Shown here: in pieces, positions 1-60,695 of the stretch
How the letters are laid out: the number at the start of each line of letters is the position of its first letter
How positions within the stretch are numbered: position 1 is the first letter of the stretch
Virus record (IMG/VR): IMGVR_UViG_3300044957_001172
Coordinates: 1 to 60,695 of that record
Strand: one strand, 5' to 3'
Length of the DNA: 60,695 nt
Source: a virus
Taxonomy: Duplodnaviria > Caudoviricetes
Notes under the pieces: generated by a model
Told to the model about the DNA's origin: nothing
The model's input: only the letters and a program-made list of their open reading frames with translations
Databases searched by the model: none
Translations under genes and position numbers: made by a program

Positions 1-2
1 TT

Positions 3-611
3 TTATACACCGCTACTTAAGCTTTGGATTCTAACGGTATAATCTACCTGAATCATTCTATTAAGTGATTTTTGAACTGGATGAAAAATCACATGCGTTA
101 TGAGAGAATTTTCGATTGGGTTATTATTATTACTGCTAGTCAAACCAAGCTCATCAAAAACATACGATCCTTCATTATCGGTTTGATTATCAAATGCGAA
201 TTGTCCTGTAGGCTCTCCAAAATCTAATAAACAACTAACTAAAATGTCGCTATAATAGGTACCTATTCTATGCCTTACTTCCATAAAATTTCTAGCAGGA
301 TCATTATTATTAATATCATTGGCATCAATTACTTTTTCATAAGTTCCATTATATAAATTTGCATTAGCACCAATAATATTAGGAGTTCTATAAGTAATGA
401 TTCCAGTTGGATCTATACGTGTTCCTCCATTTCCAAATTTCATAACAGAAATCCATCCCCTATCCTGATGAGCCATGGCTCTAGCCAATCCAATACTGAA
501 ATTTTCGTAATGAATCGCATTTCGTTTATTAACAAATACGTGACTGGTTTGAGGATCAAATATTTTTATATGACCTTCAATGTATAATGACCCATTATCT
601 TTATTAAACAT
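3..611 (-). CDS. Conserved phage virion structural protein (tail/baseplate associated)
   Basis: 202-aa ORF at the end of the visible baseplate operon; FDELGL...THVIFHPVQKSLNR motif; AGGA RBS and TAAATA upstream. Confidence 0.6.
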   Translation of the reverse strand: MFNKDNGSLYIEGHIKIFDPQTSHVFVNKRNAIHYENFSIGLARAMAHQDRGWISVMKFGNGGTRIDPTGIITYRTPNIIGANANLYNGTYEKVIDANDINNNDPARNFMEVRHRIGTYYSDILVSCLLDFGEPTGQFAFDNQTDNEGSYVFDELGLTSSNNNNPIENSLITHVIFHPVQKSLNRMIQVDYTVRIQSLSSGV

Positions 612-629
612 GATATATTTCCTAACTCA

Positions 630-635
630 TATTTA
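630..635 (-). promoter_or_regulatory. T4-like late promoter core (TAAATA)
   Basis: GATAAATA on the minus strand, 18 nt upstream of the ATG at 611. Confidence 0.5.
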
Positions 636-637
636 TC

Positions 638-2293
638 TTAGGCCTCCAACCTTAACATTGTGAACCCTATGACCATGACTCTTGTTTCAATGTCTTTGTT
701 GGTAACTGATAGATAAACTGTGCCTGTGGCGATGGTATCTGAATTAAATCCTAAAATACCAGGTGTAATTAGTCTATTAGTAGCAGCGGTAGTAGTATAC
801 AATTCATAAAGCAAACCTGAAACATTTGTTGCAGAAGTATTTAATATTCTATTTGAATCATTACTTCTAGAAATAGAGTCAGAATAGACACGTAACCATA
901 CTGGATAATTACAGGTTACTCTAGATAACATATAAGATTTATAAGCTTCAAATTGCAATGTAGCAGTAGTGTTAGAAGTCAAAGATGTACTTGTTGTAAA
1001 GGTAGCTCTTCCTGCCAATAAAGGACTGTCAGGTGCACCTGCAACAAAAGATGCGCTGGTATAAAAGTTCACACTGCTTGTTGTAATAGAAAATAATAAT
1101 TTAGAGCCACCCGAAGTATAGAAAAAATGTTGATCACTGTTATAATTGTGCTTTGTATTGCTTAGGAATAATCTGTCAGTTTCTAAGTTAGTTCCACTAT
1201 TAACACTAGTTATTAAAACACTACTTCCATGAGTATTAGTTGTATAGCTTTCTAAGGCCTTATATGCAATTTGACCAGAATTAAATCCTAAACCTGTTTG
1301 GTTAGCCTCTCCCTGTGCTCTAAAATCTATTCTTCCTATGGTATCAAACCTTACAATAGCATTTCTTCTACCTTGAACGCCACTTCTTCTTCCAGCAATA
1401 AAAGTTATTCGTGAAGTATCATTCAAAGATATATTATCCATAGTAGCACCAGTTGATTCCCTTGGTACCCCAAATAGTTTTATTTGAGAATTTACAAAGT
1501 TTACATTTGTAGCCCCATGTCCTATTTGAACATTTCCAACTCCCAGTTCTAGTTGTATGTTTTGCCCTTTACTTCCATCACCTATAAAAATTTCATTTAT
1601 GGTAATATTTTCGGCACTTGTACTCCAATTCTGATGTATATGACTAAAAATTGATTTAGCTCCAACCCTTGTTCTATTAGGTAATGTATCTATACTAAAT
1701 CCTATCCCACTATTAGAGGATATAGATCCCTGCCTAACATGATCTTCTGTTGCATAAAAATTTAACTGAGCTGTAGCTGTATTAGAAAAATCTACTCCAT
1801 CGAATCCTCTTCCAAAAATAGAAATTATTCTATCGTCTCTTTTTGTAGATTTAGGAGATATATATGTTCCTCTTGCAAATTGTCCTTCTATATAAGGCTG
1901 GTGTAATTTGATTCCAGGAGAAAATGAATCTTTGTAAGCTCTTAAAATTAAGTTAACTGGCTGAGCTTCTTCTATTCTATCATTTACAACAAAAATTCTT
2001 GCGTTAAATTTAGTATCCAAATCTAAAGGCTCATCATTAAAACACAACTTTCCTTTAATATTCACGTCGTAAAATGATGAAGTGTTTAAGATACTAATAT
2101 TTTCAAAAAATACACTTGCTGATTTATCTACAGGTTGATCAAGTCCTATTGCAGATGCCATCCATTCTACTGTATTATTCCAAGTTATTCTTCCTGTATT
2201 TTGGCTTCCTTGATCTGATGATCTTTTAGTGACAATAAATTCTGTTAAGACTGTGGGTGTTCCTACAAATGGCAAATCTATAGTGCGTGGCAT
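638..2293 (-). CDS. Putative virion structural / fibre-like protein
   Basis: 551-aa Ser/Thr-rich, beta-rich ORF inside the structural operon. Confidence 0.5.
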   Translation of the reverse strand: MPRTIDLPFVGTPTVLTEFIVTKRSSDQGSQNTGRITWNNTVEWMASAIGLDQPVDKSASVFFENISILNTSSFYDVNIKGKLCFNDEPLDLDTKFNARIFVVNDRIEEAQPVNLILRAYKDSFSPGIKLHQPYIEGQFARGTYISPKSTKRDDRIISIFGRGFDGVDFSNTATAQLNFYATEDHVRQGSISSNSGIGFSIDTLPNRTRVGAKSIFSHIHQNWSTSAENITINEIFIGDGSKGQNIQLELGVGNVQIGHGATNVNFVNSQIKLFGVPRESTGATMDNISLNDTSRITFIAGRRSGVQGRRNAIVRFDTIGRIDFRAQGEANQTGLGFNSGQIAYKALESYTTNTHGSSVLITSVNSGTNLETDRLFLSNTKHNYNSDQHFFYTSGGSKLLFSITTSSVNFYTSASFVAGAPDSPLLAGRATFTTSTSLTSNTTATLQFEAYKSYMLSRVTCNYPVWLRVYSDSISRSNDSNRILNTSATNVSGLLYELYTTTAATNRLITPGILGFNSDTIATGTVYLSVTNKDIETRVMVIGFTMLRLEA

Positions 2294-2294
2294 T

Positions 2295-4892
2295 TTATTC
2301 TGTCCTTAATATCTTATCATATTCGGTTGTAATAGGTTCAAAATTATAATCTAACAATCTAGGATCTCCACTGTAAAAAAATGTATCAGGTAAATCTGCT
2401 TCTTTTCCTCTTATAAATCTTGCCTGTTGTACTCTACTTGTTATTAGAGATTCCGTACCTGTCCAGATTTTACCCTTTCTATGTATTACATCTAATCTAA
2501 CCCCAGATTGAAGCCTATCCCCAATATTTAACACAATTATCTGTGTAGATAGTGAAGAAGTTGACACATAAAAATCAGGACCTATATTGATTAATTCAGA
2601 ACTTGTAGAATCAATGTAAACCTGTCTTATGGCTTTATGAAGAGGCGTCCCTCCATACAATACTGATATTTGATCTGCTAAATTAACATTAGCATCTAAA
2701 GTAATTCCATAAGAGCCAGTGTTTGTAAAAGTGAATAATGGTATTATATATGTTGAAGTATTTGTTGTTACAGTAGTGTAGGTATATATTCTATCACCTG
2801 CTTTTGGAATAGTTTGTTGTATACCTTGATCAACTACTCTTGTGCCAGGATCACTGGTATAAGGAACTCCTGTCCCTAACGTTCCTCGTCTTAAGTCAGA
2901 CAATTGCCCTCCGCCCCTTGCAAAAAATTCTATTCTTTCTCTATCAATTAGTGCCACAGATGGAATATTCTTACTTGCGTTGGCAGGTGATAACCTATAA
3001 TCTTCAAAAACTTCAATTTTATCATCTTCTTGATTTAAAAAATTGGTCAAAAATGTAGTATGATCTCTAGATAACCTTTTGTATGAACTTCTATTGTAAA
3101 AATCATTAAAAATTCTAAAACCATATACATGATTTACTGCATCTGGTTTTTTAAAACTTGTAACTAATAATTCGGTAATATTTTCAAAGGTAAAACGTTC
3201 GGCAAGTTCAATTGTTCTAAAATCATCTAATATGATAAAATCATATCGATGAACAAGTGGAATTCCATTTGCATATACCCAAACATAACTATCATCTAAA
3301 ATAGGTCTAATAAATTTGAATCTTCTAGACGCATTCCATACAAATCTTTCTGTTTCCATAAAAAACTTTTCATGTGCGGTAAACGATAATACACGAACAG
3401 ATGATGCTGCTTGAATATTCCTAAATTTTAAGATATTGTTACTAATAATGTAATCCCAATCATTATAATTTGCATCATATTTTGTTGAAGTGATTGAAAT
3501 GTAAGTGCCATTAGGAAAAAATTTAAAAGGTGTAATTACTTTGTTAGAAGTAAGATCCAAGGTATAATCAAACCCACTTCTTAATAATTGCCCGTTTGCA
3601 TAGACAAATATATCACTTGCGCTAAAAAATCCTGAAGGGAAATCAGTAGGAATATCAAACAAATCAAAGAAATTTTTATTGTTTTCTATTATATAATTAC
3701 TGACATGCGGCGGTCTCAATCTCTTTCTAGTAGTTGATTGTAATCCTAGTCCAATTTCTACTATAGCCTTATCGCTAAATGGTTGCCATGTGTTTGGAGT
3801 TCTAATTAGAGTTATTGTATCTGTATTATCAATAGTATAAAAATTTTCAAATATTCTATTGAATTTCACATCTAAAGTATCAAAAAACCATGCTTCTAAT
3901 TGATGATTGCCTACAGGTAGATTAAAAAAATGAACAGCAGCTCTATAATTTTGACTTATAGTATCTGTTGAACTTGTTTTATCCCAATCTCTTTCTATCA
4001 TATAACCACTTTCAGAACTAGTTGTAATTTGATTAATTTCTTTTCCATTATCTAAGACATATACATATTGTAGATCGTCTAAAGACATTAGACTGGTTAA
4101 TATAGTAAAATTATTTGTAGCAGTAATAAAAACATGTACAGAATTTGAATATACTAATCCAGTTCCGCCTGCCTTTACCATGTTATAGTCTGCATATCCA
4201 CTAGTCAGTTGAGGCGGTAAAATTAAATTTTTTCCTCTGATAAAAAATTGAGTCGAACTTGTAAAATCTGTAGATGTATGCCTTGTAAAAATTTTATTAG
4301 CATAAGTTACTAAAAATCCTGCAGCTACTTCTTGAGAAATGGAGATTTGATAATTTGTAATAGTGTTAGCAACAATAGGAATAGCTCCTGAAACAATAGT
4401 AGCAAATGTTTCGCCTTGTTTTGTATAAACTTCTATACCTACACTATCAGTAGTATGTCCAGGAACGAATTCTTCTGGTGCAAAATCATAATAAGGCGAC
4501 ATAAATCTGTCACCATCTATTACTATGTCTGTTGGAGCAGTGGCTCTTGCATTATTGATTTCGCCATCTTCCCAATTACCACCAGATATAGACTTATCTA
4601 AGACAGAAGCTTCAAAATCTGGTTTCCAAAATTCAATTGTAGGATCAGTAAATATTGTGCCTGTAATATTATAACATATACCAGTATTTAAATTATTAAT
4701 TTTTATAATAGCTCTTCCAGGTATATATGTGTCAGCTAAAAACTGATACCAATTTGTTATTGTATTATTAGGATTAGTATCGCTTATTAATATATTATCT
4801 ACATAGATGCTATACTTGCTTATCTCTGCCTGAGGACTGTCTGTAAATATTAATACTGATCTACTGGAACTTATCCAATCAATATACTTCAT
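2295..4892 (-). CDS. Baseplate wedge-associated structural protein (probable C-terminal partner of the giant upstream protein)
   Basis: 865 aa; ATGA overlap with the upstream stop and AGGA 8 nt before the ATG; repeated VYANG...DY modules; IDRERIEF...LRRGTLGT motif. Confidence 0.6.
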   Translation of the reverse strand: MKYIDWISSSRSVLIFTDSPQAEISKYSIYVDNILISDTNPNNTITNWYQFLADTYIPGRAIIKINNLNTGICYNITGTIFTDPTIEFWKPDFEASVLDKSISGGNWEDGEINNARATAPTDIVIDGDRFMSPYYDFAPEEFVPGHTTDSVGIEVYTKQGETFATIVSGAIPIVANTITNYQISISQEVAAGFLVTYANKIFTRHTSTDFTSSTQFFIRGKNLILPPQLTSGYADYNMVKAGGTGLVYSNSVHVFITATNNFTILTSLMSLDDLQYVYVLDNGKEINQITTSSESGYMIERDWDKTSSTDTISQNYRAAVHFFNLPVGNHQLEAWFFDTLDVKFNRIFENFYTIDNTDTITLIRTPNTWQPFSDKAIVEIGLGLQSTTRKRLRPPHVSNYIIENNKNFFDLFDIPTDFPSGFFSASDIFVYANGQLLRSGFDYTLDLTSNKVITPFKFFPNGTYISITSTKYDANYNDWDYIISNNILKFRNIQAASSVRVLSFTAHEKFFMETERFVWNASRRFKFIRPILDDSYVWVYANGIPLVHRYDFIILDDFRTIELAERFTFENITELLVTSFKKPDAVNHVYGFRIFNDFYNRSSYKRLSRDHTTFLTNFLNQEDDKIEVFEDYRLSPANASKNIPSVALIDRERIEFFARGGGQLSDLRRGTLGTGVPYTSDPGTRVVDQGIQQTIPKAGDRIYTYTTVTTNTSTYIIPLFTFTNTGSYGITLDANVNLADQISVLYGGTPLHKAIRQVYIDSTSSELINIGPDFYVSTSSLSTQIIVLNIGDRLQSGVRLDVIHRKGKIWTGTESLITSRVQQARFIRGKEADLPDTFFYSGDPRLLDYNFEPITTEYDKILRTE

Positions 4893-7800
4893 ATAATTGT
4901 TCCTATTGAGCTTACTCTACATCTATATAAACCGCTCACTACGATTGGGCCTTCTGAACTTGTTGAAATATCAATAATTAAATTGAATCCCCCTATAGCA
5001 ACTGAATTTGTATCTGTATTAAAAGATCCTTCAGCATACCAGCCAGCTTCGCCGTTGACATTTACATAAGATGCTGCGGTTAAAATAGTGACCCAACTTC
5101 CTTTAATAGGATTAAATCCATTTGTTAATACATCAGTTGCAGTAATTGCAGTGGCTATTCCAGGCCCAGTAATTTTTATATTACCTTGCCACAGCGAATC
5201 AGTTGGTTCAATAGTTGCTCTGACAAATAAATTTCCTAATCCAACTGGATTTAATGAGTATATTTCTGCTGCTGATACAGGTTTAACACTAGGTGTACTA
5301 CCAAAAGGACTAATATCAAATTCAAAGTTTCCTGTAGTGGTAATTTTCACTCGTGTAAATGCTTTATTCGCAGCATAGGCATACGACCATAAATTTTTAT
5401 TTCCATAATTTGCTACAATAGAATCACGAACATTTATATCTATATAATAAGGAAGATTTATAAGACTCAATCTCCATGTTTCGAATGATTCGTATCCTTC
5501 ACTACTTACATCTACTAAAGCTCCTAATTTTACATATCCTATTTGATAACCAATATAATCAGGCGCACCATCTACAAGTGTAAATGTTCCAGTAAGTGAT
5601 AGTGTAGGTGCATCATTTATTAAAATATCATTATAATTCAATGAACCAACAACACTTGTTAAGGTCCAAGGTATTTGAGTTCCTACAGGCAAATTAATTG
5701 TTTTAAGAAAAATTGTTGTGGTTGTGCCTTCATAAATTGTAGTGGCCGTAGAAAATAATTGATAAGTAAATTCTCCTGTTATACTTGTATCTAAAATGTA
5801 AATAGATTTTGTGGCAACATAAGATGCAAATGAATTTTCTGTATAGAGTAAAAATGTTCCTAAATTTAAAAATAGCTCTTCTAAACCTTCAGTGGTATAA
5901 TCTTCAAACATTTGAACACGAAAGGTAATTGGAAAATCATCTGGTTTTTCAACAATTATGTCAGGCGAAATCTGACTGTAAATTATATCGTTTTGTGTTA
6001 TATTAGTACCTGTAACCGCTAACCTAAAAACTCTACCATATGCCCCAAATACAACATTACTTGCTGTAGTAGCAGTTACTACAGCATAAACTATGTCTCC
6101 TTCTGATACTTGAGTCATCTTGTTGCCTAGATAATCTTTAAGATCCATTTTATATGTAGCAGCTTGATATCCTGGATTAGTAATAGGTAAACTGGTTAAA
6201 TATAAATCAACACTGGCTACAGGATTAATATTTACAGTAGCACTGGTTATATAGGAGTAAAGATTTACTCTAAATGGTTTATACGTACCCACGCTAAGAT
6301 TAACATTATCAAGTGTAGTTATGTTAAAGCTTAGAGGCAAGCTTGTCACCGAATTAGATATTTGAATATTTAACCCAGATTCAAATTCTTGAGGAATAAC
6401 TGCGTTAACTGGATCTAAGGGAATTATCGCATAACCAAATGTTCTTCCCAATCCAAAATTAACATTATCACCAGTTACTATAAAAGTGGCAGTATAACTT
6501 TCAGTTATTATTGTTGCTGAAGTGTATATTTTTAAATCTGGGATAATGCATTCTCCAACATTAAAATCAAAACTATCCAGGACATTGTTATTAACACTAA
6601 TAGGTTGTAATATACTATATACTCTAAAAGAGCTAGTGTTGGTACATGTTGATATTGTAAACGGTAATATTTGATTTGATAAAATAAAAAATGAGCTATT
6701 AGATTCAATATTAGTAATTGTATTAATTTGATTAAATTGTGATGTTTCAATACCTGAAATTTCTAATACATCTCCAATTCTTAAAGTTCCAAAAAAAGGA
6801 GATTTTGTTTCTATTCTTATTTGCGACCCAACAGCAGTACTGGTGCTAACAGCAGATCTAATAGTATAATTAGGAGAACTTAATATAACTCTGTTTTGTG
6901 CTGTAATCACAGACTGAACTATTGTATCTGTTCGAAATACAGGACCAGATGTTAAATTGCTTACATGCAAATAATTTAACGTTTGTCCTGGAACTATTCC
7001 TAAGACACTGGACATGACTAAAGATGTACTATTTCTATCTATACCATGAATAAGCTTATTTTTAGAATAATAATCAACAAAATTATTAAATCCTTCACCA
7101 TTATCGAATATGTTTAAGTTCGTAGCAGTTGAATCTAGTAAAGGGGTAGAATAAGCAAATCCCAGTGTTTGAATTAAGTTTCCAGGATATTCCATGCCGT
7201 ACATAAGAAGTTTTAAATTTTTACCAGGCATATTTCCATTAGGCACATAATAATTTTCTATTCTATCAATGGCATTGAACAAATTTATATTTTTTTCAAA
7301 TATTATTTTCAATTCACTATTTTTTTGAGGAATTATATTTTTAAATACAAAACTACTTTTGTTTTTATTAATTTTAGTATTATCTGCAAAATTTAATATA
7401 TCATAAGAAGTTTGATATATCAATTTTTTATTAAGGGTTGGAATTATGGTAGTTTTATCATTATTTGCTAAAAATGGAAGCTCGAAGGATGTAGAATAAC
7501 CGTCAGTAATGGTAGTATAAGTTACAATTTTATTACCTAATTCACTATTTTTACTATACCTGTCAAATTTTATTGCAATTACATTTTTTCTAGTTGTATC
7601 ATTTGCTAGAATAACAGATGCTTTTGCAAGTTTACTTACACTACCACCACCTACTAAATCTACATGAATCGACTCATTATTCCCAAAATTTCCAATTATA
7701 TTCGCACCAGGGTCGGTAACTACAATTTTGAAAACTTGTCCATTTCTTATGTAGGCCTGAGCAGCAGGACTACGTGTTTCAGCAGAATTTTCATAGCTGA

Positions 7801-10800
7801 AGACTACATTTGGCCTTTGATTATAACCTGCGCCACCATCACTAATTACAACTTCCTTGACATAATATCTATAATTAGAAAACCAATAGGTATATGGAAA
7901 TTTATTCAGTAAAATGCTTGTTTCTGTAGTTAAATTAAGCCCATTGATAGCAGTAGGAATTTCTACAGATTCAAATCTTTGATTGTTATAATTATAATAT
8001 GCAGGTAAATCAAAATCTGTCACATTTAATTCTGCTAGATCTAATTTTTCATAACCGCTTAGAAAATTACGTATCTTTGTGTGATAGGGTTTTATTTCTT
8101 TTATATATTCTTCTATATACTGACTACTATCAACTCTAAAAGCAGAATATTGATCTAATTCTGCAATACTTGCCTTAACATTTACAAAACTAGTTTTGAA
8201 TGCCCAATCAATGTGTTTTTGCTCCGTAAAGGCATATTTAACTGCTTGGAAGAAAAATTTATTCCAATAAATTTTTAATTCATCGGTAAAAATATCATTC
8301 TTTAAAGCATTTAAAATATTTTTAAGTTCAAAATCAGGCAATTGATCAAATAAAGTTTCATCTAATGTTAAAGAATCATAAGCATACCTTCCCTGATTAA
8401 TATCATATAATGCAGATTTGAATTGTAAAGTTCCACGTTCTGCGAAAACTAGGTTATAATTTAAATCAAAATTCCCGCCTACTGGTCCTATATATTCTAA
8501 AATAACTAATCTACCATCACCTACATTTGTAACTTTTATATAATCCCCAACTAACAAATTAGATAACGAATTCAATTCAAACACGTTGTTAACAATATAA
8601 TTTACAGATTTTAATTCTTGAAATAAAGAAGATTTATAATCTTTATAATCCCAATACATAGGCGTATTATATAATTGCGTTTTTTGCTTATTCCAAATAT
8701 TAAAATTATAATTAAAATAGTATAGAGCCCATCTTTGATTTGAATTAATATCACTGGTAACAATTGCAGCATGAGGTCTAATAAAAATTTTAGGATTTGA
8801 TTCAAAATTATTTCCTGAATTTTCAATAATGGTGCCTATAATTTGACCTTTATCATTTATCACGCTTTTTATTATTGCAGTATGCTCTTTGTTAGCAATT
8901 ATCTCTATTTTGGGAGGAAATTTATATCCTTTTCCTCTATTGGTGACGGCCACAGATACAATTTTACCATTATTAATCACACAGGTTGCAGTAGCTGCAA
9001 TAAATTCAGTAAATTCAACTTCTTGCAATTGATCAAGGTCGTCTACAATGAAATCATATTCTCCAGATGATTCCACAGGTATAGGATCTAATTTTATAAG
9101 ATTTTCAAAATTATAATTACCTGTTATAGGAATACCTGCCAAAAGATTATTAACATAATCAAATAAATTCCTAAGCGCTTCAAATCTATTTCTAAATATA
9201 GTTTGTCTGGGTCTAATAGATAATCCATATCTATTTCTTGCATTTAACGTCCTATCAGGAACTTTATTTCCTATTTCATCTCTACCTAATAAACTATCAA
9301 TTAACTTTTTATTCAAAAGTTCTGTAGGCATAGATGTAGAATCATTTTCGGATAATAATATCCATTCTGTATGATTAAGATCATTAGGGTTAGAATCAAA
9401 CTGAACATTTAATCCTATATCTGAACCAGATAATAACCCTTGAATATTCGCCAAAGCTATAGAATTTTTTGATAAAATTTGCGCAAATTTTGTGTCATTT
9501 CCAATAGGATCAGAAATTAATTGAGCGACCTGAGCAGCTGAAATTTTCCTAGTACGAATATTAGGTAGTACGGATTTATTTTTTACCCAATAATAATAAA
9601 CATTTTCAAATACTCCTGTAACTGAATTAAAGACCTGTTTGACACTTATAACACTATTATCAGGAAATTTAGGTTGACCGCTGATTCCCCTTGTTAAACC
9701 TTGATTTGTATCTGCAAGGCTTGCCCATTCGTTTGGCAAATAAGAACTCTTTACCCATTCATATACATCTATACTAGCGCCTGGAAATAATTTACCCCAA
9801 TTGTTTTTTCTAAAAATTTCATCCCCTTGTTCATACCAAACAAATTTTGTTGTGCTTAGATCCCACCATAAAAATCCAACCTGATCATCTAACCAATTTT
9901 TGTTTGTATCAACTGATAATCCGTCAATACCTATGCTGTAAATTGCAGGATCTACAATAGCTTTATATCTTAATTCTTGTTCTGCTAAACCTATAATTTT
10001 TCCCTTCAACGGATCAACTATATCTAGGTATTCAACCACTTCTAAATTTTCTTTGTTTATTAAAGACAACTTTTGAAAATTATCAGTATCAACTAAATTA
10101 TCTTGATACCTAAACTTTTTCCAAGATAAAGACTTATTATCTATTCTTTTGAATTGAAAAAATCTAGACTTATCTATAGAAGTAAAAATTGAATTATTAA
10201 ATGGAGCACCCACTAAAATATTTTTATCAGAAACCGCAATGGCTTTCCCGTATTGACTTCCTATCACCATACTCTTAGCTAATAATTCTTGTGCTTGAAT
10301 AAATTTATCACCAAATCTGTTAAATGTGTATACTGCTCCTGCATCTTCAACTTTGGTAATAAAAGTAGTTTCATTATTATCAAATATAGTTTCTCCTCTA
10401 AATTGCTTGATATTTTGAAAAAACCTAACAGATAACGACCTATTTGTTCCTAAAGAACTAACTGCTAATATATCTTCTGACTCGTTAATAGAAATATCTT
10501 GCCCGAAAATTAAATCAGTGTTCTCTAAAGGATTATCTATAAATTGACTCAATTCATAAGCATCTGATTCATTCTTTTTGTATACAGCTATTCTTCCATA
10601 TGTATTATAATCAGTAGAAGCATTTATAGAACTAGCAATTAAAAATTTTCCAGAAGATGATACTTCTATATCATGTCCAAAATTTTCATTCTTTTTAAAT
10701 GGTGAATATAATGTCTGTTTCCAATAAAGATTTTGATCAAATATTTGTATTACCCCTAGATAACCATTATCAAAGTTTTGTTTTTTTGCCCCTACAGCCA

Positions 10801-13800
10801 AATTTAATCCTGCAAAATCTCCTGCAATTTTTGCGCCAAATTCTGCCTGCTGATTCAACGTGATTGACGAAGTGCCTACTAACTTTACAAATCCTATAGT
10901 TGCCGTAGCTACTCCTATTGTAACAAAACTTGTAGCAGTAAAAGAAATTATAGGAGGATAAGAATATCCAGATCCTCTATTGGTAACAATAATATTAGTA
11001 ACTGTTAAACCAACTTTGACAGCTACAGCAGTAGCACTAGACCCCCCAACCTGATTAGGACCGGCTATCCTAACATATACGATACTAGAACTACTTACTG
11101 GTTGAGTTATTAAATTTATTGACTGAATAGCACTTGTATTAAATGCAGTAATAGACAAATCTGGATTTATTTTATAGGCAAAAACGGTTCCAGATCCTAT
11201 TCCAGTAGGAGCACCTACAAGTAGAGTAGTGGCAGTTGTCTTTGCGACTTGATTAACATATACACTTTGTCCAAATCTAGTATTATCTAGGTTAGGGCCA
11301 AATACCTGTGCAAGAACAAATTTAGTATTTTCTTTTGTATTACTAACATTTCTAGTACTTACCTTTACTAATCCTTCATTAATATAAGTTCTAGCTGTAA
11401 AAGTATTATTTGCAAGCGGAGCTAAAACTGTTGCAGTATTAGATGCTCGTACCTTAGTTGCTCTAGGTGCTCCTGCAATAAAAAGATCCTTACCTATATC
11501 ATAGGCCAGTGAATGCCCAAATTCTGTTGGAACATTAGGCTGACAATAAACGTAATCTAATCCGCTATTTAAATTTAAACTATAATCAAAATAGAATTTT
11601 AAATCTTCATTTACATCTATTGTTCCGACCTTGACATTACCGTATTGAACATTAAAAAACCTCTGAGGGAAATAATTTGGACTTGAAATTAGTACAGTTT
11701 TTGTGTGTTTACTAATATACATAGCAGAACCTAAACTTTGATATACTGGTATATTGCCAAAGGTATATTCTTTAGGAGAATAATAATTATTCGTTTTATT
11801 AAGAACCATCCATTTTTTATCAATATCGTTATCTATCCAAATCTTGGTTCCTTCATCATAAAAAATTAATTCTCTATTTTCTGCTAGTGCATCTGCATTG
11901 GTAAATCTTACTGACTGAAAAACAAATATACTTCCATAATATTGTAAAACTTCGTTTACTATACCAACTAGTGTAGAGCTAACAATAAAATGAGTATTCT
12001 TAGGTATAGATTTTACAATATAAACTCCATCAACTTGAGTGCTAAACCTTGTTACAGATATTATATCACCAATTTGTAAATTATGACTTATATCTGTTAC
12101 AAAAGTTATTTCCTGTCCCGGACCGCTGACAAATACACCTTTAATTTTACATATTTTTTTAGAATATCTATAGACATCCCAATCTCCATTTTCTTTAAAC
12201 CCAAGCCAAACTGTATTTCCTTCCTGTATTAGTGAATTATTGGCTATGTCTAATAAACTATTTTTATTATAGGCTGTTGCAGTTACATCATCTATACGAA
12301 CATATCCTGCATGCAATAATTTTAAATTATTTGTATCATAAGTTCCATCTATTGTTGTAAATGCTTTATCAATAACAAATTCTTCTGGTTCTATAAGAAT
12401 TTCATTTTTTGTAATGTAATGAATAACACTGCTTGTTGTATTGGTACTTGACAACGTTACAATAAATGGATTTTCTATTTCAATAGCTTCTTCCAATACA
12501 AATTCTAATTCTTTAAATGTTTTGCCTATACCAAATGTTCCTATTCTAAACGCCCATTCTTCCTTTAATTCAATACCTGTTAATATACTTTTGTTGTATT
12601 TTACTATTTTGTCTATAGATTTTTTAATTCCTTTCTCTTTTATAAATCCTTGAAAGAATTTATATTGAGCTGTTTCATCAGGTATTAATTTATCTAAATA
12701 ATTTCTAGAACTAAATCCAACAAGATGCTTAGCTAATTGTTGCTGTTCTATATCAAAATTATCAATATCTAAACTATAAAAATCATCAAATTGATTAATT
12801 CTATATTCAAAATTAGTAATTAATTTTTTTTGAGGCTTATTATCTAGTTGTGTATATTTTGCAAAATCAAAATTTTTTTCGTTTACAATCAATAAGTTTG
12901 CAGAATAATACTTTCCCCTAAATTGAACAACCTGACTTGGATAATATCGTCTAAAAGGTTCCCAATCAACTACTTTAACATTATCAAAAACAAATCCAGG
13001 ACTAACAATGTCTCCATTCCAGAATTTCGTTCTGAAACCAATTAATTTAATTCTTTCCTGTTTATATCCTGAAGCAGGTTCAAAGATTGTATCATTAAAT
13101 ATTGTTGTGTTGTTTAAAACTATACCATGCTCTTTTTGAATAATTTCTAAGACAGCAAAAAACAATCCATCTTCAGTGTTTTTTGTTGAAAGAATAGTAA
13201 CCTCTTTTGTTCTTATAATATCAATATTTTCAATTGGTAAATTTTGTCCATCTGCTTTTAGTAAAAAGTATTTGTCATAAACGTTTATTTCTTTAACTAT
13301 ACCATAAGGATAAGAAAATTTCAATTTGTCAGCAAATGGAGAAATAGTAATGACATTTCCTTCTGCCCATTTGTGTGTGGTCCAAAATAGGAATTCTTTA
13401 CCAGAATATAACCAATCTAAAGTTTCATTTAATTCTTGATTATATTCGTCAAAAACAAAACCTTGTTCTTCTAACCAATTCCCATATCCTAGAATTATAT
13501 TAAAGACTTCTTGAATATCCGAATACTCATTGCCATAATTTATCCGTGTAACTTGTCTTTCATATGAAGTAGGAATTAAAACTTTAACTCCACCAAAAGT
13601 AGGCAAAGATGGTAAACGAATAAAGTAACTATCATCAAATGTCCTTGTTGCAGAATGACTTATTGAAACTCTGTAATAAAATTGATTATGATAAACAATC
13701 TGTCCTTGCCTATAGAATTTTGCACTAGTATTTGTAATATCTATAGAATTTAACCCGTTGTTAGCATCACCATAGTAGGGTTGCCAAGTAACATAAGTTT

Positions 13801-16800
13801 CTTCCTTTCCACCTATAGTTAAATTAGGACTGCTATTAGTAATAATAGGCTTATATATAGTAAACCAAGGATAAGATCTATCATAACCTTTTAATATGAA
13901 TTTATTACCCGTTATTTCAATAATAATACCACTTATTCTTGCCAATCTAATGGGAGCACCTGTATATAAAATTAGATTATAATCTTCAGGAGGAAGAAAT
14001 AAACCAGGACTTGTTGAATCTGGATCCACTGCATTTATTTTAATTTTTAACTTATCCTTACTGGTAAATCCTCCAAGAGGATAAAATAAATTCATGTCAA
14101 AATATTTTAGGTCATCATGTAAAATTTTTAAATAATTTGGATTTTTATTCTTACCGTATTCTGTTATAAAATTTATAAGACCTGCTGTTTGTTCTGTATT
14201 ATAACCTTCAATAAGCATCTTTCTAGGATCTAAATATAAATTATCTTCAGTATAAATTAATTGTTGTACTATGTTTCTACGAATTCTACTTGTATCAAAA
14301 TACGGTCCGATCATTTTAGCAGGAGATAACAAAATAACTGCTATAGTATTAGCGAATGGAAACTCAGACGAATTTCTCCAGGTTACTTCAACAGGACTAT
14401 AATCGCCAAATTCCCAATCTGATTTTTTATCGTTTAAAGTGTTTTCTCCTAGTATTCCAAATTCTTGCGGATTTCTTAGATTACCAAATTCATCTACAGG
14501 GCAGTAGGATGTAATATTAGAAATTCTAAAAAACCTATAACTTCCTTCATATTCTCCTTCTCTTATTCTTCCAACAGAAATATCATCCCAAAGTGTTACA
14601 TTCAAAGATGTATATGGTGGTGCACCATAATATTTTTCCCACCAATTTGGTTTAACTGAAAATCCTAAAATTTCCCAAGGATGAGTATTTGGACGATCTG
14701 TATTAAAATAATGAGCATAAAAAAATCTCCATGTTCCCGATGGGTTAAAAGGTTGAAAATCAGGAGGATTATTTATAAGTTGACTATTTTTAAAATTGTA
14801 TGTTTTCCAATCCAAATCATTATAAGACGTATTCTTTAAACTTAAATTATTTTTATAAAGCCATTTATAAAATTCTCTCGCTAAAAGTTGTTCATGAGTA
14901 TATCTATACTGAGAACCCGGTATAATTCTTCTTTTTAAAGAGTTTATAGAAACTTTTCCGTTGTTTACACCGCTTTCTACAGCATTTATATAATTATAAA
15001 ATACCTTTATATTATTGTAAATACGTTTTTCTAATTCAAGTAATGCATCATCTCTAAAGTCGTAAAATGCTTTCGTTAAACTACCATCGTGACCTTGAAT
15101 CATTTTTACAGGAGATCCTGCATACCTGTCATCTAAAAATATTTTAGGTTCATACTTAGGATAGATTCCTAATTTACTAGGAGTAGATGGAATATAACAA
15201 CCTAGAGTATTTTGATAAACATGTAATTCTATTATATCACCTACAACCAAAGGTGTAATAAATTTAACACTATCATTGTCTGTATCAAATTCATAATTGC
15301 AATGATGTAACTGTTGAACTTTATTCCTATATACTAGAACTGATGTATAACTTAGATAATTTAAATTAAAAGCCATTCCTAAGGGAAATTGCACATTAGA
15401 TAAGCTTGTCACTGAAATTTTTCTTACTTTCTTATTTTTTCCAAAAGCAATCATATCTGACCTGTAAAATAAATCTGAAGGCTTAAAGTTTTGATTTATT
15501 TCATCAAGTACTTCATCAACTAATTCAACAACATTATTTTGATAAGATAATTTAGCAATTGAATTTAAAAATTTTTGTTTAAATTGTGTATATTCATTTG
15601 AAACGAAGCGAATTGCATCTATAACATTGTGTTTTGCATTTCCTAAAAATATCAATGCGAAAGCTATAGGATGTTCGTGTTGCAATATTTTTGATGGTTC
15701 TATTTCAATGTTTGGTAAATCTCTTAAATTACTGCTGCCTGGAAACTGCCCAACAAACTTGTCAAATCTTTGCATTTCTAACATAGAACTTACATTATCT
15801 GTAAGTTGAGCAAGAGTAAGATTAGAAACGATATCATTTAATGGATTAGATGCTAACCCAACTGGCATAGAATAATATAAATTTGGATTGAATGGAAATT
15901 TGATTGATGCAGGAAATCCTCTATATTTTAGTCCTACATATGATCCTCGTGTAACGGTATTAGCAAATGTAAAAATTAATTTGTTATCAATTATTTGATT
16001 TTTTGTGTTTACGGTGACTCCGTTGACAACCGCACTATGGAAAGGCGTTGCAAAAGTAGGCTCAAAAGGATACAATAGTGTCATTTCTAACGTTGTTGTA
16101 TTTTCAGTAACAAAAATTTCTTGAGTAATAGGTACAAAGGATGTATAAAATTTAGTATTATTCCAAACATTTTCCAATCTATTAGCTCTTTTTAAATAAC
16201 CTGAACTAACTTTTTTAATTTTCGTCTGCTGATTTTCTATAGATGTAAATGTTTCTATATCAAAATAATTAGTAAATTGATAACTTCCAATACCTATAAA
16301 ATTGCCATTTTGCTTAATACTGAATCCTAATATTTCATCAACTATGCCATCTCCTAATGCATAACCAAATATTTTAGTTCCATTAAAATTATTTTTATTA
16401 TCTTGTTCGCTGTAACTTTTTCCGTTATCATCAAATATATCAAATAAAGGAGGTTGATTATGTTTAAAGTGTTGTTGAGATAATTTCCAAATTTGAAATT
16501 CCGCATCGTAATAAAGACTTTTACCTCCGTAAAAAATGCCCTCATTTACTGAAATAGAATCGGAATTTTTTGCTCTTGATGAAACATCTTCTACCAGACT
16601 TATTTGATTAGTCCCTGAGTTTATATTAACCTTATAAACACGATTTCTAATAAATTTATCATAAGAATTATTAAATATTACTCGTATCCCTGCACTAACT
16701 AATACACCGTCTATATAATAACCTATTGATCCTTGGATATTTACAAAAGGATATTCAGTTGAATTATCTAACAAATCAATATTATTAATTCCATTCTCAC

Positions 16801-17740
16801 CAAAATTAAATAATTTAATATCTGCGTTAAATTCAATTATAGGACGTTTAGCTCTATTTTTAAAATCATATTTTAATTCTGTTTTATTGATTACCGAAGT
16901 TAGTCTAATTATTTCTGAATGAAACCAACGATTATATCTTGACCAAGGATTTAAATCTCTACTTGCCCTGTTTATAGTTATATAATCGTGAATCAATGGT
17001 AACGGTTTATCTGAATCAAAAGAAATTGTATCAAAATCAGTATTATCAAACATTTCATTAAAAATAGTACACAAATTTTGATTTGGAACTAACGACAAAA
17101 AAGGCACAAGAATAATTCCAATTCCTACACCTTCTACAATATATTCTGTGTTAGAAAAAATAATATTTGAACCAGAAGATAATTCTATAGGAAAAGTCAC
17201 TTTCATTCCATTACTAAATGCATAACCATTTGGCATAGTGTAACTTGGCATACCAACAATTAAATTGTAAATATTTGTAAAAGTATTCACAACTATAGGA
17301 TCTGGACCATCTGGTAACCAATAGTATTGATCGTAATTTACTAACATATCCCATACAATTTTAGGGTTAAAAGTATAGCTATTAGTATCAAATAATCTAT
17401 CTATATTTGGTAATGATTCTTCGTCATTTGTATAGGCTTCTTCTGCGATCAATGTTCCGATTAAATCATTAAAACTTACAACATGTTCAATTTCACCTTT
17501 TTCGTTTCTAAAAACTCCTGCAGGCGATAATTGATTTACTTTCCTTATAGGAATCGATTCAGAAATATATGTATCATCTACTGGATTATAATTAGGAATT
17601 AGCTTACTACCAACATATCCATCAATTCTTTCTAACTCAGGATTGCTTAAGAATTGATCTAATGTATTAGATAAAAATTTATCATTTTTAGCAGATTTAA
17701 AATATTCTGGTAAAAAATTAATTGATTTTTTTTCTATCAT
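4889..17740 (-). CDS. Giant baseplate wedge protein (gp7-like position), multidomain
   Basis: 4283-aa ORF right after the gp6-like gene; FG-x-x-(I/V)-A propeller-like repeats, (I/V)-x-x-x-G-x-GY repeats, KPYHTKIR motif. Confidence 0.65.
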   Translation of the reverse strand: MIEKKSINFLPEYFKSAKNDKFLSNTLDQFLSNPELERIDGYVGSKLIPNYNPVDDTYISESIPIRKVNQLSPAGVFRNEKGEIEHVVSFNDLIGTLIAEEAYTNDEESLPNIDRLFDTNSYTFNPKIVWDMLVNYDQYYWLPDGPDPIVVNTFTNIYNLIVGMPSYTMPNGYAFSNGMKVTFPIELSSGSNIIFSNTEYIVEGVGIGIILVPFLSLVPNQNLCTIFNEMFDNTDFDTISFDSDKPLPLIHDYITINRASRDLNPWSRYNRWFHSEIIRLTSVINKTELKYDFKNRAKRPIIEFNADIKLFNFGENGINNIDLLDNSTEYPFVNIQGSIGYYIDGVLVSAGIRVIFNNSYDKFIRNRVYKVNINSGTNQISLVEDVSSRAKNSDSISVNEGIFYGGKSLYYDAEFQIWKLSQQHFKHNQPPLFDIFDDNGKSYSEQDNKNNFNGTKIFGYALGDGIVDEILGFSIKQNGNFIGIGSYQFTNYFDIETFTSIENQQTKIKKVSSGYLKRANRLENVWNNTKFYTSFVPITQEIFVTENTTTLEMTLLYPFEPTFATPFHSAVVNGVTVNTKNQIIDNKLIFTFANTVTRGSYVGLKYRGFPASIKFPFNPNLYYSMPVGLASNPLNDIVSNLTLAQLTDNVSSMLEMQRFDKFVGQFPGSSNLRDLPNIEIEPSKILQHEHPIAFALIFLGNAKHNVIDAIRFVSNEYTQFKQKFLNSIAKLSYQNNVVELVDEVLDEINQNFKPSDLFYRSDMIAFGKNKKVRKISVTSLSNVQFPLGMAFNLNYLSYTSVLVYRNKVQQLHHCNYEFDTDNDSVKFITPLVVGDIIELHVYQNTLGCYIPSTPSKLGIYPKYEPKIFLDDRYAGSPVKMIQGHDGSLTKAFYDFRDDALLELEKRIYNNIKVFYNYINAVESGVNNGKVSINSLKRRIIPGSQYRYTHEQLLAREFYKWLYKNNLSLKNTSYNDLDWKTYNFKNSQLINNPPDFQPFNPSGTWRFFYAHYFNTDRPNTHPWEILGFSVKPNWWEKYYGAPPYTSLNVTLWDDISVGRIREGEYEGSYRFFRISNITSYCPVDEFGNLRNPQEFGILGENTLNDKKSDWEFGDYSPVEVTWRNSSEFPFANTIAVILLSPAKMIGPYFDTSRIRRNIVQQLIYTEDNLYLDPRKMLIEGYNTEQTAGLINFITEYGKNKNPNYLKILHDDLKYFDMNLFYPLGGFTSKDKLKIKINAVDPDSTSPGLFLPPEDYNLILYTGAPIRLARISGIIIEITGNKFILKGYDRSYPWFTIYKPIITNSSPNLTIGGKEETYVTWQPYYGDANNGLNSIDITNTSAKFYRQGQIVYHNQFYYRVSISHSATRTFDDSYFIRLPSLPTFGGVKVLIPTSYERQVTRINYGNEYSDIQEVFNIILGYGNWLEEQGFVFDEYNQELNETLDWLYSGKEFLFWTTHKWAEGNVITISPFADKLKFSYPYGIVKEINVYDKYFLLKADGQNLPIENIDIIRTKEVTILSTKNTEDGLFFAVLEIIQKEHGIVLNNTTIFNDTIFEPASGYKQERIKLIGFRTKFWNGDIVSPGFVFDNVKVVDWEPFRRYYPSQVVQFRGKYYSANLLIVNEKNFDFAKYTQLDNKPQKKLITNFEYRINQFDDFYSLDIDNFDIEQQQLAKHLVGFSSRNYLDKLIPDETAQYKFFQGFIKEKGIKKSIDKIVKYNKSILTGIELKEEWAFRIGTFGIGKTFKELEFVLEEAIEIENPFIVTLSSTNTTSSVIHYITKNEILIEPEEFVIDKAFTTIDGTYDTNNLKLLHAGYVRIDDVTATAYNKNSLLDIANNSLIQEGNTVWLGFKENGDWDVYRYSKKICKIKGVFVSGPGQEITFVTDISHNLQIGDIISVTRFSTQVDGVYIVKSIPKNTHFIVSSTLVGIVNEVLQYYGSIFVFQSVRFTNADALAENRELIFYDEGTKIWIDNDIDKKWMVLNKTNNYYSPKEYTFGNIPVYQSLGSAMYISKHTKTVLISSPNYFPQRFFNVQYGNVKVGTIDVNEDLKFYFDYSLNLNSGLDYVYCQPNVPTEFGHSLAYDIGKDLFIAGAPRATKVRASNTATVLAPLANNTFTARTYINEGLVKVSTRNVSNTKENTKFVLAQVFGPNLDNTRFGQSVYVNQVAKTTATTLLVGAPTGIGSGTVFAYKINPDLSITAFNTSAIQSINLITQPVSSSSIVYVRIAGPNQVGGSSATAVAVKVGLTVTNIIVTNRGSGYSYPPIISFTATSFVTIGVATATIGFVKLVGTSSITLNQQAEFGAKIAGDFAGLNLAVGAKKQNFDNGYLGVIQIFDQNLYWKQTLYSPFKKNENFGHDIEVSSSGKFLIASSINASTDYNTYGRIAVYKKNESDAYELSQFIDNPLENTDLIFGQDISINESEDILAVSSLGTNRSLSVRFFQNIKQFRGETIFDNNETTFITKVEDAGAVYTFNRFGDKFIQAQELLAKSMVIGSQYGKAIAVSDKNILVGAPFNNSIFTSIDKSRFFQFKRIDNKSLSWKKFRYQDNLVDTDNFQKLSLINKENLEVVEYLDIVDPLKGKIIGLAEQELRYKAIVDPAIYSIGIDGLSVDTNKNWLDDQVGFLWWDLSTTKFVWYEQGDEIFRKNNWGKLFPGASIDVYEWVKSSYLPNEWASLADTNQGLTRGISGQPKFPDNSVISVKQVFNSVTGVFENVYYYWVKNKSVLPNIRTRKISAAQVAQLISDPIGNDTKFAQILSKNSIALANIQGLLSGSDIGLNVQFDSNPNDLNHTEWILLSENDSTSMPTELLNKKLIDSLLGRDEIGNKVPDRTLNARNRYGLSIRPRQTIFRNRFEALRNLFDYVNNLLAGIPITGNYNFENLIKLDPIPVESSGEYDFIVDDLDQLQEVEFTEFIAATATCVINNGKIVSVAVTNRGKGYKFPPKIEIIANKEHTAIIKSVINDKGQIIGTIIENSGNNFESNPKIFIRPHAAIVTSDINSNQRWALYYFNYNFNIWNKQKTQLYNTPMYWDYKDYKSSLFQELKSVNYIVNNVFELNSLSNLLVGDYIKVTNVGDGRLVILEYIGPVGGNFDLNYNLVFAERGTLQFKSALYDINQGRYAYDSLTLDETLFDQLPDFELKNILNALKNDIFTDELKIYWNKFFFQAVKYAFTEQKHIDWAFKTSFVNVKASIAELDQYSAFRVDSSQYIEEYIKEIKPYHTKIRNFLSGYEKLDLAELNVTDFDLPAYYNYNNQRFESVEIPTAINGLNLTTETSILLNKFPYTYWFSNYRYYVKEVVISDGGAGYNQRPNVVFSYENSAETRSPAAQAYIRNGQVFKIVVTDPGANIIGNFGNNESIHVDLVGGGSVSKLAKASVILANDTTRKNVIAIKFDRYSKNSELGNKIVTYTTITDGYSTSFELPFLANNDKTTIIPTLNKKLIYQTSYDILNFADNTKINKNKSSFVFKNIIPQKNSELKIIFEKNINLFNAIDRIENYYVPNGNMPGKNLKLLMYGMEYPGNLIQTLGFAYSTPLLDSTATNLNIFDNGEGFNNFVDYYSKNKLIHGIDRNSTSLVMSSVLGIVPGQTLNYLHVSNLTSGPVFRTDTIVQSVITAQNRVILSSPNYTIRSAVSTSTAVGSQIRIETKSPFFGTLRIGDVLEISGIETSQFNQINTITNIESNSSFFILSNQILPFTISTCTNTSSFRVYSILQPISVNNNVLDSFDFNVGECIIPDLKIYTSATIITESYTATFIVTGDNVNFGLGRTFGYAIIPLDPVNAVIPQEFESGLNIQISNSVTSLPLSFNITTLDNVNLSVGTYKPFRVNLYSYITSATVNINPVASVDLYLTSLPITNPGYQAATYKMDLKDYLGNKMTQVSEGDIVYAVVTATTASNVVFGAYGRVFRLAVTGTNITQNDIIYSQISPDIIVEKPDDFPITFRVQMFEDYTTEGLEELFLNLGTFLLYTENSFASYVATKSIYILDTSITGEFTYQLFSTATTIYEGTTTTIFLKTINLPVGTQIPWTLTSVVGSLNYNDILINDAPTLSLTGTFTLVDGAPDYIGYQIGYVKLGALVDVSSEGYESFETWRLSLINLPYYIDINVRDSIVANYGNKNLWSYAYAANKAFTRVKITTTGNFEFDISPFGSTPSVKPVSAAEIYSLNPVGLGNLFVRATIEPTDSLWQGNIKITGPGIATAITATDVLTNGFNPIKGSWVTILTAASYVNVNGEAGWYAEGSFNTDTNSVAIGGFNLIIDISTSSEGPIVVSGLYRCRVSSIGTII

Positions 17741-17742
17741 GA

Positions 17743-20700
17743 TTAATAATAAGGGCTTGGGCTTGGGCCTGGGCTTGGGCTTGGGCCTGGGCTTGGGCTT
17801 GGGCCTGGGCTTGGGCTTGGGCTTGGGCCTGGGCTTGGGCTTGGGCTTGGGCTTGGGCTTGGGCTTGGGCTTGGGCTTGGGCTTGGCGTTGCCATAGGTG
17901 TTAGCGTAGGTGAATAATACGGGCTGGATGGACTAGATCCTCCTAATGTAGGTGTACCTGATGTTGTCTTGGTTCTTTGTGATAAGGATGACAGTCCGCC
18001 ATAAGTAGATGTTATTACAAGTTGATTTGATTTTAGTTGAGAAGAAGTTACTCCGCTTATTATCTCTATATTCTCTATAGTTGTCCCATTTATAAAAATT
18101 TCGTCAGGCAGTGATTTAATTTCATATAGACTTCCAAATCCTAAATTTAAGATAGGAACAATTATGAAATTAACAATATCTTCATTTAATTCATTCATTA
18201 CATATGTAGATAATGCAGAAAAGTAAAAAGTTTGACCAAATTCCCAATTCTCTATTGAAAAATATTGATCAATAGCCAAAAGTATTCTAGATTTTAGGTT
18301 ATTATCATTTGTAACTCTACTTGAATTTCTAACCGCTTTAAAAATTGCCTGCAATTTTAAATCTGCTTTATTTCCAAATAGAATTTTATATTTTACTGGA
18401 TGAAAAATTAATTCATCACTTATTGATTTTATATTATCTAAATATTCTTTATAGTTCTGTTCAAGGATAGCAATTGATGGTACCTTAGGTTCAACTAATG
18501 ATATATCTTTTAGATAATTCAAATATTCAATATGATAATTACTATTTAAAATATAAATGTCAATTATATTTGTTTTACTAGGATCAACACGATATTGTGT
18601 GCCACTATTGTGAACATAATGAAATTTTAAATTACTTCTTCCTTGTCTAGCATAATATTCATCGGTAAACACTAACTTTGACAATGGCAACGACCATCTT
18701 GAAACAATCCCTAATTCAACGATATAAAATAACTTTTGTTCAATTTTTTGAGATTCTTGTATAGAAGTTAATTTGTCTAGTATTGTAATACTATCTGATG
18801 TTATCCTATATTCTGTGGTGTCTTTGAATCTCTTAAAAAATACAAAATTTTTTCCTACGATGTCTGTAAAGGAATCAGGATCAAAATTTGTATTTTGATT
18901 ATCTGTATAAATGTTTATTTTTACTCTGTTTGGATAAGTATATCCATCTGACTCGATTATAGATCCGTCTATTTGCCACTTTCTGTCAAATGCTAATGGT
19001 ATTGCAGAAACATTTGTTGCCTTAGGTGACAAATTGGAAGCTAGAATATCAATTCTATCTTTAATAACTTTATTAGTTGAATAGTCATAATTTTTTTGAG
19101 AAGGCTCTAAGAAAAAGCTGGTTTCTTTTTCGCTTTCAAAAATAAAGTTTAATATTCTATATCTTACAGTGTATCCAGTTCCTGTCCAAACAAACCCTAT
19201 TAACCAACTGGCATCTAAATTTTGATCATTTACATTTTCTTGAAAATTTAAATTGAAATTGCCTAGTAAATCGATATTTGAATTAGTGATAATATCCCAC
19301 AAACGTGTTTCATTGTTAATTGTTAATCCAAAATTTTTAAATAAGTTACATTGAACACTGATTTCATTTTCTAAATCAAATGGTAATACAGAATTGTAAG
19401 AAGGCACTATCTCAGCAGGTATAGCTCCATCCGGTATATTAACATCAAAAATTATTGGACCTGTATTATCATCTAATAAAGTTGCTCCGTTTCCGTTAAT
19501 TTTAATCACACTTGTCCAAATATAAAATTTACCTCCAAGAGGTAATTCATAAAATATTTCAGCTCCTGTGAACCCTGTTATAACTTGATTGACAGTTAAA
19601 AAATTTTTTTCCTTTGTTTTAGATCTATAGTAATCTAAATTATCTTGAGCAATCGCATTGAAAAAAAATGTTCTTGCATTAATATCATCTATAACTGCAT
19701 TAGCATTTAAAGCTGCATCTACCCAAAACTTTAATCCTGCATAATCAGGATCTCTATAAAGACCATAACGTATTTCATTAGCAATTACAAAAGGCAAATT
19801 GCTGGTGTAAAGAGGTAATAATTCTAAAGTTTTAACATAATAGTCTTGAAAACTATAAGTTCCTTTAGCAGCTTCAACAAATTTTATTAATTCAAATCCA
19901 AGAGTATCCTGAATAGGAATTATTTGTATATTATTATCCTTATCAAAATATTTACCTTCAGGTGCAACAAATTTAACAAGGCTACCTACAGATATATATC
20001 TAAGATCGTTATCTGTTAAATCATATCCTACAACATAATTTCCTGTTTCGTTATAAAAATATCCTCTACTTTCACTACTATATCTATTTACTGCTTTGTA
20101 AAATAATCTGTAAGAACTAATCGAAATTCTACTAAATTTTTCATAGTAAAACGATTTCATTTCTGTGCTTGCTACAATTTTTGCTATAGAAGTTTTTACT
20201 GAATTTAACACCTGCAATCTATTTGAAAATGAAAAATTTATTGTTTCTTCATTTTCTTCTTTAAACAAAATTCCATCAGAGCCAAAAACATTTGTTTTGC
20301 CATAGTAACCAGATACATCGCTCAAATCAAAATTTCTACTTATGCCACTACTGGTTCTGTTAATACTTTTTGCTTTTAAAATATCAGACCCTGCATTTAT
20401 AGGTCCAATATTATAATCTTCCCCAGTAATCATCCTATTTTGTAGATAATAATTTTGAGGAGCCTTTAATTGTATATCTGCAATGCTTTCTGATTCCCTA
20501 GCATTACTAACAACGTACTGCAAACTTAAGGTAAGTTGTAATGTATTAGGTTGGTTACTTTTATTAATATATGGAACATTTATTATTATTCCGCTCAATT
20601 GATCAGGTGTAATAGAGTAGCTTAGACCATTACTTTGTCTATAAAATAATTTAAATTGACCTTTTGGTAGATTACCAAAAACACCGTCAGCAAAATTTAA

Positions 20701-21711
20701 ATCAATCTGATCATTGGCTCTAGACCTTACAGAATATATAGATTTTATATTTTTAAAAACACTATTATAAATTACATTATTTCCAATAACAGCTTCAATT
20801 TTTGTCCATAATGTTGAATACCCGCCATCGCTATCTAGTTGCCATAGCCATACATCAGAATCATTTATATTAGGAGTATTAACGCCTATTATTTCATTTG
20901 GTAACGGATTATTAACACTAAAACTGCTTACATTTAGTGTACCTTGTTTAAAATGAAAGAAAAATCCTGTGTTAGGACTAGCACTTCCTCTATTGTCATT
21001 TTGGTATAAAAATGATAAAGGATTCAAAGGTTTAGGAGGTAACTCATAAACATAATCTTTATCCTGAAAGGTACAACTTATGATATCAAAAGACATGTTA
21101 GTACCATCAATAGACGTTCCAAAATTGAATATAGGAACGTCTTCATTATCAGTATTAATTACATAAAGTTCGTTAACTATTCCATCTATAACTTTTCTAG
21201 CACTTGATCTTCCAAAATTTGAAGTCATGGCAGAATTCAAGATAGTTAAAAACTGCTGATACCATTGTGTATTATTAAAATCATTCCAATTAATTGTTGT
21301 ATTTGCCAGGTTATTTCCATTAAGATCTAACACGCTGTCTGTGGTAGAAATACTTATAACCTTTAAAAATCCTTGAGCAGGCACATTTCTTCTAGCATTA
21401 TAACTAATTAATTGTGCTAATCTTAAAACACTGTCCTTACGTTGCGCAGTTTCTAAAAAATTTTCTCTTGCATTAAGATCTAATCTAAAACTTAGATTTT
21501 GTCCTAGATAGGCTATTAAATCGATAAGAGAAACATACTCACTGGATTCTATATAGTCGTTGAAACTTTCAGGATAATTTTCCTGAATATAAGATATCAT
21601 GACTCTCTTTAAAGTATCAAAATCATAACTTTGAAAATCCGCATTTTTAAAAGATTGATAAATTTTTTTCCAATCTTCGCTGGCTAAAATTCTCTTGGTT
21701 GTAGGTATCAT
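17743..21711 (-). CDS. Baseplate wedge subunit, T4 gp6-like
   Basis: N-terminal DFDTLK...YPESFNDYIESS...LIDLIAY...ENFLETAQRKDSVLRLAQLISY; ES..DI..KAP..Y..QNRMITGEDY motif; follows the gp25-like gene. Confidence 0.85.
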   Translation of the reverse strand: MIPTTKRILASEDWKKIYQSFKNADFQSYDFDTLKRVMISYIQENYPESFNDYIESSEYVSLIDLIAYLGQNLSFRLDLNARENFLETAQRKDSVLRLAQLISYNARRNVPAQGFLKVISISTTDSVLDLNGNNLANTTINWNDFNNTQWYQQFLTILNSAMTSNFGRSSARKVIDGIVNELYVINTDNEDVPIFNFGTSIDGTNMSFDIISCTFQDKDYVYELPPKPLNPLSFLYQNDNRGSASPNTGFFFHFKQGTLNVSSFSVNNPLPNEIIGVNTPNINDSDVWLWQLDSDGGYSTLWTKIEAVIGNNVIYNSVFKNIKSIYSVRSRANDQIDLNFADGVFGNLPKGQFKLFYRQSNGLSYSITPDQLSGIIINVPYINKSNQPNTLQLTLSLQYVVSNARESESIADIQLKAPQNYYLQNRMITGEDYNIGPINAGSDILKAKSINRTSSGISRNFDLSDVSGYYGKTNVFGSDGILFKEENEETINFSFSNRLQVLNSVKTSIAKIVASTEMKSFYYEKFSRISISSYRLFYKAVNRYSSESRGYFYNETGNYVVGYDLTDNDLRYISVGSLVKFVAPEGKYFDKDNNIQIIPIQDTLGFELIKFVEAAKGTYSFQDYYVKTLELLPLYTSNLPFVIANEIRYGLYRDPDYAGLKFWVDAALNANAVIDDINARTFFFNAIAQDNLDYYRSKTKEKNFLTVNQVITGFTGAEIFYELPLGGKFYIWTSVIKINGNGATLLDDNTGPIIFDVNIPDGAIPAEIVPSYNSVLPFDLENEISVQCNLFKNFGLTINNETRLWDIITNSNIDLLGNFNLNFQENVNDQNLDASWLIGFVWTGTGYTVRYRILNFIFESEKETSFFLEPSQKNYDYSTNKVIKDRIDILASNLSPKATNVSAIPLAFDRKWQIDGSIIESDGYTYPNRVKINIYTDNQNTNFDPDSFTDIVGKNFVFFKRFKDTTEYRITSDSITILDKLTSIQESQKIEQKLFYIVELGIVSRWSLPLSKLVFTDEYYARQGRSNLKFHYVHNSGTQYRVDPSKTNIIDIYILNSNYHIEYLNYLKDISLVEPKVPSIAILEQNYKEYLDNIKSISDELIFHPVKYKILFGNKADLKLQAIFKAVRNSSRVTNDNNLKSRILLAIDQYFSIENWEFGQTFYFSALSTYVMNELNEDIVNFIIVPILNLGFGSLYEIKSLPDEIFINGTTIENIEIISGVTSSQLKSNQLVITSTYGGLSSLSQRTKTTSGTPTLGGSSPSSPYYSPTLTPMATPSPSPSPSPSPSPSPSPSPGPSPSPSPGPSPSPGPSPSPGPSPSPYY
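17753..17884 (+). repeat. Hexamer tandem repeat (GGGCTT x18, GGGCCT x4) encoding a (Ser/Gly-Pro)n tail
   Basis: 22 contiguous 6-nt units read directly from the sequence. Confidence 0.95.
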
Positions 21712-21716
21712 AAGTC

Positions 21717-21722
21717 TATTTA
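21717..21722 (-). promoter_or_regulatory. Late promoter core TAAATA, 5 nt before the gp6-like ATG
   Basis: Minus strand AATAAATA-GACTT-ATG; no Shine-Dalgarno. Confidence 0.55.
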
Positions 21723-21742
21723 TTTTACAATAAAGTACTATT

Positions 21743-22180
21743 TTATTGAACGAGAGAGCCTATTTTTTGATCAAATGCCAAACGGAGGGTAGATGTTTCA
21801 TTAGTTTCTTTTAACATTAAAGTTATTTCCACTAGATAACCTTGATCATATTCATTAATTAAAATTTCTATAGGAATCACTCTTGAATCAAAACTACATA
21901 TTTCTGTTATATCAGCAGAAAGTAATTCGCGTATTTGAGGTGTTAAAGGTTCCATAATTAGGTCCCAGATTATGCTACCAAATGATGGATTCATTAATCT
22001 TTCACCCTTTCTTGTGTTGAAATGGTTTAAAATATCTTGCTTGATTAGATCAAAATCAAAAATTTTACTAGACAGCTTTGTGTTATCTAAAGAACTAAAT
22101 CCCTTGTAAATCTTAGATTTATTTTGAAGATTAACAATAGCATTGCCTTTACCAGTAATTTCTATATTTTTGTAGGGCAT
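21743..22180 (-). CDS. Baseplate wedge subunit, T4 gp25-like
   Basis: DLIKQDILNHFNTRKGERLMNPSFGSIIWDLIMEP is the GPW/gp25 signature. Confidence 0.9.
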   Translation of the reverse strand: MPYKNIEITGKGNAIVNLQNKSKIYKGFSSLDNTKLSSKIFDFDLIKQDILNHFNTRKGERLMNPSFGSIIWDLIMEPLTPQIRELLSADITEICSFDSRVIPIEILINEYDQGYLVEITLMLKETNETSTLRLAFDQKIGSLVQ

Positions 22181-22184
22181 AACT

Positions 22185-22190
22185 TATTTA
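22185..22190 (-). promoter_or_regulatory. Late promoter core TAAATA, 4 nt before the gp25-like ATG
   Basis: Minus strand CATAAATA-AGTT-ATG; the TAA is also the upstream stop codon. Confidence 0.45.
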
Positions 22191-24509
22191 TGGTCCTATA
22201 GAACCAGTTCTTACTGGGTTTCCGTTGGTATCTACAAGTATGCCACTTTGTCCTGTACCAACTATGTTTCCTTGAAGTTGTGCAAGAAAACATTCATAGT
22301 ATCCTTTCTTCTTAATTTTTATATCTTCTGTATTATAGCCAACACTTGCACATGCAGCTTCAAAATATCCAGGAGAATTTTGATCTGCTTTACAACGTTT
22401 CAAAAGATATTTCACACTTACTTCAGCTGCAATGGTAGAATCATTTAATAATTTAGGATTGTTTATTAAATCATATCCTGTGTCTACTGCATATGTTTGA
22501 TAGTTATCTCTTCCTGTAATTTGTATGTACCCTCTGCCAATATATTTTGTACCGTCACCTGGTTGAGTGTTCCCTAAACCCCTTCCTTTAACAGATTGAA
22601 AACCATAGAGAAATTCAGGTAAATTATTATTAGGATTTCCTGCATATTGCTGAGCAAGAGTTTGATCGCCTTTAAAGACACTGGGAAATACCTGCAGTAG
22701 TCTTGGAGCACTATAATTAAAATTTTCTTCTACAGTTTTCCATTGAGATTCGCCGCCTGCTATTCCTAATAATGTCGCTACAGCGTATGGACTGGTTAAA
22801 CCATATTTTCTACATGCTGTCTTTATTGCTTCTATACCTTTTTGTGCATCTGGGTTATTTAGGTCTTTCGCAAACTTAGGATCGCATGTACCAGGAGAAA
22901 CATCTTGAGGATTAGCAGGTTGTTGAGGATTAGCTGCACCTCCTTCTTTAGTTGCGGGATTAGGTGCAATACCTCCGCTTGTTCTATTTCCTAATGTTAC
23001 ATCTGTAGCCTGTGGCGTACATTGTTCAGGATTGATATTTTCGTGCTGATCCCAAGGTTCATGTGTAGGGACACGTTGCATTATACTTCTGATATTTTCT
23101 GATCTATAAAATTTTCCACCTTCCCATCCTTCACTCTTTTTCCTGTTTGGTAGATTATATATTACTAAAGGAGGTGGGGTATCTGCAGAATTAGCAGGTT
23201 TTGGAGCAGATGCTGCAGGCCCATTAAGATCTATTCTAGATCCTGTCACTTTTACATTTCCGTTAGCACCTAAATTAATTGTTCCACCTGTACCAATACT
23301 GGCATGACTTTCACCGCTGATATCAATACCGCCATAGGCACTGGCAATAAAACTTTTTCCACTTAAAAATTCTATATCATTACCTGTTGTAAATTTGACA
23401 CCGTCTCCTACATAGTAATCATTATCTCGTTTAATAGAAATTTTAGCATTATCTTCTACTATTAGAAAGTAATGTCCTGTAACATTTACTTCACAATTTT
23501 TACTTGTTCTAATATGTAAGTTTCTGCCTGCTTCAAAATTTATGTCTCTATCTGCTCTAAAATTAAAATCTTGTTCAGAATGGATACTTATGGAATCTTG
23601 TGCAAAGATATCTATTTTTCCATTACTGGTCATTTCAATCCATGCAGTTCCTTTACTATTTGCAATATATATTAAATCGGCACTATTATGAAGAAGTATT
23701 TGATGTCCTGTTCGTGTCCTTATTCTCATTAACTCATTCTGACCGTTAACATCACCGTCGTCCATAACAAAAGTGGTACCACCTAATCTACTTACGGCAG
23801 CTTCTTTTGGTGCCATATTTTTATCTTCATATCCAATTGGACCTTTTTTACCAGCTGCTGTTTTATCTAAAGGTCCAGGTGTACTAATGCCAAATACACC
23901 ACTAGGTACTTCTCTTCTTGCACCACTACTAGTGATACCTCTTACGATGTCTTTGAGCAAGCCTTGGTTTAACAATCTATCAGCGAAAGGATGAACTGGT
24001 TTTAATTTACCATCAAGTGTTACACCTTCCCTAATAGATTTTTTATGAACTTCTGCTACTGGCAATTTCTCAACTTGATATCTTCTCCGCTGTTCTTCTG
24101 TAATAGCTACTTCTTTACTTGCAGCGATTCCTGGAATCATATGATTTTGAAAAGTATCTTGAACACATCCAAACCAATAACATTGATTGGGATCTCCGTC
24201 TATAAATATTACCATGACGGTCGTGCCTACATCTGGTGGTATCATCCACATACCGTAACTTTTTTGAACATCGTTAAAACTTTGCAAATTATTGCCTTCA
24301 TATCTAATAGAAGTTGATCCCATAAAAGGACTGCAATAATTAGCTATATATGTTTCTGCTTGAATTCTAATTCTACTTGGTAAATTTTTTATCAGTGCGA
24401 CCTCTAATCTTCCCATATAGATTGGATCAAGATGTCCTGTTATCTCAGCCAAATAAGGACCGGAACTAGGGGGAACCGAACGCTGACGCTTTTCGAAACC
24501 GTCTGTCAT
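22188..24509 (-). CDS. Baseplate hub spike (gp5/VgrG-like) with C-terminal GH19-family lysozyme domain
   Basis: N-terminal OB-fold (DP..MGRL.V...PPDVGTTVMVIFIDGDPNQCYWFG), beta-helix repeats, VPTHEPW motif, and C-terminal ES...ENFNYS...GDG.KYIGRGYIQITGRDNY GH19 motifs. Confidence 0.85.
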   Translation of the reverse strand: MTDGFEKRQRSVPPSSGPYLAEITGHLDPIYMGRLEVALIKNLPSRIRIQAETYIANYCSPFMGSTSIRYEGNNLQSFNDVQKSYGMWMIPPDVGTTVMVIFIDGDPNQCYWFGCVQDTFQNHMIPGIAASKEVAITEEQRRRYQVEKLPVAEVHKKSIREGVTLDGKLKPVHPFADRLLNQGLLKDIVRGITSSGARREVPSGVFGISTPGPLDKTAAGKKGPIGYEDKNMAPKEAAVSRLGGTTFVMDDGDVNGQNELMRIRTRTGHQILLHNSADLIYIANSKGTAWIEMTSNGKIDIFAQDSISIHSEQDFNFRADRDINFEAGRNLHIRTSKNCEVNVTGHYFLIVEDNAKISIKRDNDYYVGDGVKFTTGNDIEFLSGKSFIASAYGGIDISGESHASIGTGGTINLGANGNVKVTGSRIDLNGPAASAPKPANSADTPPPLVIYNLPNRKKSEGWEGGKFYRSENIRSIMQRVPTHEPWDQHENINPEQCTPQATDVTLGNRTSGGIAPNPATKEGGAANPQQPANPQDVSPGTCDPKFAKDLNNPDAQKGIEAIKTACRKYGLTSPYAVATLLGIAGGESQWKTVEENFNYSAPRLLQVFPSVFKGDQTLAQQYAGNPNNNLPEFLYGFQSVKGRGLGNTQPGDGTKYIGRGYIQITGRDNYQTYAVDTGYDLINNPKLLNDSTIAAEVSVKYLLKRCKADQNSPGYFEAACASVGYNTEDIKIKKKGYYECFLAQLQGNIVGTGQSGILVDTNGNPVRTGSIGP

Positions 24510-24511
24510 TA

Positions 24512-27500
24512 TTATCCTTTTCTATATCTATCTAAAATGCTGCCCAAAGGACTTTGATTGCTAGATTGGCTACCGTATATTGTAACAATTGATTTTTTTT
24601 CATATTGGTCATTTACTATTTTAGAATTGGTAATTTTACTCAACTGCACAGCAGCATTTTTTAATCTGTCACCTTTTTGAATCTCATCATACTTATTGAT
24701 ATTTGTTAATTTAGAAATAAATTCAGATTTTTGATAGACAGGAACACTGCGTAAAATATTAGTTTTTCCACTGTCAGCAATAAAATTTTGGCTTATATTT
24801 TCCAATGATCTTTCACCGAATAAAGATAATAAACTATTCTTTCCTCCAGTTCTAACTCTACTTTGTACATAGGGTATAGACACGTCTGGATTAGGTGCGA
24901 TTGAATACGGCTGGCTTGCAGGTAAATTTTTTAATTTATCTGAACTAATATAATCTAAAATTAGTCCTTCATTAACGGCTTGATTTAAATTAATATTTTC
25001 ATATATTTGACTAAATTTATCTACTTCTACAACAGATTTACTCATTACAGATTTATCCTTAAATTTACTTAATCCTGCAAATTTACTCGATCCTGCCAAT
25101 TTCCCCAATCCTGCAAATTTCCCCAATCCTGCAAATTTACTCAATCCTGCCAATTTAGCAGGATTAAATCCTACCAGCGCAGCTATGCCAAGTGGATCAA
25201 CAGATGATCCTAATAGAGCAGCAGATTTTAATGTAGATTGATTTAATATTCCTCCTAATGCATTAGATTTCAAACCTACAGCATTAATTAATTTATTGGA
25301 ATCAAGGCTAGAAACTAGACCACTTATTCTATTTATACTGGAATTCGTTAGGTTAGCGGCTTCAGAAACTAATTTGATGCCTGCACCAGCTCCGATTCCA
25401 GATCCAAAATTTATTGTTCTATTTGCATCGAGTAGTTCCTTAGCAATAATTGTTTTTGACAAATTAACTGCATCAAGTTTGGATACTCCTCCTAATAAAT
25501 CAATAGTGTTTTTAACCTTGGTAGCATTTTCTAACCCTGTTTGCCCAAGAAAAGCTAGTCCTGATGCATTCAATCTAAGATTTACCGGAATATCTCCTGT
25601 AAATGGTACGGTTAATGATCCTGAACCTGACAGAAGTCCTCCATCCCTGCCTTCTCTTCCAAAAGTTTGAGGTAATAGGCTATTAACTCCACCTAGTCCT
25701 CCAGGATTATTAGTAAAATTACTAGGGAATCCCGGAGTACCAGGATTAGGCAACCCTCTTCCAAGTTGATCGAAAACTGAATTATTATTTCCTGCGGCAG
25801 CTGGTGGAGAATAAGGGTTTTCATCTGTGATTTTAGCATCAATCTGATTAGGAAATTCTTGTATAACATCAGCAGGGTCACTAGGCTCTAAATTTACATC
25901 TATAATTTGTCCAGGTACTCTTATAACTTGCAGTCTTTGTAAGAAGTTGCCATCTTTAAAAATATTTTGAACCGTATGTACCATATAGACACCGCTGAAA
26001 GGCACTCTATTGGCATCAAATCTCATCATCCCTCCCTGTTCAAAACTATTGATATCTATAGGGTTTCTAAAATTAATGCTGATTAAAACTTGGCCATTAA
26101 GATGTGCAGCTTCACCTGTTGATGTTTCTCCATAATTTATTTGAGAAGGATTAAAATTTCCAATTCCTCCGGTTACCAAATATAAAGGATCTCCTACTAT
26201 TTCAAGTTCCCCAGTTAACAAACTAACACTATTAATCAATTTTTCATGCATTCCCCTAGCCAAAACACTATATGGATCAGTAATAGGTAATGCGGCATTA
26301 TAGCCACTAGGAGGTTTGACAGATGTTGCAGACGGGTCTATTCTCTTAGGTACGGCTGGAACACTTTGCTCTTGTGTAATATTTACAGGTTGTGTTTTAT
26401 TTTTTATTTCAGGATTTCCACTATATTGAGCTGCATTCTTGGCTCCAGGATATTCTTTGTTTCCTAATGCAGCTGGTATAGCTTCAAAATAAAGATTATT
26501 AAAATTTAATTTAAAATTTTTAACATCAACATTAAGTCCTGTATAGATATAATTATATTCTCTAACGGTTAATTTTTTTAATTTTTTTTCATCAACTTTT
26601 TGAGATTCATACATAGGTACACTGGTATAATGAACCTTAAAAGGAGAGACCACATATTTAAAATTTTGAAAAGGCTTTTTTGTATCAGGATCTATTGAAC
26701 TTTTATTAGTTACTTCTACTCTTATGAGAAAATAATTAACCATTCCAGAATCATCTGGAGTGGTACCTTCACCCATAGCCTTTATCATTTCCCTAATATA
26801 TTCGCTATCTCTTATAACAGTTGCAATAATTTCATGAAGGTTACTTTTTTCAGGAAATTGAACTGCCATAGCTTTAGGATTATACTTTACGGTTTGAGGA
26901 CTTTTTTGTTGTTGATCTGGCGTAGGTTGACTTACACCAGATAAATGATATGCATTTGGCTTAGATGTATCCGCAGGATTTATCATTTGATATAATGTAT
27001 TTTCTTTACCTATTTCAACCAATTTTGCCCTAGCAATTTTACCGTTTGAATCATCTTGCCATGAATTTTCTGAAAGTTTTTTAAATTGAATACTATACGA
27101 ATCATGATCAGTATTTGCAGTTTTACTTTTCTCATCAGACTTAATTTGTTGCTTGGTTACAGCTTCCATTAAATTTTCTAAAATTTCTTTTACATCTTCT
27201 CCTACCATTCGTATTGATTTTTTTAGAATACCGGCATGTCCAAAAGCTTTTTCATTAAACGGTACAGCATTACATACATATCTAGTGCCTCTTTCAGTAA
27301 CTTCAACGTCTAATCCTGTAAATCCAAATACAAAATATCTAGATGCGTTATCTACGATTTTAGGATCTGTGAATTGAATTTGATCATCGTCTGAATATCC
27401 AATAAAATCTAGTTTTAAAATATAACTGGCACTGGCATAATTGGTATATCCAGCGGCTACAGCAGTGATATGAAGAGCTTCAATAAATCCGTTTATACTA

Positions 27501-28108
27501 TAAGGCTCTATCACTTCAAATCTAATCTTTGTAGGTTGGGTAGTTCCGCCGTTTGGTGTAAATGCCATTATAGTTTCAATGTCTAGCCCATCAACAAACA
27601 TGTCGAATTTGCCAGGACTATTTTTATTAAATCCTTCAATCATAGAAACATCACGTTGGCTGTCTCTAATTTTTAACGATTTAGTAGATGCATCTAACTC
27701 ACTACTGCTCTTAGATATTCTGTCTGTATTTGCCTTTAAATTTTCTGCACTTATTGCTGCCAATCCTTTGCCACCTGATTTTAAAATTACAAGTTCGAGT
27801 TCACTTTGCCTATAACTTTCAGGGCTATTAACCTTTTCCTTAGCTAATGCTGCTAAAGTAATATTATAAGTGTAGGATCTATATTTGTTTAAGACATTCT
27901 TCTTGCCTGAAAATTGATAAATTTGTTGTTGATCTGCGGCTTTTTTATTTTGATCTCTGGTTGCAGTGCTTGATGCTTGTGGAGTTATTCTTTCTATATT
28001 AGAAGAATTTCCCCCTGAGTTTTTACGTTCTGTATCCGGAATTTTTTTAGGAAAAGAAAACGGAGTAGGTATAAATGCACTTTCGTATCCGTTATATTCA
28101 TAACTCAT
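24512..28108 (-). CDS. Baseplate hub protein (gp27-like position) with long C-terminal extension
   Basis: 1198 aa upstream of the gp5-like gene; LEIVGDP...FSGVYMVHTVQNIFKDGNFLQRL hub-type motif. Confidence 0.6.
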   Translation of the reverse strand: MSYEYNGYESAFIPTPFSFPKKIPDTERKNSGGNSSNIERITPQASSTATRDQNKKAADQQQIYQFSGKKNVLNKYRSYTYNITLAALAKEKVNSPESYRQSELELVILKSGGKGLAAISAENLKANTDRISKSSSELDASTKSLKIRDSQRDVSMIEGFNKNSPGKFDMFVDGLDIETIMAFTPNGGTTQPTKIRFEVIEPYSINGFIEALHITAVAAGYTNYASASYILKLDFIGYSDDDQIQFTDPKIVDNASRYFVFGFTGLDVEVTERGTRYVCNAVPFNEKAFGHAGILKKSIRMVGEDVKEILENLMEAVTKQQIKSDEKSKTANTDHDSYSIQFKKLSENSWQDDSNGKIARAKLVEIGKENTLYQMINPADTSKPNAYHLSGVSQPTPDQQQKSPQTVKYNPKAMAVQFPEKSNLHEIIATVIRDSEYIREMIKAMGEGTTPDDSGMVNYFLIRVEVTNKSSIDPDTKKPFQNFKYVVSPFKVHYTSVPMYESQKVDEKKLKKLTVREYNYIYTGLNVDVKNFKLNFNNLYFEAIPAALGNKEYPGAKNAAQYSGNPEIKNKTQPVNITQEQSVPAVPKRIDPSATSVKPPSGYNAALPITDPYSVLARGMHEKLINSVSLLTGELEIVGDPLYLVTGGIGNFNPSQINYGETSTGEAAHLNGQVLISINFRNPIDINSFEQGGMMRFDANRVPFSGVYMVHTVQNIFKDGNFLQRLQVIRVPGQIIDVNLEPSDPADVIQEFPNQIDAKITDENPYSPPAAAGNNNSVFDQLGRGLPNPGTPGFPSNFTNNPGGLGGVNSLLPQTFGREGRDGGLLSGSGSLTVPFTGDIPVNLRLNASGLAFLGQTGLENATKVKNTIDLLGGVSKLDAVNLSKTIIAKELLDANRTINFGSGIGAGAGIKLVSEAANLTNSSINRISGLVSSLDSNKLINAVGLKSNALGGILNQSTLKSAALLGSSVDPLGIAALVGFNPAKLAGLSKFAGLGKFAGLGKLAGSSKFAGLSKFKDKSVMSKSVVEVDKFSQIYENINLNQAVNEGLILDYISSDKLKNLPASQPYSIAPNPDVSIPYVQSRVRTGGKNSLLSLFGERSLENISQNFIADSGKTNILRSVPVYQKSEFISKLTNINKYDEIQKGDRLKNAAVQLSKITNSKIVNDQYEKKSIVTIYGSQSSNQSPLGSILDRYRKG
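25061..25150 (-). repeat. Five 18-nt tandem units encoding AG(L/S)(S/G)K(F/L)
   Basis: Plus-strand units of the form (a/c)aattt(a/c)c(t/c)(t/c)(a/g)atcctgc. Confidence 0.85.
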
Positions 28109-28111
28109 AGA

Positions 28112-28411
28112 TTAAATCCCCAATGCTTTTTTGATAACAGATAATTTTGGCAAATAAATTTGTGTACCTGCTATCATATCAAACACAGGATCTCTTATTA
28201 TATCTTTATTTCTAAGAGAGAAAACCCACCATAACCTTTGATCATTGTACAGATCAAAGGCTAAAAGATCAGGCCTATATTCATATGTTTTTGTTAAGGT
28301 AAACAAAATATCATCAGATAAGTTAGGTATATCACGCAAATTTAAAATATCTAAATAATCATTTGTAATTTTAGTTGCATAATATGGGCTAAATGAATTA
28401 TATGAAACCAT
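28112..28411 (-). CDS. Baseplate wedge subunit, T4 gp53-like (LysM-like)
   Basis: YEYRPDLLAFDLYNDQRLWWVF..RN motif. Confidence 0.8.
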   Translation of the reverse strand: MVSYNSFSPYYATKITNDYLDILNLRDIPNLSDDILFTLTKTYEYRPDLLAFDLYNDQRLWWVFSLRNKDIIRDPVFDMIAGTQIYLPKLSVIKKALGI

Positions 28412-29529
28412 TAGATAAATCCTTTACCTTTTAATTCTCCGCGCAAATATTTGTCTACAGAAAATTGCTGCATTTCATCTCTGCTATACATTGGTAAACA
28501 GGTTAAAGCGATTGTAGATACTACAGGAACACTTGTTATCTCATTTCTATCTCCGTTCGTTATATCAACCGGGAAATAATCAATACTATCTGGATATTCA
28601 ACTCTATAGTTTGTAACAACAACCGGCACATTATCTAGCATAGAGGACCCATAACCGCTAAGACGACAAACAGGAGGAGGAGCTCCACTATCTGAATCTC
28701 CTGCTCTGGCTCCACCAAATCTCATTCTAGTTATAGCTCTTAACATTATCATGGTAGCAACATAAATTCTAGCATCCGTTGTATTTTGTACACTGAATTT
28801 ACCTGATATATTGATAGGTCCAAAGCTACTTCTTTGATAAAAGTTAACCGGAAAATTTGAATGCATAGGATTTACATTGCCATAATCTGCTTTGAATTCA
28901 TATTGAATACTAGGTGTATATGGAAAAATTATGCCTTCAAATGTAGACAAAGGTAAAGTCAAATTCTTGAAATACTTAGGTGGAATTCTTAATTTGACTC
29001 TGAGATCTTTCTCTAATTTTTTTCCTTTTCTATCTTTAAATTCAATTCTTGGTAATGGATAGCCTCGAGTCTCTGCTCCAAGCGGAACAGAACTCCCCCG
29101 TTGGGGAAGGAAACTTCTATCTGTTGTAGAATTAGGGTTTATCTCTTCACTAAAATTGGCAAGGCTTACTACACTTGCATTTTCATACTGTTCTAGTGTT
29201 TTTATCTCAGTTCGAGACCTATTTGTTGCAATAAAGGCACTGGCAAAATTTGCATCAGTATTAAAAGCGTCAGTATTCTCTATAGAAACTGGAGAGGAAT
29301 TTAGATAAAATGCTGATTCGCTATTAATTTCATTAGGATTAACGCCATTCTCTATCGCATTTCCAATTGCACTTTCGATAGAAAGTCCTGTAGATACTAT
29401 AGTATTGTTTATCCGATTTTTTACATCCCAAGATCTATCATCCACATTTTTTGTAACAACAAACAGACTATTCTTATTACCATTTGGAACTTTTGGAAAA
29501 TATCCTGAAATAGATTTTAATATAGACAT
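28411..29529 (-). CDS. Baseplate tail-tube cap/initiator, gp48/gp54-like
   Basis: GIIFPYTPSI...HSNF...GAPPPVCRLSGYG..MLDNVPVVV tube-fold motifs; synteny with the gp53-like gene. Confidence 0.65.
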   Translation of the reverse strand: MSILKSISGYFPKVPNGNKNSLFVVTKNVDDRSWDVKNRINNTIVSTGLSIESAIGNAIENGVNPNEINSESAFYLNSSPVSIENTDAFNTDANFASAFIATNRSRTEIKTLEQYENASVVSLANFSEEINPNSTTDRSFLPQRGSSVPLGAETRGYPLPRIEFKDRKGKKLEKDLRVKLRIPPKYFKNLTLPLSTFEGIIFPYTPSIQYEFKADYGNVNPMHSNFPVNFYQRSSFGPINISGKFSVQNTTDARIYVATMIMLRAITRMRFGGARAGDSDSGAPPPVCRLSGYGSSMLDNVPVVVTNYRVEYPDSIDYFPVDITNGDRNEITSVPVVSTIALTCLPMYSRDEMQQFSVDKYLRGELKGKGFI

Positions 29530-29549
29530 TTCATTTATAAATTTTTTAT

Positions 29550-29555
29550 TATTTA
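29550..29555 (-). promoter_or_regulatory. Late promoter core TAAATA for the baseplate operon
   Basis: Minus strand GGTAAATA about 20 nt upstream of the ATG at 29529. Confidence 0.5.
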
Positions 29556-29586
29556 CCTAATAAATAAACTACCACTTTTGTCAGCC

Positions 29587-29615
29587 TTGACTTATTTTAC
29601 ATTAGACGTTATAGT
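29587..29615 (+). promoter_or_regulatory. Sigma70-type (early) promoter
   Basis: TTGACT (29587-92), 17-nt spacer, TATAGT (29610-15); AAGGA RBS downstream. Confidence 0.75.
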
Positions 29616-29639
29616 TCTAATAAAGGAAAATAATAATAA

Positions 29640-30533
29640 ATGACCAATTTAAGAAAAGTAAAATACTTAAATAATAGAGATCTGCTGGAAGAAATTCATA
29701 AAAGCAAATGTAGTTTTTCAAGTTTTTTGAGCAAAGATTTTCAGCAACATGACATAATTATTCTAAACATTTATAAAATTACCTATAAGACTATAGCAGA
29801 AGCTAGAAAAAATAGAGCAAAAAGAATAGGTTTAAAAAATTTTTTAGATATAAAAAAAACCGGTGACAAACAAACTAAACTGGCAGATGTTACTCCTGAT
29901 TACAAAAAAATACCAAAAAACGAATTAGTTTTTAGAGTAATGACTTTTGAACATATCCCTTTAACTCCTGGAAGAAAAAAAACAAATAAATCAATATCAG
30001 ATAATCATGAAAAAGTAAACTTTCCTCCTTTTCAACACTGGAAGTACAATGAAAAAGATGAACTAATTTGTGTAGGTAAGAGTCATTGGAAAGGAGGAAT
30101 CAAAACTGGTAGATTTTCAAAAGATCACGGTAGAATTACAGAAGAATTGGGCCGTATGTTTATTAAGCTTTCAGAACGTTATGCTCAACGTAGCAACTGG
30201 AGAGGATATACCTATATTGATGAAATGAGAGGACAGGCAATACTGCAACTTAGTCAAATTGGTCTACAATTTGACGAATCAAAATCAGAAAATCCATTTG
30301 CTTACTACACAGCCGCGGTTAATAACAGCTTTACTAGAATTCTTAATATAGAAAAGAAAAATCAAAATATTAGAGATGATTTATTGATTGAAAATGGGTT
30401 AAATCCTAGCTCAACAAGACAAAATTCTCAAGGATTTGCAAATGAAATCGCTAGACAAACCACATTATATAAAAATTCTAGAATGCCTAAAAGTGATGAG
30501 CAACATGTAGAAGACGACGAGCCTACCTCTTGA
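29640..30533 (+). CDS. Late-transcription sigma factor, T4 gp55-like
   Basis: YLNNRDLL...LSERYAQRSNWRGYTYIDEMRGQA...FDESKSENPFAYYT...F.RILN.EK; adjacent to gp47/gp46 as in T4. Confidence 0.85.
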   Translation: MTNLRKVKYLNNRDLLEEIHKSKCSFSSFLSKDFQQHDIIILNIYKITYKTIAEARKNRAKRIGLKNFLDIKKTGDKQTKLADVTPDYKKIPKNELVFRVMTFEHIPLTPGRKKTNKSISDNHEKVNFPPFQHWKYNEKDELICVGKSHWKGGIKTGRFSKDHGRITEELGRMFIKLSERYAQRSNWRGYTYIDEMRGQAILQLSQIGLQFDESKSENPFAYYTAAVNNSFTRILNIEKKNQNIRDDLLIENGLNPSSTRQNSQGFANEIARQTTLYKNSRMPKSDEQHVEDDEPTS

Positions 30534-30559
30534 CTTATGCAATAACTATTTGTTATTAT
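30530..30559 (+). promoter_or_regulatory. Sigma70-type (early) promoter with extended -10
   Basis: TTGACT (30530-35), 18-nt spacer, TG-n-TATTAT (30551-59); GAGGA RBS. Confidence 0.65.
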
Positions 30560-30575
30560 AAAATGAGGATTTTTT

Positions 30576-31589
30576 ATGGCATTATTTAAAAAAGTCGCAT
30601 GTTTTACCGATCTGCATGTGGGAGCGAAATCTAATAGTACACTTCATCTACAAGACTGTGAAGACTTTGTAGATTGGTTTATTAATGTAGCTAAATTAGA
30701 AAATTGTGAAACTGCTATATTTTTAGGAGACTGGAGTCATAATAGAAATAGCTTAAATTTATATACTTTAGATACCAGTCTTAGACTATTAGAAAAACTA
30801 GGTTTGGCATTTAAACAATTTTTTTGGTTTCCAGGTAACCACGATTTGTTCTATAAAGACAAACGTGACATTCATAGTTCAGCATTTGGACGTCATATAC
30901 CAGGTGTCACTGTTGTAGACTCTATTACTACTCTAAAAGATGTTACACTTGTTCCTTGGTTGGTAGGAGACGAGTGGAAAGCTATGAAAACTGTAAAAAG
31001 CAAATATGTATTCGGACATTTTGAACTTCCTAAGTTTATGATGAATGCGATGATACAAATGCCTGACCACGGTGAACTACGTGCTGAAGATTTTCAAGGT
31101 CCGGACTATGTATTTAGTGGGCATTTTCACAAACGTCAACAGAATGGTTGTGTCATCTATATAGGTAATGCTTTTCCACACAATTATTCAGATGCCTGGG
31201 ATGATGAACGAGGTATGATGACATTACAATGGGGAGGTGAACCTAAATTTCATAATTGGGAGAATGCTCCTAAATTTAGAACAATTAAACTAAGTGAACT
31301 AATTGATCGAAAAGAAGATCTAATGAAATCAAAAATGTATCTTAGAGTAAATCTAGATATAGACATAAGCTTTGAGGAGGCTAACTTTATCAAAGAAGAA
31401 TTTATTAAAAAATATGACATAAGAGAAATCAGTCTCGTGCAAGATAAAAATAACCTAGAAAGCAATTTTGAAGATAGCCCAGATACTAAATTTGAAAGCA
31501 TTGATCAAATCATATCAGAACAACTGACAAATTTAGACGGCGGTAACTTTGACAAAAAACTATTGATGAATATTTATAATGACCTATAA
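30576..31589 (+). CDS. Recombination endonuclease subunit, gp47/SbcD/Mre11-like
   Basis: Metallophosphoesterase motifs DLH, GD, GNHD, GHFE, SGHFH. Confidence 0.92.
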   Translation: MALFKKVACFTDLHVGAKSNSTLHLQDCEDFVDWFINVAKLENCETAIFLGDWSHNRNSLNLYTLDTSLRLLEKLGLAFKQFFWFPGNHDLFYKDKRDIHSSAFGRHIPGVTVVDSITTLKDVTLVPWLVGDEWKAMKTVKSKYVFGHFELPKFMMNAMIQMPDHGELRAEDFQGPDYVFSGHFHKRQQNGCVIYIGNAFPHNYSDAWDDERGMMTLQWGGEPKFHNWENAPKFRTIKLSELIDRKEDLMKSKMYLRVNLDIDISFEEANFIKEEFIKKYDIREISLVQDKNNLESNFEDSPDTKFESIDQIISEQLTNLDGGNFDKKLLMNIYNDL

Positions 31590-33366
31590 GATTAAAAATC
31601 TAACCGTTAAAAATTTTATGAGTGTAGGTAACCAAACACAAGGCATTGATTTTGATCAAGAGCAGTTGACACTGGTGTTGGGATCTAATCATGATCTAGG
31701 TGGTGATGACACAGGTTCTAGAAATGGCACAGGGAAAACCACAATAATCAACGCCTTGAGTTATAGCCTATATGGTCAAGCGTTAACTAATATTAAAAAA
31801 GAAAACTTGATCAACAAGATCAATAACAGAAATATGTTGGTCACTGTAGAGTTTGAAAAAAATAATTTTAAATATCGTATAGAACGTGGACGCAAACCAA
31901 ACGTTCTAAAACTATTTGTTAACGATAAAGAAATTACCGCAGAAAACCAAGGCGACGATGAAAGCCAGGGTGATAGTAGAGAAACACAAAAATTTATAGA
32001 ACAAATATTGGAAATGAGTCACTCTATGTTCAAACATCTAGTGGCCCTTAACACTTATACTGAACCATTCCTAGCTATGCGTGCCGGAGATCAACGTGAG
32101 GTAATTGAACAATTATTAGGAATAACTTTGTTGTCTGTCAAAGCTGAAGAATTAAAAAATAGAATAAAAGAAAATAAAGATCTTATTACCAAAGAAAATT
32201 TTAGAATAGAAGGTGTTAAAAATGCAAATGAAAATGTGCAAAAAAGCATAGATAGCCTTAAAATAAAAAGTTCAGTATGGCTTAATAAGCATGATCAAGA
32301 TTTAAAAAATTTAAGTCGTGCCATAGTAAACTTAGAAAAAGTAGATATAGAGACAGAGATTAATTTACATGCTGCCTTAAAAATATGGTTAGAAAATGAT
32401 AAAAAATTAACAGGTCTAAGAAAACAACAATCTACATTAGAAACAGCTATTCAACAATCTAATAAAACCGTCACAAAATATACTCAAGAAGTAGAAAAAC
32501 TTAAAGATAAAAAATGTCACGCCTGTGCCCAAGGTCTGCAAGATCATAAACATGAAGAAATGCTAAACGAAGCTCAAAAAGGCAAGATAGAAGCAGAAAC
32601 ATATGCTCTCAAACTAATTAATGATTATAAACATGTTGTAGTCGAAATTGAAAAAATAGATAGTAATAATAAGAGACCCAATACTTTTTATGAAACAGAG
32701 GCAGAAGCATTAGAGCATAAAAATAACTTAGACAACTTAGAAAAGACCTTAATAAAAAAATCAGAAGAGCCAAATCCTTACGAGGAACAAATTATCGAGT
32801 TAAAAAATTATGCTATTCAGGAAATCAATTGGGAATTCGTGAATGGATTAACAAAATTAAAAGATCACCAGGAATTTCTTTTAAAATTGTTAACAAATAA
32901 AGATAGTTTCATACGAAAACGTATTATTGATCAAAACCTATCATATCTTAACAAACGTCTTAGCTACTATCTAGATAAACTAGGATTGCCACATCGTGTG
33001 ATATTTCAAAACGATCTTTCTGTTGAAATAACTCAATTAGGACAAGATCTTGATTTTGATAACCTTAGCAGAGGTGAGCGTAACAGATTAATCTTATCAA
33101 TGAGTTTCGCTTTTCGTGATGTATGGGAAGGATTATACCAACCTATCAATTTATTGTTTATTGATGAACTAGTAGATTCCGGTATGGATTCTGCAGGAGT
33201 TGAAGGTGCCCTAGCTGTTCTAAAAAAGATGGGCAGAGAACGAAAAAAGAATATATACCTAATAAGTCATAAAGATGAACTACAAGGTAGAGTCAATAAC
33301 GTGCTCAGAGTGATAAAAGAAAATGGATTTACCAGTTATTCGAATAATTTAGAATATGTCAACTGA
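31579..33366 (+). CDS. Recombination ATPase subunit, gp46/SbcC/Rad50-like
   Basis: Walker A NGTGKTT, coiled coil with CHAC zinc hook, LSRGE signature, Walker B LLFIDE, ISH. Confidence 0.93.
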   Translation: MTYKIKNLTVKNFMSVGNQTQGIDFDQEQLTLVLGSNHDLGGDDTGSRNGTGKTTIINALSYSLYGQALTNIKKENLINKINNRNMLVTVEFEKNNFKYRIERGRKPNVLKLFVNDKEITAENQGDDESQGDSRETQKFIEQILEMSHSMFKHLVALNTYTEPFLAMRAGDQREVIEQLLGITLLSVKAEELKNRIKENKDLITKENFRIEGVKNANENVQKSIDSLKIKSSVWLNKHDQDLKNLSRAIVNLEKVDIETEINLHAALKIWLENDKKLTGLRKQQSTLETAIQQSNKTVTKYTQEVEKLKDKKCHACAQGLQDHKHEEMLNEAQKGKIEAETYALKLINDYKHVVVEIEKIDSNNKRPNTFYETEAEALEHKNNLDNLEKTLIKKSEEPNPYEEQIIELKNYAIQEINWEFVNGLTKLKDHQEFLLKLLTNKDSFIRKRIIDQNLSYLNKRLSYYLDKLGLPHRVIFQNDLSVEITQLGQDLDFDNLSRGERNRLILSMSFAFRDVWEGLYQPINLLFIDELVDSGMDSAGVEGALAVLKKMGRERKKNIYLISHKDELQGRVNNVLRVIKENGFTSYSNNLEYVN

Positions 33367-33679
33367 ACTTGAAAATAAGTATAGAGAGTTGTACTCAAAA
33401 TATGTGGACCTAAATATAAATCTGCATAACTATCATATAGATTTCTTAAAGCGTAAACTAAAGAAAGATGCAGGTATTATACGAGATGATCTCTCGGCAA
33501 TTAGAAATATTTTATTAGAAATGAAAAAATTAGTGTTAGCGGTAAGACGAGAACACATAGCGAATTGGAAAATAAATGTACAAAACAGGTACTACTATAC
33601 TAAAGATGGAAAGAAAAAAATAAAAAGGGAGACAAAAAAAGATCATGGAAACTACAAATCACCTGAAAAAACTATTTGA
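33356..33679 (+). CDS. Hypothetical basic helical protein
   Basis: 107-aa ORF overlapping the end of gp46-like; Lys-rich C-terminus. Confidence 0.55.
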   Translation: MSTELENKYRELYSKYVDLNINLHNYHIDFLKRKLKKDAGIIRDDLSAIRNILLEMKKLVLAVRREHIANWKINVQNRYYYTKDGKKKIKRETKKDHGNYKSPEKTI

Positions 33680-33839
33680 GATTTTTTTAAAAGAAGATGA
33701 AAAATTCCTAGTAGGCAATTCTACAGCAGGAACTAGAGCAAGAAAAGCACTTGCTGAAATTTCTAAAGCTGTAAAATTACGACGAAAAGAAATTACATTA
33801 GAAAAAAATTCTAGAAAAAAAGCTAAAATCATAGAATAG
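33645..33839 (+). CDS. Histone H1-like protein (Hc1 family)
   Basis: KF..GNSTAGTRARKAL.EI.K..K..RK motif typical of Hc1/HctA-like proteins; GGGAG RBS. Confidence 0.75.
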   Translation: METTNHLKKLFEIFLKEDEKFLVGNSTAGTRARKALAEISKAVKLRRKEITLEKNSRKKAKIIE

Positions 33840-33867
33840 TATGTCATATTAATAAACAAGGAATCCA

Positions 33868-34596
33868 ATGATTGAAAATAAATTTAAAAATTTAGAATGC
33901 AAAATATGTACATCACATACTAAAGTTTATGGTATAGTTGATTTTAATAAAAATTGTGAAGAATTAAAAAATAAATTTTTACCTTATTCAGGTAAGGCTG
34001 TTTATTATCATCAATGTTCTAATTGTAATTTTATTTTTACAACTGACTTTAATCATTGGTCGTTAGAAGAATTTAAAAAAGAAATTTATAATGATGATTA
34101 TGAAATAGTCGATCCAGAGTATTGGGAAATAAGATCAAAAAATCTAGCACAATGGATTCAACCTTTATTAAATGGAGATAAAACTTTAAAGATATTTGAT
34201 TATGGTTGTGGAACAGGTGCATTTGGAGACGAGTTAGAAAGTTTAGGTTATAGCGTAGATTCTTGGGATCCATTATGGGGCGATGCTTTACCCCAAACCA
34301 AGCTTAATTCTTACGATGTTGTAACAGCATTTGAAGTACTAGAACATTCTCCTACACCATATGAAACAGCCAAAGAAATTATTAGTTTAACTAAAAAAGA
34401 TGAAGGTCAAATTATTATTCATACATTAGCAAATGATATAATTAGTGATGAAGGTGTAAATTATTGGTATATAGCTCCTAGAAACGGACATGTTTGCATG
34501 CACAGTAATAAAAGTTTAGATATTTTATTTGATAATTTAGGTATGACTGTATTACATTTAGCGCCAAATACTCATATCATATCCTGGAAAGAATGA
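33868..34596 (+). CDS. Class I SAM-dependent methyltransferase with N-terminal CxxC/CxxC
   Basis: FDYGCGTG motif I, YDVVTAFEVLEH, CKIC and CSNC. Confidence 0.85.
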   Translation: MIENKFKNLECKICTSHTKVYGIVDFNKNCEELKNKFLPYSGKAVYYHQCSNCNFIFTTDFNHWSLEEFKKEIYNDDYEIVDPEYWEIRSKNLAQWIQPLLNGDKTLKIFDYGCGTGAFGDELESLGYSVDSWDPLWGDALPQTKLNSYDVVTAFEVLEHSPTPYETAKEIISLTKKDEGQIIIHTLANDIISDEGVNYWYIAPRNGHVCMHSNKSLDILFDNLGMTVLHLAPNTHIISWKE

Positions 34597-35027
34597 CTTG
34601 GTATTATAAAGATACTATAGTAAATGAATTACCCGACGATTGTATTGGTTTTGTATATCTCATTATCAATACAATTACAAATAAAAAGTATATAGGCAAA
34701 AAGTTAGGAAAATTTTCCAAAACAACTTACAAAGTAATAAAATTAAAAAACAATACCAAGAAAAAAAAACGCATTAAAACAAAAATAAACTCAGACTGGC
34801 AATTATACTACGGCTCAAACGATCAACTTTCAAAAGATGTAGAACAATTAGGAATGGACAAATTTCACAGAGAAATATTATTTTTTTGTAAATCAAAAGC
34901 AGAATGCAGTTACATAGAGGCACGAGAACAATTCACAAGAAAAGTATTAGAATCAGACGAATATTATAACGGACAGATATCTGTTCGTGTCCATGGCTCA
35001 CATATCAAAGGCAAATTAAACGGTTAA
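34593..35027 (+). CDS. GIY-YIG endonuclease (stand-alone, EndoII/Seg-like)
   Basis: GFVY-x10-YIG, YYGS, conserved E (YIEAREQ) and YYN. Confidence 0.85.
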   Translation: MTWYYKDTIVNELPDDCIGFVYLIINTITNKKYIGKKLGKFSKTTYKVIKLKNNTKKKKRIKTKINSDWQLYYGSNDQLSKDVEQLGMDKFHREILFFCKSKAECSYIEAREQFTRKVLESDEYYNGQISVRVHGSHIKGKLNG

Positions 35028-35500
35028 GGCTCGCGCAGGCCAACTTCGTGCGCTCTATACCTGGACCTCGGGTCGCAGGGATGATAGTCTCTCGCCGTAA
35101 TGAGCACTCAACCACTACCCTGCCAGGATGAAGATCGCTAATGCCGCGATTTGGTTGTTTGAATAGGAACAAAAGGCTAAAAAGACGCTTGAGGGATCAA
35201 GCACGTTCATATAGTATGTCTGCGTATATTATATGAGCCGCCGTTGTATAAGGACGGAACGAGTAGGTACCGGACAACCGCCTACGTTTATGTTACATAA
35301 ATATGACATTAAGTACTTTAATGCCAAGTTTATGTCACATTAATAGTTCTAACGCTGAATGACTTGCTAACTCGGATGATGTTTCAAGCCAAACTTTGCC
35401 CGCCCTGGGCAAAGTATGACCATTTAATCTGGATGATTTATTAAGAAAAGGAAAACTGCTTCGAGTCGAAAGACGAAGAAGCATACGAACGTAGTTCGTT
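35028..35500 (+). ncRNA. Candidate large structured non-coding RNA, family not recognised
   Basis: No long ORF, GC content well above the flanks, at least 10 stems with G-U pairs and GNRA loops favouring the + strand. Confidence 0.65.
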
Positions 35501-35508
35501 TATAAATA
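35501..35508 (+). promoter_or_regulatory. T4 late promoter consensus TATAAATA
   Basis: Exact match directly after the last hairpin of the structured segment. Confidence 0.55.
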
Positions 35509-35513
35509 TTTAA

Positions 35514-35666
35514 TATTCCGGATTATATTCTGCGGCATCTGAAGCGCCAAAAGATCTAGAAAGAGAACCTACAGCAAAGACGATAAATATGCAGGGGATA
35601 GTGGTAAGAATCAATAAATTAACTCGTGCTCAACAAAAACAAATTTTAGCCTTGTTAGGGAAATAA
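35514..35666 (+). pseudogene. Gene remnant or small ORF resembling part of the downstream protein
   Basis: Open frame ...MQGIVVRINKLTRAQQKQILALLGK* resembles LKNIIGKLNPNQKQAIAAELQK of ORF 35668; the only ATG is at 35589. Confidence 0.35.
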
Positions 35667-35667
35667 T

Positions 35668-36459
35668 ATGAGAATTAATGAAATAATTGTAGGAAATCCA
35701 ATAGAACTTGATGAAGGTTTTACAGATACCTTGGCAAAAGGTGTGGGTGCTACAGCTCAAGGAATTGGGGCAGTTGCAGGAGGAGCGGCAGGCGCCTGGG
35801 ATCGTATGAAGCAAGGCTACGCTAAAGGTAGAGCAGCGGTTGCAGGAATAAATGATCCAAAAACACCTGATACCACTGCTCCTTCATCTGCAAACACAAA
35901 CGTTGCTCAAACAGCAGGCACCGCAGCCACAAGCGGAGGAATATCTGCAGCTCCTGCCAGGCAAGCAACTTCTGACGAATTAGAAGACTTAAAGAATATT
36001 ATTGGAAAATTAAATCCTAACCAAAAACAAGCAATTGCGGCAGAATTACAAAAACCTAAAATACAACAATCCCAAGGAAATGCTACAAAGGCGGTGACTC
36101 CAGCTGCTTCTGCAACACCAGCTGCTTCTGCAGGTAGCACATACGATCCTGCTAAAGCAAAAGCAGATAGAGATGCTAAAGCTGCTTCTGATCGTGCAGA
36201 AGCAGCTAAACAAATAGCAGCTACTAAAGCGGCTAATGCTGAAAAAGCTAAACAAGATGCTGCTATTAAAGCAGCCAAAGATGCAGCTATGGCAAAGCCT
36301 TTATTCCAACAAACAGCAGCGGATAAATTAGCTATTCAAAAGGCTCAACAAGTAGGTATAAGAGAAGCAGTTACGGAAAGTAAACAACCTAAAAAGCCTG
36401 CTCCTAAACAACCTACGAAGAAGCCTGCTCCTGGTAAGAAGAAAAAAAAGTTGTTGTAG
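35668..36459 (+). CDS. Ala/Lys-rich putative head-internal protein (possibly extends to 36494)
   Basis: 263 aa; MRINEII...LDE N-terminus; low-complexity Ala/Lys/Gln. Confidence 0.6.
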   Translation: MRINEIIVGNPIELDEGFTDTLAKGVGATAQGIGAVAGGAAGAWDRMKQGYAKGRAAVAGINDPKTPDTTAPSSANTNVAQTAGTAATSGGISAAPARQATSDELEDLKNIIGKLNPNQKQAIAAELQKPKIQQSQGNATKAVTPAASATPAASAGSTYDPAKAKADRDAKAASDRAEAAKQIAATKAANAEKAKQDAAIKAAKDAAMAKPLFQQTAADKLAIQKAQQVGIREAVTESKQPKKPAPKQPTKKPAPGKKKKKLL

Positions 36460-36490
36460 AATTTGATAGTAAATTTTTAGGAAAAATAAT

Positions 36491-36709
36491 TTAGAAGAAA
36501 GGTAATCCTGATTCTTTAGTTACTTCTAAATGTTCTGTTACAATTTTACCTATGATTTCTCTGTCTTCTATAGATAACATGTGTGCTAGATTATAATCCA
36601 ACCCTCCACGCATATACCAACATAATTTTAAGAGTTCTTCTTTAATGGCTTTTGTATTATTTTCATAACTCTTAACTAATTCATTGATGCCATCTACATC
36701 AAGATACAA
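36491..36709 (-). CDS. gp51-like baseplate hub assembly protein (likely made as a -1 frameshift extension of the upstream ORF)
   Basis: LCWYMRGG.DY..AHMLSIEDREII motif; only a TTG start without a well-spaced RBS. Confidence 0.6.
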   Translation of the reverse strand: MYLDVDGINELVKSYENNTKAIKEELLKLCWYMRGGLDYNLAHMLSIEDREIIGKIVTEHLEVTKESGLPFF

Positions 36710-36714
36710 AAGCC

Positions 36715-37581
36715 TTAGACGAAAAAAGTTGATGGATCAAAAGTTAATGGAACTTCTATAGTTTCTCCAGTTATACCTTTTTCCTTCATTTCGTCAGTAA
36801 CAGATACAATAATTGGTTTTATTGAATTACGATCTTTAAGTCTGTCCAAATGAATTTGTATCTTGTTGAAAATTTCTTTATCAGCATTTTCTATAAATTC
36901 GCGAATAAAACCAGGATCATCTACACTTCCTTCAGATGTATCTATTTTAATTATGCTGTTTGAAATAATTCCTAGTGTAACTTCTGATAATTTATTAAAA
37001 CTTTTTTTAAAAATTTCTTGTTTTTGTTCTTCTGAAAGTTTGTCATCATTGACTGCCTGCATTATTTTTTGTGTTTCAAAAGTTTGTAAGGCATTTTTTG
37101 TCATTTCTTTATAATATAAAGGTCTAACATATATTGTCATTTCGTCGCTAATTGCGATAATTGGATCCCAGCTAAAATTATTTAAGATGTTATCCATTAC
37201 GATTCTCAAATCAACCTGATATTCATATTCGATATCATTATTAATTTTTACAGGAGTATTCATGTTTTCACCATAGGTAGCCAATCTGATAGCAAGTAAA
37301 ATAAGATCAATATCAATACTAGGAACATACCAAGCATTTTTTATTGCTGGTATACAATTTTGTATAACATCGACTACAGCTTGTCCATTCATCAAGGCGT
37401 CTGGAACATTTAGCAATAGCTCATCTTTGGCAGTCATAGAGTAAACAGCTAATTGAATATTCTCTCCTAGGTCAATTGTCTGTGGAGGATAATATTGCCC
37501 GCCACTTGGTAAGGCAATATAAATTTTTGGCTGTCGCATAAAGGCAGTAAGTGGATTTGTTTTTTTCATATTTTGAACCAT
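36715..37581 (-). CDS. Baseplate hub assembly chaperone, T4 gp26-like
   Basis: RQPKIYIALPSGG...MTAKDELLL...DIDLILLAIRLATYGE and C-terminal FDPSTFF. Confidence 0.75.
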   Translation of the reverse strand: MVQNMKKTNPLTAFMRQPKIYIALPSGGQYYPPQTIDLGENIQLAVYSMTAKDELLLNVPDALMNGQAVVDVIQNCIPAIKNAWYVPSIDIDLILLAIRLATYGENMNTPVKINNDIEYEYQVDLRIVMDNILNNFSWDPIIAISDEMTIYVRPLYYKEMTKNALQTFETQKIMQAVNDDKLSEEQKQEIFKKSFNKLSEVTLGIISNSIIKIDTSEGSVDDPGFIREFIENADKEIFNKIQIHLDRLKDRNSIKPIIVSVTDEMKEKGITGETIEVPLTFDPSTFFV

Positions 37582-37593
37582 CTAATTCTCCGA

Positions 37594-37627
37594 TAAATAA
37601 ATTTGTATCTGCTTGCAAGAGTATTTA
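37594..37627. promoter_or_regulatory. Divergent pair of late promoter cores
   Basis: GATAAATA on + (core 37594-99) toward the tape-measure-like gene and on - (core 37622-27) toward gp26-like. Confidence 0.55.
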
Positions 37628-37652
37628 TCTACTAATATAACCACAATATATA

Positions 37653-40019
37653 ATGGCTGAAGTTACAGGACGAATTGGACAAGATGATGTATTATTAAAT
37701 AATGCAGCTACTGAAGCTACATTAAAACTATTGCTTCAGTCTACATTATCTGCCAACAAACAAAGTTTAACTGCTGTAGAAAACCTAGCAAGATCGAGCG
37801 GATTGAATCCGCAAATGGTTCAAGCTGCGAACCAGTCATTAAATGTAACAGCCGCCAGTGGTTCCAAAGTTGGTAAAGTATTTGAATCGTTAGGTTTCGT
37901 CGCAGGAGCCTTGAGTAGTACCTTTAAAGAAGCAATTGATTTAGGTACTAAACTTGCAAGCAATCAGGCACAAGCAAGTGATGTTTTTGCTGCATTTGCT
38001 AAAATACCAGGTCCATTAGGTGTTATAGCTGGATTGTTTGAAAAATTAGCAATTTTCCAACAGACAACTTTAACAAGTTATCAAACACTAACAAATGCAG
38101 GAGCAAGTTTTGGCGGAAGCCTTACAGAATTAAGATTAGCGGCAAGTTCTACTTACATGACATTGAATCAATTTACTGATCTTGTTGCAAAAAATGCAGA
38201 TGCATTTAGCATAATGGGAGGATCAGTTGATCAAGGTGTAAGAAGTTTTGTTAAATTAAGTAATTCATTATTGGCAAGCGATGCAGGGTCAAAATTATTG
38301 GCATTAGGTTATACAACAGAACAAGTTAATTCTGGCATGGCAAATTACATAGCCATAACAGGTGGTAGAACAGCAGAAGAAATGCGAAATACCAAAGCAA
38401 TTACAGCAGCCAGTGCAGAATATCTAACACAATTAGATGGATTAGCACAATTAACAGGTAAGTCACGACAACAGCAAGAAGAGACGTTAAAAAAAGCTAG
38501 TCAAAATGCTGCTTATCAACAGAAACTCCTAACGATGGATGAAAAACAAAAAGCAGCAGCCAATAGAGGTCTAGCCGAAATGTCAGCAAAATTTGGACAA
38601 TCAGGTGTAGAACTTTACCAGGCGCAGGTGATGGGCATTCCTCCTCAAACAGAAGCTGCAAAAAACCTTATGGCATTAAGTGCAGACGTAGCAAAAGCTA
38701 GTCAAGGCATGGCTGATGTTGCCAACAGAGGAGGAACAGCAGCTGAGACTATGAAATATAGTGCAGAAGCTACACAAGGTGCTGTAAATGCTGCTAAACA
38801 ATTTGAAGGAGTAGCAGGAGCATTGAGTTTTAGAACCGATGGAGCTAGTATAGCCTTAATGAACCTTATACAAGCTAGTAATAAAGCCACTCAACAAGGC
38901 ATAGCAAATAGTGAGAATGAATTACAGTTGCGAGGAAGGATAACAGCAGAGCAGTTATCACGTCAAGGAAGCGAAGCAAGAGCAGCCATAGAAACACAAA
39001 AAGCATTAACACAATTAGGACAACAAATACTGCTAGCAGTAATGCCTATAATAAGAGCTTTGTTACCTGTAATGAATGTGGCAATTAAATTATTTGCAGA
39101 TATGGTTACTCCTGTAGCAAAATTTATTCAAAGTGTAACAGAAATACCAGGAGCAATGAACTATCTAGGAATAGCAGTACTTGGATTAGCTGGGGTATTT
39201 TTAGCAGCTAAAGTTATAGGACTTGCAAGCACAATAGGTAAAGGTGTTAGTAGTATTATGAGAGGTGGCTCCGATACATTCAAAGGTGCCGCTGAAGGAT
39301 TTAAAAAAGGTGGAGTTAAGGGTGCTATAGCAGGAGTATTGAGTACTGGTTCAGGAACAGCATTGGGTGGATTGGCCGCAGGACTTTTAGGATCTAGCCC
39401 TGGAAATCCTATGTATGTAGCTATCGTCAAAGGTGGTCCTGGCGGTGGGGTACTTGATCAATTAACAGATGCGTTGGGATCTAAAGATAAAGGCAGTGGT
39501 ACAGGCAAAATTGGAGATAAGCTAGGTGGAGGACAAGGTGGTATTCTGCAGAAAATTACAGGACAAATGGGCAACATGGGAAAGGTATTAGGTATGGCAG
39601 GCAGTGTGCTAGGAAAAGTTGCCCTGCCTATTGCCGCAGGAGCATCTGCATATAATGCATATCAAGGTTTTACAGCAGATCAAAATGCAAGCATAGAAGA
39701 TAAATTCTTTAACGCTGGAAGTAGTGCTTTAAGTGGACTAACTTTTGGCCTTCTAGGTTCTAGTCCGCAAGAAATAGCAGCAAGAAGTAAAAAACCGTCA
39801 AATGAAGAAAAAAGTAATAATTTGCTACAGGAAGGAAAACCTTCTCCACAATCTTTAGACCAGTCTAATAAATCATCTACGGAATCTGCATCTACTGAGT
39901 TAAATATCTTAAATAAAACAATGAACGAATTGCTAAAATACACGAAAGAAATGGCTGACTATGCCAAAAGAACTATGGAAGGTGTAAAGGAGATGAATCC
40001 AAATTTATTTCAGAGGTAA
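37653..40019 (+). CDS. Tape-measure-like tail protein
   Basis: 788-aa Ala/Gly/Gln-rich helical ORF with a hydrophobic central segment, next to the hub chaperones. Confidence 0.6.
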   Translation: MAEVTGRIGQDDVLLNNAATEATLKLLLQSTLSANKQSLTAVENLARSSGLNPQMVQAANQSLNVTAASGSKVGKVFESLGFVAGALSSTFKEAIDLGTKLASNQAQASDVFAAFAKIPGPLGVIAGLFEKLAIFQQTTLTSYQTLTNAGASFGGSLTELRLAASSTYMTLNQFTDLVAKNADAFSIMGGSVDQGVRSFVKLSNSLLASDAGSKLLALGYTTEQVNSGMANYIAITGGRTAEEMRNTKAITAASAEYLTQLDGLAQLTGKSRQQQEETLKKASQNAAYQQKLLTMDEKQKAAANRGLAEMSAKFGQSGVELYQAQVMGIPPQTEAAKNLMALSADVAKASQGMADVANRGGTAAETMKYSAEATQGAVNAAKQFEGVAGALSFRTDGASIALMNLIQASNKATQQGIANSENELQLRGRITAEQLSRQGSEARAAIETQKALTQLGQQILLAVMPIIRALLPVMNVAIKLFADMVTPVAKFIQSVTEIPGAMNYLGIAVLGLAGVFLAAKVIGLASTIGKGVSSIMRGGSDTFKGAAEGFKKGGVKGAIAGVLSTGSGTALGGLAAGLLGSSPGNPMYVAIVKGGPGGGVLDQLTDALGSKDKGSGTGKIGDKLGGGQGGILQKITGQMGNMGKVLGMAGSVLGKVALPIAAGASAYNAYQGFTADQNASIEDKFFNAGSSALSGLTFGLLGSSPQEIAARSKKPSNEEKSNNLLQEGKPSPQSLDQSNKSSTESASTELNILNKTMNELLKYTKEMADYAKRTMEGVKEMNPNLFQR

Positions 40020-40030
40020 TAAAATACATT

Positions 40031-41722
40031 ATGTCATGGAAAAAATATTTTCAGCCTGTTAAATCAAATAGTGGCTCGTTTAGTGTAATCAGTGGGATAT
40101 CTAATCAGCATCCTTCCCATAGAAATTATTCAAGCTATCTTCCCGATGTATATTCAGGTCATCCAAATCGTTTAGAAAGATACAATCAATATGATATTAT
40201 GGACAGCGACAGTGAGGTTAACGCTGCTCTAGATATCCTTGCGGAATTCTGTAGTCAAATGAATGAAGAAAACGGCACTCCATTTAGGATTTTTTTTAAG
40301 TCACAGGCAACCAATGCTGAAATAACCGTTCTTAAAAAATATTTACAACAATGGACGAAATTGAATAAGTTTGAGCTTAGAATATTTAAAATAATTCGAA
40401 ATGCATTGAAATATGGAGATGTATTTTTTATAAGAGATCCTGAGACACAACAATGGTTATTTGTTGACTCATCTAAAGTAGATAAAATAATTGTCAACGA
40501 ATCTGAAGGTAAAAAACCTGAACAATATCACATTAGAGATTTTAATCCTAATCTAGTAACACTGGCAACAACAGCGATTAATCCAAGCAATATAACTGGA
40601 GGTGGTAGTCAATATACCAGCAATTACGCAACTGGACAAATGAATCCTAGTAGAGGAATGACTGGTGCTTTTCCTAGCAACATTTCAGGCAATAGATTCC
40701 AACTCCATGAAAATCAATATGTTATCGATGCTCGTCATGTTATTCATATAAGCATCAGTGAAGGGTTAGATAATAACTATCCTTTTGGCACCAGTCTAAT
40801 GGAAAGTATTTTTAAGGTCTATAAACAAAAAGAATTACTAGAAGATGCTATCATTATCTATCGTATACAACGCGCTCCTGAACGTCGTGTATTTTATATT
40901 GATGTAGGTAACATGCCTAGTCATATTGCTATGAGTTTTGTAGAACGTGTAAAAAATGAAGTCAATCAACGTCGTATACCAAGTGTCACTGGCGGTAGTC
41001 AGTCAGTTATAGATGCAGGATATAATCCCTTGTCAATTAATGAAGATTATTTTTTCCCACAGACAGCAGAAGGTCGTGGAAGTAAGGTTGAAGTCTTGCC
41101 AGGTGGAACAAATTTAGGGGAAATAGATGATCTTAAGTATTTTACCAATAAGTTGTTTCGTGCGCTTAGGATTCCTAGTAGTTACTTACCTACAGGCCCA
41201 GATGATGGAAGCAGTAATTACAATGATGGAAGAGTAGGAACAGCCTATATACAGGAACTTAGATTTAACAAATACTGCGAAAGATTACAATCGCTAATTA
41301 ATAATCAATTTGATTTAGAATTTAAATTATACATCGCAAATAAGGGATTGAATATTGATAACAATTTATTTGATTTAAAATTTAATCCTCCTCAAAATTT
41401 TGCTAGCTATCGTCAAGCTGAAATGGATAATGCCCGTGTAAACACGTTTAATACAATGATTGCTATTCCATTTGTAAGTAAAAGATTCGCTATGAAAAGA
41501 TTTCTAGGCATGACTACCGAAGAAGTGGCAGAAAATGAACGCATGTGGAAACAAGAAAACATTTATTTAGGAAATGAATTACCTGCTACAACAGAGCTAA
41601 GAAGTATAGGTGTTACAAGTGGAGGAATAAATTCAGATATGAATGATATTACATCTGCTACGACTCCACCTCCTGATCCAGCTTCAGAAACTATAACAAC
41701 TGATACTGGTACCCAAAATTAG
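40031..41722 (+). CDS. Portal protein, T4 gp20-like
   Basis: LLEDAIIIYRIQRAPERRVFYIDVGNMP...EDYFFP...GRGSKVEVLPGG..LGEIDD..YF..KL..AL.IP.S. Confidence 0.95.
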   Translation: MSWKKYFQPVKSNSGSFSVISGISNQHPSHRNYSSYLPDVYSGHPNRLERYNQYDIMDSDSEVNAALDILAEFCSQMNEENGTPFRIFFKSQATNAEITVLKKYLQQWTKLNKFELRIFKIIRNALKYGDVFFIRDPETQQWLFVDSSKVDKIIVNESEGKKPEQYHIRDFNPNLVTLATTAINPSNITGGGSQYTSNYATGQMNPSRGMTGAFPSNISGNRFQLHENQYVIDARHVIHISISEGLDNNYPFGTSLMESIFKVYKQKELLEDAIIIYRIQRAPERRVFYIDVGNMPSHIAMSFVERVKNEVNQRRIPSVTGGSQSVIDAGYNPLSINEDYFFPQTAEGRGSKVEVLPGGTNLGEIDDLKYFTNKLFRALRIPSSYLPTGPDDGSSNYNDGRVGTAYIQELRFNKYCERLQSLINNQFDLEFKLYIANKGLNIDNNLFDLKFNPPQNFASYRQAEMDNARVNTFNTMIAIPFVSKRFAMKRFLGMTTEEVAENERMWKQENIYLGNELPATTELRSIGVTSGGINSDMNDITSATTPPPDPASETITTDTGTQN

Positions 41723-41729
41723 TCAAGTC

Positions 41730-41737
41730 TATAAATA
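41730..41737 (+). promoter_or_regulatory. T4 late promoter consensus TATAAATA
   Basis: Exact match 5 nt before the ATG at 41743. Confidence 0.7.
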
Positions 41738-41742
41738 ATACT

Positions 41743-41982
41743 ATGATACTGCGCGAATTCATATACTTTAATGAAAAAAATAAAGATATGATGCCTGACG
41801 ATCGTTATATTTCGGATAATGACAAGTCAATTTATAATATAAATGACACTAGAAAAAGTAGGCTAACATTAAAAATGCTTCGTGAATTAAGACTTGCAGG
41901 AGAAGCCAGAGAAAAAGAATATAAAGAAGAAATGAGCCTTGTAAGAAAGATGTATGCCGTTCCTCCTCCTCAACCTATCTAA
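41743..41982 (+). CDS. Small conserved head-module protein
   Basis: 79 aa between portal and core genes; DTRKSRLTL motif. Confidence 0.65.
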   Translation: MILREFIYFNEKNKDMMPDDRYISDNDKSIYNINDTRKSRLTLKMLRELRLAGEAREKEYKEEMSLVRKMYAVPPPQPI

Positions 41983-42097
41983 AGTTGAAAATTTTTTGTC
42001 AAAATTGACAGATTTTGACCTATTTTCTAACGATTTTTAAATCATTTTGTAAATATTCTTGCAGCCTTGCCGCTACCATTTAAGGAGAATACAAGTC

Positions 42098-43087
42098 ATG
42101 ACGAAGTTTGAACAGCTTCTAGACTACATTGTTAACGAAGAACATGATAAAGCTAACAAACTTTTTCATGAAATCGTTGTAGAAAAGTCTAGAGAAATTT
42201 ACGAGAATTTAATAGCAGAAGAAGAAGACGAAGACATGGACGAATCTGCAGATGAAGACATGGACGAAGATGAAGACGCAGACGCAGATGCAGATGAAGA
42301 CATGGACGAAGATGAAGACGCAGATGCAGATGAAGAAGAGGATGAAAGTATGGACCTTGAAGATTCATACATGATGGATGGTGACGATGATACAGCTGAT
42401 GACGATATGGACGAAATGGGGGGAGATGCCACTGACGATTTAGAAAGTGATATATCTGTCGATAGTCCAGAAGAAGATTTAAAGATGAGTATTCAAAATG
42501 CCATGGACGAATTACAAGCCGCATTTGATGCTGCCGAAGAAATGACTGGAGGCGAAAAAGGAGGTGATGAATTCGCCACTAGTGACGACGATATGGACAG
42601 CGAAAAAGACGATATGATGGGGTTCAAAGAAGGTCGTCGTATGACTCGCGAATACGTTGAAAAAGTTGGTAACGATTGGGACAAAGGCGGCAATAAGCAA
42701 CAAGCTAAACATGTTGGCGCAGGTACAGGTGATACAGATAGTGCTTCTGTAGAAGGTCGTAGTCCTATAAGCAGTGGTTCAGGAAAGCCTAATACAGGTG
42801 CTAATGCAAAAAACTTAAATCAAAGCCATCACGAAGGTGGAAGTCCAACCGGAACCAATCCAGCAGGAAAAGCAGGCGGATTCTTAAGCAATGCCAAAAT
42901 AGACAACGGCGGGAACGGTAATGTACCTGGAGGAAAGATGGGCGTTAAGAATCTTAAGAAAGTCAGCGGTGGTCACGGTGCTGAAAAGAAAGGTTCTGGT
43001 CCAGGTCCGGTAGGTTCAGGAACAGGTGATAAGGCAGGTCAAACGAGCATGAGCAACCAGGCTCAGTTGATTAAGCATATCAAGTAA
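42098..43087 (+). CDS. Acidic prohead core / scaffold-like protein
   Basis: ATG at 42098 with AAGGAG RBS (preferred over TTG 42059); Asp/Glu-rich middle and Gly/Lys-rich C-terminus; TAAATA at 42050-55. Confidence 0.7.
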   Translation: MTKFEQLLDYIVNEEHDKANKLFHEIVVEKSREIYENLIAEEEDEDMDESADEDMDEDEDADADADEDMDEDEDADADEEEDESMDLEDSYMMDGDDDTADDDMDEMGGDATDDLESDISVDSPEEDLKMSIQNAMDELQAAFDAAEEMTGGEKGGDEFATSDDDMDSEKDDMMGFKEGRRMTREYVEKVGNDWDKGGNKQQAKHVGAGTGDTDSASVEGRSPISSGSGKPNTGANAKNLNQSHHEGGSPTGTNPAGKAGGFLSNAKIDNGGNGNVPGGKMGVKNLKKVSGGHGAEKKGSGPGPVGSGTGDKAGQTSMSNQAQLIKHIK

Positions 43088-43099
43088 TAGAGAATATGG

Positions 43100-43729
43100 A
43101 TGAAATTAACTTATCTTAGAGAAAATTTAAGTTTTGATCAAGCACAAGTAGTGCTTGAAAGCGATGACAAAGAAGATAGAACTCTTTATCTTAAAGGTAT
43201 CGCTATTCAAGGAGGTATTCGTAATGCTAATCAACGAGTCTATCCTGTTGACGAAATTGAGCGTGCTGTAAAAACTTTGAACGATCAATTACAAAGTGGT
43301 TATAGTGTATTAGGAGAAGTTGATCATCCAGATGACCTCAAAGTAAATTTGGATAGAGTAAGCCACATGATTACACAAATGTGGATGGAAGGTCCTAATG
43401 GATATGGGAAGATGAAAATTCTTCCTACTCCAATGGGTAATTTAATTAGAACAATGTTAGAAAGCGGTGTAAAACTTGGAGTCAGTTCAAGAGGCAGCGG
43501 TAACGTTGATGATTATTCTGGCAAAGTATCCGATTTTGAAATTATTACAGTTGATATAGTAGCCCAGCCCAGTGCCCCTGGTGCATATCCTACTCCTGTT
43601 TATGAGCATTTAATGAACATAAGAGGCGGAAATCGTGCATTTAGAGTGGCACAAGAAGTTAAAGAAGATCCAAAGGCCCAAAAATATCTTAAGGAAAGTC
43701 TCCTTAAAATTATTAAAGGTCTAAAATAA
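43100..43729 (+). CDS. Prohead core protease, T4 gp21-like
   Basis: N.N.RVYP, GEVDHP, VSH.I, LGVSSRGSG, DIVAQPSAPGA. Confidence 0.93.
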   Translation: MKLTYLRENLSFDQAQVVLESDDKEDRTLYLKGIAIQGGIRNANQRVYPVDEIERAVKTLNDQLQSGYSVLGEVDHPDDLKVNLDRVSHMITQMWMEGPNGYGKMKILPTPMGNLIRTMLESGVKLGVSSRGSGNVDDYSGKVSDFEIITVDIVAQPSAPGAYPTPVYEHLMNIRGGNRAFRVAQEVKEDPKAQKYLKESLLKIIKGLK

Positions 43730-43747
43730 GCCCGAGGAGAAATATAA

Positions 43748-44839
43748 ATGTTGGACGCATTCAAAAAATTAGTAGAGAGTGGTGCAATTTCAGAAGATGT
43801 TGGATCTGAATTAGAGTTAGCTCTTGCTAATAAAATTCAAGAGAATCGCGACCAAGTTACCGCTGAACTTCGTGAAGAATTCGCCCAGAAATATAACCAT
43901 GATAAAACACTTATGGTTGAAGCAATTGACAAGATGTTAAGCGAAAGATTGGCCGCAGAAATGGCCGAATTGCATGAAGATAAAAAGGCTCTAGTTGAAG
44001 CTAAGACAAAATACGCTCAGCGTATACATGAAGATTCCTTAAAATTAGAAGGATTTATTATCAAGCAATTAGGCAAAGAATTAGTTGAGTTTCAAAATGA
44101 TCGTAAAAAAGTCAGTGAAAATTTTATTAAGTTAGAAAAATTCATTGTACATGCACTTGCTAAAGAAATCCAAGAGTTTGCAATTGATAAGCGTGATTTA
44201 GCAGAAACAAAAGTTCGTTTAATTCGCGACTCAAAAGGAAAATTTGAAGAAATCAAGGCAAAATTTATAAGTCAAGGAGCAAAAGTTGTAGAAAATGTTA
44301 TAAACACTAAGTTAAATTCTGAAATTAAACAATTGAAAGAAGATATCGAAAGTGCTCGTAACAATGACTTTGGACGTAAAATTTATGAAGCATTCGCACA
44401 AGAATATGCAAGTTCTTATCTAAATGAAAAATCTGAAACAAATAAACTATTAAAGATTATTCAAAAGAAAGAAATTGAATTAGCAGAAACTAAACAGGCA
44501 CTAGCAGCAAAACAAACCATTGTAGAATCTAAAGAACGCGAAATTCGTGTAACAAAAGACCTAATGGAACGTAAGCAAGCTATGTCTGAACTATTGGCAC
44601 CGTTAGGTACTGATAAAAAGCAGCTGATGCAAACTCTTTTAGAATCAGTTAGTACAAAAGATCTTGCAAAGGCATATGAAAAATACCTACCAACAGTAAT
44701 GGAAGGTGAAGTTAGAAAGACTATTAAAAAGTCTATTATAACGGAAGGAATTGAAATTACTGGTAATCGTGAACAAAAGCCCGAGGTAGGCTTAGACAAC
44801 ATTTTTGATATCCGCAAACTTGCGGGTTTATCAAAATAA
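43748..44839 (+). CDS. Prohead scaffolding protein, T4 gp22-like
   Basis: Coiled-coil 363-aa ORF between protease and capsid genes; GAGGAG RBS. Confidence 0.8.
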   Translation: MLDAFKKLVESGAISEDVGSELELALANKIQENRDQVTAELREEFAQKYNHDKTLMVEAIDKMLSERLAAEMAELHEDKKALVEAKTKYAQRIHEDSLKLEGFIIKQLGKELVEFQNDRKKVSENFIKLEKFIVHALAKEIQEFAIDKRDLAETKVRLIRDSKGKFEEIKAKFISQGAKVVENVINTKLNSEIKQLKEDIESARNNDFGRKIYEAFAQEYASSYLNEKSETNKLLKIIQKKEIELAETKQALAAKQTIVESKEREIRVTKDLMERKQAMSELLAPLGTDKKQLMQTLLESVSTKDLAKAYEKYLPTVMEGEVRKTIKKSIITEGIEITGNREQKPEVGLDNIFDIRKLAGLSK

Positions 44840-44860
44840 TATTCAAGGAGAAGACACAAA

Positions 44861-46036
44861 ATGTCAAAACTTTTAAATGAAAGATGGTCAGAGACCAAAG
44901 ACGCTCTACTTGAAGGCCTACAAGGTAACCGTCGTCAATCTATGGCAGTTTGCTTAGAAAATACACGCCGTTACTTAGCTGAGGCCGCAACAGCAGGTGC
45001 AACTAGTACTGGTAATATTGCTACATTAAACCGTGTAATTCTACCAGTAATCCGCCGAGTAATGCCAACCGTAATTGCCAACGAAATTGTTGGTGTACAG
45101 CCAATGACTGGTCCAGTGGCACAAATTCATACTTTACGTGTTCGTTACGCTGATTCAGGCAATAATGTTCTAGCAGGCGAAGAAGCGTTAAGTCCATTTA
45201 AGATCGCGGCTGCTTATTCTGGTAATGATGTAGATGCAACACCTAAGGCTGCTGTAACAAGTTTATTAGAAGGTACACCCGGTAAGCGTATGAGCATTCA
45301 AATCTTAAAAACATCAGTTGAAGCTAAAAGTCGTAAGCTTTCAGCTCGTTGGACATTTGAGGCTGCACAAGATGCACAGGCACAGCAAGGTATTGATATA
45401 GAAGCAGAAATCATGGCAGCTCTTGCTCAAGAAATTACCGCTGAAATTGATCAAGAAATCTTAGGTTCGTTACGTGGTCTTGCTGCTGTTGAGGAAACAT
45501 ATGACCAATCATTAGTTTCTGGTACAGCAACATTCGTTGGCGATGAACATGCTGCTCTTGCTATTCAGATCAACCGTGTAAGCAACTTAATTGCTCAGCG
45601 TACACGTCGTGGTTCTGCTAACTGGGCAGTGGTTTCTAACCAAGCTTTGACAATTCTACAGAGCGCAACAACTTCTGCATTTGCTCGCACAACAGAAGGT
45701 ACATTTGAAGCTCCAACAAATACTAAGTTTGTTGGTACCCTAAATGGGGCAATGCGTGTTTATGTTGATGCATATTTGAGTGACACACAAGACAGCAATC
45801 AGATTCTAGTTGGTTATAAGGGTACAAGCGAGGCAGATGCTGCTGCTTTCTACTGTCCATATATCCCTCTAATGAGTTCTGGTGTGGTGTTAGATCCAAC
45901 AACATTTGAACCAGTAGTTGGATTCTTAACACGTTACGGATATGTTGAATTAACAAATACAGCATCCAGCCTAGGTAACGCTGCTGATTACCTTGGTAAG
46001 GTTGCAATTACATCTGCTAACGTAAGCTTTAAGTAA
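44861..46036 (+). CDS. Major capsid protein, T4 gp23-like
   Basis: IRRVMPTVIANEIVGVQPMTGP, VEAKSRKLSARWTFEAAQD, FYCPYIPL, F.P...F.TRYG. Confidence 0.96.
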   Translation: MSKLLNERWSETKDALLEGLQGNRRQSMAVCLENTRRYLAEAATAGATSTGNIATLNRVILPVIRRVMPTVIANEIVGVQPMTGPVAQIHTLRVRYADSGNNVLAGEEALSPFKIAAAYSGNDVDATPKAAVTSLLEGTPGKRMSIQILKTSVEAKSRKLSARWTFEAAQDAQAQQGIDIEAEIMAALAQEITAEIDQEILGSLRGLAAVEETYDQSLVSGTATFVGDEHAALAIQINRVSNLIAQRTRRGSANWAVVSNQALTILQSATTSAFARTTEGTFEAPTNTKFVGTLNGAMRVYVDAYLSDTQDSNQILVGYKGTSEADAAAFYCPYIPLMSSGVVLDPTTFEPVVGFLTRYGYVELTNTASSLGNAADYLGKVAITSANVSFK

Positions 46037-46053
46037 ATTGCTACAGATGTGTA

Positions 46054-46079
46054 AAAAAGCCCGCAAATGCGGGCTTTTT
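46054..46079 (+). terminator. Rho-independent terminator (bidirectional type)
   Basis: AAAAAGCCCGC-AAAT-GCGGGCTTTTT after the capsid gene. Confidence 0.9.
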
Positions 46080-46081
46080 GT

Positions 46082-46147
46082 TAAATAAAATGTCTTTGTG
46101 ATTTATGCGGAACCCACCGCGTAGAGCATAGAACGCTCAAATAGGAG
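46082..46147 (+). promoter_or_regulatory. Late promoter plus structured 5' leader
   Basis: TAAATA at 46082, hairpins TATGCGG/CCGCGTA and GAGC/GCTC, then AGGAG RBS. Confidence 0.5.
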
Positions 46148-46155
46148 AAAAACAA

Positions 46156-46581
46156 ATGGGACGTCCATTAAAAAAGAAATTTTTTAGCGCAGATGCTAAC
46201 AATAATATTAAAGTACAATTTCATAACGGAACCGCGAGCGTAGCTGGTTACATTGTACATCAGGTAGGTGCTCGTAGATTTAGATGCAGCGATGGCACTA
46301 ATCAACGTGTATGTAAATTAGTTAATAAAGCTTCAGCGTCTATTCTTGCTGGAGAAATGACTATCACAGTTAAGCAAGATGACGGAACTGTAGATCAGGT
46401 TTTAAAAATCTCTGGCAGAATGTTAACAACTTTAAGTTCTAGCGGAAACACTATTAGAAGACCTTGGAACTTTAGTACATCAACCAGTGATACATATGTA
46501 CAAGTTGAAGAGGCTGGTACATCAACATCAGCAGTTACAACAGCAACAGGTGCAACTAACCTTGAAGGCGACTCACAATAA
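46156..46581 (+). CDS. Conserved virion protein (possible head decoration)
   Basis: 141 aa, MGRPLKKKFF start, strong RBS, own terminator, directly after the capsid gene. Confidence 0.6.
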   Translation: MGRPLKKKFFSADANNNIKVQFHNGTASVAGYIVHQVGARRFRCSDGTNQRVCKLVNKASASILAGEMTITVKQDDGTVDQVLKISGRMLTTLSSSGNTIRRPWNFSTSTSDTYVQVEEAGTSTSAVTTATGATNLEGDSQ

Positions 46582-46597
46582 TTTATATTGTGTATAT

Positions 46598-46625
46598 ATA
46601 AGGGGGCTTGTCCCCCTTATTTTTT
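46598..46625 (+). terminator. Rho-independent terminator
   Basis: ATAAGGGGG-CTTGT-CCCCCTTAT followed by TTTTT. Confidence 0.85.
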
Positions 46626-46642
46626 GCTAGGTAAATAATGAT

Positions 46643-47167
46643 ATGAGTACAAATTGGGCGCTTCCATCAATAGTTACACAATATTCTGAATTAGGGGCTG
46701 AGGATAATCATGTGTCTTGGAATAGTGAGCGTAATTTTAGTGCTATAAAAAACAAAGATAGTTCTCACACTAAAACCAATAGAGATTTATTGCATATTGC
46801 AAGAAACCCAAAACATGACATAATAGAAAAAACATACTTTCTAAAATTGATCAATTTTAGATTTATCAATGTTCCTACAAGCATTGCCGGAATTGAAGTC
46901 AAAGTCACCATGAATAGATTTGGTAGAATTACAGATGATACTATACAACTTTGTTTAAACGATTCTTTAATAGGTCATAATTTTGCAGACCTAGACCTTG
47001 CCCCTATAAAAATTTATGGATCTACAACTAATTTATGGAATACATCTTTAACCTACAGTGATATTTTAGATAGCTCCTTTGGTATAGTTTTGAGATTTCA
47101 AAGTCATCCTAAATACCCTCATAGAAGTAGTGCCTTCATTGATGCGGTTGAGATTCGAGCTCACTAA
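46643..47167 (+). CDS. Hypothetical structural protein (beta-sandwich-like)
   Basis: 174-aa ORF; TAAATA 5 nt upstream. Confidence 0.6.
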   Translation: MSTNWALPSIVTQYSELGAEDNHVSWNSERNFSAIKNKDSSHTKTNRDLLHIARNPKHDIIEKTYFLKLINFRFINVPTSIAGIEVKVTMNRFGRITDDTIQLCLNDSLIGHNFADLDLAPIKIYGSTTNLWNTSLTYSDILDSSFGIVLRFQSHPKYPHRSSAFIDAVEIRAH

Positions 47168-47193
47168 GAATAAATACATTAAGGAATTAATAA

Positions 47194-50100
47194 ATGTCAA
47201 CTAATGTATTAAAATTACCAGGCAACTACAAATTACTAGCACTGAACGGTAGTATTTATATCGAGTCACTCCAAGAAATGACTCACATTTCAGGCGGATA
47301 CATATACAACGAAGCACAGGATTATATTAAAAATCAATCTGGACAGTTTATAGAAAATCTAGCAGATTCTTACATTAATAATGAAGCACAGCAGTATATT
47401 ATCAATCGTGCTGTCGGTGATTATATTGAAAATAAAGCTGGTAGTTATATTTTTAATAAAACAGACAACCAATATATTAAAAACGAAGCTGGCGATTATA
47501 TAGAAAATCTAGCAAATAGCTATATCAATAATGAAGCTACTTCATATATTAAAAACATTGTTTTAGGTGGCTATATTAAAAATGAAGCAGGTCAAGAAAT
47601 TGAAAATCTTGCAGGGGCATTTATTTTAAATGAATCTAGTACATATATTGATAATAAATCTGGAGATTATTTTAATGTAGAAGCGGGGGGGTTCATAAAA
47701 CTTGTTTCTCTTACTGATGACATAACATTAATATCCCCAAGCTTAATAGAGTTTGATTCACAAACAATTAAAATAGGTATATCAGATGGTCAACAAGTAG
47801 ATCCAAAAGCACAGTTTATAAATGACCTAATACCTGCGGAGAGTGAAACATACGATTTTGGAACCGAAAACAATAGATGGAACAATTTATATATTGAACA
47901 GGTGAAATCATATTCAGAGGAAAATGTACAAAATCCATATTTTAGACCATTTGATCCTACCGATGTTTATGGTGCGACACCTGGTAATACTGCTCAAATA
48001 GAGACTGCCAATGCTCAAAGAGAAGCTAGTGGAACTTTTTTCAAAGGTGGTATAGGAATTCAAAAAGATTTAAATGTCGGAGGTTTCATTTATGGTCGTA
48101 TTGAAATAGCAAGTACCAGTTTAAGTGTTAATGTTACATCAACAAATGTAAACTTAGATTTTTATCCGACATTCGCTCTCAATACAGGCAACCAATTTCT
48201 ATTCATAGATTCTACAGGATTATATGGAGGTTTAACTTATAATCCGTCGCAAGGTTTATTAACAACAGACAAAGCAAGAATTGCATCTACACAAACTGCA
48301 ATCAGTACTATGTCAGCGGCTCTTACTATTACGGGCGGTGTGGGAGTAGGACAAGACATAGTAATAGGGAATGGTGCCTTCCCTAGAGAAGGCAATACAG
48401 GTACCATAGGTAAGGAAACATTAGAATGGGCAGACGCTTATGTAAATAACTTATATACCAAGTTTATTACAAATACTAATAGTAATATAACAATAGCACC
48501 TGCAACAGAATTAACAGAAATTATAGGCGACATAAGAGTACGAGGTGTTAATCCTATAGGTACACATCCAGTAGTAAGTAATACACTTTATGTTACTATG
48601 GATGGAAACGATACAAATGATGGAAGAGCGTTAGATGCTAGCCGTGCTTGCAGAACAGTAGGTGGAGCGATAAAAAGTCCATATTTCAAAGAAGGCACAC
48701 AAATACTTGTCAGTGCAGGATTTTATCTTGAAGACAATCCTATTAGACTTAAACCTTACACAAGTGTTAGAGGTAGTGATATTAGAACTACTTTTTTAGA
48801 ACCTATTAATAAGACACAGGATCTATTTCATTTAGAAAGTGGTTGTTATTTAAATTACATGACATTCTTAAATGGACGAAGTGGTCTATTAGAAGGTCCA
48901 TATGAATCTGGATTCAATAGAGGTGCATATGCTACAGCATTTCCTCCTTTAGAACAAAATCAAAGAATAGATTTATTTCATAGTCCATATGTTCAAAATT
49001 GTACGAATCAAAGTGGTCCTTGGCTTAGGGACGGCACTATGTTTATCCCTAACCAAACGGTACAGGTTCCAGTGGCAGTTGGAACAGGATCGTGGGCTGC
49101 AAACACAAGTTCTATAGTTGTAAAAATAAGTTCAGGTACAGTAGAATTAGGTATGGCTATCAATGCTGGGCAACAAAATCCAGGATTTTTCAATGCTAGA
49201 ACCTTGTTGTTAGCTAATAAACCATTTATACAAGAACAAGTTGTTACATATGTTGATGAAACATTTAATAGTGGAAATTTTGTTTATGATCAAGCAAAAT
49301 GTGCTAGAGACACTGGTTTGCTTATAGATAGTATTGCAATAGACCTATTACAGGACAGCACAAGCGAAAGTATTTTTGCAGGTCTACAATATTGGAGACA
49401 ATCAGGTTATGTAGATGCTATTGGTAGCCAAATAACTACAACAACAGCAGCGATAAATTTCTTGAAAACACAGGCAGCAGCTACTGTTAATAATATCGCT
49501 GCTTCTCAAGTCAATTCTGTATCTGCTAGATTTGATGAAATTTTAGAGATTCTAAATACAAATACAAATAGTTTAAGCAACGGTAATTTTGCAGAATGGA
49601 TCTCAAATAAAATAATTTCAAATTATACAGCATCTACTATTTCAGCAGTTCTAAATGGATATTATGCATTAGTTAATAATAGAACTACTATTACTAATGC
49701 TGTTATAAATTTTGTTAAAACCACTTATCCTAGTTATCCTTTAAATACAGCTACCTGTATTAGAGATACAGGTTACATTATTGATAGTGTGGCATTTGAT
49801 TTATTACACGGCGGCAATAAACAAAGTGTAAAAACAGGTGTATACTACTTTGGATACACAAATAATACATCAGAAGTAAGCGGCGAAGTCCCGCAAACTA
49901 TTACTGCTTATAGATTTTTAAAAGGCATCATTAAACAGGTAGTTCAAGGTAAGCCAGTTACCACAAAATATCAAAATTCTGTCAATCAGGTAATTGCTGG
50001 ATTAAATAGTGCCACTTTCTACGAAGCAGATGTACTAGGTGACAGATTAGATTTAATTACAGAAATAATTAGAAATGGCCCTGATGAGTATCAAGCTGTG

Positions 50101-53100
50101 GGAAAAAGGATCCCTATAAATCTTACAGAAAATACTTCGACGGGTGTGCAAAATGCATTTGATCTATTATTAGCCAATAGATCATTTATTGTTGCAGAAA
50201 CTATTGCCTATATAAATTCTACATCAAATATCTTTATTTACAATAGAGAAAAATGTAGAAGAGATGTAGGAATTCTGGTAGAAAATATTGCATACGATGC
50301 AGCGTTTGGTGGCAATCAAAAATCAGTAGAAAGCGGGTTATCTTATTTTGACGGTGTTATAAGTAGAATTGCCGGTCAAGAAGTACAAACTATATCGGCG
50401 ATAGATTATCTTAACGAACTAGCAGAAAACATAATTGTAAATGTTACTTGTACAGATCTTTTACAGGTAAGTCCAGGTGTGACAACTGCTACTTATAAAC
50501 AAGTAATAAACACTGCTTTACAAGGAGGCAGTGTATCCAGTGATTCTATTAAATATCTAAAGAATATTATTACTACAATTATAGATAATGGACCTGCTGC
50601 GGCTCCGCAAGTTTATACAAGTCCTGGACCAGATAGTGCATTTATTTCTGCAGAGATACTAATTCAAGCAAATAGAAGTTTTATTCAACTTGAAACAATA
50701 AATTATATTAATCATGTTATTATTCCTTCAACAAATCCTGGATATTTTCCTTATAGCGAGATAAAATGCAGAAGAGATACCGGATTAATCATAGATGCAT
50801 TGGCTCAGGATCTCTTATACAATACATATTATCAAAATCATAGCAATAGTCAATCTACTTTTGCTGGGCTTCAATATTGGGAACAGGATTTTTATGTAGG
50901 AAATATCAAAAACCAACTAAATCCAACATTAGAAGCCGTAAAATATCTCAAGGACTTGAGTGTAAAAATTATACAAAATATTACACCAGATGATGATCTT
51001 ATTCTTAGATATCAAAATATTTCTATTCAAAATACTTCAACATATCAAGCAGCTACATCAGTAGAAGCTGACATAATTAGAAACAATTTCAATGTAATTA
51101 TAGAAATAATTGGAGGCAATAAAAAAGGATGGTCTGATAGAATAATTGCAAATGGAAGGGCCAGTAATATTCAGAGTAAAATAAATGCATTTAATAATTT
51201 GAGATTAAATGCTGCCTATCTAGGAGCAGAAGTAAATGCTTTTATTCAAGCTACCAATTGGGGATTTAGCTATGACACCAACAAATGTGCTAGAGATGTA
51301 GCATATATGGTAGATGCTGTGGCATTTGATATGCTTCACGGTGGTAACAGACAAAGTGTGCAAAACGGGCTATATTATTATGGATTCAGCACTTTAGATT
51401 CCAATGTATATAATGAGACAACACAAACTATAGCTGCATTTAATTATTTAGGCACAATTATAGGACAAGTCATCCAAAATCAAAATGTAACTGCAAAGCA
51501 AAAAGAATTTAAGCAAATTTTTAGTTCAACTACAGCTACTATTGCTGAAGCAACAGCCATTACAAATAGTGTTAATACTATTACAAGTATTATAAATCTA
51601 GGACCTTCAGTTGCATCATTGCCTCGTGCAATAGCTATGACGGCTAGTTCCACTGCCTCAGTATTAACAGCATATGAACTGATTTACTCAAACAAACAAT
51701 TTTTAATTGAAGAAACTATTGCCTTTATAGATGAAACATACAATTCTGGCAAATTCAATTATAATGAAGCCAAGTGTTATAGAGATGTTGGATTAATTCT
51801 AGATGCAGTAACACAGGATATAATTTTAGGTGGTAATAGTAAAAGTATAGAAGCAGGAGTATCATATTGGTCAGGCGGATACAATTCCATTGCAGGACAA
51901 GAAAGCACTACTACTCTTGCTATGAACAGAGCAAGAGATGTTGCATTAGCAGTTGCTAGTAACATCGCTGTAACTGCTACAACAGGAACAATAATTCAAC
52001 AAATAATAAATCCATTTTTTGACTACGGATATGAATATGGCCCGCAAGAAGCAATTAAAAGAAACTTTAAAATAATTACAGATATCATAGAGAAAGGCCC
52101 TTTATATGCGCCTCCGATTTATGCAGGTGGTGGATTATTTTCATTAGTTGGTATAAATGGAGCAGATGTTAAATTAAGTCCTAGGGTAGTTTCGTTTCAA
52201 ACAATCACAAACAATACTTATAGAATTGGTTTAGATACGCCAACTATTGGCTTTGGAAATAATGCAACACTTTATTTTGGAGAAAGTTTAATTTTTCCTT
52301 ATAGAGATAAGCAAGTAGATATTTTTAGTTATGAATACACAGGAAATACCTCAACTTGGGCTCAAAGAAAGATTGATCCTATAGGAAGTATGGGCGGAAG
52401 TCTTGTTGACGGCGGTGTTATTAGTGATAGAAGTCCTATTCAATCTTTTGTTTACGATGCATTTACTCAGGTTAATCAAGGTGGAAGAGGAATACATATT
52501 ATTAGAGACGGATATGCTCAGCTAGTATCTGTGTTTACTATTTTTTGTTCAATTGGTGTAGAGGTAGATTCAGGCGGAATCGCTTCTATCGTTAATAGTA
52601 ATGCTAATTTTGGAACGATTTGTTTACAGGCTAAAGGTTATGGAAAGAGAAAGTTTTCAGGGCATGTTTATAATCCCAGCTACAAATCATACCCTGAAAG
52701 TCCACAAATTCCTGGATCAGATTACCTTGACCAATATTATCCAAGCGGATTTTGGCCAAACGAAGCAAGGGTTATGATATTCTTACCCGACCTTGATGAT
52801 AGACCTCATATTTCTCTAGTTATGGAAATAGAAGCTCCTGAAACTGTTAGAGATTTTACAGGCAAACTTCTTCCACAACTGAACGAACAAGGTTTTCCCG
52901 GATTTCTCAATGCTAATCCAACAACGAGTTCATTGACAACAGGAAGTATTATAATAAGTCCTATCAATACCGATGGTATTTACATTGGTAATAGAGTCTA
53001 CATAAGGGATCAATTCGGAAAAACAACCAGTACAAATATTGATTCAAATGGTAATTTTATTCCTTATAGTGATGATGATACATTTGTTACAAATGTAGAG

Positions 53101-54225
53101 TTTAAATCGGTGACATTAAGTAAACCTTTAACATCTGGTGGTTCAGATCCCGATAATACAGCACTTACTATTAATGATAATTACTTTGATTTATATTTCT
53201 GTGGAAATAGTTATTATACCGTACTAAGCAGTGAAATAGGAAACAATCCACAATATAATAAACAAAATGATCTTATTCCTGACGGAATAAATATTTTAAG
53301 TCCTCAACATTTAGGATTATCTGTGGGACAGGTGCAACCACATATTGATGCTATGACGCATCTTAATACTCTAACAAATAGAGTGATAAGCAATACAGCT
53401 ATATCTAGTATGCAAACCGGTACTAACACCACAACTCAGTTTATAAACTTACTGATAAATGAAGGTGCTTTAGCAACAGCATTTATTAACCTTAGATTTG
53501 CTGACATGATTAACATTATAGGTGCAGCCAATTTAACAGCAGCAGAAAATATTGTCAGGCCTTCACTGAGAAAAACTATAGGTCCTGCTGTACAAGGAGC
53601 AGGGGCTGCGGTGTCATTGATAGAGGCCAACATAGAATTTTTAGCAGATGAAGTTGCTGCCTACACAGAATATTACAACTGGGGATCTGGTGGTTCTACT
53701 CTGGCAACATATACGGATGACTACAAAGAACTTATTAAAGTTAAATGCCAGAGGGATACTAAAATTATTCTACGAAGATTAATATATGATATTCAAGCAG
53801 GTAGCAATTATAATATGGTAATGGCAGGTTTAAGTTATTGGAGACGACAAGGCACCTATCATATAGTTCAATTAGGTGAAAATATAACAAGAACTGATAA
53901 ATTTCCAGACGGGGCTATAGTTAACTTTTATCAGAGAAGTTATATGAGTGCTTCAGGTTATGTATTTGAATATGTAGGAGCTGGTATAGATTATGGAGCA
54001 CTTCCTCAAAGAGGTGTAGCAGATCCTAAGACAGACCAAGAAGTTGTACAATTAAATAGTGGTAAAGTATTCTTTACGACAACTGATCAAAATGGGGATT
54101 TTAGAATTGGTCCTGAGTTGGTCATAAGTCAGGCAACTGGAGTTTTAAGTGGACGAACATTTACACGTTCATTATTTGCTAATTTAACACCGTTTATTTT
54201 AGCGATTGAATCAGGCGGAGGCTAA
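47194..54225 (+). CDS. Large virion appendage protein: octad repeats, pectate-lyase-like beta-helix, tandem helical C-x-R-D repeats
   Basis: 2343 aa; YVTMDGND.NDG...RT...A and SPYVQNCT beta-helix motifs; seven (K/T)C.RD motifs; TAAATA and AAGGA upstream. Confidence 0.75.
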   Translation: MSTNVLKLPGNYKLLALNGSIYIESLQEMTHISGGYIYNEAQDYIKNQSGQFIENLADSYINNEAQQYIINRAVGDYIENKAGSYIFNKTDNQYIKNEAGDYIENLANSYINNEATSYIKNIVLGGYIKNEAGQEIENLAGAFILNESSTYIDNKSGDYFNVEAGGFIKLVSLTDDITLISPSLIEFDSQTIKIGISDGQQVDPKAQFINDLIPAESETYDFGTENNRWNNLYIEQVKSYSEENVQNPYFRPFDPTDVYGATPGNTAQIETANAQREASGTFFKGGIGIQKDLNVGGFIYGRIEIASTSLSVNVTSTNVNLDFYPTFALNTGNQFLFIDSTGLYGGLTYNPSQGLLTTDKARIASTQTAISTMSAALTITGGVGVGQDIVIGNGAFPREGNTGTIGKETLEWADAYVNNLYTKFITNTNSNITIAPATELTEIIGDIRVRGVNPIGTHPVVSNTLYVTMDGNDTNDGRALDASRACRTVGGAIKSPYFKEGTQILVSAGFYLEDNPIRLKPYTSVRGSDIRTTFLEPINKTQDLFHLESGCYLNYMTFLNGRSGLLEGPYESGFNRGAYATAFPPLEQNQRIDLFHSPYVQNCTNQSGPWLRDGTMFIPNQTVQVPVAVGTGSWAANTSSIVVKISSGTVELGMAINAGQQNPGFFNARTLLLANKPFIQEQVVTYVDETFNSGNFVYDQAKCARDTGLLIDSIAIDLLQDSTSESIFAGLQYWRQSGYVDAIGSQITTTTAAINFLKTQAAATVNNIAASQVNSVSARFDEILEILNTNTNSLSNGNFAEWISNKIISNYTASTISAVLNGYYALVNNRTTITNAVINFVKTTYPSYPLNTATCIRDTGYIIDSVAFDLLHGGNKQSVKTGVYYFGYTNNTSEVSGEVPQTITAYRFLKGIIKQVVQGKPVTTKYQNSVNQVIAGLNSATFYEADVLGDRLDLITEIIRNGPDEYQAVGKRIPINLTENTSTGVQNAFDLLLANRSFIVAETIAYINSTSNIFIYNREKCRRDVGILVENIAYDAAFGGNQKSVESGLSYFDGVISRIAGQEVQTISAIDYLNELAENIIVNVTCTDLLQVSPGVTTATYKQVINTALQGGSVSSDSIKYLKNIITTIIDNGPAAAPQVYTSPGPDSAFISAEILIQANRSFIQLETINYINHVIIPSTNPGYFPYSEIKCRRDTGLIIDALAQDLLYNTYYQNHSNSQSTFAGLQYWEQDFYVGNIKNQLNPTLEAVKYLKDLSVKIIQNITPDDDLILRYQNISIQNTSTYQAATSVEADIIRNNFNVIIEIIGGNKKGWSDRIIANGRASNIQSKINAFNNLRLNAAYLGAEVNAFIQATNWGFSYDTNKCARDVAYMVDAVAFDMLHGGNRQSVQNGLYYYGFSTLDSNVYNETTQTIAAFNYLGTIIGQVIQNQNVTAKQKEFKQIFSSTTATIAEATAITNSVNTITSIINLGPSVASLPRAIAMTASSTASVLTAYELIYSNKQFLIEETIAFIDETYNSGKFNYNEAKCYRDVGLILDAVTQDIILGGNSKSIEAGVSYWSGGYNSIAGQESTTTLAMNRARDVALAVASNIAVTATTGTIIQQIINPFFDYGYEYGPQEAIKRNFKIITDIIEKGPLYAPPIYAGGGLFSLVGINGADVKLSPRVVSFQTITNNTYRIGLDTPTIGFGNNATLYFGESLIFPYRDKQVDIFSYEYTGNTSTWAQRKIDPIGSMGGSLVDGGVISDRSPIQSFVYDAFTQVNQGGRGIHIIRDGYAQLVSVFTIFCSIGVEVDSGGIASIVNSNANFGTICLQAKGYGKRKFSGHVYNPSYKSYPESPQIPGSDYLDQYYPSGFWPNEARVMIFLPDLDDRPHISLVMEIEAPETVRDFTGKLLPQLNEQGFPGFLNANPTTSSLTTGSIIISPINTDGIYIGNRVYIRDQFGKTTSTNIDSNGNFIPYSDDDTFVTNVEFKSVTLSKPLTSGGSDPDNTALTINDNYFDLYFCGNSYYTVLSSEIGNNPQYNKQNDLIPDGINILSPQHLGLSVGQVQPHIDAMTHLNTLTNRVISNTAISSMQTGTNTTTQFINLLINEGALATAFINLRFADMINIIGAANLTAAENIVRPSLRKTIGPAVQGAGAAVSLIEANIEFLADEVAAYTEYYNWGSGGSTLATYTDDYKELIKVKCQRDTKIILRRLIYDIQAGSNYNMVMAGLSYWRRQGTYHIVQLGENITRTDKFPDGAIVNFYQRSYMSASGYVFEYVGAGIDYGALPQRGVADPKTDQEVVQLNSGKVFFTTTDQNGDFRIGPELVISQATGVLSGRTFTRSLFANLTPFILAIESGGG

Positions 54226-54236
54226 TAAGAAATATT

Positions 54237-54647
54237 ATGGCATTAATTCCATTAAATTCGTTTAAAACAAAAACATCTGTATTAAATTCAAGTACGGTTT
54301 ATTTTACACCCACACCTGGAAATACAAGCACGGTTTATACTGCTCCTATTGGTGTGACAAGTATTGTCCTTATGGCACAATGTGCAAATTTAACGAGTAC
54401 AACACAATTTGTAAATTTTATACATCATAGAAATAGACCAATTCTTGCAGATGCTCAAGGGAATGGAGCTCAAGCAGCAAATGTTGATAGTTTTATTGTT
54501 AAAAACTTTGCCATTCCTGAAGGAGATGCGGCTACGGTATTAGGAGGTAAACTGATTATTGAAAGTTTGGATAGTATCAGAGCGTTTGGTAATAATAGTG
54601 GTACCATACAATTAATATTAAGTATATTAGAAACTGCAAATAATTAA
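54237..54647 (+). CDS. Small virion structural protein
   Basis: 136 aa; VYTAPIGVTSIVLMAQ...GKL..E..D.I motif. Confidence 0.6.
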   Translation: MALIPLNSFKTKTSVLNSSTVYFTPTPGNTSTVYTAPIGVTSIVLMAQCANLTSTTQFVNFIHHRNRPILADAQGNGAQAANVDSFIVKNFAIPEGDAATVLGGKLIIESLDSIRAFGNNSGTIQLILSILETANN

Positions 54648-54658
54648 TAGAGATAATA

Positions 54659-56350
54659 ATGCCTAAATTATTGAGTGGATCAACATTACGAAAAGGAAAA
54701 AGTGGAGAATTTTTAGATCTCTCTAATGCGCAACCTCAATTACCTGCATCAGAAACTACATTAACAGGATTTACCATAGCTACAGACTCACTTCTAAGAA
54801 CAAGTTATAAAACAAGTTTAGGATTTGTTGGATTTACTACAGGTACAATGTTTAGTCTATTACCTGAAGGCACCATTAGAGTTCTAGCTACAGGATCATC
54901 ATTTTTATCAACATCAACAAGTTCTGGTAATTTTGTTGTACAAGGTGGTATAGGTATCGGCGGAAACATGCATGTAGAAGATGACATTGTAGTAAGTAGA
55001 CTTACAATAGGAACAGGTTATGAAGGTAAAAATAACATTGTTTTTAGAAATACTGAAAGTACAGCAATATCTGGATTCGAAGATGGTCAAAACAGCATTG
55101 CTATAGGATATGATGTACTCAACGGTCTAATAACTGCAAACAAGGTAATTGCTATGGGCCGTAGAGCGTTAAGTTCAGGTACCGACATAAGCAATACAAT
55201 AGCGATAGGTGATAGTGCTTTAGCTTTGATGGGAACAAATAATTTTCCATTTTTAGCTACTATTACTAGTGTAACGCTTACAGCAGCTACATCTATAACA
55301 AATATTACAAATACATCACCTATGGTGATTACATCTCCGTTACATAATTTAACAACTGGTTATCAAATTATGATATCTGGAGTTAATGGAATAAGCACAG
55401 CATCTGGGGCACCTAGTATTGTTAATCAAACAAGTTATTGGGTAGATGTTTTGTCTGCAAATACATTCAGCCTATATGCTAATAAACAAAGAACTATTTA
55501 TGCTAACGGATCTACAACTACTTATCAAGGTTCTATAATATCTTTGACAAATTATGTTTCAGGTGGAACGGTGATTTCACCTGTACAAGTAACGGTTCAA
55601 TCTAATCATAATATATCTACAGGTACAAGAGTTTATTTAAACAATATAGTAGGTACTACGCAGTTAAATCAAAGAAACTTTTTTGTTGAAGTAATTAGCT
55701 CTTTAACATTAACTTTATTTAATAACAGCATTTTAGTGCTTCCTGAAAATGGAACAGGATACACATCATATATCTCTAGTGGTACGATATATAGATATGT
55801 TGCAAACGATAATAATATTGCATTAGGAATCAATACTGCACCAGTATTACAAAACGGAGATAGTAATTTCTTTTTTGGTAATAATTTAGTAACTTCAATG
55901 ATAACTGGATCTAATAATACTTTTATAGGACATAATGTTGGAGCTAATTTAACTAACGTTAACGGAACAATAGCGTTAGGTGGTGATAATCTTGTAGATA
56001 ACAAAGATAATCAAATTAACATTGGAAGTGTTTTTTATTATGACGGAGCAGGTAATAGTGATTGGAATTCAGATGTAAGATTAGGATTAGGAACAGCATC
56101 TATAGGAACAGATACAGGTGCATTAGTTGTGATAGGAGGTATGGCGGTGCAAGGCGCTGTATATTCACATATTGTAGGTAATCCAAATGAAAACTTTTTG
56201 CTTCATTCCCAAACCACCACAATAACCACAGGAACTCCACCAGTTTATCCTAGAGTTAATGACATTTGGATTGATGCCAGCATTCCTGCCTTTTTTCAAT
56301 ACGTACGAGACGGTACTGACACTTTTTGGATTCAAATTAGCACAATTTAA
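54659..56350 (+). CDS. Tail fibre-like protein
   Basis: STSTSSG..VV.GG.GIGG fibre motif, adhesin-like N.IA.G repeats, two IT.P.VIT...H.L.TG..(I/V).(I/L)...G modules. Confidence 0.6.
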   Translation: MPKLLSGSTLRKGKSGEFLDLSNAQPQLPASETTLTGFTIATDSLLRTSYKTSLGFVGFTTGTMFSLLPEGTIRVLATGSSFLSTSTSSGNFVVQGGIGIGGNMHVEDDIVVSRLTIGTGYEGKNNIVFRNTESTAISGFEDGQNSIAIGYDVLNGLITANKVIAMGRRALSSGTDISNTIAIGDSALALMGTNNFPFLATITSVTLTAATSITNITNTSPMVITSPLHNLTTGYQIMISGVNGISTASGAPSIVNQTSYWVDVLSANTFSLYANKQRTIYANGSTTTYQGSIISLTNYVSGGTVISPVQVTVQSNHNISTGTRVYLNNIVGTTQLNQRNFFVEVISSLTLTLFNNSILVLPENGTGYTSYISSGTIYRYVANDNNIALGINTAPVLQNGDSNFFFGNNLVTSMITGSNNTFIGHNVGANLTNVNGTIALGGDNLVDNKDNQINIGSVFYYDGAGNSDWNSDVRLGLGTASIGTDTGALVVIGGMAVQGAVYSHIVGNPNENFLLHSQTTTITTGTPPVYPRVNDIWIDASIPAFFQYVRDGTDTFWIQISTI

Positions 56351-56361
56351 AGAGATAAACT

Positions 56362-57399
56362 ATGGCTATATTAAATTTTCCACAAAATCCTGCTGTAGGA
56401 GATTATGCTACTATAGGAAGTACTCAATATATTTACAATGGCAAAGCCTGGGTAGCAATTAAAAACATATCGTGGAATAGCGCCACAGGAGGCAGTTTAA
56501 TAATAACCACCGAAACAAATGCAGTATCTGTTACAACAGGAGGTGCTCTAACTATTAAAGGAGGAGCATCTATTGGCAAAGATTTATATATAGGTGGACA
56601 GATTATAGGTAGTGGTATATTTTCAGGAGGAACTGGAATAGGTTCTGTTAGTGGAGATACCGCTACATTTAAGACTATATTTGCTACGGGAGGAATTGAT
56701 TCTTTTAGTTCAACAACAGGTGATTTAATTGTTACAGGCGGAATAGGTGTAGGAGGAAATGTTTTTGTTGGAGGAGTTTTATTTTCAGATGGAGCACCAG
56801 TTCTAACAACAGCTAGTTTTAACGCCTCTTTGCAGGACGGTGCAGATATTGATATTACAGACATTGGAGGTGGGTATATAGAAATTAATAATATTTCTAC
56901 TTTAGAAAGTACTACTTTACGAGGGAATTCAACACCTTATCCTATAAAATTAACAAATACAGCAACATCTACCTCTACAACTACAGGGGCGTTAATAGTA
57001 ACTGGAGGTGCAGGATTTGGTGGAAGAATAAATTCAGAATCACTAAGAATAACTGATACAATTTTTGACTCCACAGTACAAATTACAACTTCAACAATTC
57101 CTACAATAATAGACCAGTATTCTTTTGGCCAATTTAGATCTGCAAAATATTTAGTCCAGATAGACGAAGGAAATCTAATAGGTCATAGAGCGCAAGTAAC
57201 TGAATTGTTAACTTTAGTGTCTAATTCTGGAACTGTGATTATTACAGAGTACGGATCTGTAATGACAGATGGTGACCTAGGAAATTTTGATGCATTGGTC
57301 ACAAACGACTTAGGTGACATAGTTGTAAAGTTATATTTTATAGCCTCAGATGCGACAGCTAAAACGATAAAACTATTGCGAACTGGTATGGCAAAATAA
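56362..57399 (+). CDS. Tail fibre-like protein
   Basis: Three STTTGAL.V.GG.G repeats; C-terminal IDQYS...FRSAKYLVQI domain. Confidence 0.65.
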   Translation: MAILNFPQNPAVGDYATIGSTQYIYNGKAWVAIKNISWNSATGGSLIITTETNAVSVTTGGALTIKGGASIGKDLYIGGQIIGSGIFSGGTGIGSVSGDTATFKTIFATGGIDSFSSTTGDLIVTGGIGVGGNVFVGGVLFSDGAPVLTTASFNASLQDGADIDITDIGGGYIEINNISTLESTTLRGNSTPYPIKLTNTATSTSTTTGALIVTGGAGFGGRINSESLRITDTIFDSTVQITTSTIPTIIDQYSFGQFRSAKYLVQIDEGNLIGHRAQVTELLTLVSNSGTVIITEYGSVMTDGDLGNFDALVTNDLGDIVVKLYFIASDATAKTIKLLRTGMAK

Positions 57400-57411
57400 G
57401 AAGCCAAATCA

Positions 57412-59694
57412 ATGACATTTTCTCAAAGCAAAGATTTTGTAACAAAAAATGGTTTAATAACTGAAGGAACTAGTTCAGTAACAAGTTCTACAGGTAATGT
57501 CAATGCCATACAATCCGATGGAGGTATTGCTGCTGCAAAAAATTTAATCGTAGGAACAACAGCCACAATATATGGACCAATTGAAACATTTAGCACTGCA
57601 TCAGTATTAGATCTCTTAGTTAAGGATGTATTTGTTTCTGGAACAATATATGGAAAGGTAGCACAAGTTGTTAATACAGCTACTAATCTTGCATTGGGAT
57701 CTACAGGGCAGATCCCATTTCAAAAAAATCCTTCTATAACGGGATTTTTTGGTCCAGGACAAACAGGAACAGTGTTAGTAAGTCAAGGCCAAAGCAATAC
57801 AGGTCCAGTTTTTCAAAATACTTTGACTTTATCAGGTATAACAGATTCGTCATCTACACAAACAGGCGCTTTTCAGGTTTTAGGTGGTGCAGGTATTGGA
57901 GGTAGGTTATTTGCAACTGAAATTCATACTCCTATAGGATTTAACACTTTACCAACGTTATATGATATTAGCGGTAATAAAATTCATGCTAATTCTGCAA
58001 TTAATATAGGTACACAATCTGGCGGTGCTATTTATTTCGGAGATGAAATTACTCCTGCTGTGATTTCAGGATCTCCTACAATTTACGGACATATAAGTGC
58101 ATATTTTAATAATGATTTAATAAATTATCAACTTTTTTATGGAACAAAAGATGGACTTGTAATAGGAAATGGAACTACACCTACGGCTAAAATAGATATT
58201 AGAGGTGATGCTGTAATTTCAGGTATTACAACAATAACAAATGTAACCAATTCAACATCATCGTTTACCGGAGCGCTAATTGTTTTTGGTGGTGTTGCAA
58301 TACAAAAAGAACTAAGAGTTACTGAAAAAATTTATGGCATATCAACTGGATCAGATTTTGCTTCTCGCTCTTTTACAGCAACAAATATAGATGGTGGTGA
58401 AATTGGATCGATTCCTATTCAAACTACCTATGGAAACACAACATTTATCCCTCTTGGACCAAATGGATATGTTTTAACAGCATCATACAATACAGCCTCT
58501 TGGATTGCTTCTTCAAATATTGCATCAGGATTGGCAATTACAGCTACAAATTTAGCTGCCGGATCACCAGGTCAAATTCCGTTTCAATATAATGTAGGAC
58601 AAACTAATTTTTTTGGTCCTGGAACATCGGGAAACGTTTTAATAAGTCAAGGCAATGTTGCAACAGGTCCAATTTTTTCAAATACTTTAACATTATCAGG
58701 AACAATAGAGTCAAATGGTACAGACACAGGTGCATTAAGAGTTTTTGGTGGAGTAGGGATAGCTAAGAATTTATATGTTGGCGGAAATAGTGAGATATTA
58801 GGAAATATAAAAAACAATAGCACTTTGTCAAGTATATTTACTGCTTCAGATAATTCTTTATATATAAAAGGCGGTGCTTGGATTGGAAAAACATTAGTTG
58901 TTGAAGACACAGCTTTTTTTCACAATGGCATTACGGTAAATGGCACAGCTACCAATGTTTATTCAACTAATACAGTTTATACAGATAATTTATTACAATT
59001 ACATGTTTGGCCCAACGATACGCTACCTAATAATCTATGGGAATATGATGATGGAAAAGATATAGGATTAATCTTTAACTATTATAAGTCAAACAATAAG
59101 AATGCATTTTTAGGGTTAAATAATTCTAGCCAATATTTAGAATGGTATAGTAACGGAAATGAAAGCCAAGGTTTTTTTACAGCCACTGAATACGGAACTT
59201 TTAGAACAGGGGCGATCAAACTTGTAGGCGGTCAAGCAAATACTGGAAATACGTCTACTGGCGATTTACAAGTTTTAGGCGGAGTTGGAATTCATAATAA
59301 TTTATTTGTTGAAGGAACAACAGTATTAGGCAAGATTGCATCAAGTTCTATGATAGAAGCATACAGCAGTAATAATCATCAGGTTGTTTCTTTCACTAGT
59401 AATCCTATAACTAATTCAATTCAAACAGTACTAGATTCATTTAGTGTCAGTACTTACAGAACAGCCAAATACCTAATTCAAATTGTGGACCAAAATTTTA
59501 TTCATGCGCAAGAAATTTTAATTACACATATGAATGGATTTGTGTATAAAACAGAATATGATATTATTTCAAATGATAACGAATTAGGCACTTTTGATGC
59601 AGATATTTCTAACGGAGCCTGCAGATTGTTATTTAAAGCAATCAGTCCTACTTCTTTAGTTGTTAAAATTCATAGAACTACTTTGAGTTTATAA
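57412..59694 (+). CDS. Tail fibre-like protein
   Basis: DFVTKNGL start, ATNL..G..GQIPFQ repeats, TGAL.V.GGVGI repeats, C-terminal LDSFS...YRTAKYLIQI domain. Confidence 0.65.
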   Translation: MTFSQSKDFVTKNGLITEGTSSVTSSTGNVNAIQSDGGIAAAKNLIVGTTATIYGPIETFSTASVLDLLVKDVFVSGTIYGKVAQVVNTATNLALGSTGQIPFQKNPSITGFFGPGQTGTVLVSQGQSNTGPVFQNTLTLSGITDSSSTQTGAFQVLGGAGIGGRLFATEIHTPIGFNTLPTLYDISGNKIHANSAINIGTQSGGAIYFGDEITPAVISGSPTIYGHISAYFNNDLINYQLFYGTKDGLVIGNGTTPTAKIDIRGDAVISGITTITNVTNSTSSFTGALIVFGGVAIQKELRVTEKIYGISTGSDFASRSFTATNIDGGEIGSIPIQTTYGNTTFIPLGPNGYVLTASYNTASWIASSNIASGLAITATNLAAGSPGQIPFQYNVGQTNFFGPGTSGNVLISQGNVATGPIFSNTLTLSGTIESNGTDTGALRVFGGVGIAKNLYVGGNSEILGNIKNNSTLSSIFTASDNSLYIKGGAWIGKTLVVEDTAFFHNGITVNGTATNVYSTNTVYTDNLLQLHVWPNDTLPNNLWEYDDGKDIGLIFNYYKSNNKNAFLGLNNSSQYLEWYSNGNESQGFFTATEYGTFRTGAIKLVGGQANTGNTSTGDLQVLGGVGIHNNLFVEGTTVLGKIASSSMIEAYSSNNHQVVSFTSNPITNSIQTVLDSFSVSTYRTAKYLIQIVDQNFIHAQEILITHMNGFVYKTEYDIISNDNELGTFDADISNGACRLLFKAISPTSLVVKIHRTTLSL

Positions 59695-59739
59695 TAAAAA
59701 AATATTAACAAAATTATGGCTTTAATGTAAGAGAAAAAT

Positions 59740-60695
59740 ATGCTTATTTTGTCAGTTGAGAAAGATTTTAAAGTTAAAAATGGTCTTGTTATTAACAACA
59801 CATTAACTGTTCTTTCCTCAGTTGAGAGTATATCAACAATTTCTGGTTCTATTATTGTTGCTGGTGGAGTTGGTATTGGTGGTGCTCTAAATGTAGGTGG
59901 TGGAACTCAAGTCGCAGGTAAATTTACTGCCACTGATATTGTCAATTTAACAAATCTCACAAATGCAACATCAACTACAACAGGTGCATTGATTGTTGCT
60001 GGTGGAGTTGGTATTGGTCAAAACTTACATGTAGGTGGCGGTACACAGATTACTGGCCTTACAACTATTACCAATACCACAAATGCAACATCAACTACAA
60101 CAGGTGCATTGATTGTTGCTGGTGGAGTTGGTATTGGTGGTGCTCTAAATGTAGGTGGTGGAACTCAAGTCGCAGGTAAATTTACTGCCACTGATATTGT
60201 CAATTTAACAAATCCCACAAATGCAACATCAACTACAACAGGTGCGTTGATTGTTGCTGGTGGAGTTGGTATTGGTCAAAACTTACATGTAGGTGGCGAT
60301 ACACAGATTACTGGCCTTACAACTATTACCAATACCACAAACGCAACATCAACAAATACAGGAGCTTTACAGGTAGCTGGTGGTGTTGGAATTGATCAAA
60401 ACTTACATGTAGGTGGCGGTACACAGATTACTGGCCTTACAACTATTACCAATACCACAAATGCAACATCAACAAATACAGGAGCTTTACAAGTAGCTGG
60501 TGGTGTTGGTATTGGTGGTGCCCTAAATGTAGGTGGCGATACACAGATTACTGGTATTACAACTATTGCCAATACCACAAATGCAACATCAACTACAACA
60601 GGTGCATTGATTGTTGCTGGTGGAGTTGGTATTGGTGGTGCTCTAAATGTAGGTGGTGGAACTCAAGTCGCAGGTAAATTTACTGCCACTGATAT
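59740..60695 (+). CDS. Repetitive tail fibre protein, truncated by the window end (absent from the ORF track)
   Basis: ATG 59740 MLILSVEKDFKVKNGL..., frame open to the window end; paralogous to the upstream fibre genes. Confidence 0.8.
   Translation, partial: MLILSVEKDFKVKNGLVINNTLTVLSSVESISTISGSIIVAGGVGIGGALNVGGGTQVAGKFTATDIVNLTNLTNATSTTTGALIVAGGVGIGQNLHVGGGTQITGLTTITNTTNATSTTTGALIVAGGVGIGGALNVGGGTQVAGKFTATDIVNLTNPTNATSTTTGALIVAGGVGIGQNLHVGGDTQITGLTTITNTTNATSTNTGALQVAGGVGIDQNLHVGGGTQITGLTTITNTTNATSTNTGALQVAGGVGIGGALNVGGDTQITGITTIANTTNATSTTTGALIVAGGVGIGGALNVGGGTQVAGKFTATD
59854..60695 (+). repeat. Near-identical 138/120-nt coding tandem repeats
   Basis: Unit starts at 59854, 59992, 60112, 60250, 60370, 60490, 60610. 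Confidence 0.9.

Follow-up and report, generated by a model that had tools for sequence, protein, structure and literature searches.

The window analyzed here, meaning the whole stretch of 60,695 nucleotides, belongs to a giant freshwater T4-like phage and represents about 17% of a genome (CheckV); most of the records compared with it are also fragments. Apart from the possible source runs, six sequencing runs from six studies hold 28-93% of the sampled words, and each carries the label lake water metagenome. On the + strand, the gene of a GIY-YIG nuclease occupies positions 34593-35027 and the next + strand open reading frame (ORF) starts at 35668, leaving a gap of 640 nt. A preliminary description of this DNA had called this gap the only long non-coding stretch in the window, and tiling with ORFs confirms it as the sole one; a second apparent gap at 59695-60395 is coding, being covered by a 3'-open ORF at 59740-60693. 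The stretch was also said to be richer in GC than its flanks, and indeed the GC fraction reaches 0.49-0.53 at 34950-35174, compared with 0.22-0.33 in the nuclease gene and 0.31-0.35 past 35475. The region 35013-35500 folds with -143.9 kcal/mol, versus -123.7 +/- 5.7 in 100 shuffles (z -3.5). Folding energy does not decide the strand, since across the 640 nt the z-score of the opposite strand (-4.8) is as low as that of the + strand (-3.5). We assign the RNA to the + strand because its match to the Rfam family RF01718 lies there and because G-U pairs occur within covarying helices, and together with the covariation these bear out the large + strand structured RNA that had been proposed. Counting only base pairs that have comparative support in our alignments, the structured non-coding RNA spans at least 35020-35499 (+). 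ARAGORN calls no tRNA or tmRNA gene in the window, and no RNase P RNA or intron matches in Rfam at E-values up to 10, in agreement with the hallmarks reported as absent. When 34593-35667 was searched with blastn in a set of 50,697 phage records, nothing matched.

The nuclease gene (34593-35027, +) encodes 144 amino acids, and its last codons overlap the leader of the RNA. Residues 3-129 match the Pfam domain PF19835 SegE_GIY-YIG (E 2.3e-30, 105.8 bits against a cut-off of 25), which places the protein in the GIY-YIG superfamily as a catalytic domain only, an architecture exemplified by T4 endonuclease II. It also matches PHROG 447 and 7363, while a sequence search against solved structures returned only spurious low-complexity matches. 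Like the Seg proteins, the free-standing GIY-YIG enzymes of T4-like phages, it has the SegE_GIY-YIG domain and sits between conserved genes of a T4-like genome, but at 144 amino acids it has no DNA-binding module. Relatives occur in at least 582 viral stretches, and since an identity of 59-85% is kept among them, the gene behaves like a core gene of the lineage more than like a mobile homing gene. Its ORF begins within the methyltransferase ORF ahead of it, with an overlap of 4 nt, and therefore leaves no room for a 5' intron part; a group I or group II intron with a homing endonuclease was rejected on this overlap, on the lack of an intron match, and on the bacterial copies of the RNA not lying inside genes.

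Positions 35028-35160 (+) are a full-length match to RF01718, Polynucleobacter-1 (cmscan, 110.1 bits, E 5e-23, model positions 1-141 of 141), far above the curated gathering score of 37 bits. The RNA had been put forward as unrecognised, with a match to a described family named beforehand as the outcome that removes novelty, and for its 5' domain this is the outcome. The helices of the family are P1 (35033-35037:35049-35053), P2 (35061-35067:35071-35078), P3 (35089-35092:35101-35104) and P4 (35109-35114:35152-35157), the last with two inner hairpins (35119-35121:35125-35127 and 35133-35138:35146-35151). The stems GCGCA/TGCGC, CCTGGACC/GGTCGCAGG and CAACCA/TGGTTG, with two hairpins inside, had been read from the letters and are all RF01718 helices with compensatory changes. 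Across 39 sequences, compensatory pairs are found at 4/5 positions of P1 and 4/4 of P3, with P2 and an inner hairpin supported as well, and P4 and its hairpins have covariation support within the window's group. Polynucleobacter-1 was catalogued in 2010 (Weinberg et al., Genome Biol 11:R31, PMC2864571), where the survey table gives its provenance as "Burkholderiales, fresh water/estuary" and tags it as likely cis-regulatory, in a tentative 5'-UTR class; apart from this original survey, we found no paper that names it. The provenance agrees with ours, as the bacterial homologues are mostly Burkholderiales by their record titles and the runs are from lake water. The 5'-UTR placement does not, as the RNA lies 3' of a gene and a late-promoter-like word stands before the next one. 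The catalogued motif of 141 nt is only the 5' third of the RNA found here. Ahead of the model the RNA has an extra leader pseudoknot, and covarying structure continues for ~340 nt beyond it.

This structure was examined in an alignment of 39 sequences, made up of four phage groups and 11 bacterial loci. Over 40 pairs in 10 helices, 97.5% of cells are standard-paired, versus 81.7% in column shuffles (0/500 reach the observed value); when the partners are slid within the same alignment only 31-49% of cells pair, and 25 of the 40 pairs change on both sides. Within the window's own group (group C, 11 sequences), 51 pairs outside RF01718 are paired in 92.1% of cells versus 78.7%, and 24 of them are compensatory. 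Thus the check for covariation in related phages, which the preliminary description had suggested, was positive in both alignments. The extension is homologous between phages and bacteria, with collinear nhmmer matches and common alignment blocks.

At the 5' end, the leader ACGG (35020-35023, +), which lies within the last codons of the nuclease gene, forms a pseudoknot with CCGU in the P3 loop (35095-35098). All four positions are paired in 39/39 sequences, and the variable pair is G-C in 15, U-A in 14 and C-G in 10; this covarying pseudoknot replaced a leader pairing with 35242-35246 that RNAalifold had suggested. Downstream of the Rfam domain, the hairpin GCUUGA-GGGA-UCAAGC with its GNRA-type loop (35187-35202) is specific to the window's subgroup. 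Its stem, drawn in the preliminary reading, is kept in the four closest relatives, with three compensatory variants (including GCUCUA/UAGAGC and GCAGUA/UACUGC; L034, L045 and L030), but over the 11 group-C rows only 77% of cells are paired, because the other group-C subgroup is misaligned there. The long hairpin at 35205-35238, with 13 pairs including G-U pairs, is paired in 95.7% of cells and, as an expected 13-bp stem, fared well, with changes on both sides at 10/13 pairs (11 sequences). Next comes the core pseudoknot (35243-35284), in which helix 35243-35247:35274-35278 is crossed by 35264-35266:35282-35284 around a near-invariant ACCGCC; it was detected by an unbiased scan of column pairs, has compensatory changes at 3/5 and 2/3 pairs, and is paired in 97% of cells (39 sequences). 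Here a stem GTAGG/CCTAC with an inner CGG/CCG had been drawn, of which the outer pairs are supported and the inner ones are not: the middle pair is A-C in most other lineages, and the CCG strand shares base 35278 with the covarying helix 35243-35247:35274-35278.

The long interrupted stem at 35290-35340 is not a conserved part but an optional, lineage-specific inserted hairpin; the window and L036 have it, L027 has a shorter form, and 8/11 group-C sequences lack it. It is followed by module M1 (35363-35388), a hairpin with stem CUUG/CAAG whose compensatory variation we followed by eye (GAUCUA/UAGAUC in L045, GACUC/GAGUC in L046, GACUU/AAGUC in L027). The hairpin ACUUUGCCC/GGGCAAAGU at 35393-35415 is paired in 97.4% of cells over 39 sequences, and the stem named earlier in it, ACTTTGCCC/GGGCAAAGT, is compensatory at 5/8 pairs. 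In the window's group RNAalifold suggested that M1 pairs with the downstream module M2, but other groups do not keep this pairing and it was dropped. The hairpin at 35457-35483 contains an internal loop rich in G and A, ends in a GAAA loop, and comprises two helices paired in 81.7% and 100% of cells; the TGCTTC..GAAGCA helix of the preliminary description does pair in 82% of cells, but it is mostly invariant. Related elements (UGAGC..GCGAA) occupy the same position in other phage groups and bacteria. Look-alikes of a hammerhead or K-turn seen by eye (UGAUGAGC..GCGAAA) were rejected, as the would-be core is taken by a flanking helix and no Rfam ribozyme matches. The terminal hairpin ACGAAC-GUA-GUUCGU (35485-35499), also picked out from the letters, is paired in 100% of cells with 2/6 pairs compensatory, and similar hairpins are present in the bacterial copies.

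The loop of M1 and the module M2 carry one and the same word, GGAUGAU in the window, at 35374-35380 and again at 35431-35437, where no pairing is supported. In 39/39 sequences both modules share an identical word of 6-9 nt, and 16 distinct words occur across the lineages. To this extent the variable, guide-like segment that had been suggested was found, in the form of two identical words, but a target for it was not. No full complement of the twin words lies at a consistent place inside the RNA (26 sequences), no alignment columns pair with them, and complements with at most one mismatch number 5 in the window versus 6.0 expected; the only exact complement in the window is the RNA's own opposite strand. 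The sponge RNAs CsrB and RsmZ hold their proteins through repeated binding words. They are alike in the repetition of identical short words, and the M2 copy is free of supported pairing; the words of group B and of the window's group have GGA in a loop, resembling a CsrA site. In contrast to CsrB and RsmZ, the RNA described here has only two copies within a large rigid fold, and neither phage group A nor the bacteria have GGA in their words.

Among 34 bacterial pattern matches, 23 are true RF01718, and 22 of these have neither a GIY-YIG gene nor any nuclease gene adjacent; the exception is a phage-like contig (L063), which is not counted among the 22 copies. The bacterial copies, which are longer than the ~480-nt phage form, lie in small chromosomal cassettes between housekeeping genes of Polynucleobacter and Limnohabitans, and by their record titles two cultured, harmless isolates, Polynucleobacter rarus MT-CBb6A5 and Limnohabitans sp. 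Bal53, carry the RNA. Its occurrence is sporadic (2/151 sampled genomes of one family), and five phage records hold one RNA each. A divergent DUF6641-like gene stands beside the RNA in 18 of the 20 bacterial loci with upstream DNA. DUF6641 gave no match in six phage records, in weak searches where the controls gave no match either; its AlphaFold model is good (pLDDT 84.5) but has no fold match, the best scores being E 0.29 in the PDB with Foldseek, E 0.017 in BFVD and Z 4.9 with VIA-align, and we found no paper that mentions it. In five bacterial loci a recombinase gene on the same strand follows 620-930 nt downstream; its product has 190-310 amino acids, only ~190 in three of the loci, and contains the catalytic domain Phage_integrase. 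Neither a defence-gene family nor a replication-initiator family was found with Pfam among 46 neighbouring bacterial ORFs.

In phages the RNA has a more constant neighbor. At 50 phage loci the upstream gene is GIY-YIG in 42, PDDEXK_15 (PD-(D/E)XK) in 7 and probably a chance match in one, and in 49/50 the RNA starts ~0-225 nt after the small nuclease gene, although these loci come from related genomes, so that shared descent confounds both linkage and the lack of it. Read from the protein side, 24 of the 80 closest GIY-YIG genes have the RNA behind them and 49 have a protein gene directly abutting the stop codon, as judged with a sequence-only profile on one strand within 2.5 kb, which divergent RNAs would escape. 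None of the four group D records shows a GIY-YIG gene, but they are fragments of 7-23% and so give no evidence that it is absent. The idea of an RNA-protein particle or guide that had been attached to the locus is not supported by this distribution, which is unlinked both ways, the outcome named beforehand as refuting it: the RNA occurs without the GIY-YIG gene at the 7 PD-(D/E)XK phage loci and the 22 bacterial loci, and the nuclease alone in 49/80. The RNA is a neighbor of the nuclease and not a demonstrable partner, and the linkage is loose; the placement directly behind the gene of a DNA-cutting enzyme in 49/50 loci could nevertheless reflect a functional tie in phages.

Among the genes of the window is one for a gp55-like late sigma factor (29640-30533). 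Directly after the terminal hairpin, at 35501-35508 (+), is the word TATAAATA, which marks the 3' limit of the RNA; NATAAATA follows the same hairpin in the window and in 12 further viral loci, which all belong to the group of the window. The word resembles a T4-type late promoter and probably serves the next gene (35668-36459). In bacteria, TAAATA, mostly as NATAAATA, lies 59-84 nt upstream of the Rfam start in 20/20 loci, where the background is 0.007 per 46-nt window. Sigma-70-type sites around the window's locus number 11 versus 10.8 expected, no promoter-like site stands out between the nuclease gene and the RNA, and no canonical + strand terminator is called at the RNA's 3' end. In phages the RNA is always 3' of the last gene in a co-oriented block, and outside the window's group the genes that come next in phages lie on the opposite strand and point towards it. 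Because the 5' strand of the leader pseudoknot lies in the nuclease ORF and no promoter-like site stands out in between, the RNA probably lies on the nuclease gene's transcript, and the co-transcription that had been proposed is therefore probable. It is not a cis-regulator of the downstream gene, since in the window the promoter-like word separates the two and elsewhere the next genes converge.

What might such an RNA do? As a partner or guide scaffold, its twin words would give targeting to an adjacent DNA enzyme that is a catalytic domain only. The small nuclease gene just ahead of the RNA at 49/50 phage loci fits this, as do a GIY-YIG protein (domain at 3-129 of 144 amino acids) without a DNA-binding domain, the recombinase downstream of five bacterial copies, and words that vary across lineages like specificity elements. 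However, the GIY-YIG protein stays conserved (59-85% identity) at the 49 of the 80 closest loci where no RNA follows its gene, the 22 bacterial copies (leaving aside L063) lack a nuclease gene beside them, the recombinase is found in only five loci and several hundred bases off, the words are only 6-9 nt with no excess of complements in the window, and we found no paper on an RNA-guided GIY-YIG enzyme; the reading is not supported, and we consider it very improbable. A wider version, in which the words read a nucleic-acid target that occurs twice and the scaffold recruits whichever domain-only enzyme is adjacent (a GIY-YIG or PD-(D/E)XK nuclease in T4-like phages, a small tyrosine recombinase in Burkholderiales cassettes), we regard as highly improbable; if true, it would give the first RNA-directed enzymes of these three classes. 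The analogy drawn earlier to HEARO and OMEGA RNAs does not hold up. Like the omega RNAs of IscB and TnpB, this is a structured RNA beside a small nuclease gene on mobile DNA, but the protein is GIY-YIG instead of RuvC/HNH, the RNA comes after the gene and has no terminal guide, RNA and nuclease are often apart, and there is no HEARO match at E-values up to 10. That the RNA is a cis-acting end of the operon, a 3' UTR that stabilizes, terminates or directs processing of the upstream mRNA, would account for its constant position after the last gene of a co-oriented block, for the overlap of its leader with the end of an ORF, and for the terminal hairpins; yet in bacteria the gene upstream points away from the RNA, which there has a conserved word of its own ahead of it, a fold of ~480 nt whose long-range pseudoknots persist from phages to bacteria far exceeds what a terminator or stabilizer needs, and no canonical terminator is called, which makes this quite improbable in our judgment. 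An RNA-primed replication origin adjoining recombination and replication genes (gp46/47-like), with AT-rich flanks, is exceedingly improbable, as the selection is on base pairing (G-U pairs, pseudoknots) and not on an unwinding element, the RNA is locally the GC-richest stretch, and the bacterial cassettes lie between housekeeping genes with no replication-initiator family among the 46 ORFs.

The large RNAs GOLLD, ROOL and OLE are multimers by cryo-EM (bioRxiv 10.1101/2024.12.08.627333). They resemble this RNA as large ornate RNAs, often found on phages or mobile DNA, and GOLLD, by its name, has lake metagenomes as a source. A symmetric RNA-only homo-oligomer of this kind, assembled through M1/M2 or loops, would suit the ~480 nt, the several pseudoknots, the GNRA-type and G/A-rich internal loops, the phage or mobile-island setting, and an M2 stretch AUCUGGAU / AUCUAGAU that is (quasi-)palindromic by eye in the window's group. 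But the palindrome is lost in other groups, no tRNA genes are near, and none of the three models matches in gathering or E-value scans, so that membership in the GOLLD/ROOL class, raised earlier as an option, falls away and the homo-oligomer is rather unlikely. Another possibility is a conflict between phage and host, where the late-promoter-like word lets an infecting T4-like phage switch on a bacterial decoy or defence, or where the phage RNA mimics a host RNA. Here TAAATA stands upstream of the Rfam start in all 20 bacterial loci, no sigma-70-like site is seen on the RNA strand in the two loci scanned, phages of the window's group have this word just behind the RNA, and the RNA is sporadic in bacteria (2/151) and common to T4-like phages and freshwater Burkholderiales. 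Against this, the word may simply represent a -10 element rich in AT or belong to the RNA itself, and no defence-gene family appears among the 46 neighbouring ORFs; we think it distinctly unlikely.

The reading we favor, with slightly better than even confidence, is that 35020-35499 (+) encodes a large non-coding RNA with several pseudoknots, the full-length form of Polynucleobacter-1, which stands alone and acts in trans. Most likely it would be made as the 3' tail of the block gp55-gp47-gp46-...-methyltransferase-GIY-YIG, and this tail may be trimmed after transcription. It would then fold into a compact particle consisting of the leader pseudoknot, the Rfam domain, the core pseudoknot around ACCGCC, M1 and M2, and the two terminal hairpins. 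We infer that such a particle would act by itself, binding or scaffolding, and neither as a nuclease guide nor as a cis-regulator. The two exposed GGAUGAU words would be the best candidate contacts for a partner with two sites, for example a dimeric protein.

A 141-nt orphan motif has been in Rfam since 2010, and a tempting but weak reading of its surroundings, an RNA-guided GIY-YIG nuclease, is now removed. What is new is that the motif is the 5' third of an RNA of ~480 nt with at least two pseudoknots, and that giant freshwater T4-like phages and small chromosomal cassettes of Polynucleobacter and Limnohabitans have this RNA in common. Since cultured bacteria carry it, its expression, its partners and its phenotype are directly testable.

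Behind the GIY-YIG nuclease gene of this T4-like phage lies a structured RNA (35020-35499, + strand), a further member of a known but functionally orphan RNA family, Polynucleobacter-1 (Rfam RF01718), whose structure is here substantially enlarged. In a cmscan search, the RF01718 model matches at full length at 35028-35160 (+) with 110.1 bits (E 5e-23; gathering score 37), and family membership holds on both score and helices, so the first 133 nt are not unrecognised, as the preliminary description had it. The model covers no more than roughly one quarter of the RNA outlined there, and the stretch 35161-35667 gave no further Rfam match except noise (E up to 10). GOLLD, ROOL, HEARO, introns, RNase P and tmRNA were ruled out as families by model scans; no tRNA or tmRNA was detected in the window, as the lack of their hallmarks had led one to expect. 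The 640-nt gap at 35028-35667 is indeed the sole long gene-free stretch in the window, and its first 150 nt form the GC peak of the neighbourhood (0.53 versus 0.22-0.33), in keeping with the GC enrichment described earlier. The fold of 35013-35500 beats 100 of 100 shuffles (z -3.5). Because the opposite strand of the gap is equally foldable (z -4.8), folding energy cannot name the strand, and we assign the RNA to the + strand on the basis of the Rfam match and the G-U pairs in covarying helices.

Relatives were found with a degenerate pattern drawn from the conserved core, which gave 56 matches among viral contigs and 34 among contigs of bacterial genomes. Rfam scored 23 of the 34 bacterial matches above the gathering score and confirmed all five phage records tested, with one copy per record. 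Sequence similarity 3' of the motif divides the phage loci into four groups, A to D, with the window in C. The alignments are subsets from which near-identical or truncated loci were left out: A1 holds 11 group-C sequences, while A2 holds 39 (nine C, including the window, six B, two D, 11 A and 11 bacterial).

Within group C the conserved stretch begins at the end of the nuclease ORF and stops with a terminal hairpin (35485-35499), and a profile built from bacterial downstream regions matches those of the phages collinearly. The blocks common to all groups are a leader, CUAC-N-GA, a near-invariant ACCGCC, two modules each made of a hairpin and GUGUGAC, a hairpin with a G/A-rich internal loop, and the terminal hairpin. 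Helices outside the RF01718 model were recovered by an unbiased column-pair scan of A2 and by RNAalifold. In A2, across 40 pairs in 10 helices, standard pairs fill 97.5% of 1,499 cells, compared with 81.7 +/- 0.6% in shuffles (0 of 500 as high) and 31-49% with slid partners, and 25 of the 40 pairs show changes on both sides. Further pair types number 53 against 53.1 in shuffles, which is no excess, so that what supports the helices is the choice of partners and not diversity alone. The parts specific to group C were scored on A1, where 51 pairs form in 92.1% of cells (shuffles 78.7%, slid 38-43%) and 24 of them are compensatory; the shuffle control ignores relatedness, and the slid control and three-way covariation across unrelated contexts weigh more.

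The leader forms a pseudoknot (35020-35023 with 35095-35098, + strand) with the loop of the Rfam hairpin P3, and it pairs in 39 of 39 sequences, its variable pair being G-C in 15, U-A in 14 and C-G in 10. Alignment A2 also supplies new + strand helices at 35243-35247 with 35274-35278, at 35264-35266 with 35282-35284, and at 35393-35401 with 35407-35415; since the second of these crosses the first, there is a second pseudoknot. Two stems proposed from the single sequence fare less well. The inner CGG/CCG stem is not supported: its middle pair becomes A-C in most other lineages, and base 35278 belongs both to its 3' strand and to the helix 35243-35247:35274-35278; the long stem at 35290-35340 survives as an insertion, found in 2-3 of 11 close relatives.

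The RNA had been placed directly behind the nuclease gene, yet ACGG of the leader already lies inside the ORF, whose last codons are AAC GGT. Where the locus belongs to group A, B or D or to bacteria, this leader is non-coding DNA and covaries, which marks it as a feature of the RNA and not a side effect of the coding sequence. With the leader inside the ORF, transcription must begin within or upstream of the nuclease gene, and co-transcription with that gene would be the simplest reading; a simple promoter scan at the window locus found nothing above chance (11 sites, 10.8 expected). Directly 3' of the terminal hairpin stands TATAAATA (35501-35508), which matches the T4 late-promoter consensus; in the window and in 12 further viral loci, every one a group-C member, this position is filled by NATAAATA. 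Given this likeness and a gp55-type late sigma factor gene in the window (29640-30533), we interpret TATAAATA as the next gene's promoter and as the farthest point that the RNA could reach.

The window covers about 17% of the genome by CheckV estimate (60,695 bases, one IMG/VR virus record). The sigma factor gene is followed by gp47/gp46-type SbcD/SbcC nuclease subunit genes (30576-33366), an ORF of 64 aa matching the chlamydial histone-like family Hc1 (33645-33839, +; PF07432, E 1e-12) between gp46 and the methyltransferase, the methyltransferase ORF (33868-34596) and the GIY-YIG ORF (34593-35027, +). Related phage loci carry 70-85 aa ORFs in the slot of the Hc1 ORF. Because Pfam SegE_GIY-YIG covers residues 3-129 of its 144 aa, the GIY-YIG protein is without a DNA-binding module. 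The gap is followed by an ORF of 263 aa and a baseplate-hub gene of opposite orientation, and then by the genes for the portal, the prohead protease and the major head protein; baseplate genes are also present in the window. Just after the major head protein gene, a freshwater-2 RNA (RF02980; 46084-46158, +; 58.0 bits, cut-off 49.9) has as its 3' end the AUG of ORF 46156-46581. There are two very long ORFs, of ~4,280 aa (4889-17740, -) and ~2,343 aa (47194-54225, +, with tail-fibre PHROG matches), and an ORF running off the window end (59740-60693, +) has internal DNA-level tandem repeats with units of ~130 nt and probably encodes a repetitive structural or fibre protein.

A tie between RNA and nuclease, as between a guide and its enzyme, had been proposed, and the link proves not to be obligatory from either side. 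Six of the 56 viral pattern loci have too little upstream DNA; among the remaining 50, 42 carry a GIY-YIG homologue (66-85% identical) ending ~0-225 nt before the RNA, seven have in that place a 172-aa ORF of no relation to it, which belongs to Pfam PDDEXK_15 (E 1e-27 for locus L011), and in the last, L051, the pattern probably matched by chance within a long ORF. From the nuclease side, relatives occur in at least 582 viral stretches. In the best 80 loci, an nhmmer profile places the RNA 5' domain just downstream in 24; in 49 a protein gene abuts or overlaps the nuclease stop and no RNA match lies within 2.5 kb, absence being called with a sequence-only profile on one strand over that distance; five end too early to judge, and two have a non-coding gap with no match. 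The phage loci are mutually related, so linkage and its absence both depend on descent. Neither gap (L167:2378-3321 and L171:2936-3329; 944 and 394 nt) has a detectable Polynucleobacter-1 domain; a divergent RNA, or a different one, may take its place there. At the RNA-less loci (L102, L141 and 47 others) the nuclease stop mostly overlaps the start of a ~300-414 aa ORF by 4 nt, and two such ORFs gave sub-threshold Tetraspanin-like (membrane) matches alone; at locus L132 the opposite strand bears an ORF that contains NUMOD3.

The GIY-YIG gene accompanies the RNA in just one of the 23 confirmed bacterial loci, the 1.3-kb phage-like contig L063; elsewhere the neighbouring upstream gene lies on the opposite strand. 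A divergent ORF of 144-177 aa starts 141-230 nt away in 18 of 20 loci with upstream DNA; it is Pfam DUF6641 in four of four tested, and 12 family members align at 44-62% identity. Our literature search found no paper naming DUF6641, and a search of the window and of five larger phage records that carry the RNA did not detect the domain, a weak negative, as that search matched nowhere. A recombinase gene (190-310 aa, Phage_integrase catalytic domain) lies 620-930 nt downstream in five bacterial loci and unrelated genes in the rest, amid ordinary chromosomal genes such as those for aconitase, DapB and OmpA. The RNA is sporadic, occurring in 2 of 151 sampled genomes of one carrier's family. In freshwater Burkholderiales we observe a small cassette (for example L073:2804-3573 and L064:2662-3909, within L060-L090) of a ~137-aa ORF without a Pfam match, the divergent DUF6641 gene and then the RNA; housekeeping genes flank it, and in some cases a transposase or a small tyrosine recombinase lies near; Limnohabitans sp. 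Bal53 has two copies of the RNA. All 20 bacterial loci carry TAAATA, mostly as NATAAATA, at a distance of 59-84 nt before the point where the Rfam match starts (background 0.007 per same-size window), and 3' of it, by eye, an extra covarying hairpin that the window RNA is without. No sigma-70-like site was called on the RNA strand in two bacterial loci scanned. The resemblance of this word to the late-promoter word of the phages suggests that T4-like phages, on infection, could transcribe the host copies.

Since the structure is kept while the neighbours change, the RNA appears to be the product of a stand-alone gene and to act on its own in trans. With moderate confidence we regard it as a folded binding or scaffolding RNA, which would form the tail end of the transcript from the 55-47-46-...-nuclease block. 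Polynucleobacter-1 was tentatively labelled 'cis-regulatory' in the survey that described it (Weinberg et al. 2010, PMC2864571), the only paper our search found to name it or RF01718, but the label is not borne out here: in group C a promoter-like word separates the RNA from the next gene, and in the other three groups its downstream neighbours (a 73-aa ORF and a gene of the T4_baseplate family) are oriented towards it. An origin function of the locus does not fit the selection on base pairs and pseudoknots, nor a segment that is locally the GC-richest. GOLLD and ROOL are RNA-only multimers (bioRxiv 10.1101/2024.12.08.627333), and any likeness would be in this working mode, the window RNA having no match to their family models. 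As for a guide, titles and abstract openings of the papers listed in a literature search yielded no description of an RNA-guided GIY-YIG enzyme. Overall, the observation in the preliminary description stands with these corrections, and its interpretation is supported in part only.

The word GGAUGAU occurs twice in the RNA, in the loop of the M1 hairpin (35374-35380; hairpin 35363-35388) and in the single-stranded M2 stretch (35431-35437), after the helix 35393-35415. An identical word of 6-9 nt stands at both places in 39 of 39 sequences, even as it varies among lineages (16 distinct words), with 5.1 nt in common on average across groups versus 7.4 within a sequence; group C alone has four variants, differing at two positions, with both copies altered together. 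Their complementary strand was not found inside the RNA, and the complement is not in excess within the window. Selection by a partner with two equal binding sites would be expected to yield such a pair of identical, apparently unpaired words that change together, and a dimeric protein or a twice-repeated target in trans would each fit. The twin words may be a handle on the function of this RNA.

Follow-up and report, generated by a model that had tools for sequence, protein, structure and literature searches.

A 2343-aa protein of fibre type, encoded by an uncultured phage, almost certainly carries seven diverged homologues of phycobiliproteins, six in tandem and one C-terminal, each of ~165 aa. 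The protein, P0001, is the product of a single ORF (47194..54225, + strand) in the 60,695-nucleotide stretch of viral DNA analysed here (the window), and its assignment draws on the ORF list and translation, on PHROG matches, and on the neighbouring portal and major capsid protein genes. The motif C-x-R-D occurs at residues 703, 855, 1021, 1192, 1365, 1528 and 2185, with Cys codons at 49300, 49756, 50254, 50767, 51286, 51775 and 53746, and the first six copies are spaced by 152, 166, 171, 173 and 163 aa. The seven copies had been reported in the first-pass annotation with exactly these codons and spacings, and all of the peptides quoted there are found in the translation. Half of the Cys residues in the whole protein (7 of 14) lie within this motif, of which 0.024 copies are expected from composition; among 20,000 shuffled versions of the protein, 488 had at least one copy and none had more than two.

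Homology to phycobiliproteins is detectable at the level of sequence. A Pfam scan of the whole protein matched PF00502 at 48 bits (E 1.7e-12; cut-off 22.2) and no other family, and all three phmmer matches of the whole protein among PDB sequences were beta chains of phycocyanin or phycoerythrocyanin (E 0.23-0.66). In the case of a 111-unit repeat profile, 43 of the 48 PDB matches at E<=1 were phycobiliproteins, including every one of the best 31 (best E 9.3e-5), and the alignment spans helices A, B and E, placing the motif Cys, Arg and Asp on Cys84, Arg86 and Asp87 of phycocyanin alpha. Pairwise identity among the seven units is 14-35% (aligned over ~150-167 aa). All seven are found by the repeat profile at 89-169 bits, scores that are not independent because these units are part of the set from which the profile was built.

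The domains, all on the + strand, differ in how well each matches PF00502 alone. R1 (aa 630-771, Cys703; 49081..49506) scores 157.6 bits with the repeat profile and 14.5 bits (E 0.036) with PF00502, R2 (aa 771-947, Cys855; 49504..50034) 155.6 and 19.6 bits (E 9.8e-4), and R3 (aa 942-1115, Cys1021; 50017..50538) 169.2 and 12.9 bits (E 0.11). R4 (aa 1112-1292, Cys1192; 50527..51069) and R5 (aa 1288-1457, Cys1365; 51055..51564) score 157.1 and 168.4 bits with the repeat profile and have no match to PF00502 alone. R6 (aa 1449-1612, Cys1528; 51538..52029) passes the PF00502 cut-off of 22.2 by itself, at 22.9 bits, and is the domain that was modelled. The diverged R7 (aa 2093-2234, Cys2185; 53470..53895) is found at 89.3 bits by the repeat profile; in addition, a profile (A3) made from the last 732 aa gave 12 PDB matches at E<=1, all of them phycobiliproteins (best E 0.032) and all over R7.

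The AF2 model of R6 (pLDDT 89.7, pTM 0.83) has a globin-like core of helices A, B, E, F', G and H, with C-x-R-D on helix E and a short beta-hairpin between F' and G; no clear X-Y hairpin is seen. When the model was compared with 48,161 chains by VIA-align, the best seven were phycoerythrin, allophycocyanin and ApcE domains at Z 10.9-8.9 (top match Z 10.9, rmsd 3.1, 128 aa), values to be read with the caution that for helical folds a Z below about 13 can come by chance; photocobilin and globin-coupled sensors follow. Foldseek against the PDB returned nothing at E<=0.001 (best 0.077, TM 0.33-0.56). The single-repeat prediction and comparison that the first-pass annotation had suggested as a check places R6 closest to phycobiliproteins and ApcE by VIA-align. 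That the likeness arose by convergence, or reflects a low-complexity helical repeat matched by chance, could be argued from these Foldseek values, from the single domain in seven that passes the PF00502 cut-off alone and from the three of seven with no PF00502 match; it is nonetheless scarcely credible, since four independent lines agree, namely Pfam, the profile-to-PDB comparison, the A3 profile and the structural top seven. The earlier proposal of tandem phycobiliprotein-fold domains that keep Cys, Arg and Asp is therefore borne out by Pfam, phmmer, profile-to-PDB matches and AF2 with VIA-align, with the triad in register with that of phycocyanin alpha.

Outside the domains, the N-terminal region contains a run of ~16 eight-residue repeats read from the translation (aa ~36-168; 47299..47697, + strand; [YF]-I-x-N-x-[AS]-x-x), which may form a beta-helical or needle-like stalk. 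A conserved domain of ~100 aa at the C-terminus (53911..54213, + strand), recognised from PHROG matches and A3 columns, is common to phage proteins labelled tail fiber: it is the best-matching stretch for phrog_3442, phrog_17885 and phrog_9851, falls at the C-terminus of each of these profiles, and is where invariant columns of A3 are densest. A pectate-lyase-like beta-helix, suggested as the structure into which the array is inserted, was not confirmed, as Pfam found PF00502 only, residues 1-639 had no match among PDB sequences, and the model of residues 1612-2343 (pLDDT 40) is too low in confidence to interpret.

The claim that P0001 is a virion protein fits its position within the virion structural module, where the portal (40031-41722) and major capsid protein (44861-46036) are followed by two small ORFs and then by P0001 just downstream. 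Its PHROG matches (E 2.9e-82 to 1e-18) are to families that carry the labels virion structural protein, tail fiber and short tail fiber. P0001 is thus very probably a virion fibre protein, and would be expected in the particle. It is most improbable that all or some of the protein serves instead as a sink or carrier for bilin or bilin lyase in the infected cell rather than as a pigmented virion part. Phage bilin genes are indeed usually taken, in the sources consulted, as metabolic genes active within the infected cell (PMC11480375; PMC3037559), but the location among structural genes with capsid on one side, the PHROG labels, and the fibre-type octapeptide run and C-terminal domain all speak against such a role, and a length of 2343-6382 aa would make a simple carrier far too costly. 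The source is best explained as an uncultured jumbo myovirus with a Rak2-like capsid, given a capsid ~70% identical to those of Sinorhizobium phage Phosso, Vibrio phage 2.275.O and Serratia phage BF; the window is about 17% of a genome judged to be ~350 kb.

Conservation of the putative chromophore site was assessed across 3242 profile-detected repeats in 271 proteins, a census biased towards such sites because the profile was built from units picked for C-x-R-D and Asp+14. Cys is kept in 3172 repeats (97.8%), Arg in 3183, Asp+3 in 3228, Asp+14 in 3233 and Tyr+30 in 3227. Asp+3 is lost in 14 repeats, every one of them among the 70 that lack Cys; these 70 also include 13 of the 15 repeats without Tyr+30 and 29 of the 59 without Arg, while Asp+14 is retained in 69 of them; confinement of the Asp+3 and Tyr+30 losses to these repeats suggests one joint functional site. 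Phe, Tyr or Trp stands in place of Cys in 43 of the 70, which fits a neighbouring cavity.

The best explanation of these predicted sites is that they bind a bilin, a reading to which we give a little under an even chance. A possible though less likely alternative is that the domains, descended from a phycobiliprotein-like ancestor, now act only as rigid helical spacers that determine how long the fibre is and hold no ligand, with Cys, Arg, Asp and Tyr stabilising each fold or the contacts of one domain with the next. Proteins of this family have 2 to 31 repeats, and the number rises with protein length (r 0.77, ~147 aa per repeat), as that of a length module would; the X-Y hairpin, which is not evident in the R6 model, is used in phycobiliprotein assembly. 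However, a lone Cys kept so consistently in repeats of otherwise ~14-35% identity is hard to ascribe to packing, bulky aromatic replacements would be unacceptable at a tight helix interface, and the joint losses point to function.

It is also conceivable, at rather long odds, that the conserved Cys does other chemistry: it could harden the fibre through inter-chain disulfides or other covalent links, or the site could bind a metal, heme or some small ligand that is not a bilin. Each domain of this extracellular protein has a single conserved Cys, globin-coupled heme sensors are among the fold matches (Z 8.0-5.3), and the repeats have the invariant Asp+14 and Tyr+30. To our knowledge, these two residues are not phycobiliprotein hallmarks, and the chemistry of the site may therefore differ from that of phycobiliproteins. 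Against this stand the exact register of the triad, sequence matches to phycobiliproteins rather than heme globins, the lack of a proximal-His-type residue among the 28 most conserved columns, and the co-occurrence of bilin-synthesis genes in relatives. Capture of iron or heme, raised in the first-pass annotation, is unsupported.

A search for bilin genes and lyases gave a mixed answer. Neither heme oxygenase nor bilin reductase is encoded in the window, itself about 17% of a genome, and no bilin lyase turned up in the jumbo relatives; the latter result would also suit ligand-free spacers. On the other hand, two close jumbo-phage relatives have a heme oxygenase gene next to a bilin reductase gene: G006 (19 repeats, 328 kb, 92% complete, capsid 88% identical) and G008 (9 repeats, capsid 84% identical). 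In neither of them was psbA or CpeT found; psbA is likewise absent from the close relatives of the window phage. Among 12 further viral contigs, each 100 kb or longer, that bear a bilin reductase, 10 have the repeats, including all five that are at least 70% complete, and none has psbA. Both genes are missing from G002-G005 and from the close relative G001 (capsid 89% identical, 93% complete), whose 20 repeats without bilin genes again favour the spacer reading. The cassette occurs in only 2 of 10 repeat-holding records tested and not chosen by cassette, and within the clade its association with the repeats is not above the base rate, because 3 of 5 cassette-less records in the capsid-selected set also have repeats. 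Conversely, P-SSM2 has a bilin reductase and no repeats; phage bilin genes therefore have other uses too. What the cassette does in phages whose hosts are not cyanobacteria is described as 'still enigmatic' (PMC11480375).

The domains share with light-harvesting phycobiliproteins (PF00502: phycocyanin, phycoerythrin and allophycocyanin alpha/beta, and the ApcE bilin domain) their sequence homology, globin-like core, unit length and helix E motif. Phycobiliproteins, however, are free subunits of 160-175 aa, whereas here seven domains (2-31 in relatives) lie in one fibre-type protein, with a short beta-hairpin between F' and G in the model, no clear X-Y hairpin, added invariant residues and a predicted chromophore site; psbA is also lacking from the close relatives of this phage. 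The bilin biosynthesis-associated globins (BBAGs) of heterotrophic bacteria are presented by Rockwell, Martin and Lagarias (2023; PMC10151467) as phycobiliprotein paralogues outside photosynthesis. Their genes go together with those for heme oxygenase and bilin reductase, as the phage repeats do in G006, G008 and 10 of the 12 reductase-bearing contigs; BBAG-1/3 are CXRD globins that bind bilins without lyases. These are cellular globins in small gene clusters, in contrast to tandem arrays in a phage structural protein. The bilin-binding globin domain of photocobilin/photoglobin (PDB 8j2y, 8j2w), from non-photosynthetic bacteria, is also globin-like and helical (Z 8.9, rmsd 3.0, 98 aa, and Z 7.3 against R6), but is absent from the PDB sequence matches of the repeat profile, and photoglobins are grouped with BBAG-2, which lack CXRD (PMC10151467).

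The guess that similar repeats exist in cyanophage structural proteins proved correct. The same family occurs in giant tail-fibre-type proteins of T4-like cyanophages, for instance S-PM2p091 (T4-GC 830), the 3779-aa 'short tail fiber protein' of S-PM2 (T4-GC 734) and giant ORFs of P-HM1 and P-HM2, which match the same PHROG families as P0001. They are only 22-40% identical to it, and their phages differ from the window phage, with its Rak2-like capsid and psbA-less close relatives. None of their record annotations is named after a phycobiliprotein domain, and our literature search found no paper describing such domains in these phage structural proteins.

If the preferred, bilin-binding reading holds, each domain would retain a linear tetrapyrrole through a thioether bond to Cys, with contacts from Arg and Asp. 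By analogy with the CXRD BBAGs, attachment would probably be lyase-free, the domains perhaps attaching the bilin themselves, and the pigment could come from a phage heme oxygenase/bilin reductase cassette where present and otherwise from host biliverdin. The resulting pigmented fibre could act in light sensing at adsorption or in photoprotection, a light-gated function being in itself doubtful. If true, the virus particle would carry a bile pigment on a giant fibre.

The fibre-type protein of 2343 aa is translated from the plus-strand ORF at 47194-54225, in a window that is the entire IMG/VR virus record (60,695 bases) and an estimated 17% of the genome. Its translation places the C-x-R-D motif at residues 703, 855, 1021, 1192, 1365, 1528 and 2185, with the first six copies spaced 152, 166, 171, 173 and 163 aa apart, and so bears out the seven cysteine codons and the spacings read by the first-pass annotation. 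The motif holds seven of the 14 cysteines in the protein; by composition, 0.024 copies would be expected by chance, and the maximum in 20,000 shuffles was two. Pairwise identity of the seven units (R1-R6 in tandem, and a diverged C-terminal R7) is 14-35% across ~150-167 aa, the most similar pairs being R1/R4 (33%), R2/R5 (35%), R3/R6 (35%) and R3/R4 (35%). The presence of R1/R4, R2/R5 and R3/R6 among these pairs suggests that R1-R6 (49081-52029) arose when a block of three units was duplicated long ago, giving the arrangement ABC-ABC.

Phycobiliproteins are subunits of the photosynthetic antenna and, since 2023, the phycobiliprotein domain has also been known in the form of small bilin-binding globins of heterotrophs. 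The Pfam phycobiliprotein family PF00502 matches the whole 2343-aa protein with 48 bits (E 1.7e-12, cut-off 22.2). When the domains are scanned singly, R6 scores 22.9 bits, above the cut-off of 22.2, R1-R3 score 12.9-19.6 bits, and no PF00502 match is found in R4, R5 or R7. A phmmer search against PDB sequences returned three matches, all of them phycocyanin or phycoerythrocyanin beta chains, at E 0.23-0.66. The repeat profile A1 has 111 units, to which the window contributes its seven and 15 of 18 related loci the remainder. At E<=1 this profile matches 48 PDB sequences, 43 phycobiliproteins and five cytolysins (best E 9.3e-5), and the best 31 matches are phycobiliproteins without exception. 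The alignment covers helices A, B and E, and the motif falls on the C-x-R-D of phycocyanin alpha, at the position of Cys84. A second profile, A3 (11 rows), made independently from the C-terminal 732 aa, found phycobiliproteins in 12 of 12 PDB matches, all at the R7 stretch, with a best E of 0.032.

The predicted fold points in the same direction. The AF2 model of R6 made with the A1 alignment (pLDDT 89.7, pTM 0.83) has six helices, at residues 2-20, 39-50, 52-67, 76-96, 100-107 and 121-139, the fourth of which contains the Cys; a short beta-hairpin occupies 110-117. The N-terminal X-Y helix hairpin, through which phycobiliproteins assemble into alpha-beta monomers and (alpha-beta)3 rings, cannot be made out in the model: residues 21-38 are coil and the structural alignments begin at ~29, although the chosen unit boundaries may cut helices. 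Comparison of the model with 48,161 chains in VIA-align placed phycoerythrin, allophycocyanin and ApcE domains at ranks 1-7, with Z from 10.9 (rmsd 3.1, 128 aa) down to 8.9, values that fall below the Z of ~13 under which the tool itself warns that a score is not decisive for helical folds. Photocobilin (Z 8.9) comes behind the phycobiliprotein rows, followed by globin-coupled sensors at Z 8.0 or less. A Foldseek search of the PDB had no match at E<=0.001, yet its top 19 rows were phycobiliproteins in 19 of 19 cases, with E from 0.077 and TM 0.33-0.56. The assignment draws on the consistent ranking of one family at the top and on the sequence evidence. A globin-like helical phycobiliprotein core is supported as the predicted fold of the repeats, and the earlier proposal that they are phycobiliprotein homologues finds support in PF00502, in the PDB matches of both profiles and in the modelled fold.

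Such repeats form a large family. Of 8000 candidate proteins, 1607 match the R1-R6 array at E<=1e-3; among the 120 array matches listed, 79 had been assigned to PF00502 beforehand, and wherever the source supplies a name it is 'hypothetical protein'. A search with a single domain yielded 946 clusters at 50% identity; among the matches listed, the longest protein has 6382 aa, and as many as 35 stretches match within one protein. For a census of the site, a profile search of 272 proteins gave 3536 domain matches, of which 3242, in 271 proteins, span the motif region; there are 2-31 repeats per protein, or ~147 aa of protein per repeat. With the reservation that the units of A1 had been picked for C-x-R-D and for the Asp 14 residues after the Cys (Asp+14), the 3242 repeats keep the Cys in 3172 cases, the Arg in 3183, the motif Asp (Asp+3) in 3228, Asp+14 in 3233 and Tyr+30 in 3227. 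The Cys/Arg/Asp triad that the first reading had taken to be retained is thus kept in 97.8-99.6% of repeats.

In the 70 repeats that lack the Cys, it is replaced by Phe (25), Tyr (13), Ser (13), Trp (5), Thr (4) and others, and the replacement by aromatic residues is suggestive of a cavity beside the Cys. These same 70 repeats account for every one of the 14 losses of Asp+3, for 13 of the 15 of Tyr+30 and for 29 of the 59 of Arg, but for only one of the nine of Asp+14. We read the Cys, Arg, Asp+3 and Tyr+30 as a putative single site under joint selection. A caveat to this reading is that neighbouring columns also weaken to some extent in the Cys-less repeats, G+5 from 85% to 73% and Y-5 from 86% to 64%.

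The gene lies in the structural module of the window, flanked by the portal (40031-41722), the major capsid protein (44861-46036) and baseplate genes. The capsid protein is ~70% identical to those of the Rak2-like jumbo phages Phosso (Sinorhizobium), 2.275.O (Vibrio) and BF (Serratia). PHROG matches of the 2343-aa protein are to tail fiber, short tail fiber and virion structural protein families (E 2.9e-82 to 1e-18), labels that are annotations and not experiments, and the structural matches in BFVD are named 'Tail protein', 'Structural protein' and the like. By sequence similarity and position, this is a structural-module gene resembling those for phage fibre proteins; since it stands directly after the capsid gene, the product may be a head fibre. 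Among 50,697 isolate phage records, matches are confined to cyanophages, with 275 records matching the whole protein and 180 matching R1-R6, at 22-40% identity (for instance, S-PM2p091); the suspicion that similar repeats occur in cyanophage structural proteins was thus well founded. At the nucleotide level, the ORF matched none of the isolate phages.

The pectate-lyase-like right-handed beta-helix proposed in the first reading, for which residues ~440-640 and ~1612-1830 would be the place, has no counterpart in Pfam, where PF00502 is the sole match in the 2343-aa protein, and PDB sequences gave no match to residues 1-639, nor to residues 1612-2343 outside R7. The AF2 model of residues 1612-2343 reached a pLDDT of 40 with an alignment of 11 rows. 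At the N-terminus, aa ~36-168 (47299-47697) form a run of ~16 consecutive octapeptides of the pattern [YF]-I-x-N-x-[AS]-x-x, which resembles the beta-helical needles of the gp5/VgrG type and, by analogy, would imply a trimeric stalk.

Elsewhere in the window, the minus-strand ORF at 22188-24509 encodes a gp5-like hub protein that unites three Pfam matches: one to Phage_base_V, an OB-fold, at a score under the cut-off; one to DUF2345; and one to Glyco_hydro_19, of the lysozyme or class I chitinase type, at 25.4 bits where 25.5 are required. Among the four giant minus-strand ORFs, Pfam finds domains in the gp5-like one only; the 4283-aa ORF at 4889-17740, a giant baseplate-region protein, and the adjoining giants of 1322 aa (17743-21711) and 1198 aa (24512-28108) are without a match. 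A tRNA scan of the 60,695-nt window found none.

A heme oxygenase and a bilin reductase, which the first-pass annotation had named as genes to look for, are both absent from the window, which covers 17% of the genome. In five related records picked via the repeat protein, heme oxygenase, reductase, CpeT and psbA are all absent. These five include G001 (331 kb, 93% complete, capsid 89% identical, 20 repeats), and bilin genes as constant companions of the repeats are thereby ruled out. Among seven records picked by capsid similarity, adjacent genes for heme oxygenase and a PcyA-like reductase (the cassette) occur in two, G006 (328 kb, 92% complete, capsid 88% identical, 19 repeats) and G008 (61% complete, capsid 84% identical, nine repeats), neither of which has psbA or CpeT. 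Of the other five, G009, G011 and G012 have repeats and no cassette, and G007 (91% complete) and G010 have neither. In the case of G006, the heme oxygenase (180 aa) and the reductase (224 aa) lie at 162639-166202 within a same-strand gene run, in the order IbpA-like small heat-shock protein, ClpS-like adaptor, heme oxygenase, reductase, 151-aa ORF and CsgG-like protein. A search of ten related jumbo records for a CpeT-type lyase found none.

Approached from the reductase, the picture is one of frequent co-occurrence. A reductase-led search gave 306 viral stretches, of which 80 were kept, and the examination took in every new contig that reached 100 kb, 12 in total. Repeats are present in ten of these 12 reductase-bearing contigs, including all five at >=70% completeness, and the two without repeats are 50% and 30% complete. 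One of the reductase-bearing records, G022 (208 kb, rated 100% complete), carries both bilin reductase and repeats with a capsid merely 37% identical, and so represents a second lineage with both; its short repeat protein (115001-116125) has 987 aa and three repeats. Because repeats are common in the window's clade with or without the cassette, this is a co-occurrence and not a proven association. None of the 12 contigs has psbA, and with psbA found in 0/5, 0/5 and 0/12 records, the idea that these jumbo phages are ordinary cyanophages was rejected.

CXRD is described as the chromophore motif of phycobiliproteins, and BBAG-1/3, bilin biosynthesis-associated globins of heterotrophs with CXRD, bind bilin independently of a lyase (PMC10151467). 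A genomic association with heme oxygenase and/or bilin reductase genes characterises the BBAGs. For the phage repeats the picture is mixed: ten of 12 reductase contigs have repeats, whereas the cassette is found in two of seven capsid-related records, in none of the five repeat-selected records and not in the window. The purpose of hemO with pcyX or pcyA in phages of non-cyanobacterial hosts is termed 'still enigmatic', and a bilin-binding globin has been proposed as one possible partner of the phage cassette (PMC11480375). Large freshwater phages are reported to carry ho1 with pcyX-like genes (bioRxiv 10.1101/2020.02.13.942896), and the role of cyanophage pcyA and pebS has been called a mystery (PMC3037559). 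In one reviewed set, heme oxygenase, PcyA and CpeT are confined to myocyanophages, with PebS found there and in one podovirus (PMC10452541). The main texts of openly searchable papers gave no link between a phycobiliprotein-type domain and a phage structural protein, and in a review of jumbo phages (PMC7824862) the terms phycobili-, globin, bilin and heme oxygenase do not occur.

For cyanophage isolates, the repeats can be set beside adsorption behaviour. PMC6628666 reports a failure to adsorb in the dark for P-HM1 and P-HM2 and cites the same for S-PM2 (Jia et al. 2010); P-SSM2 adsorbs in the dark at a reduced level, and P-SSP7 also adsorbs. The light dependence is described as independent of photosynthesis, and is put down to light-sensitive receptors or tail fibres of unknown identity (PMC6628666). 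P-HM1 and P-HM2 each have four repeat matches, a bilin reductase and CpeT, and S-PM2 has nine repeat matches and CpeT without the reductase. P-SSM2 has the reductase, no repeat matches and no CpeT, and P-SSP7 has none of the three. Repeats with CpeT are therefore found in three of three isolates that fail to adsorb in the dark and in neither of the two that do, a pattern consistent with light-gating that, resting on five phages, two of them of one species, serves as a small pointer. Across isolates, CpeT occurs in 66 records and the repeat array in 180, totals that by themselves do not show an overlap.

In S-PM2, cpeT (S-PM2p217, in NC_006820 158000-178000) lies between gp5 and gp12 in the baseplate/fibre module, 1.4 kb upstream of the gene for a 3779-aa repeat-bearing 'short tail fiber protein'; a 2OG-Fe(II) oxygenase gene separates cpeT from the fibre gene. 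The RefSeq record places 16 tRNA features with a shared locus tag (S-PM2t009) within the coordinates of the giant CDS, at 168556-173383, apparently a conflict between the annotations of different versions of the record.

By homology, a known pigment-protein domain is predicted to be one of the units from which giant phage fibre proteins are built, a setting that had been undescribed, and, judged by residue conservation, the putative pigment site of the phage repeats is under strong selection. Binding of a pigment, presumably a bilin, by the repeats is plausible, at a likelihood that we put a little short of even. That the array is a bilin photoreceptor in the fibre that gates adsorption, and that phage heme oxygenase, bilin reductase and CpeT serve partly to pigment the virion, is a bolder and rather improbable proposal. 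If the site is occupied, each virion would carry tens to hundreds of bilins, and the repeats would provide a concrete acceptor for the heme-oxygenase/bilin-reductase cassettes of phages and for the bilin genes of cyanophages, as well as a candidate sensor behind light-dependent cyanophage adsorption.
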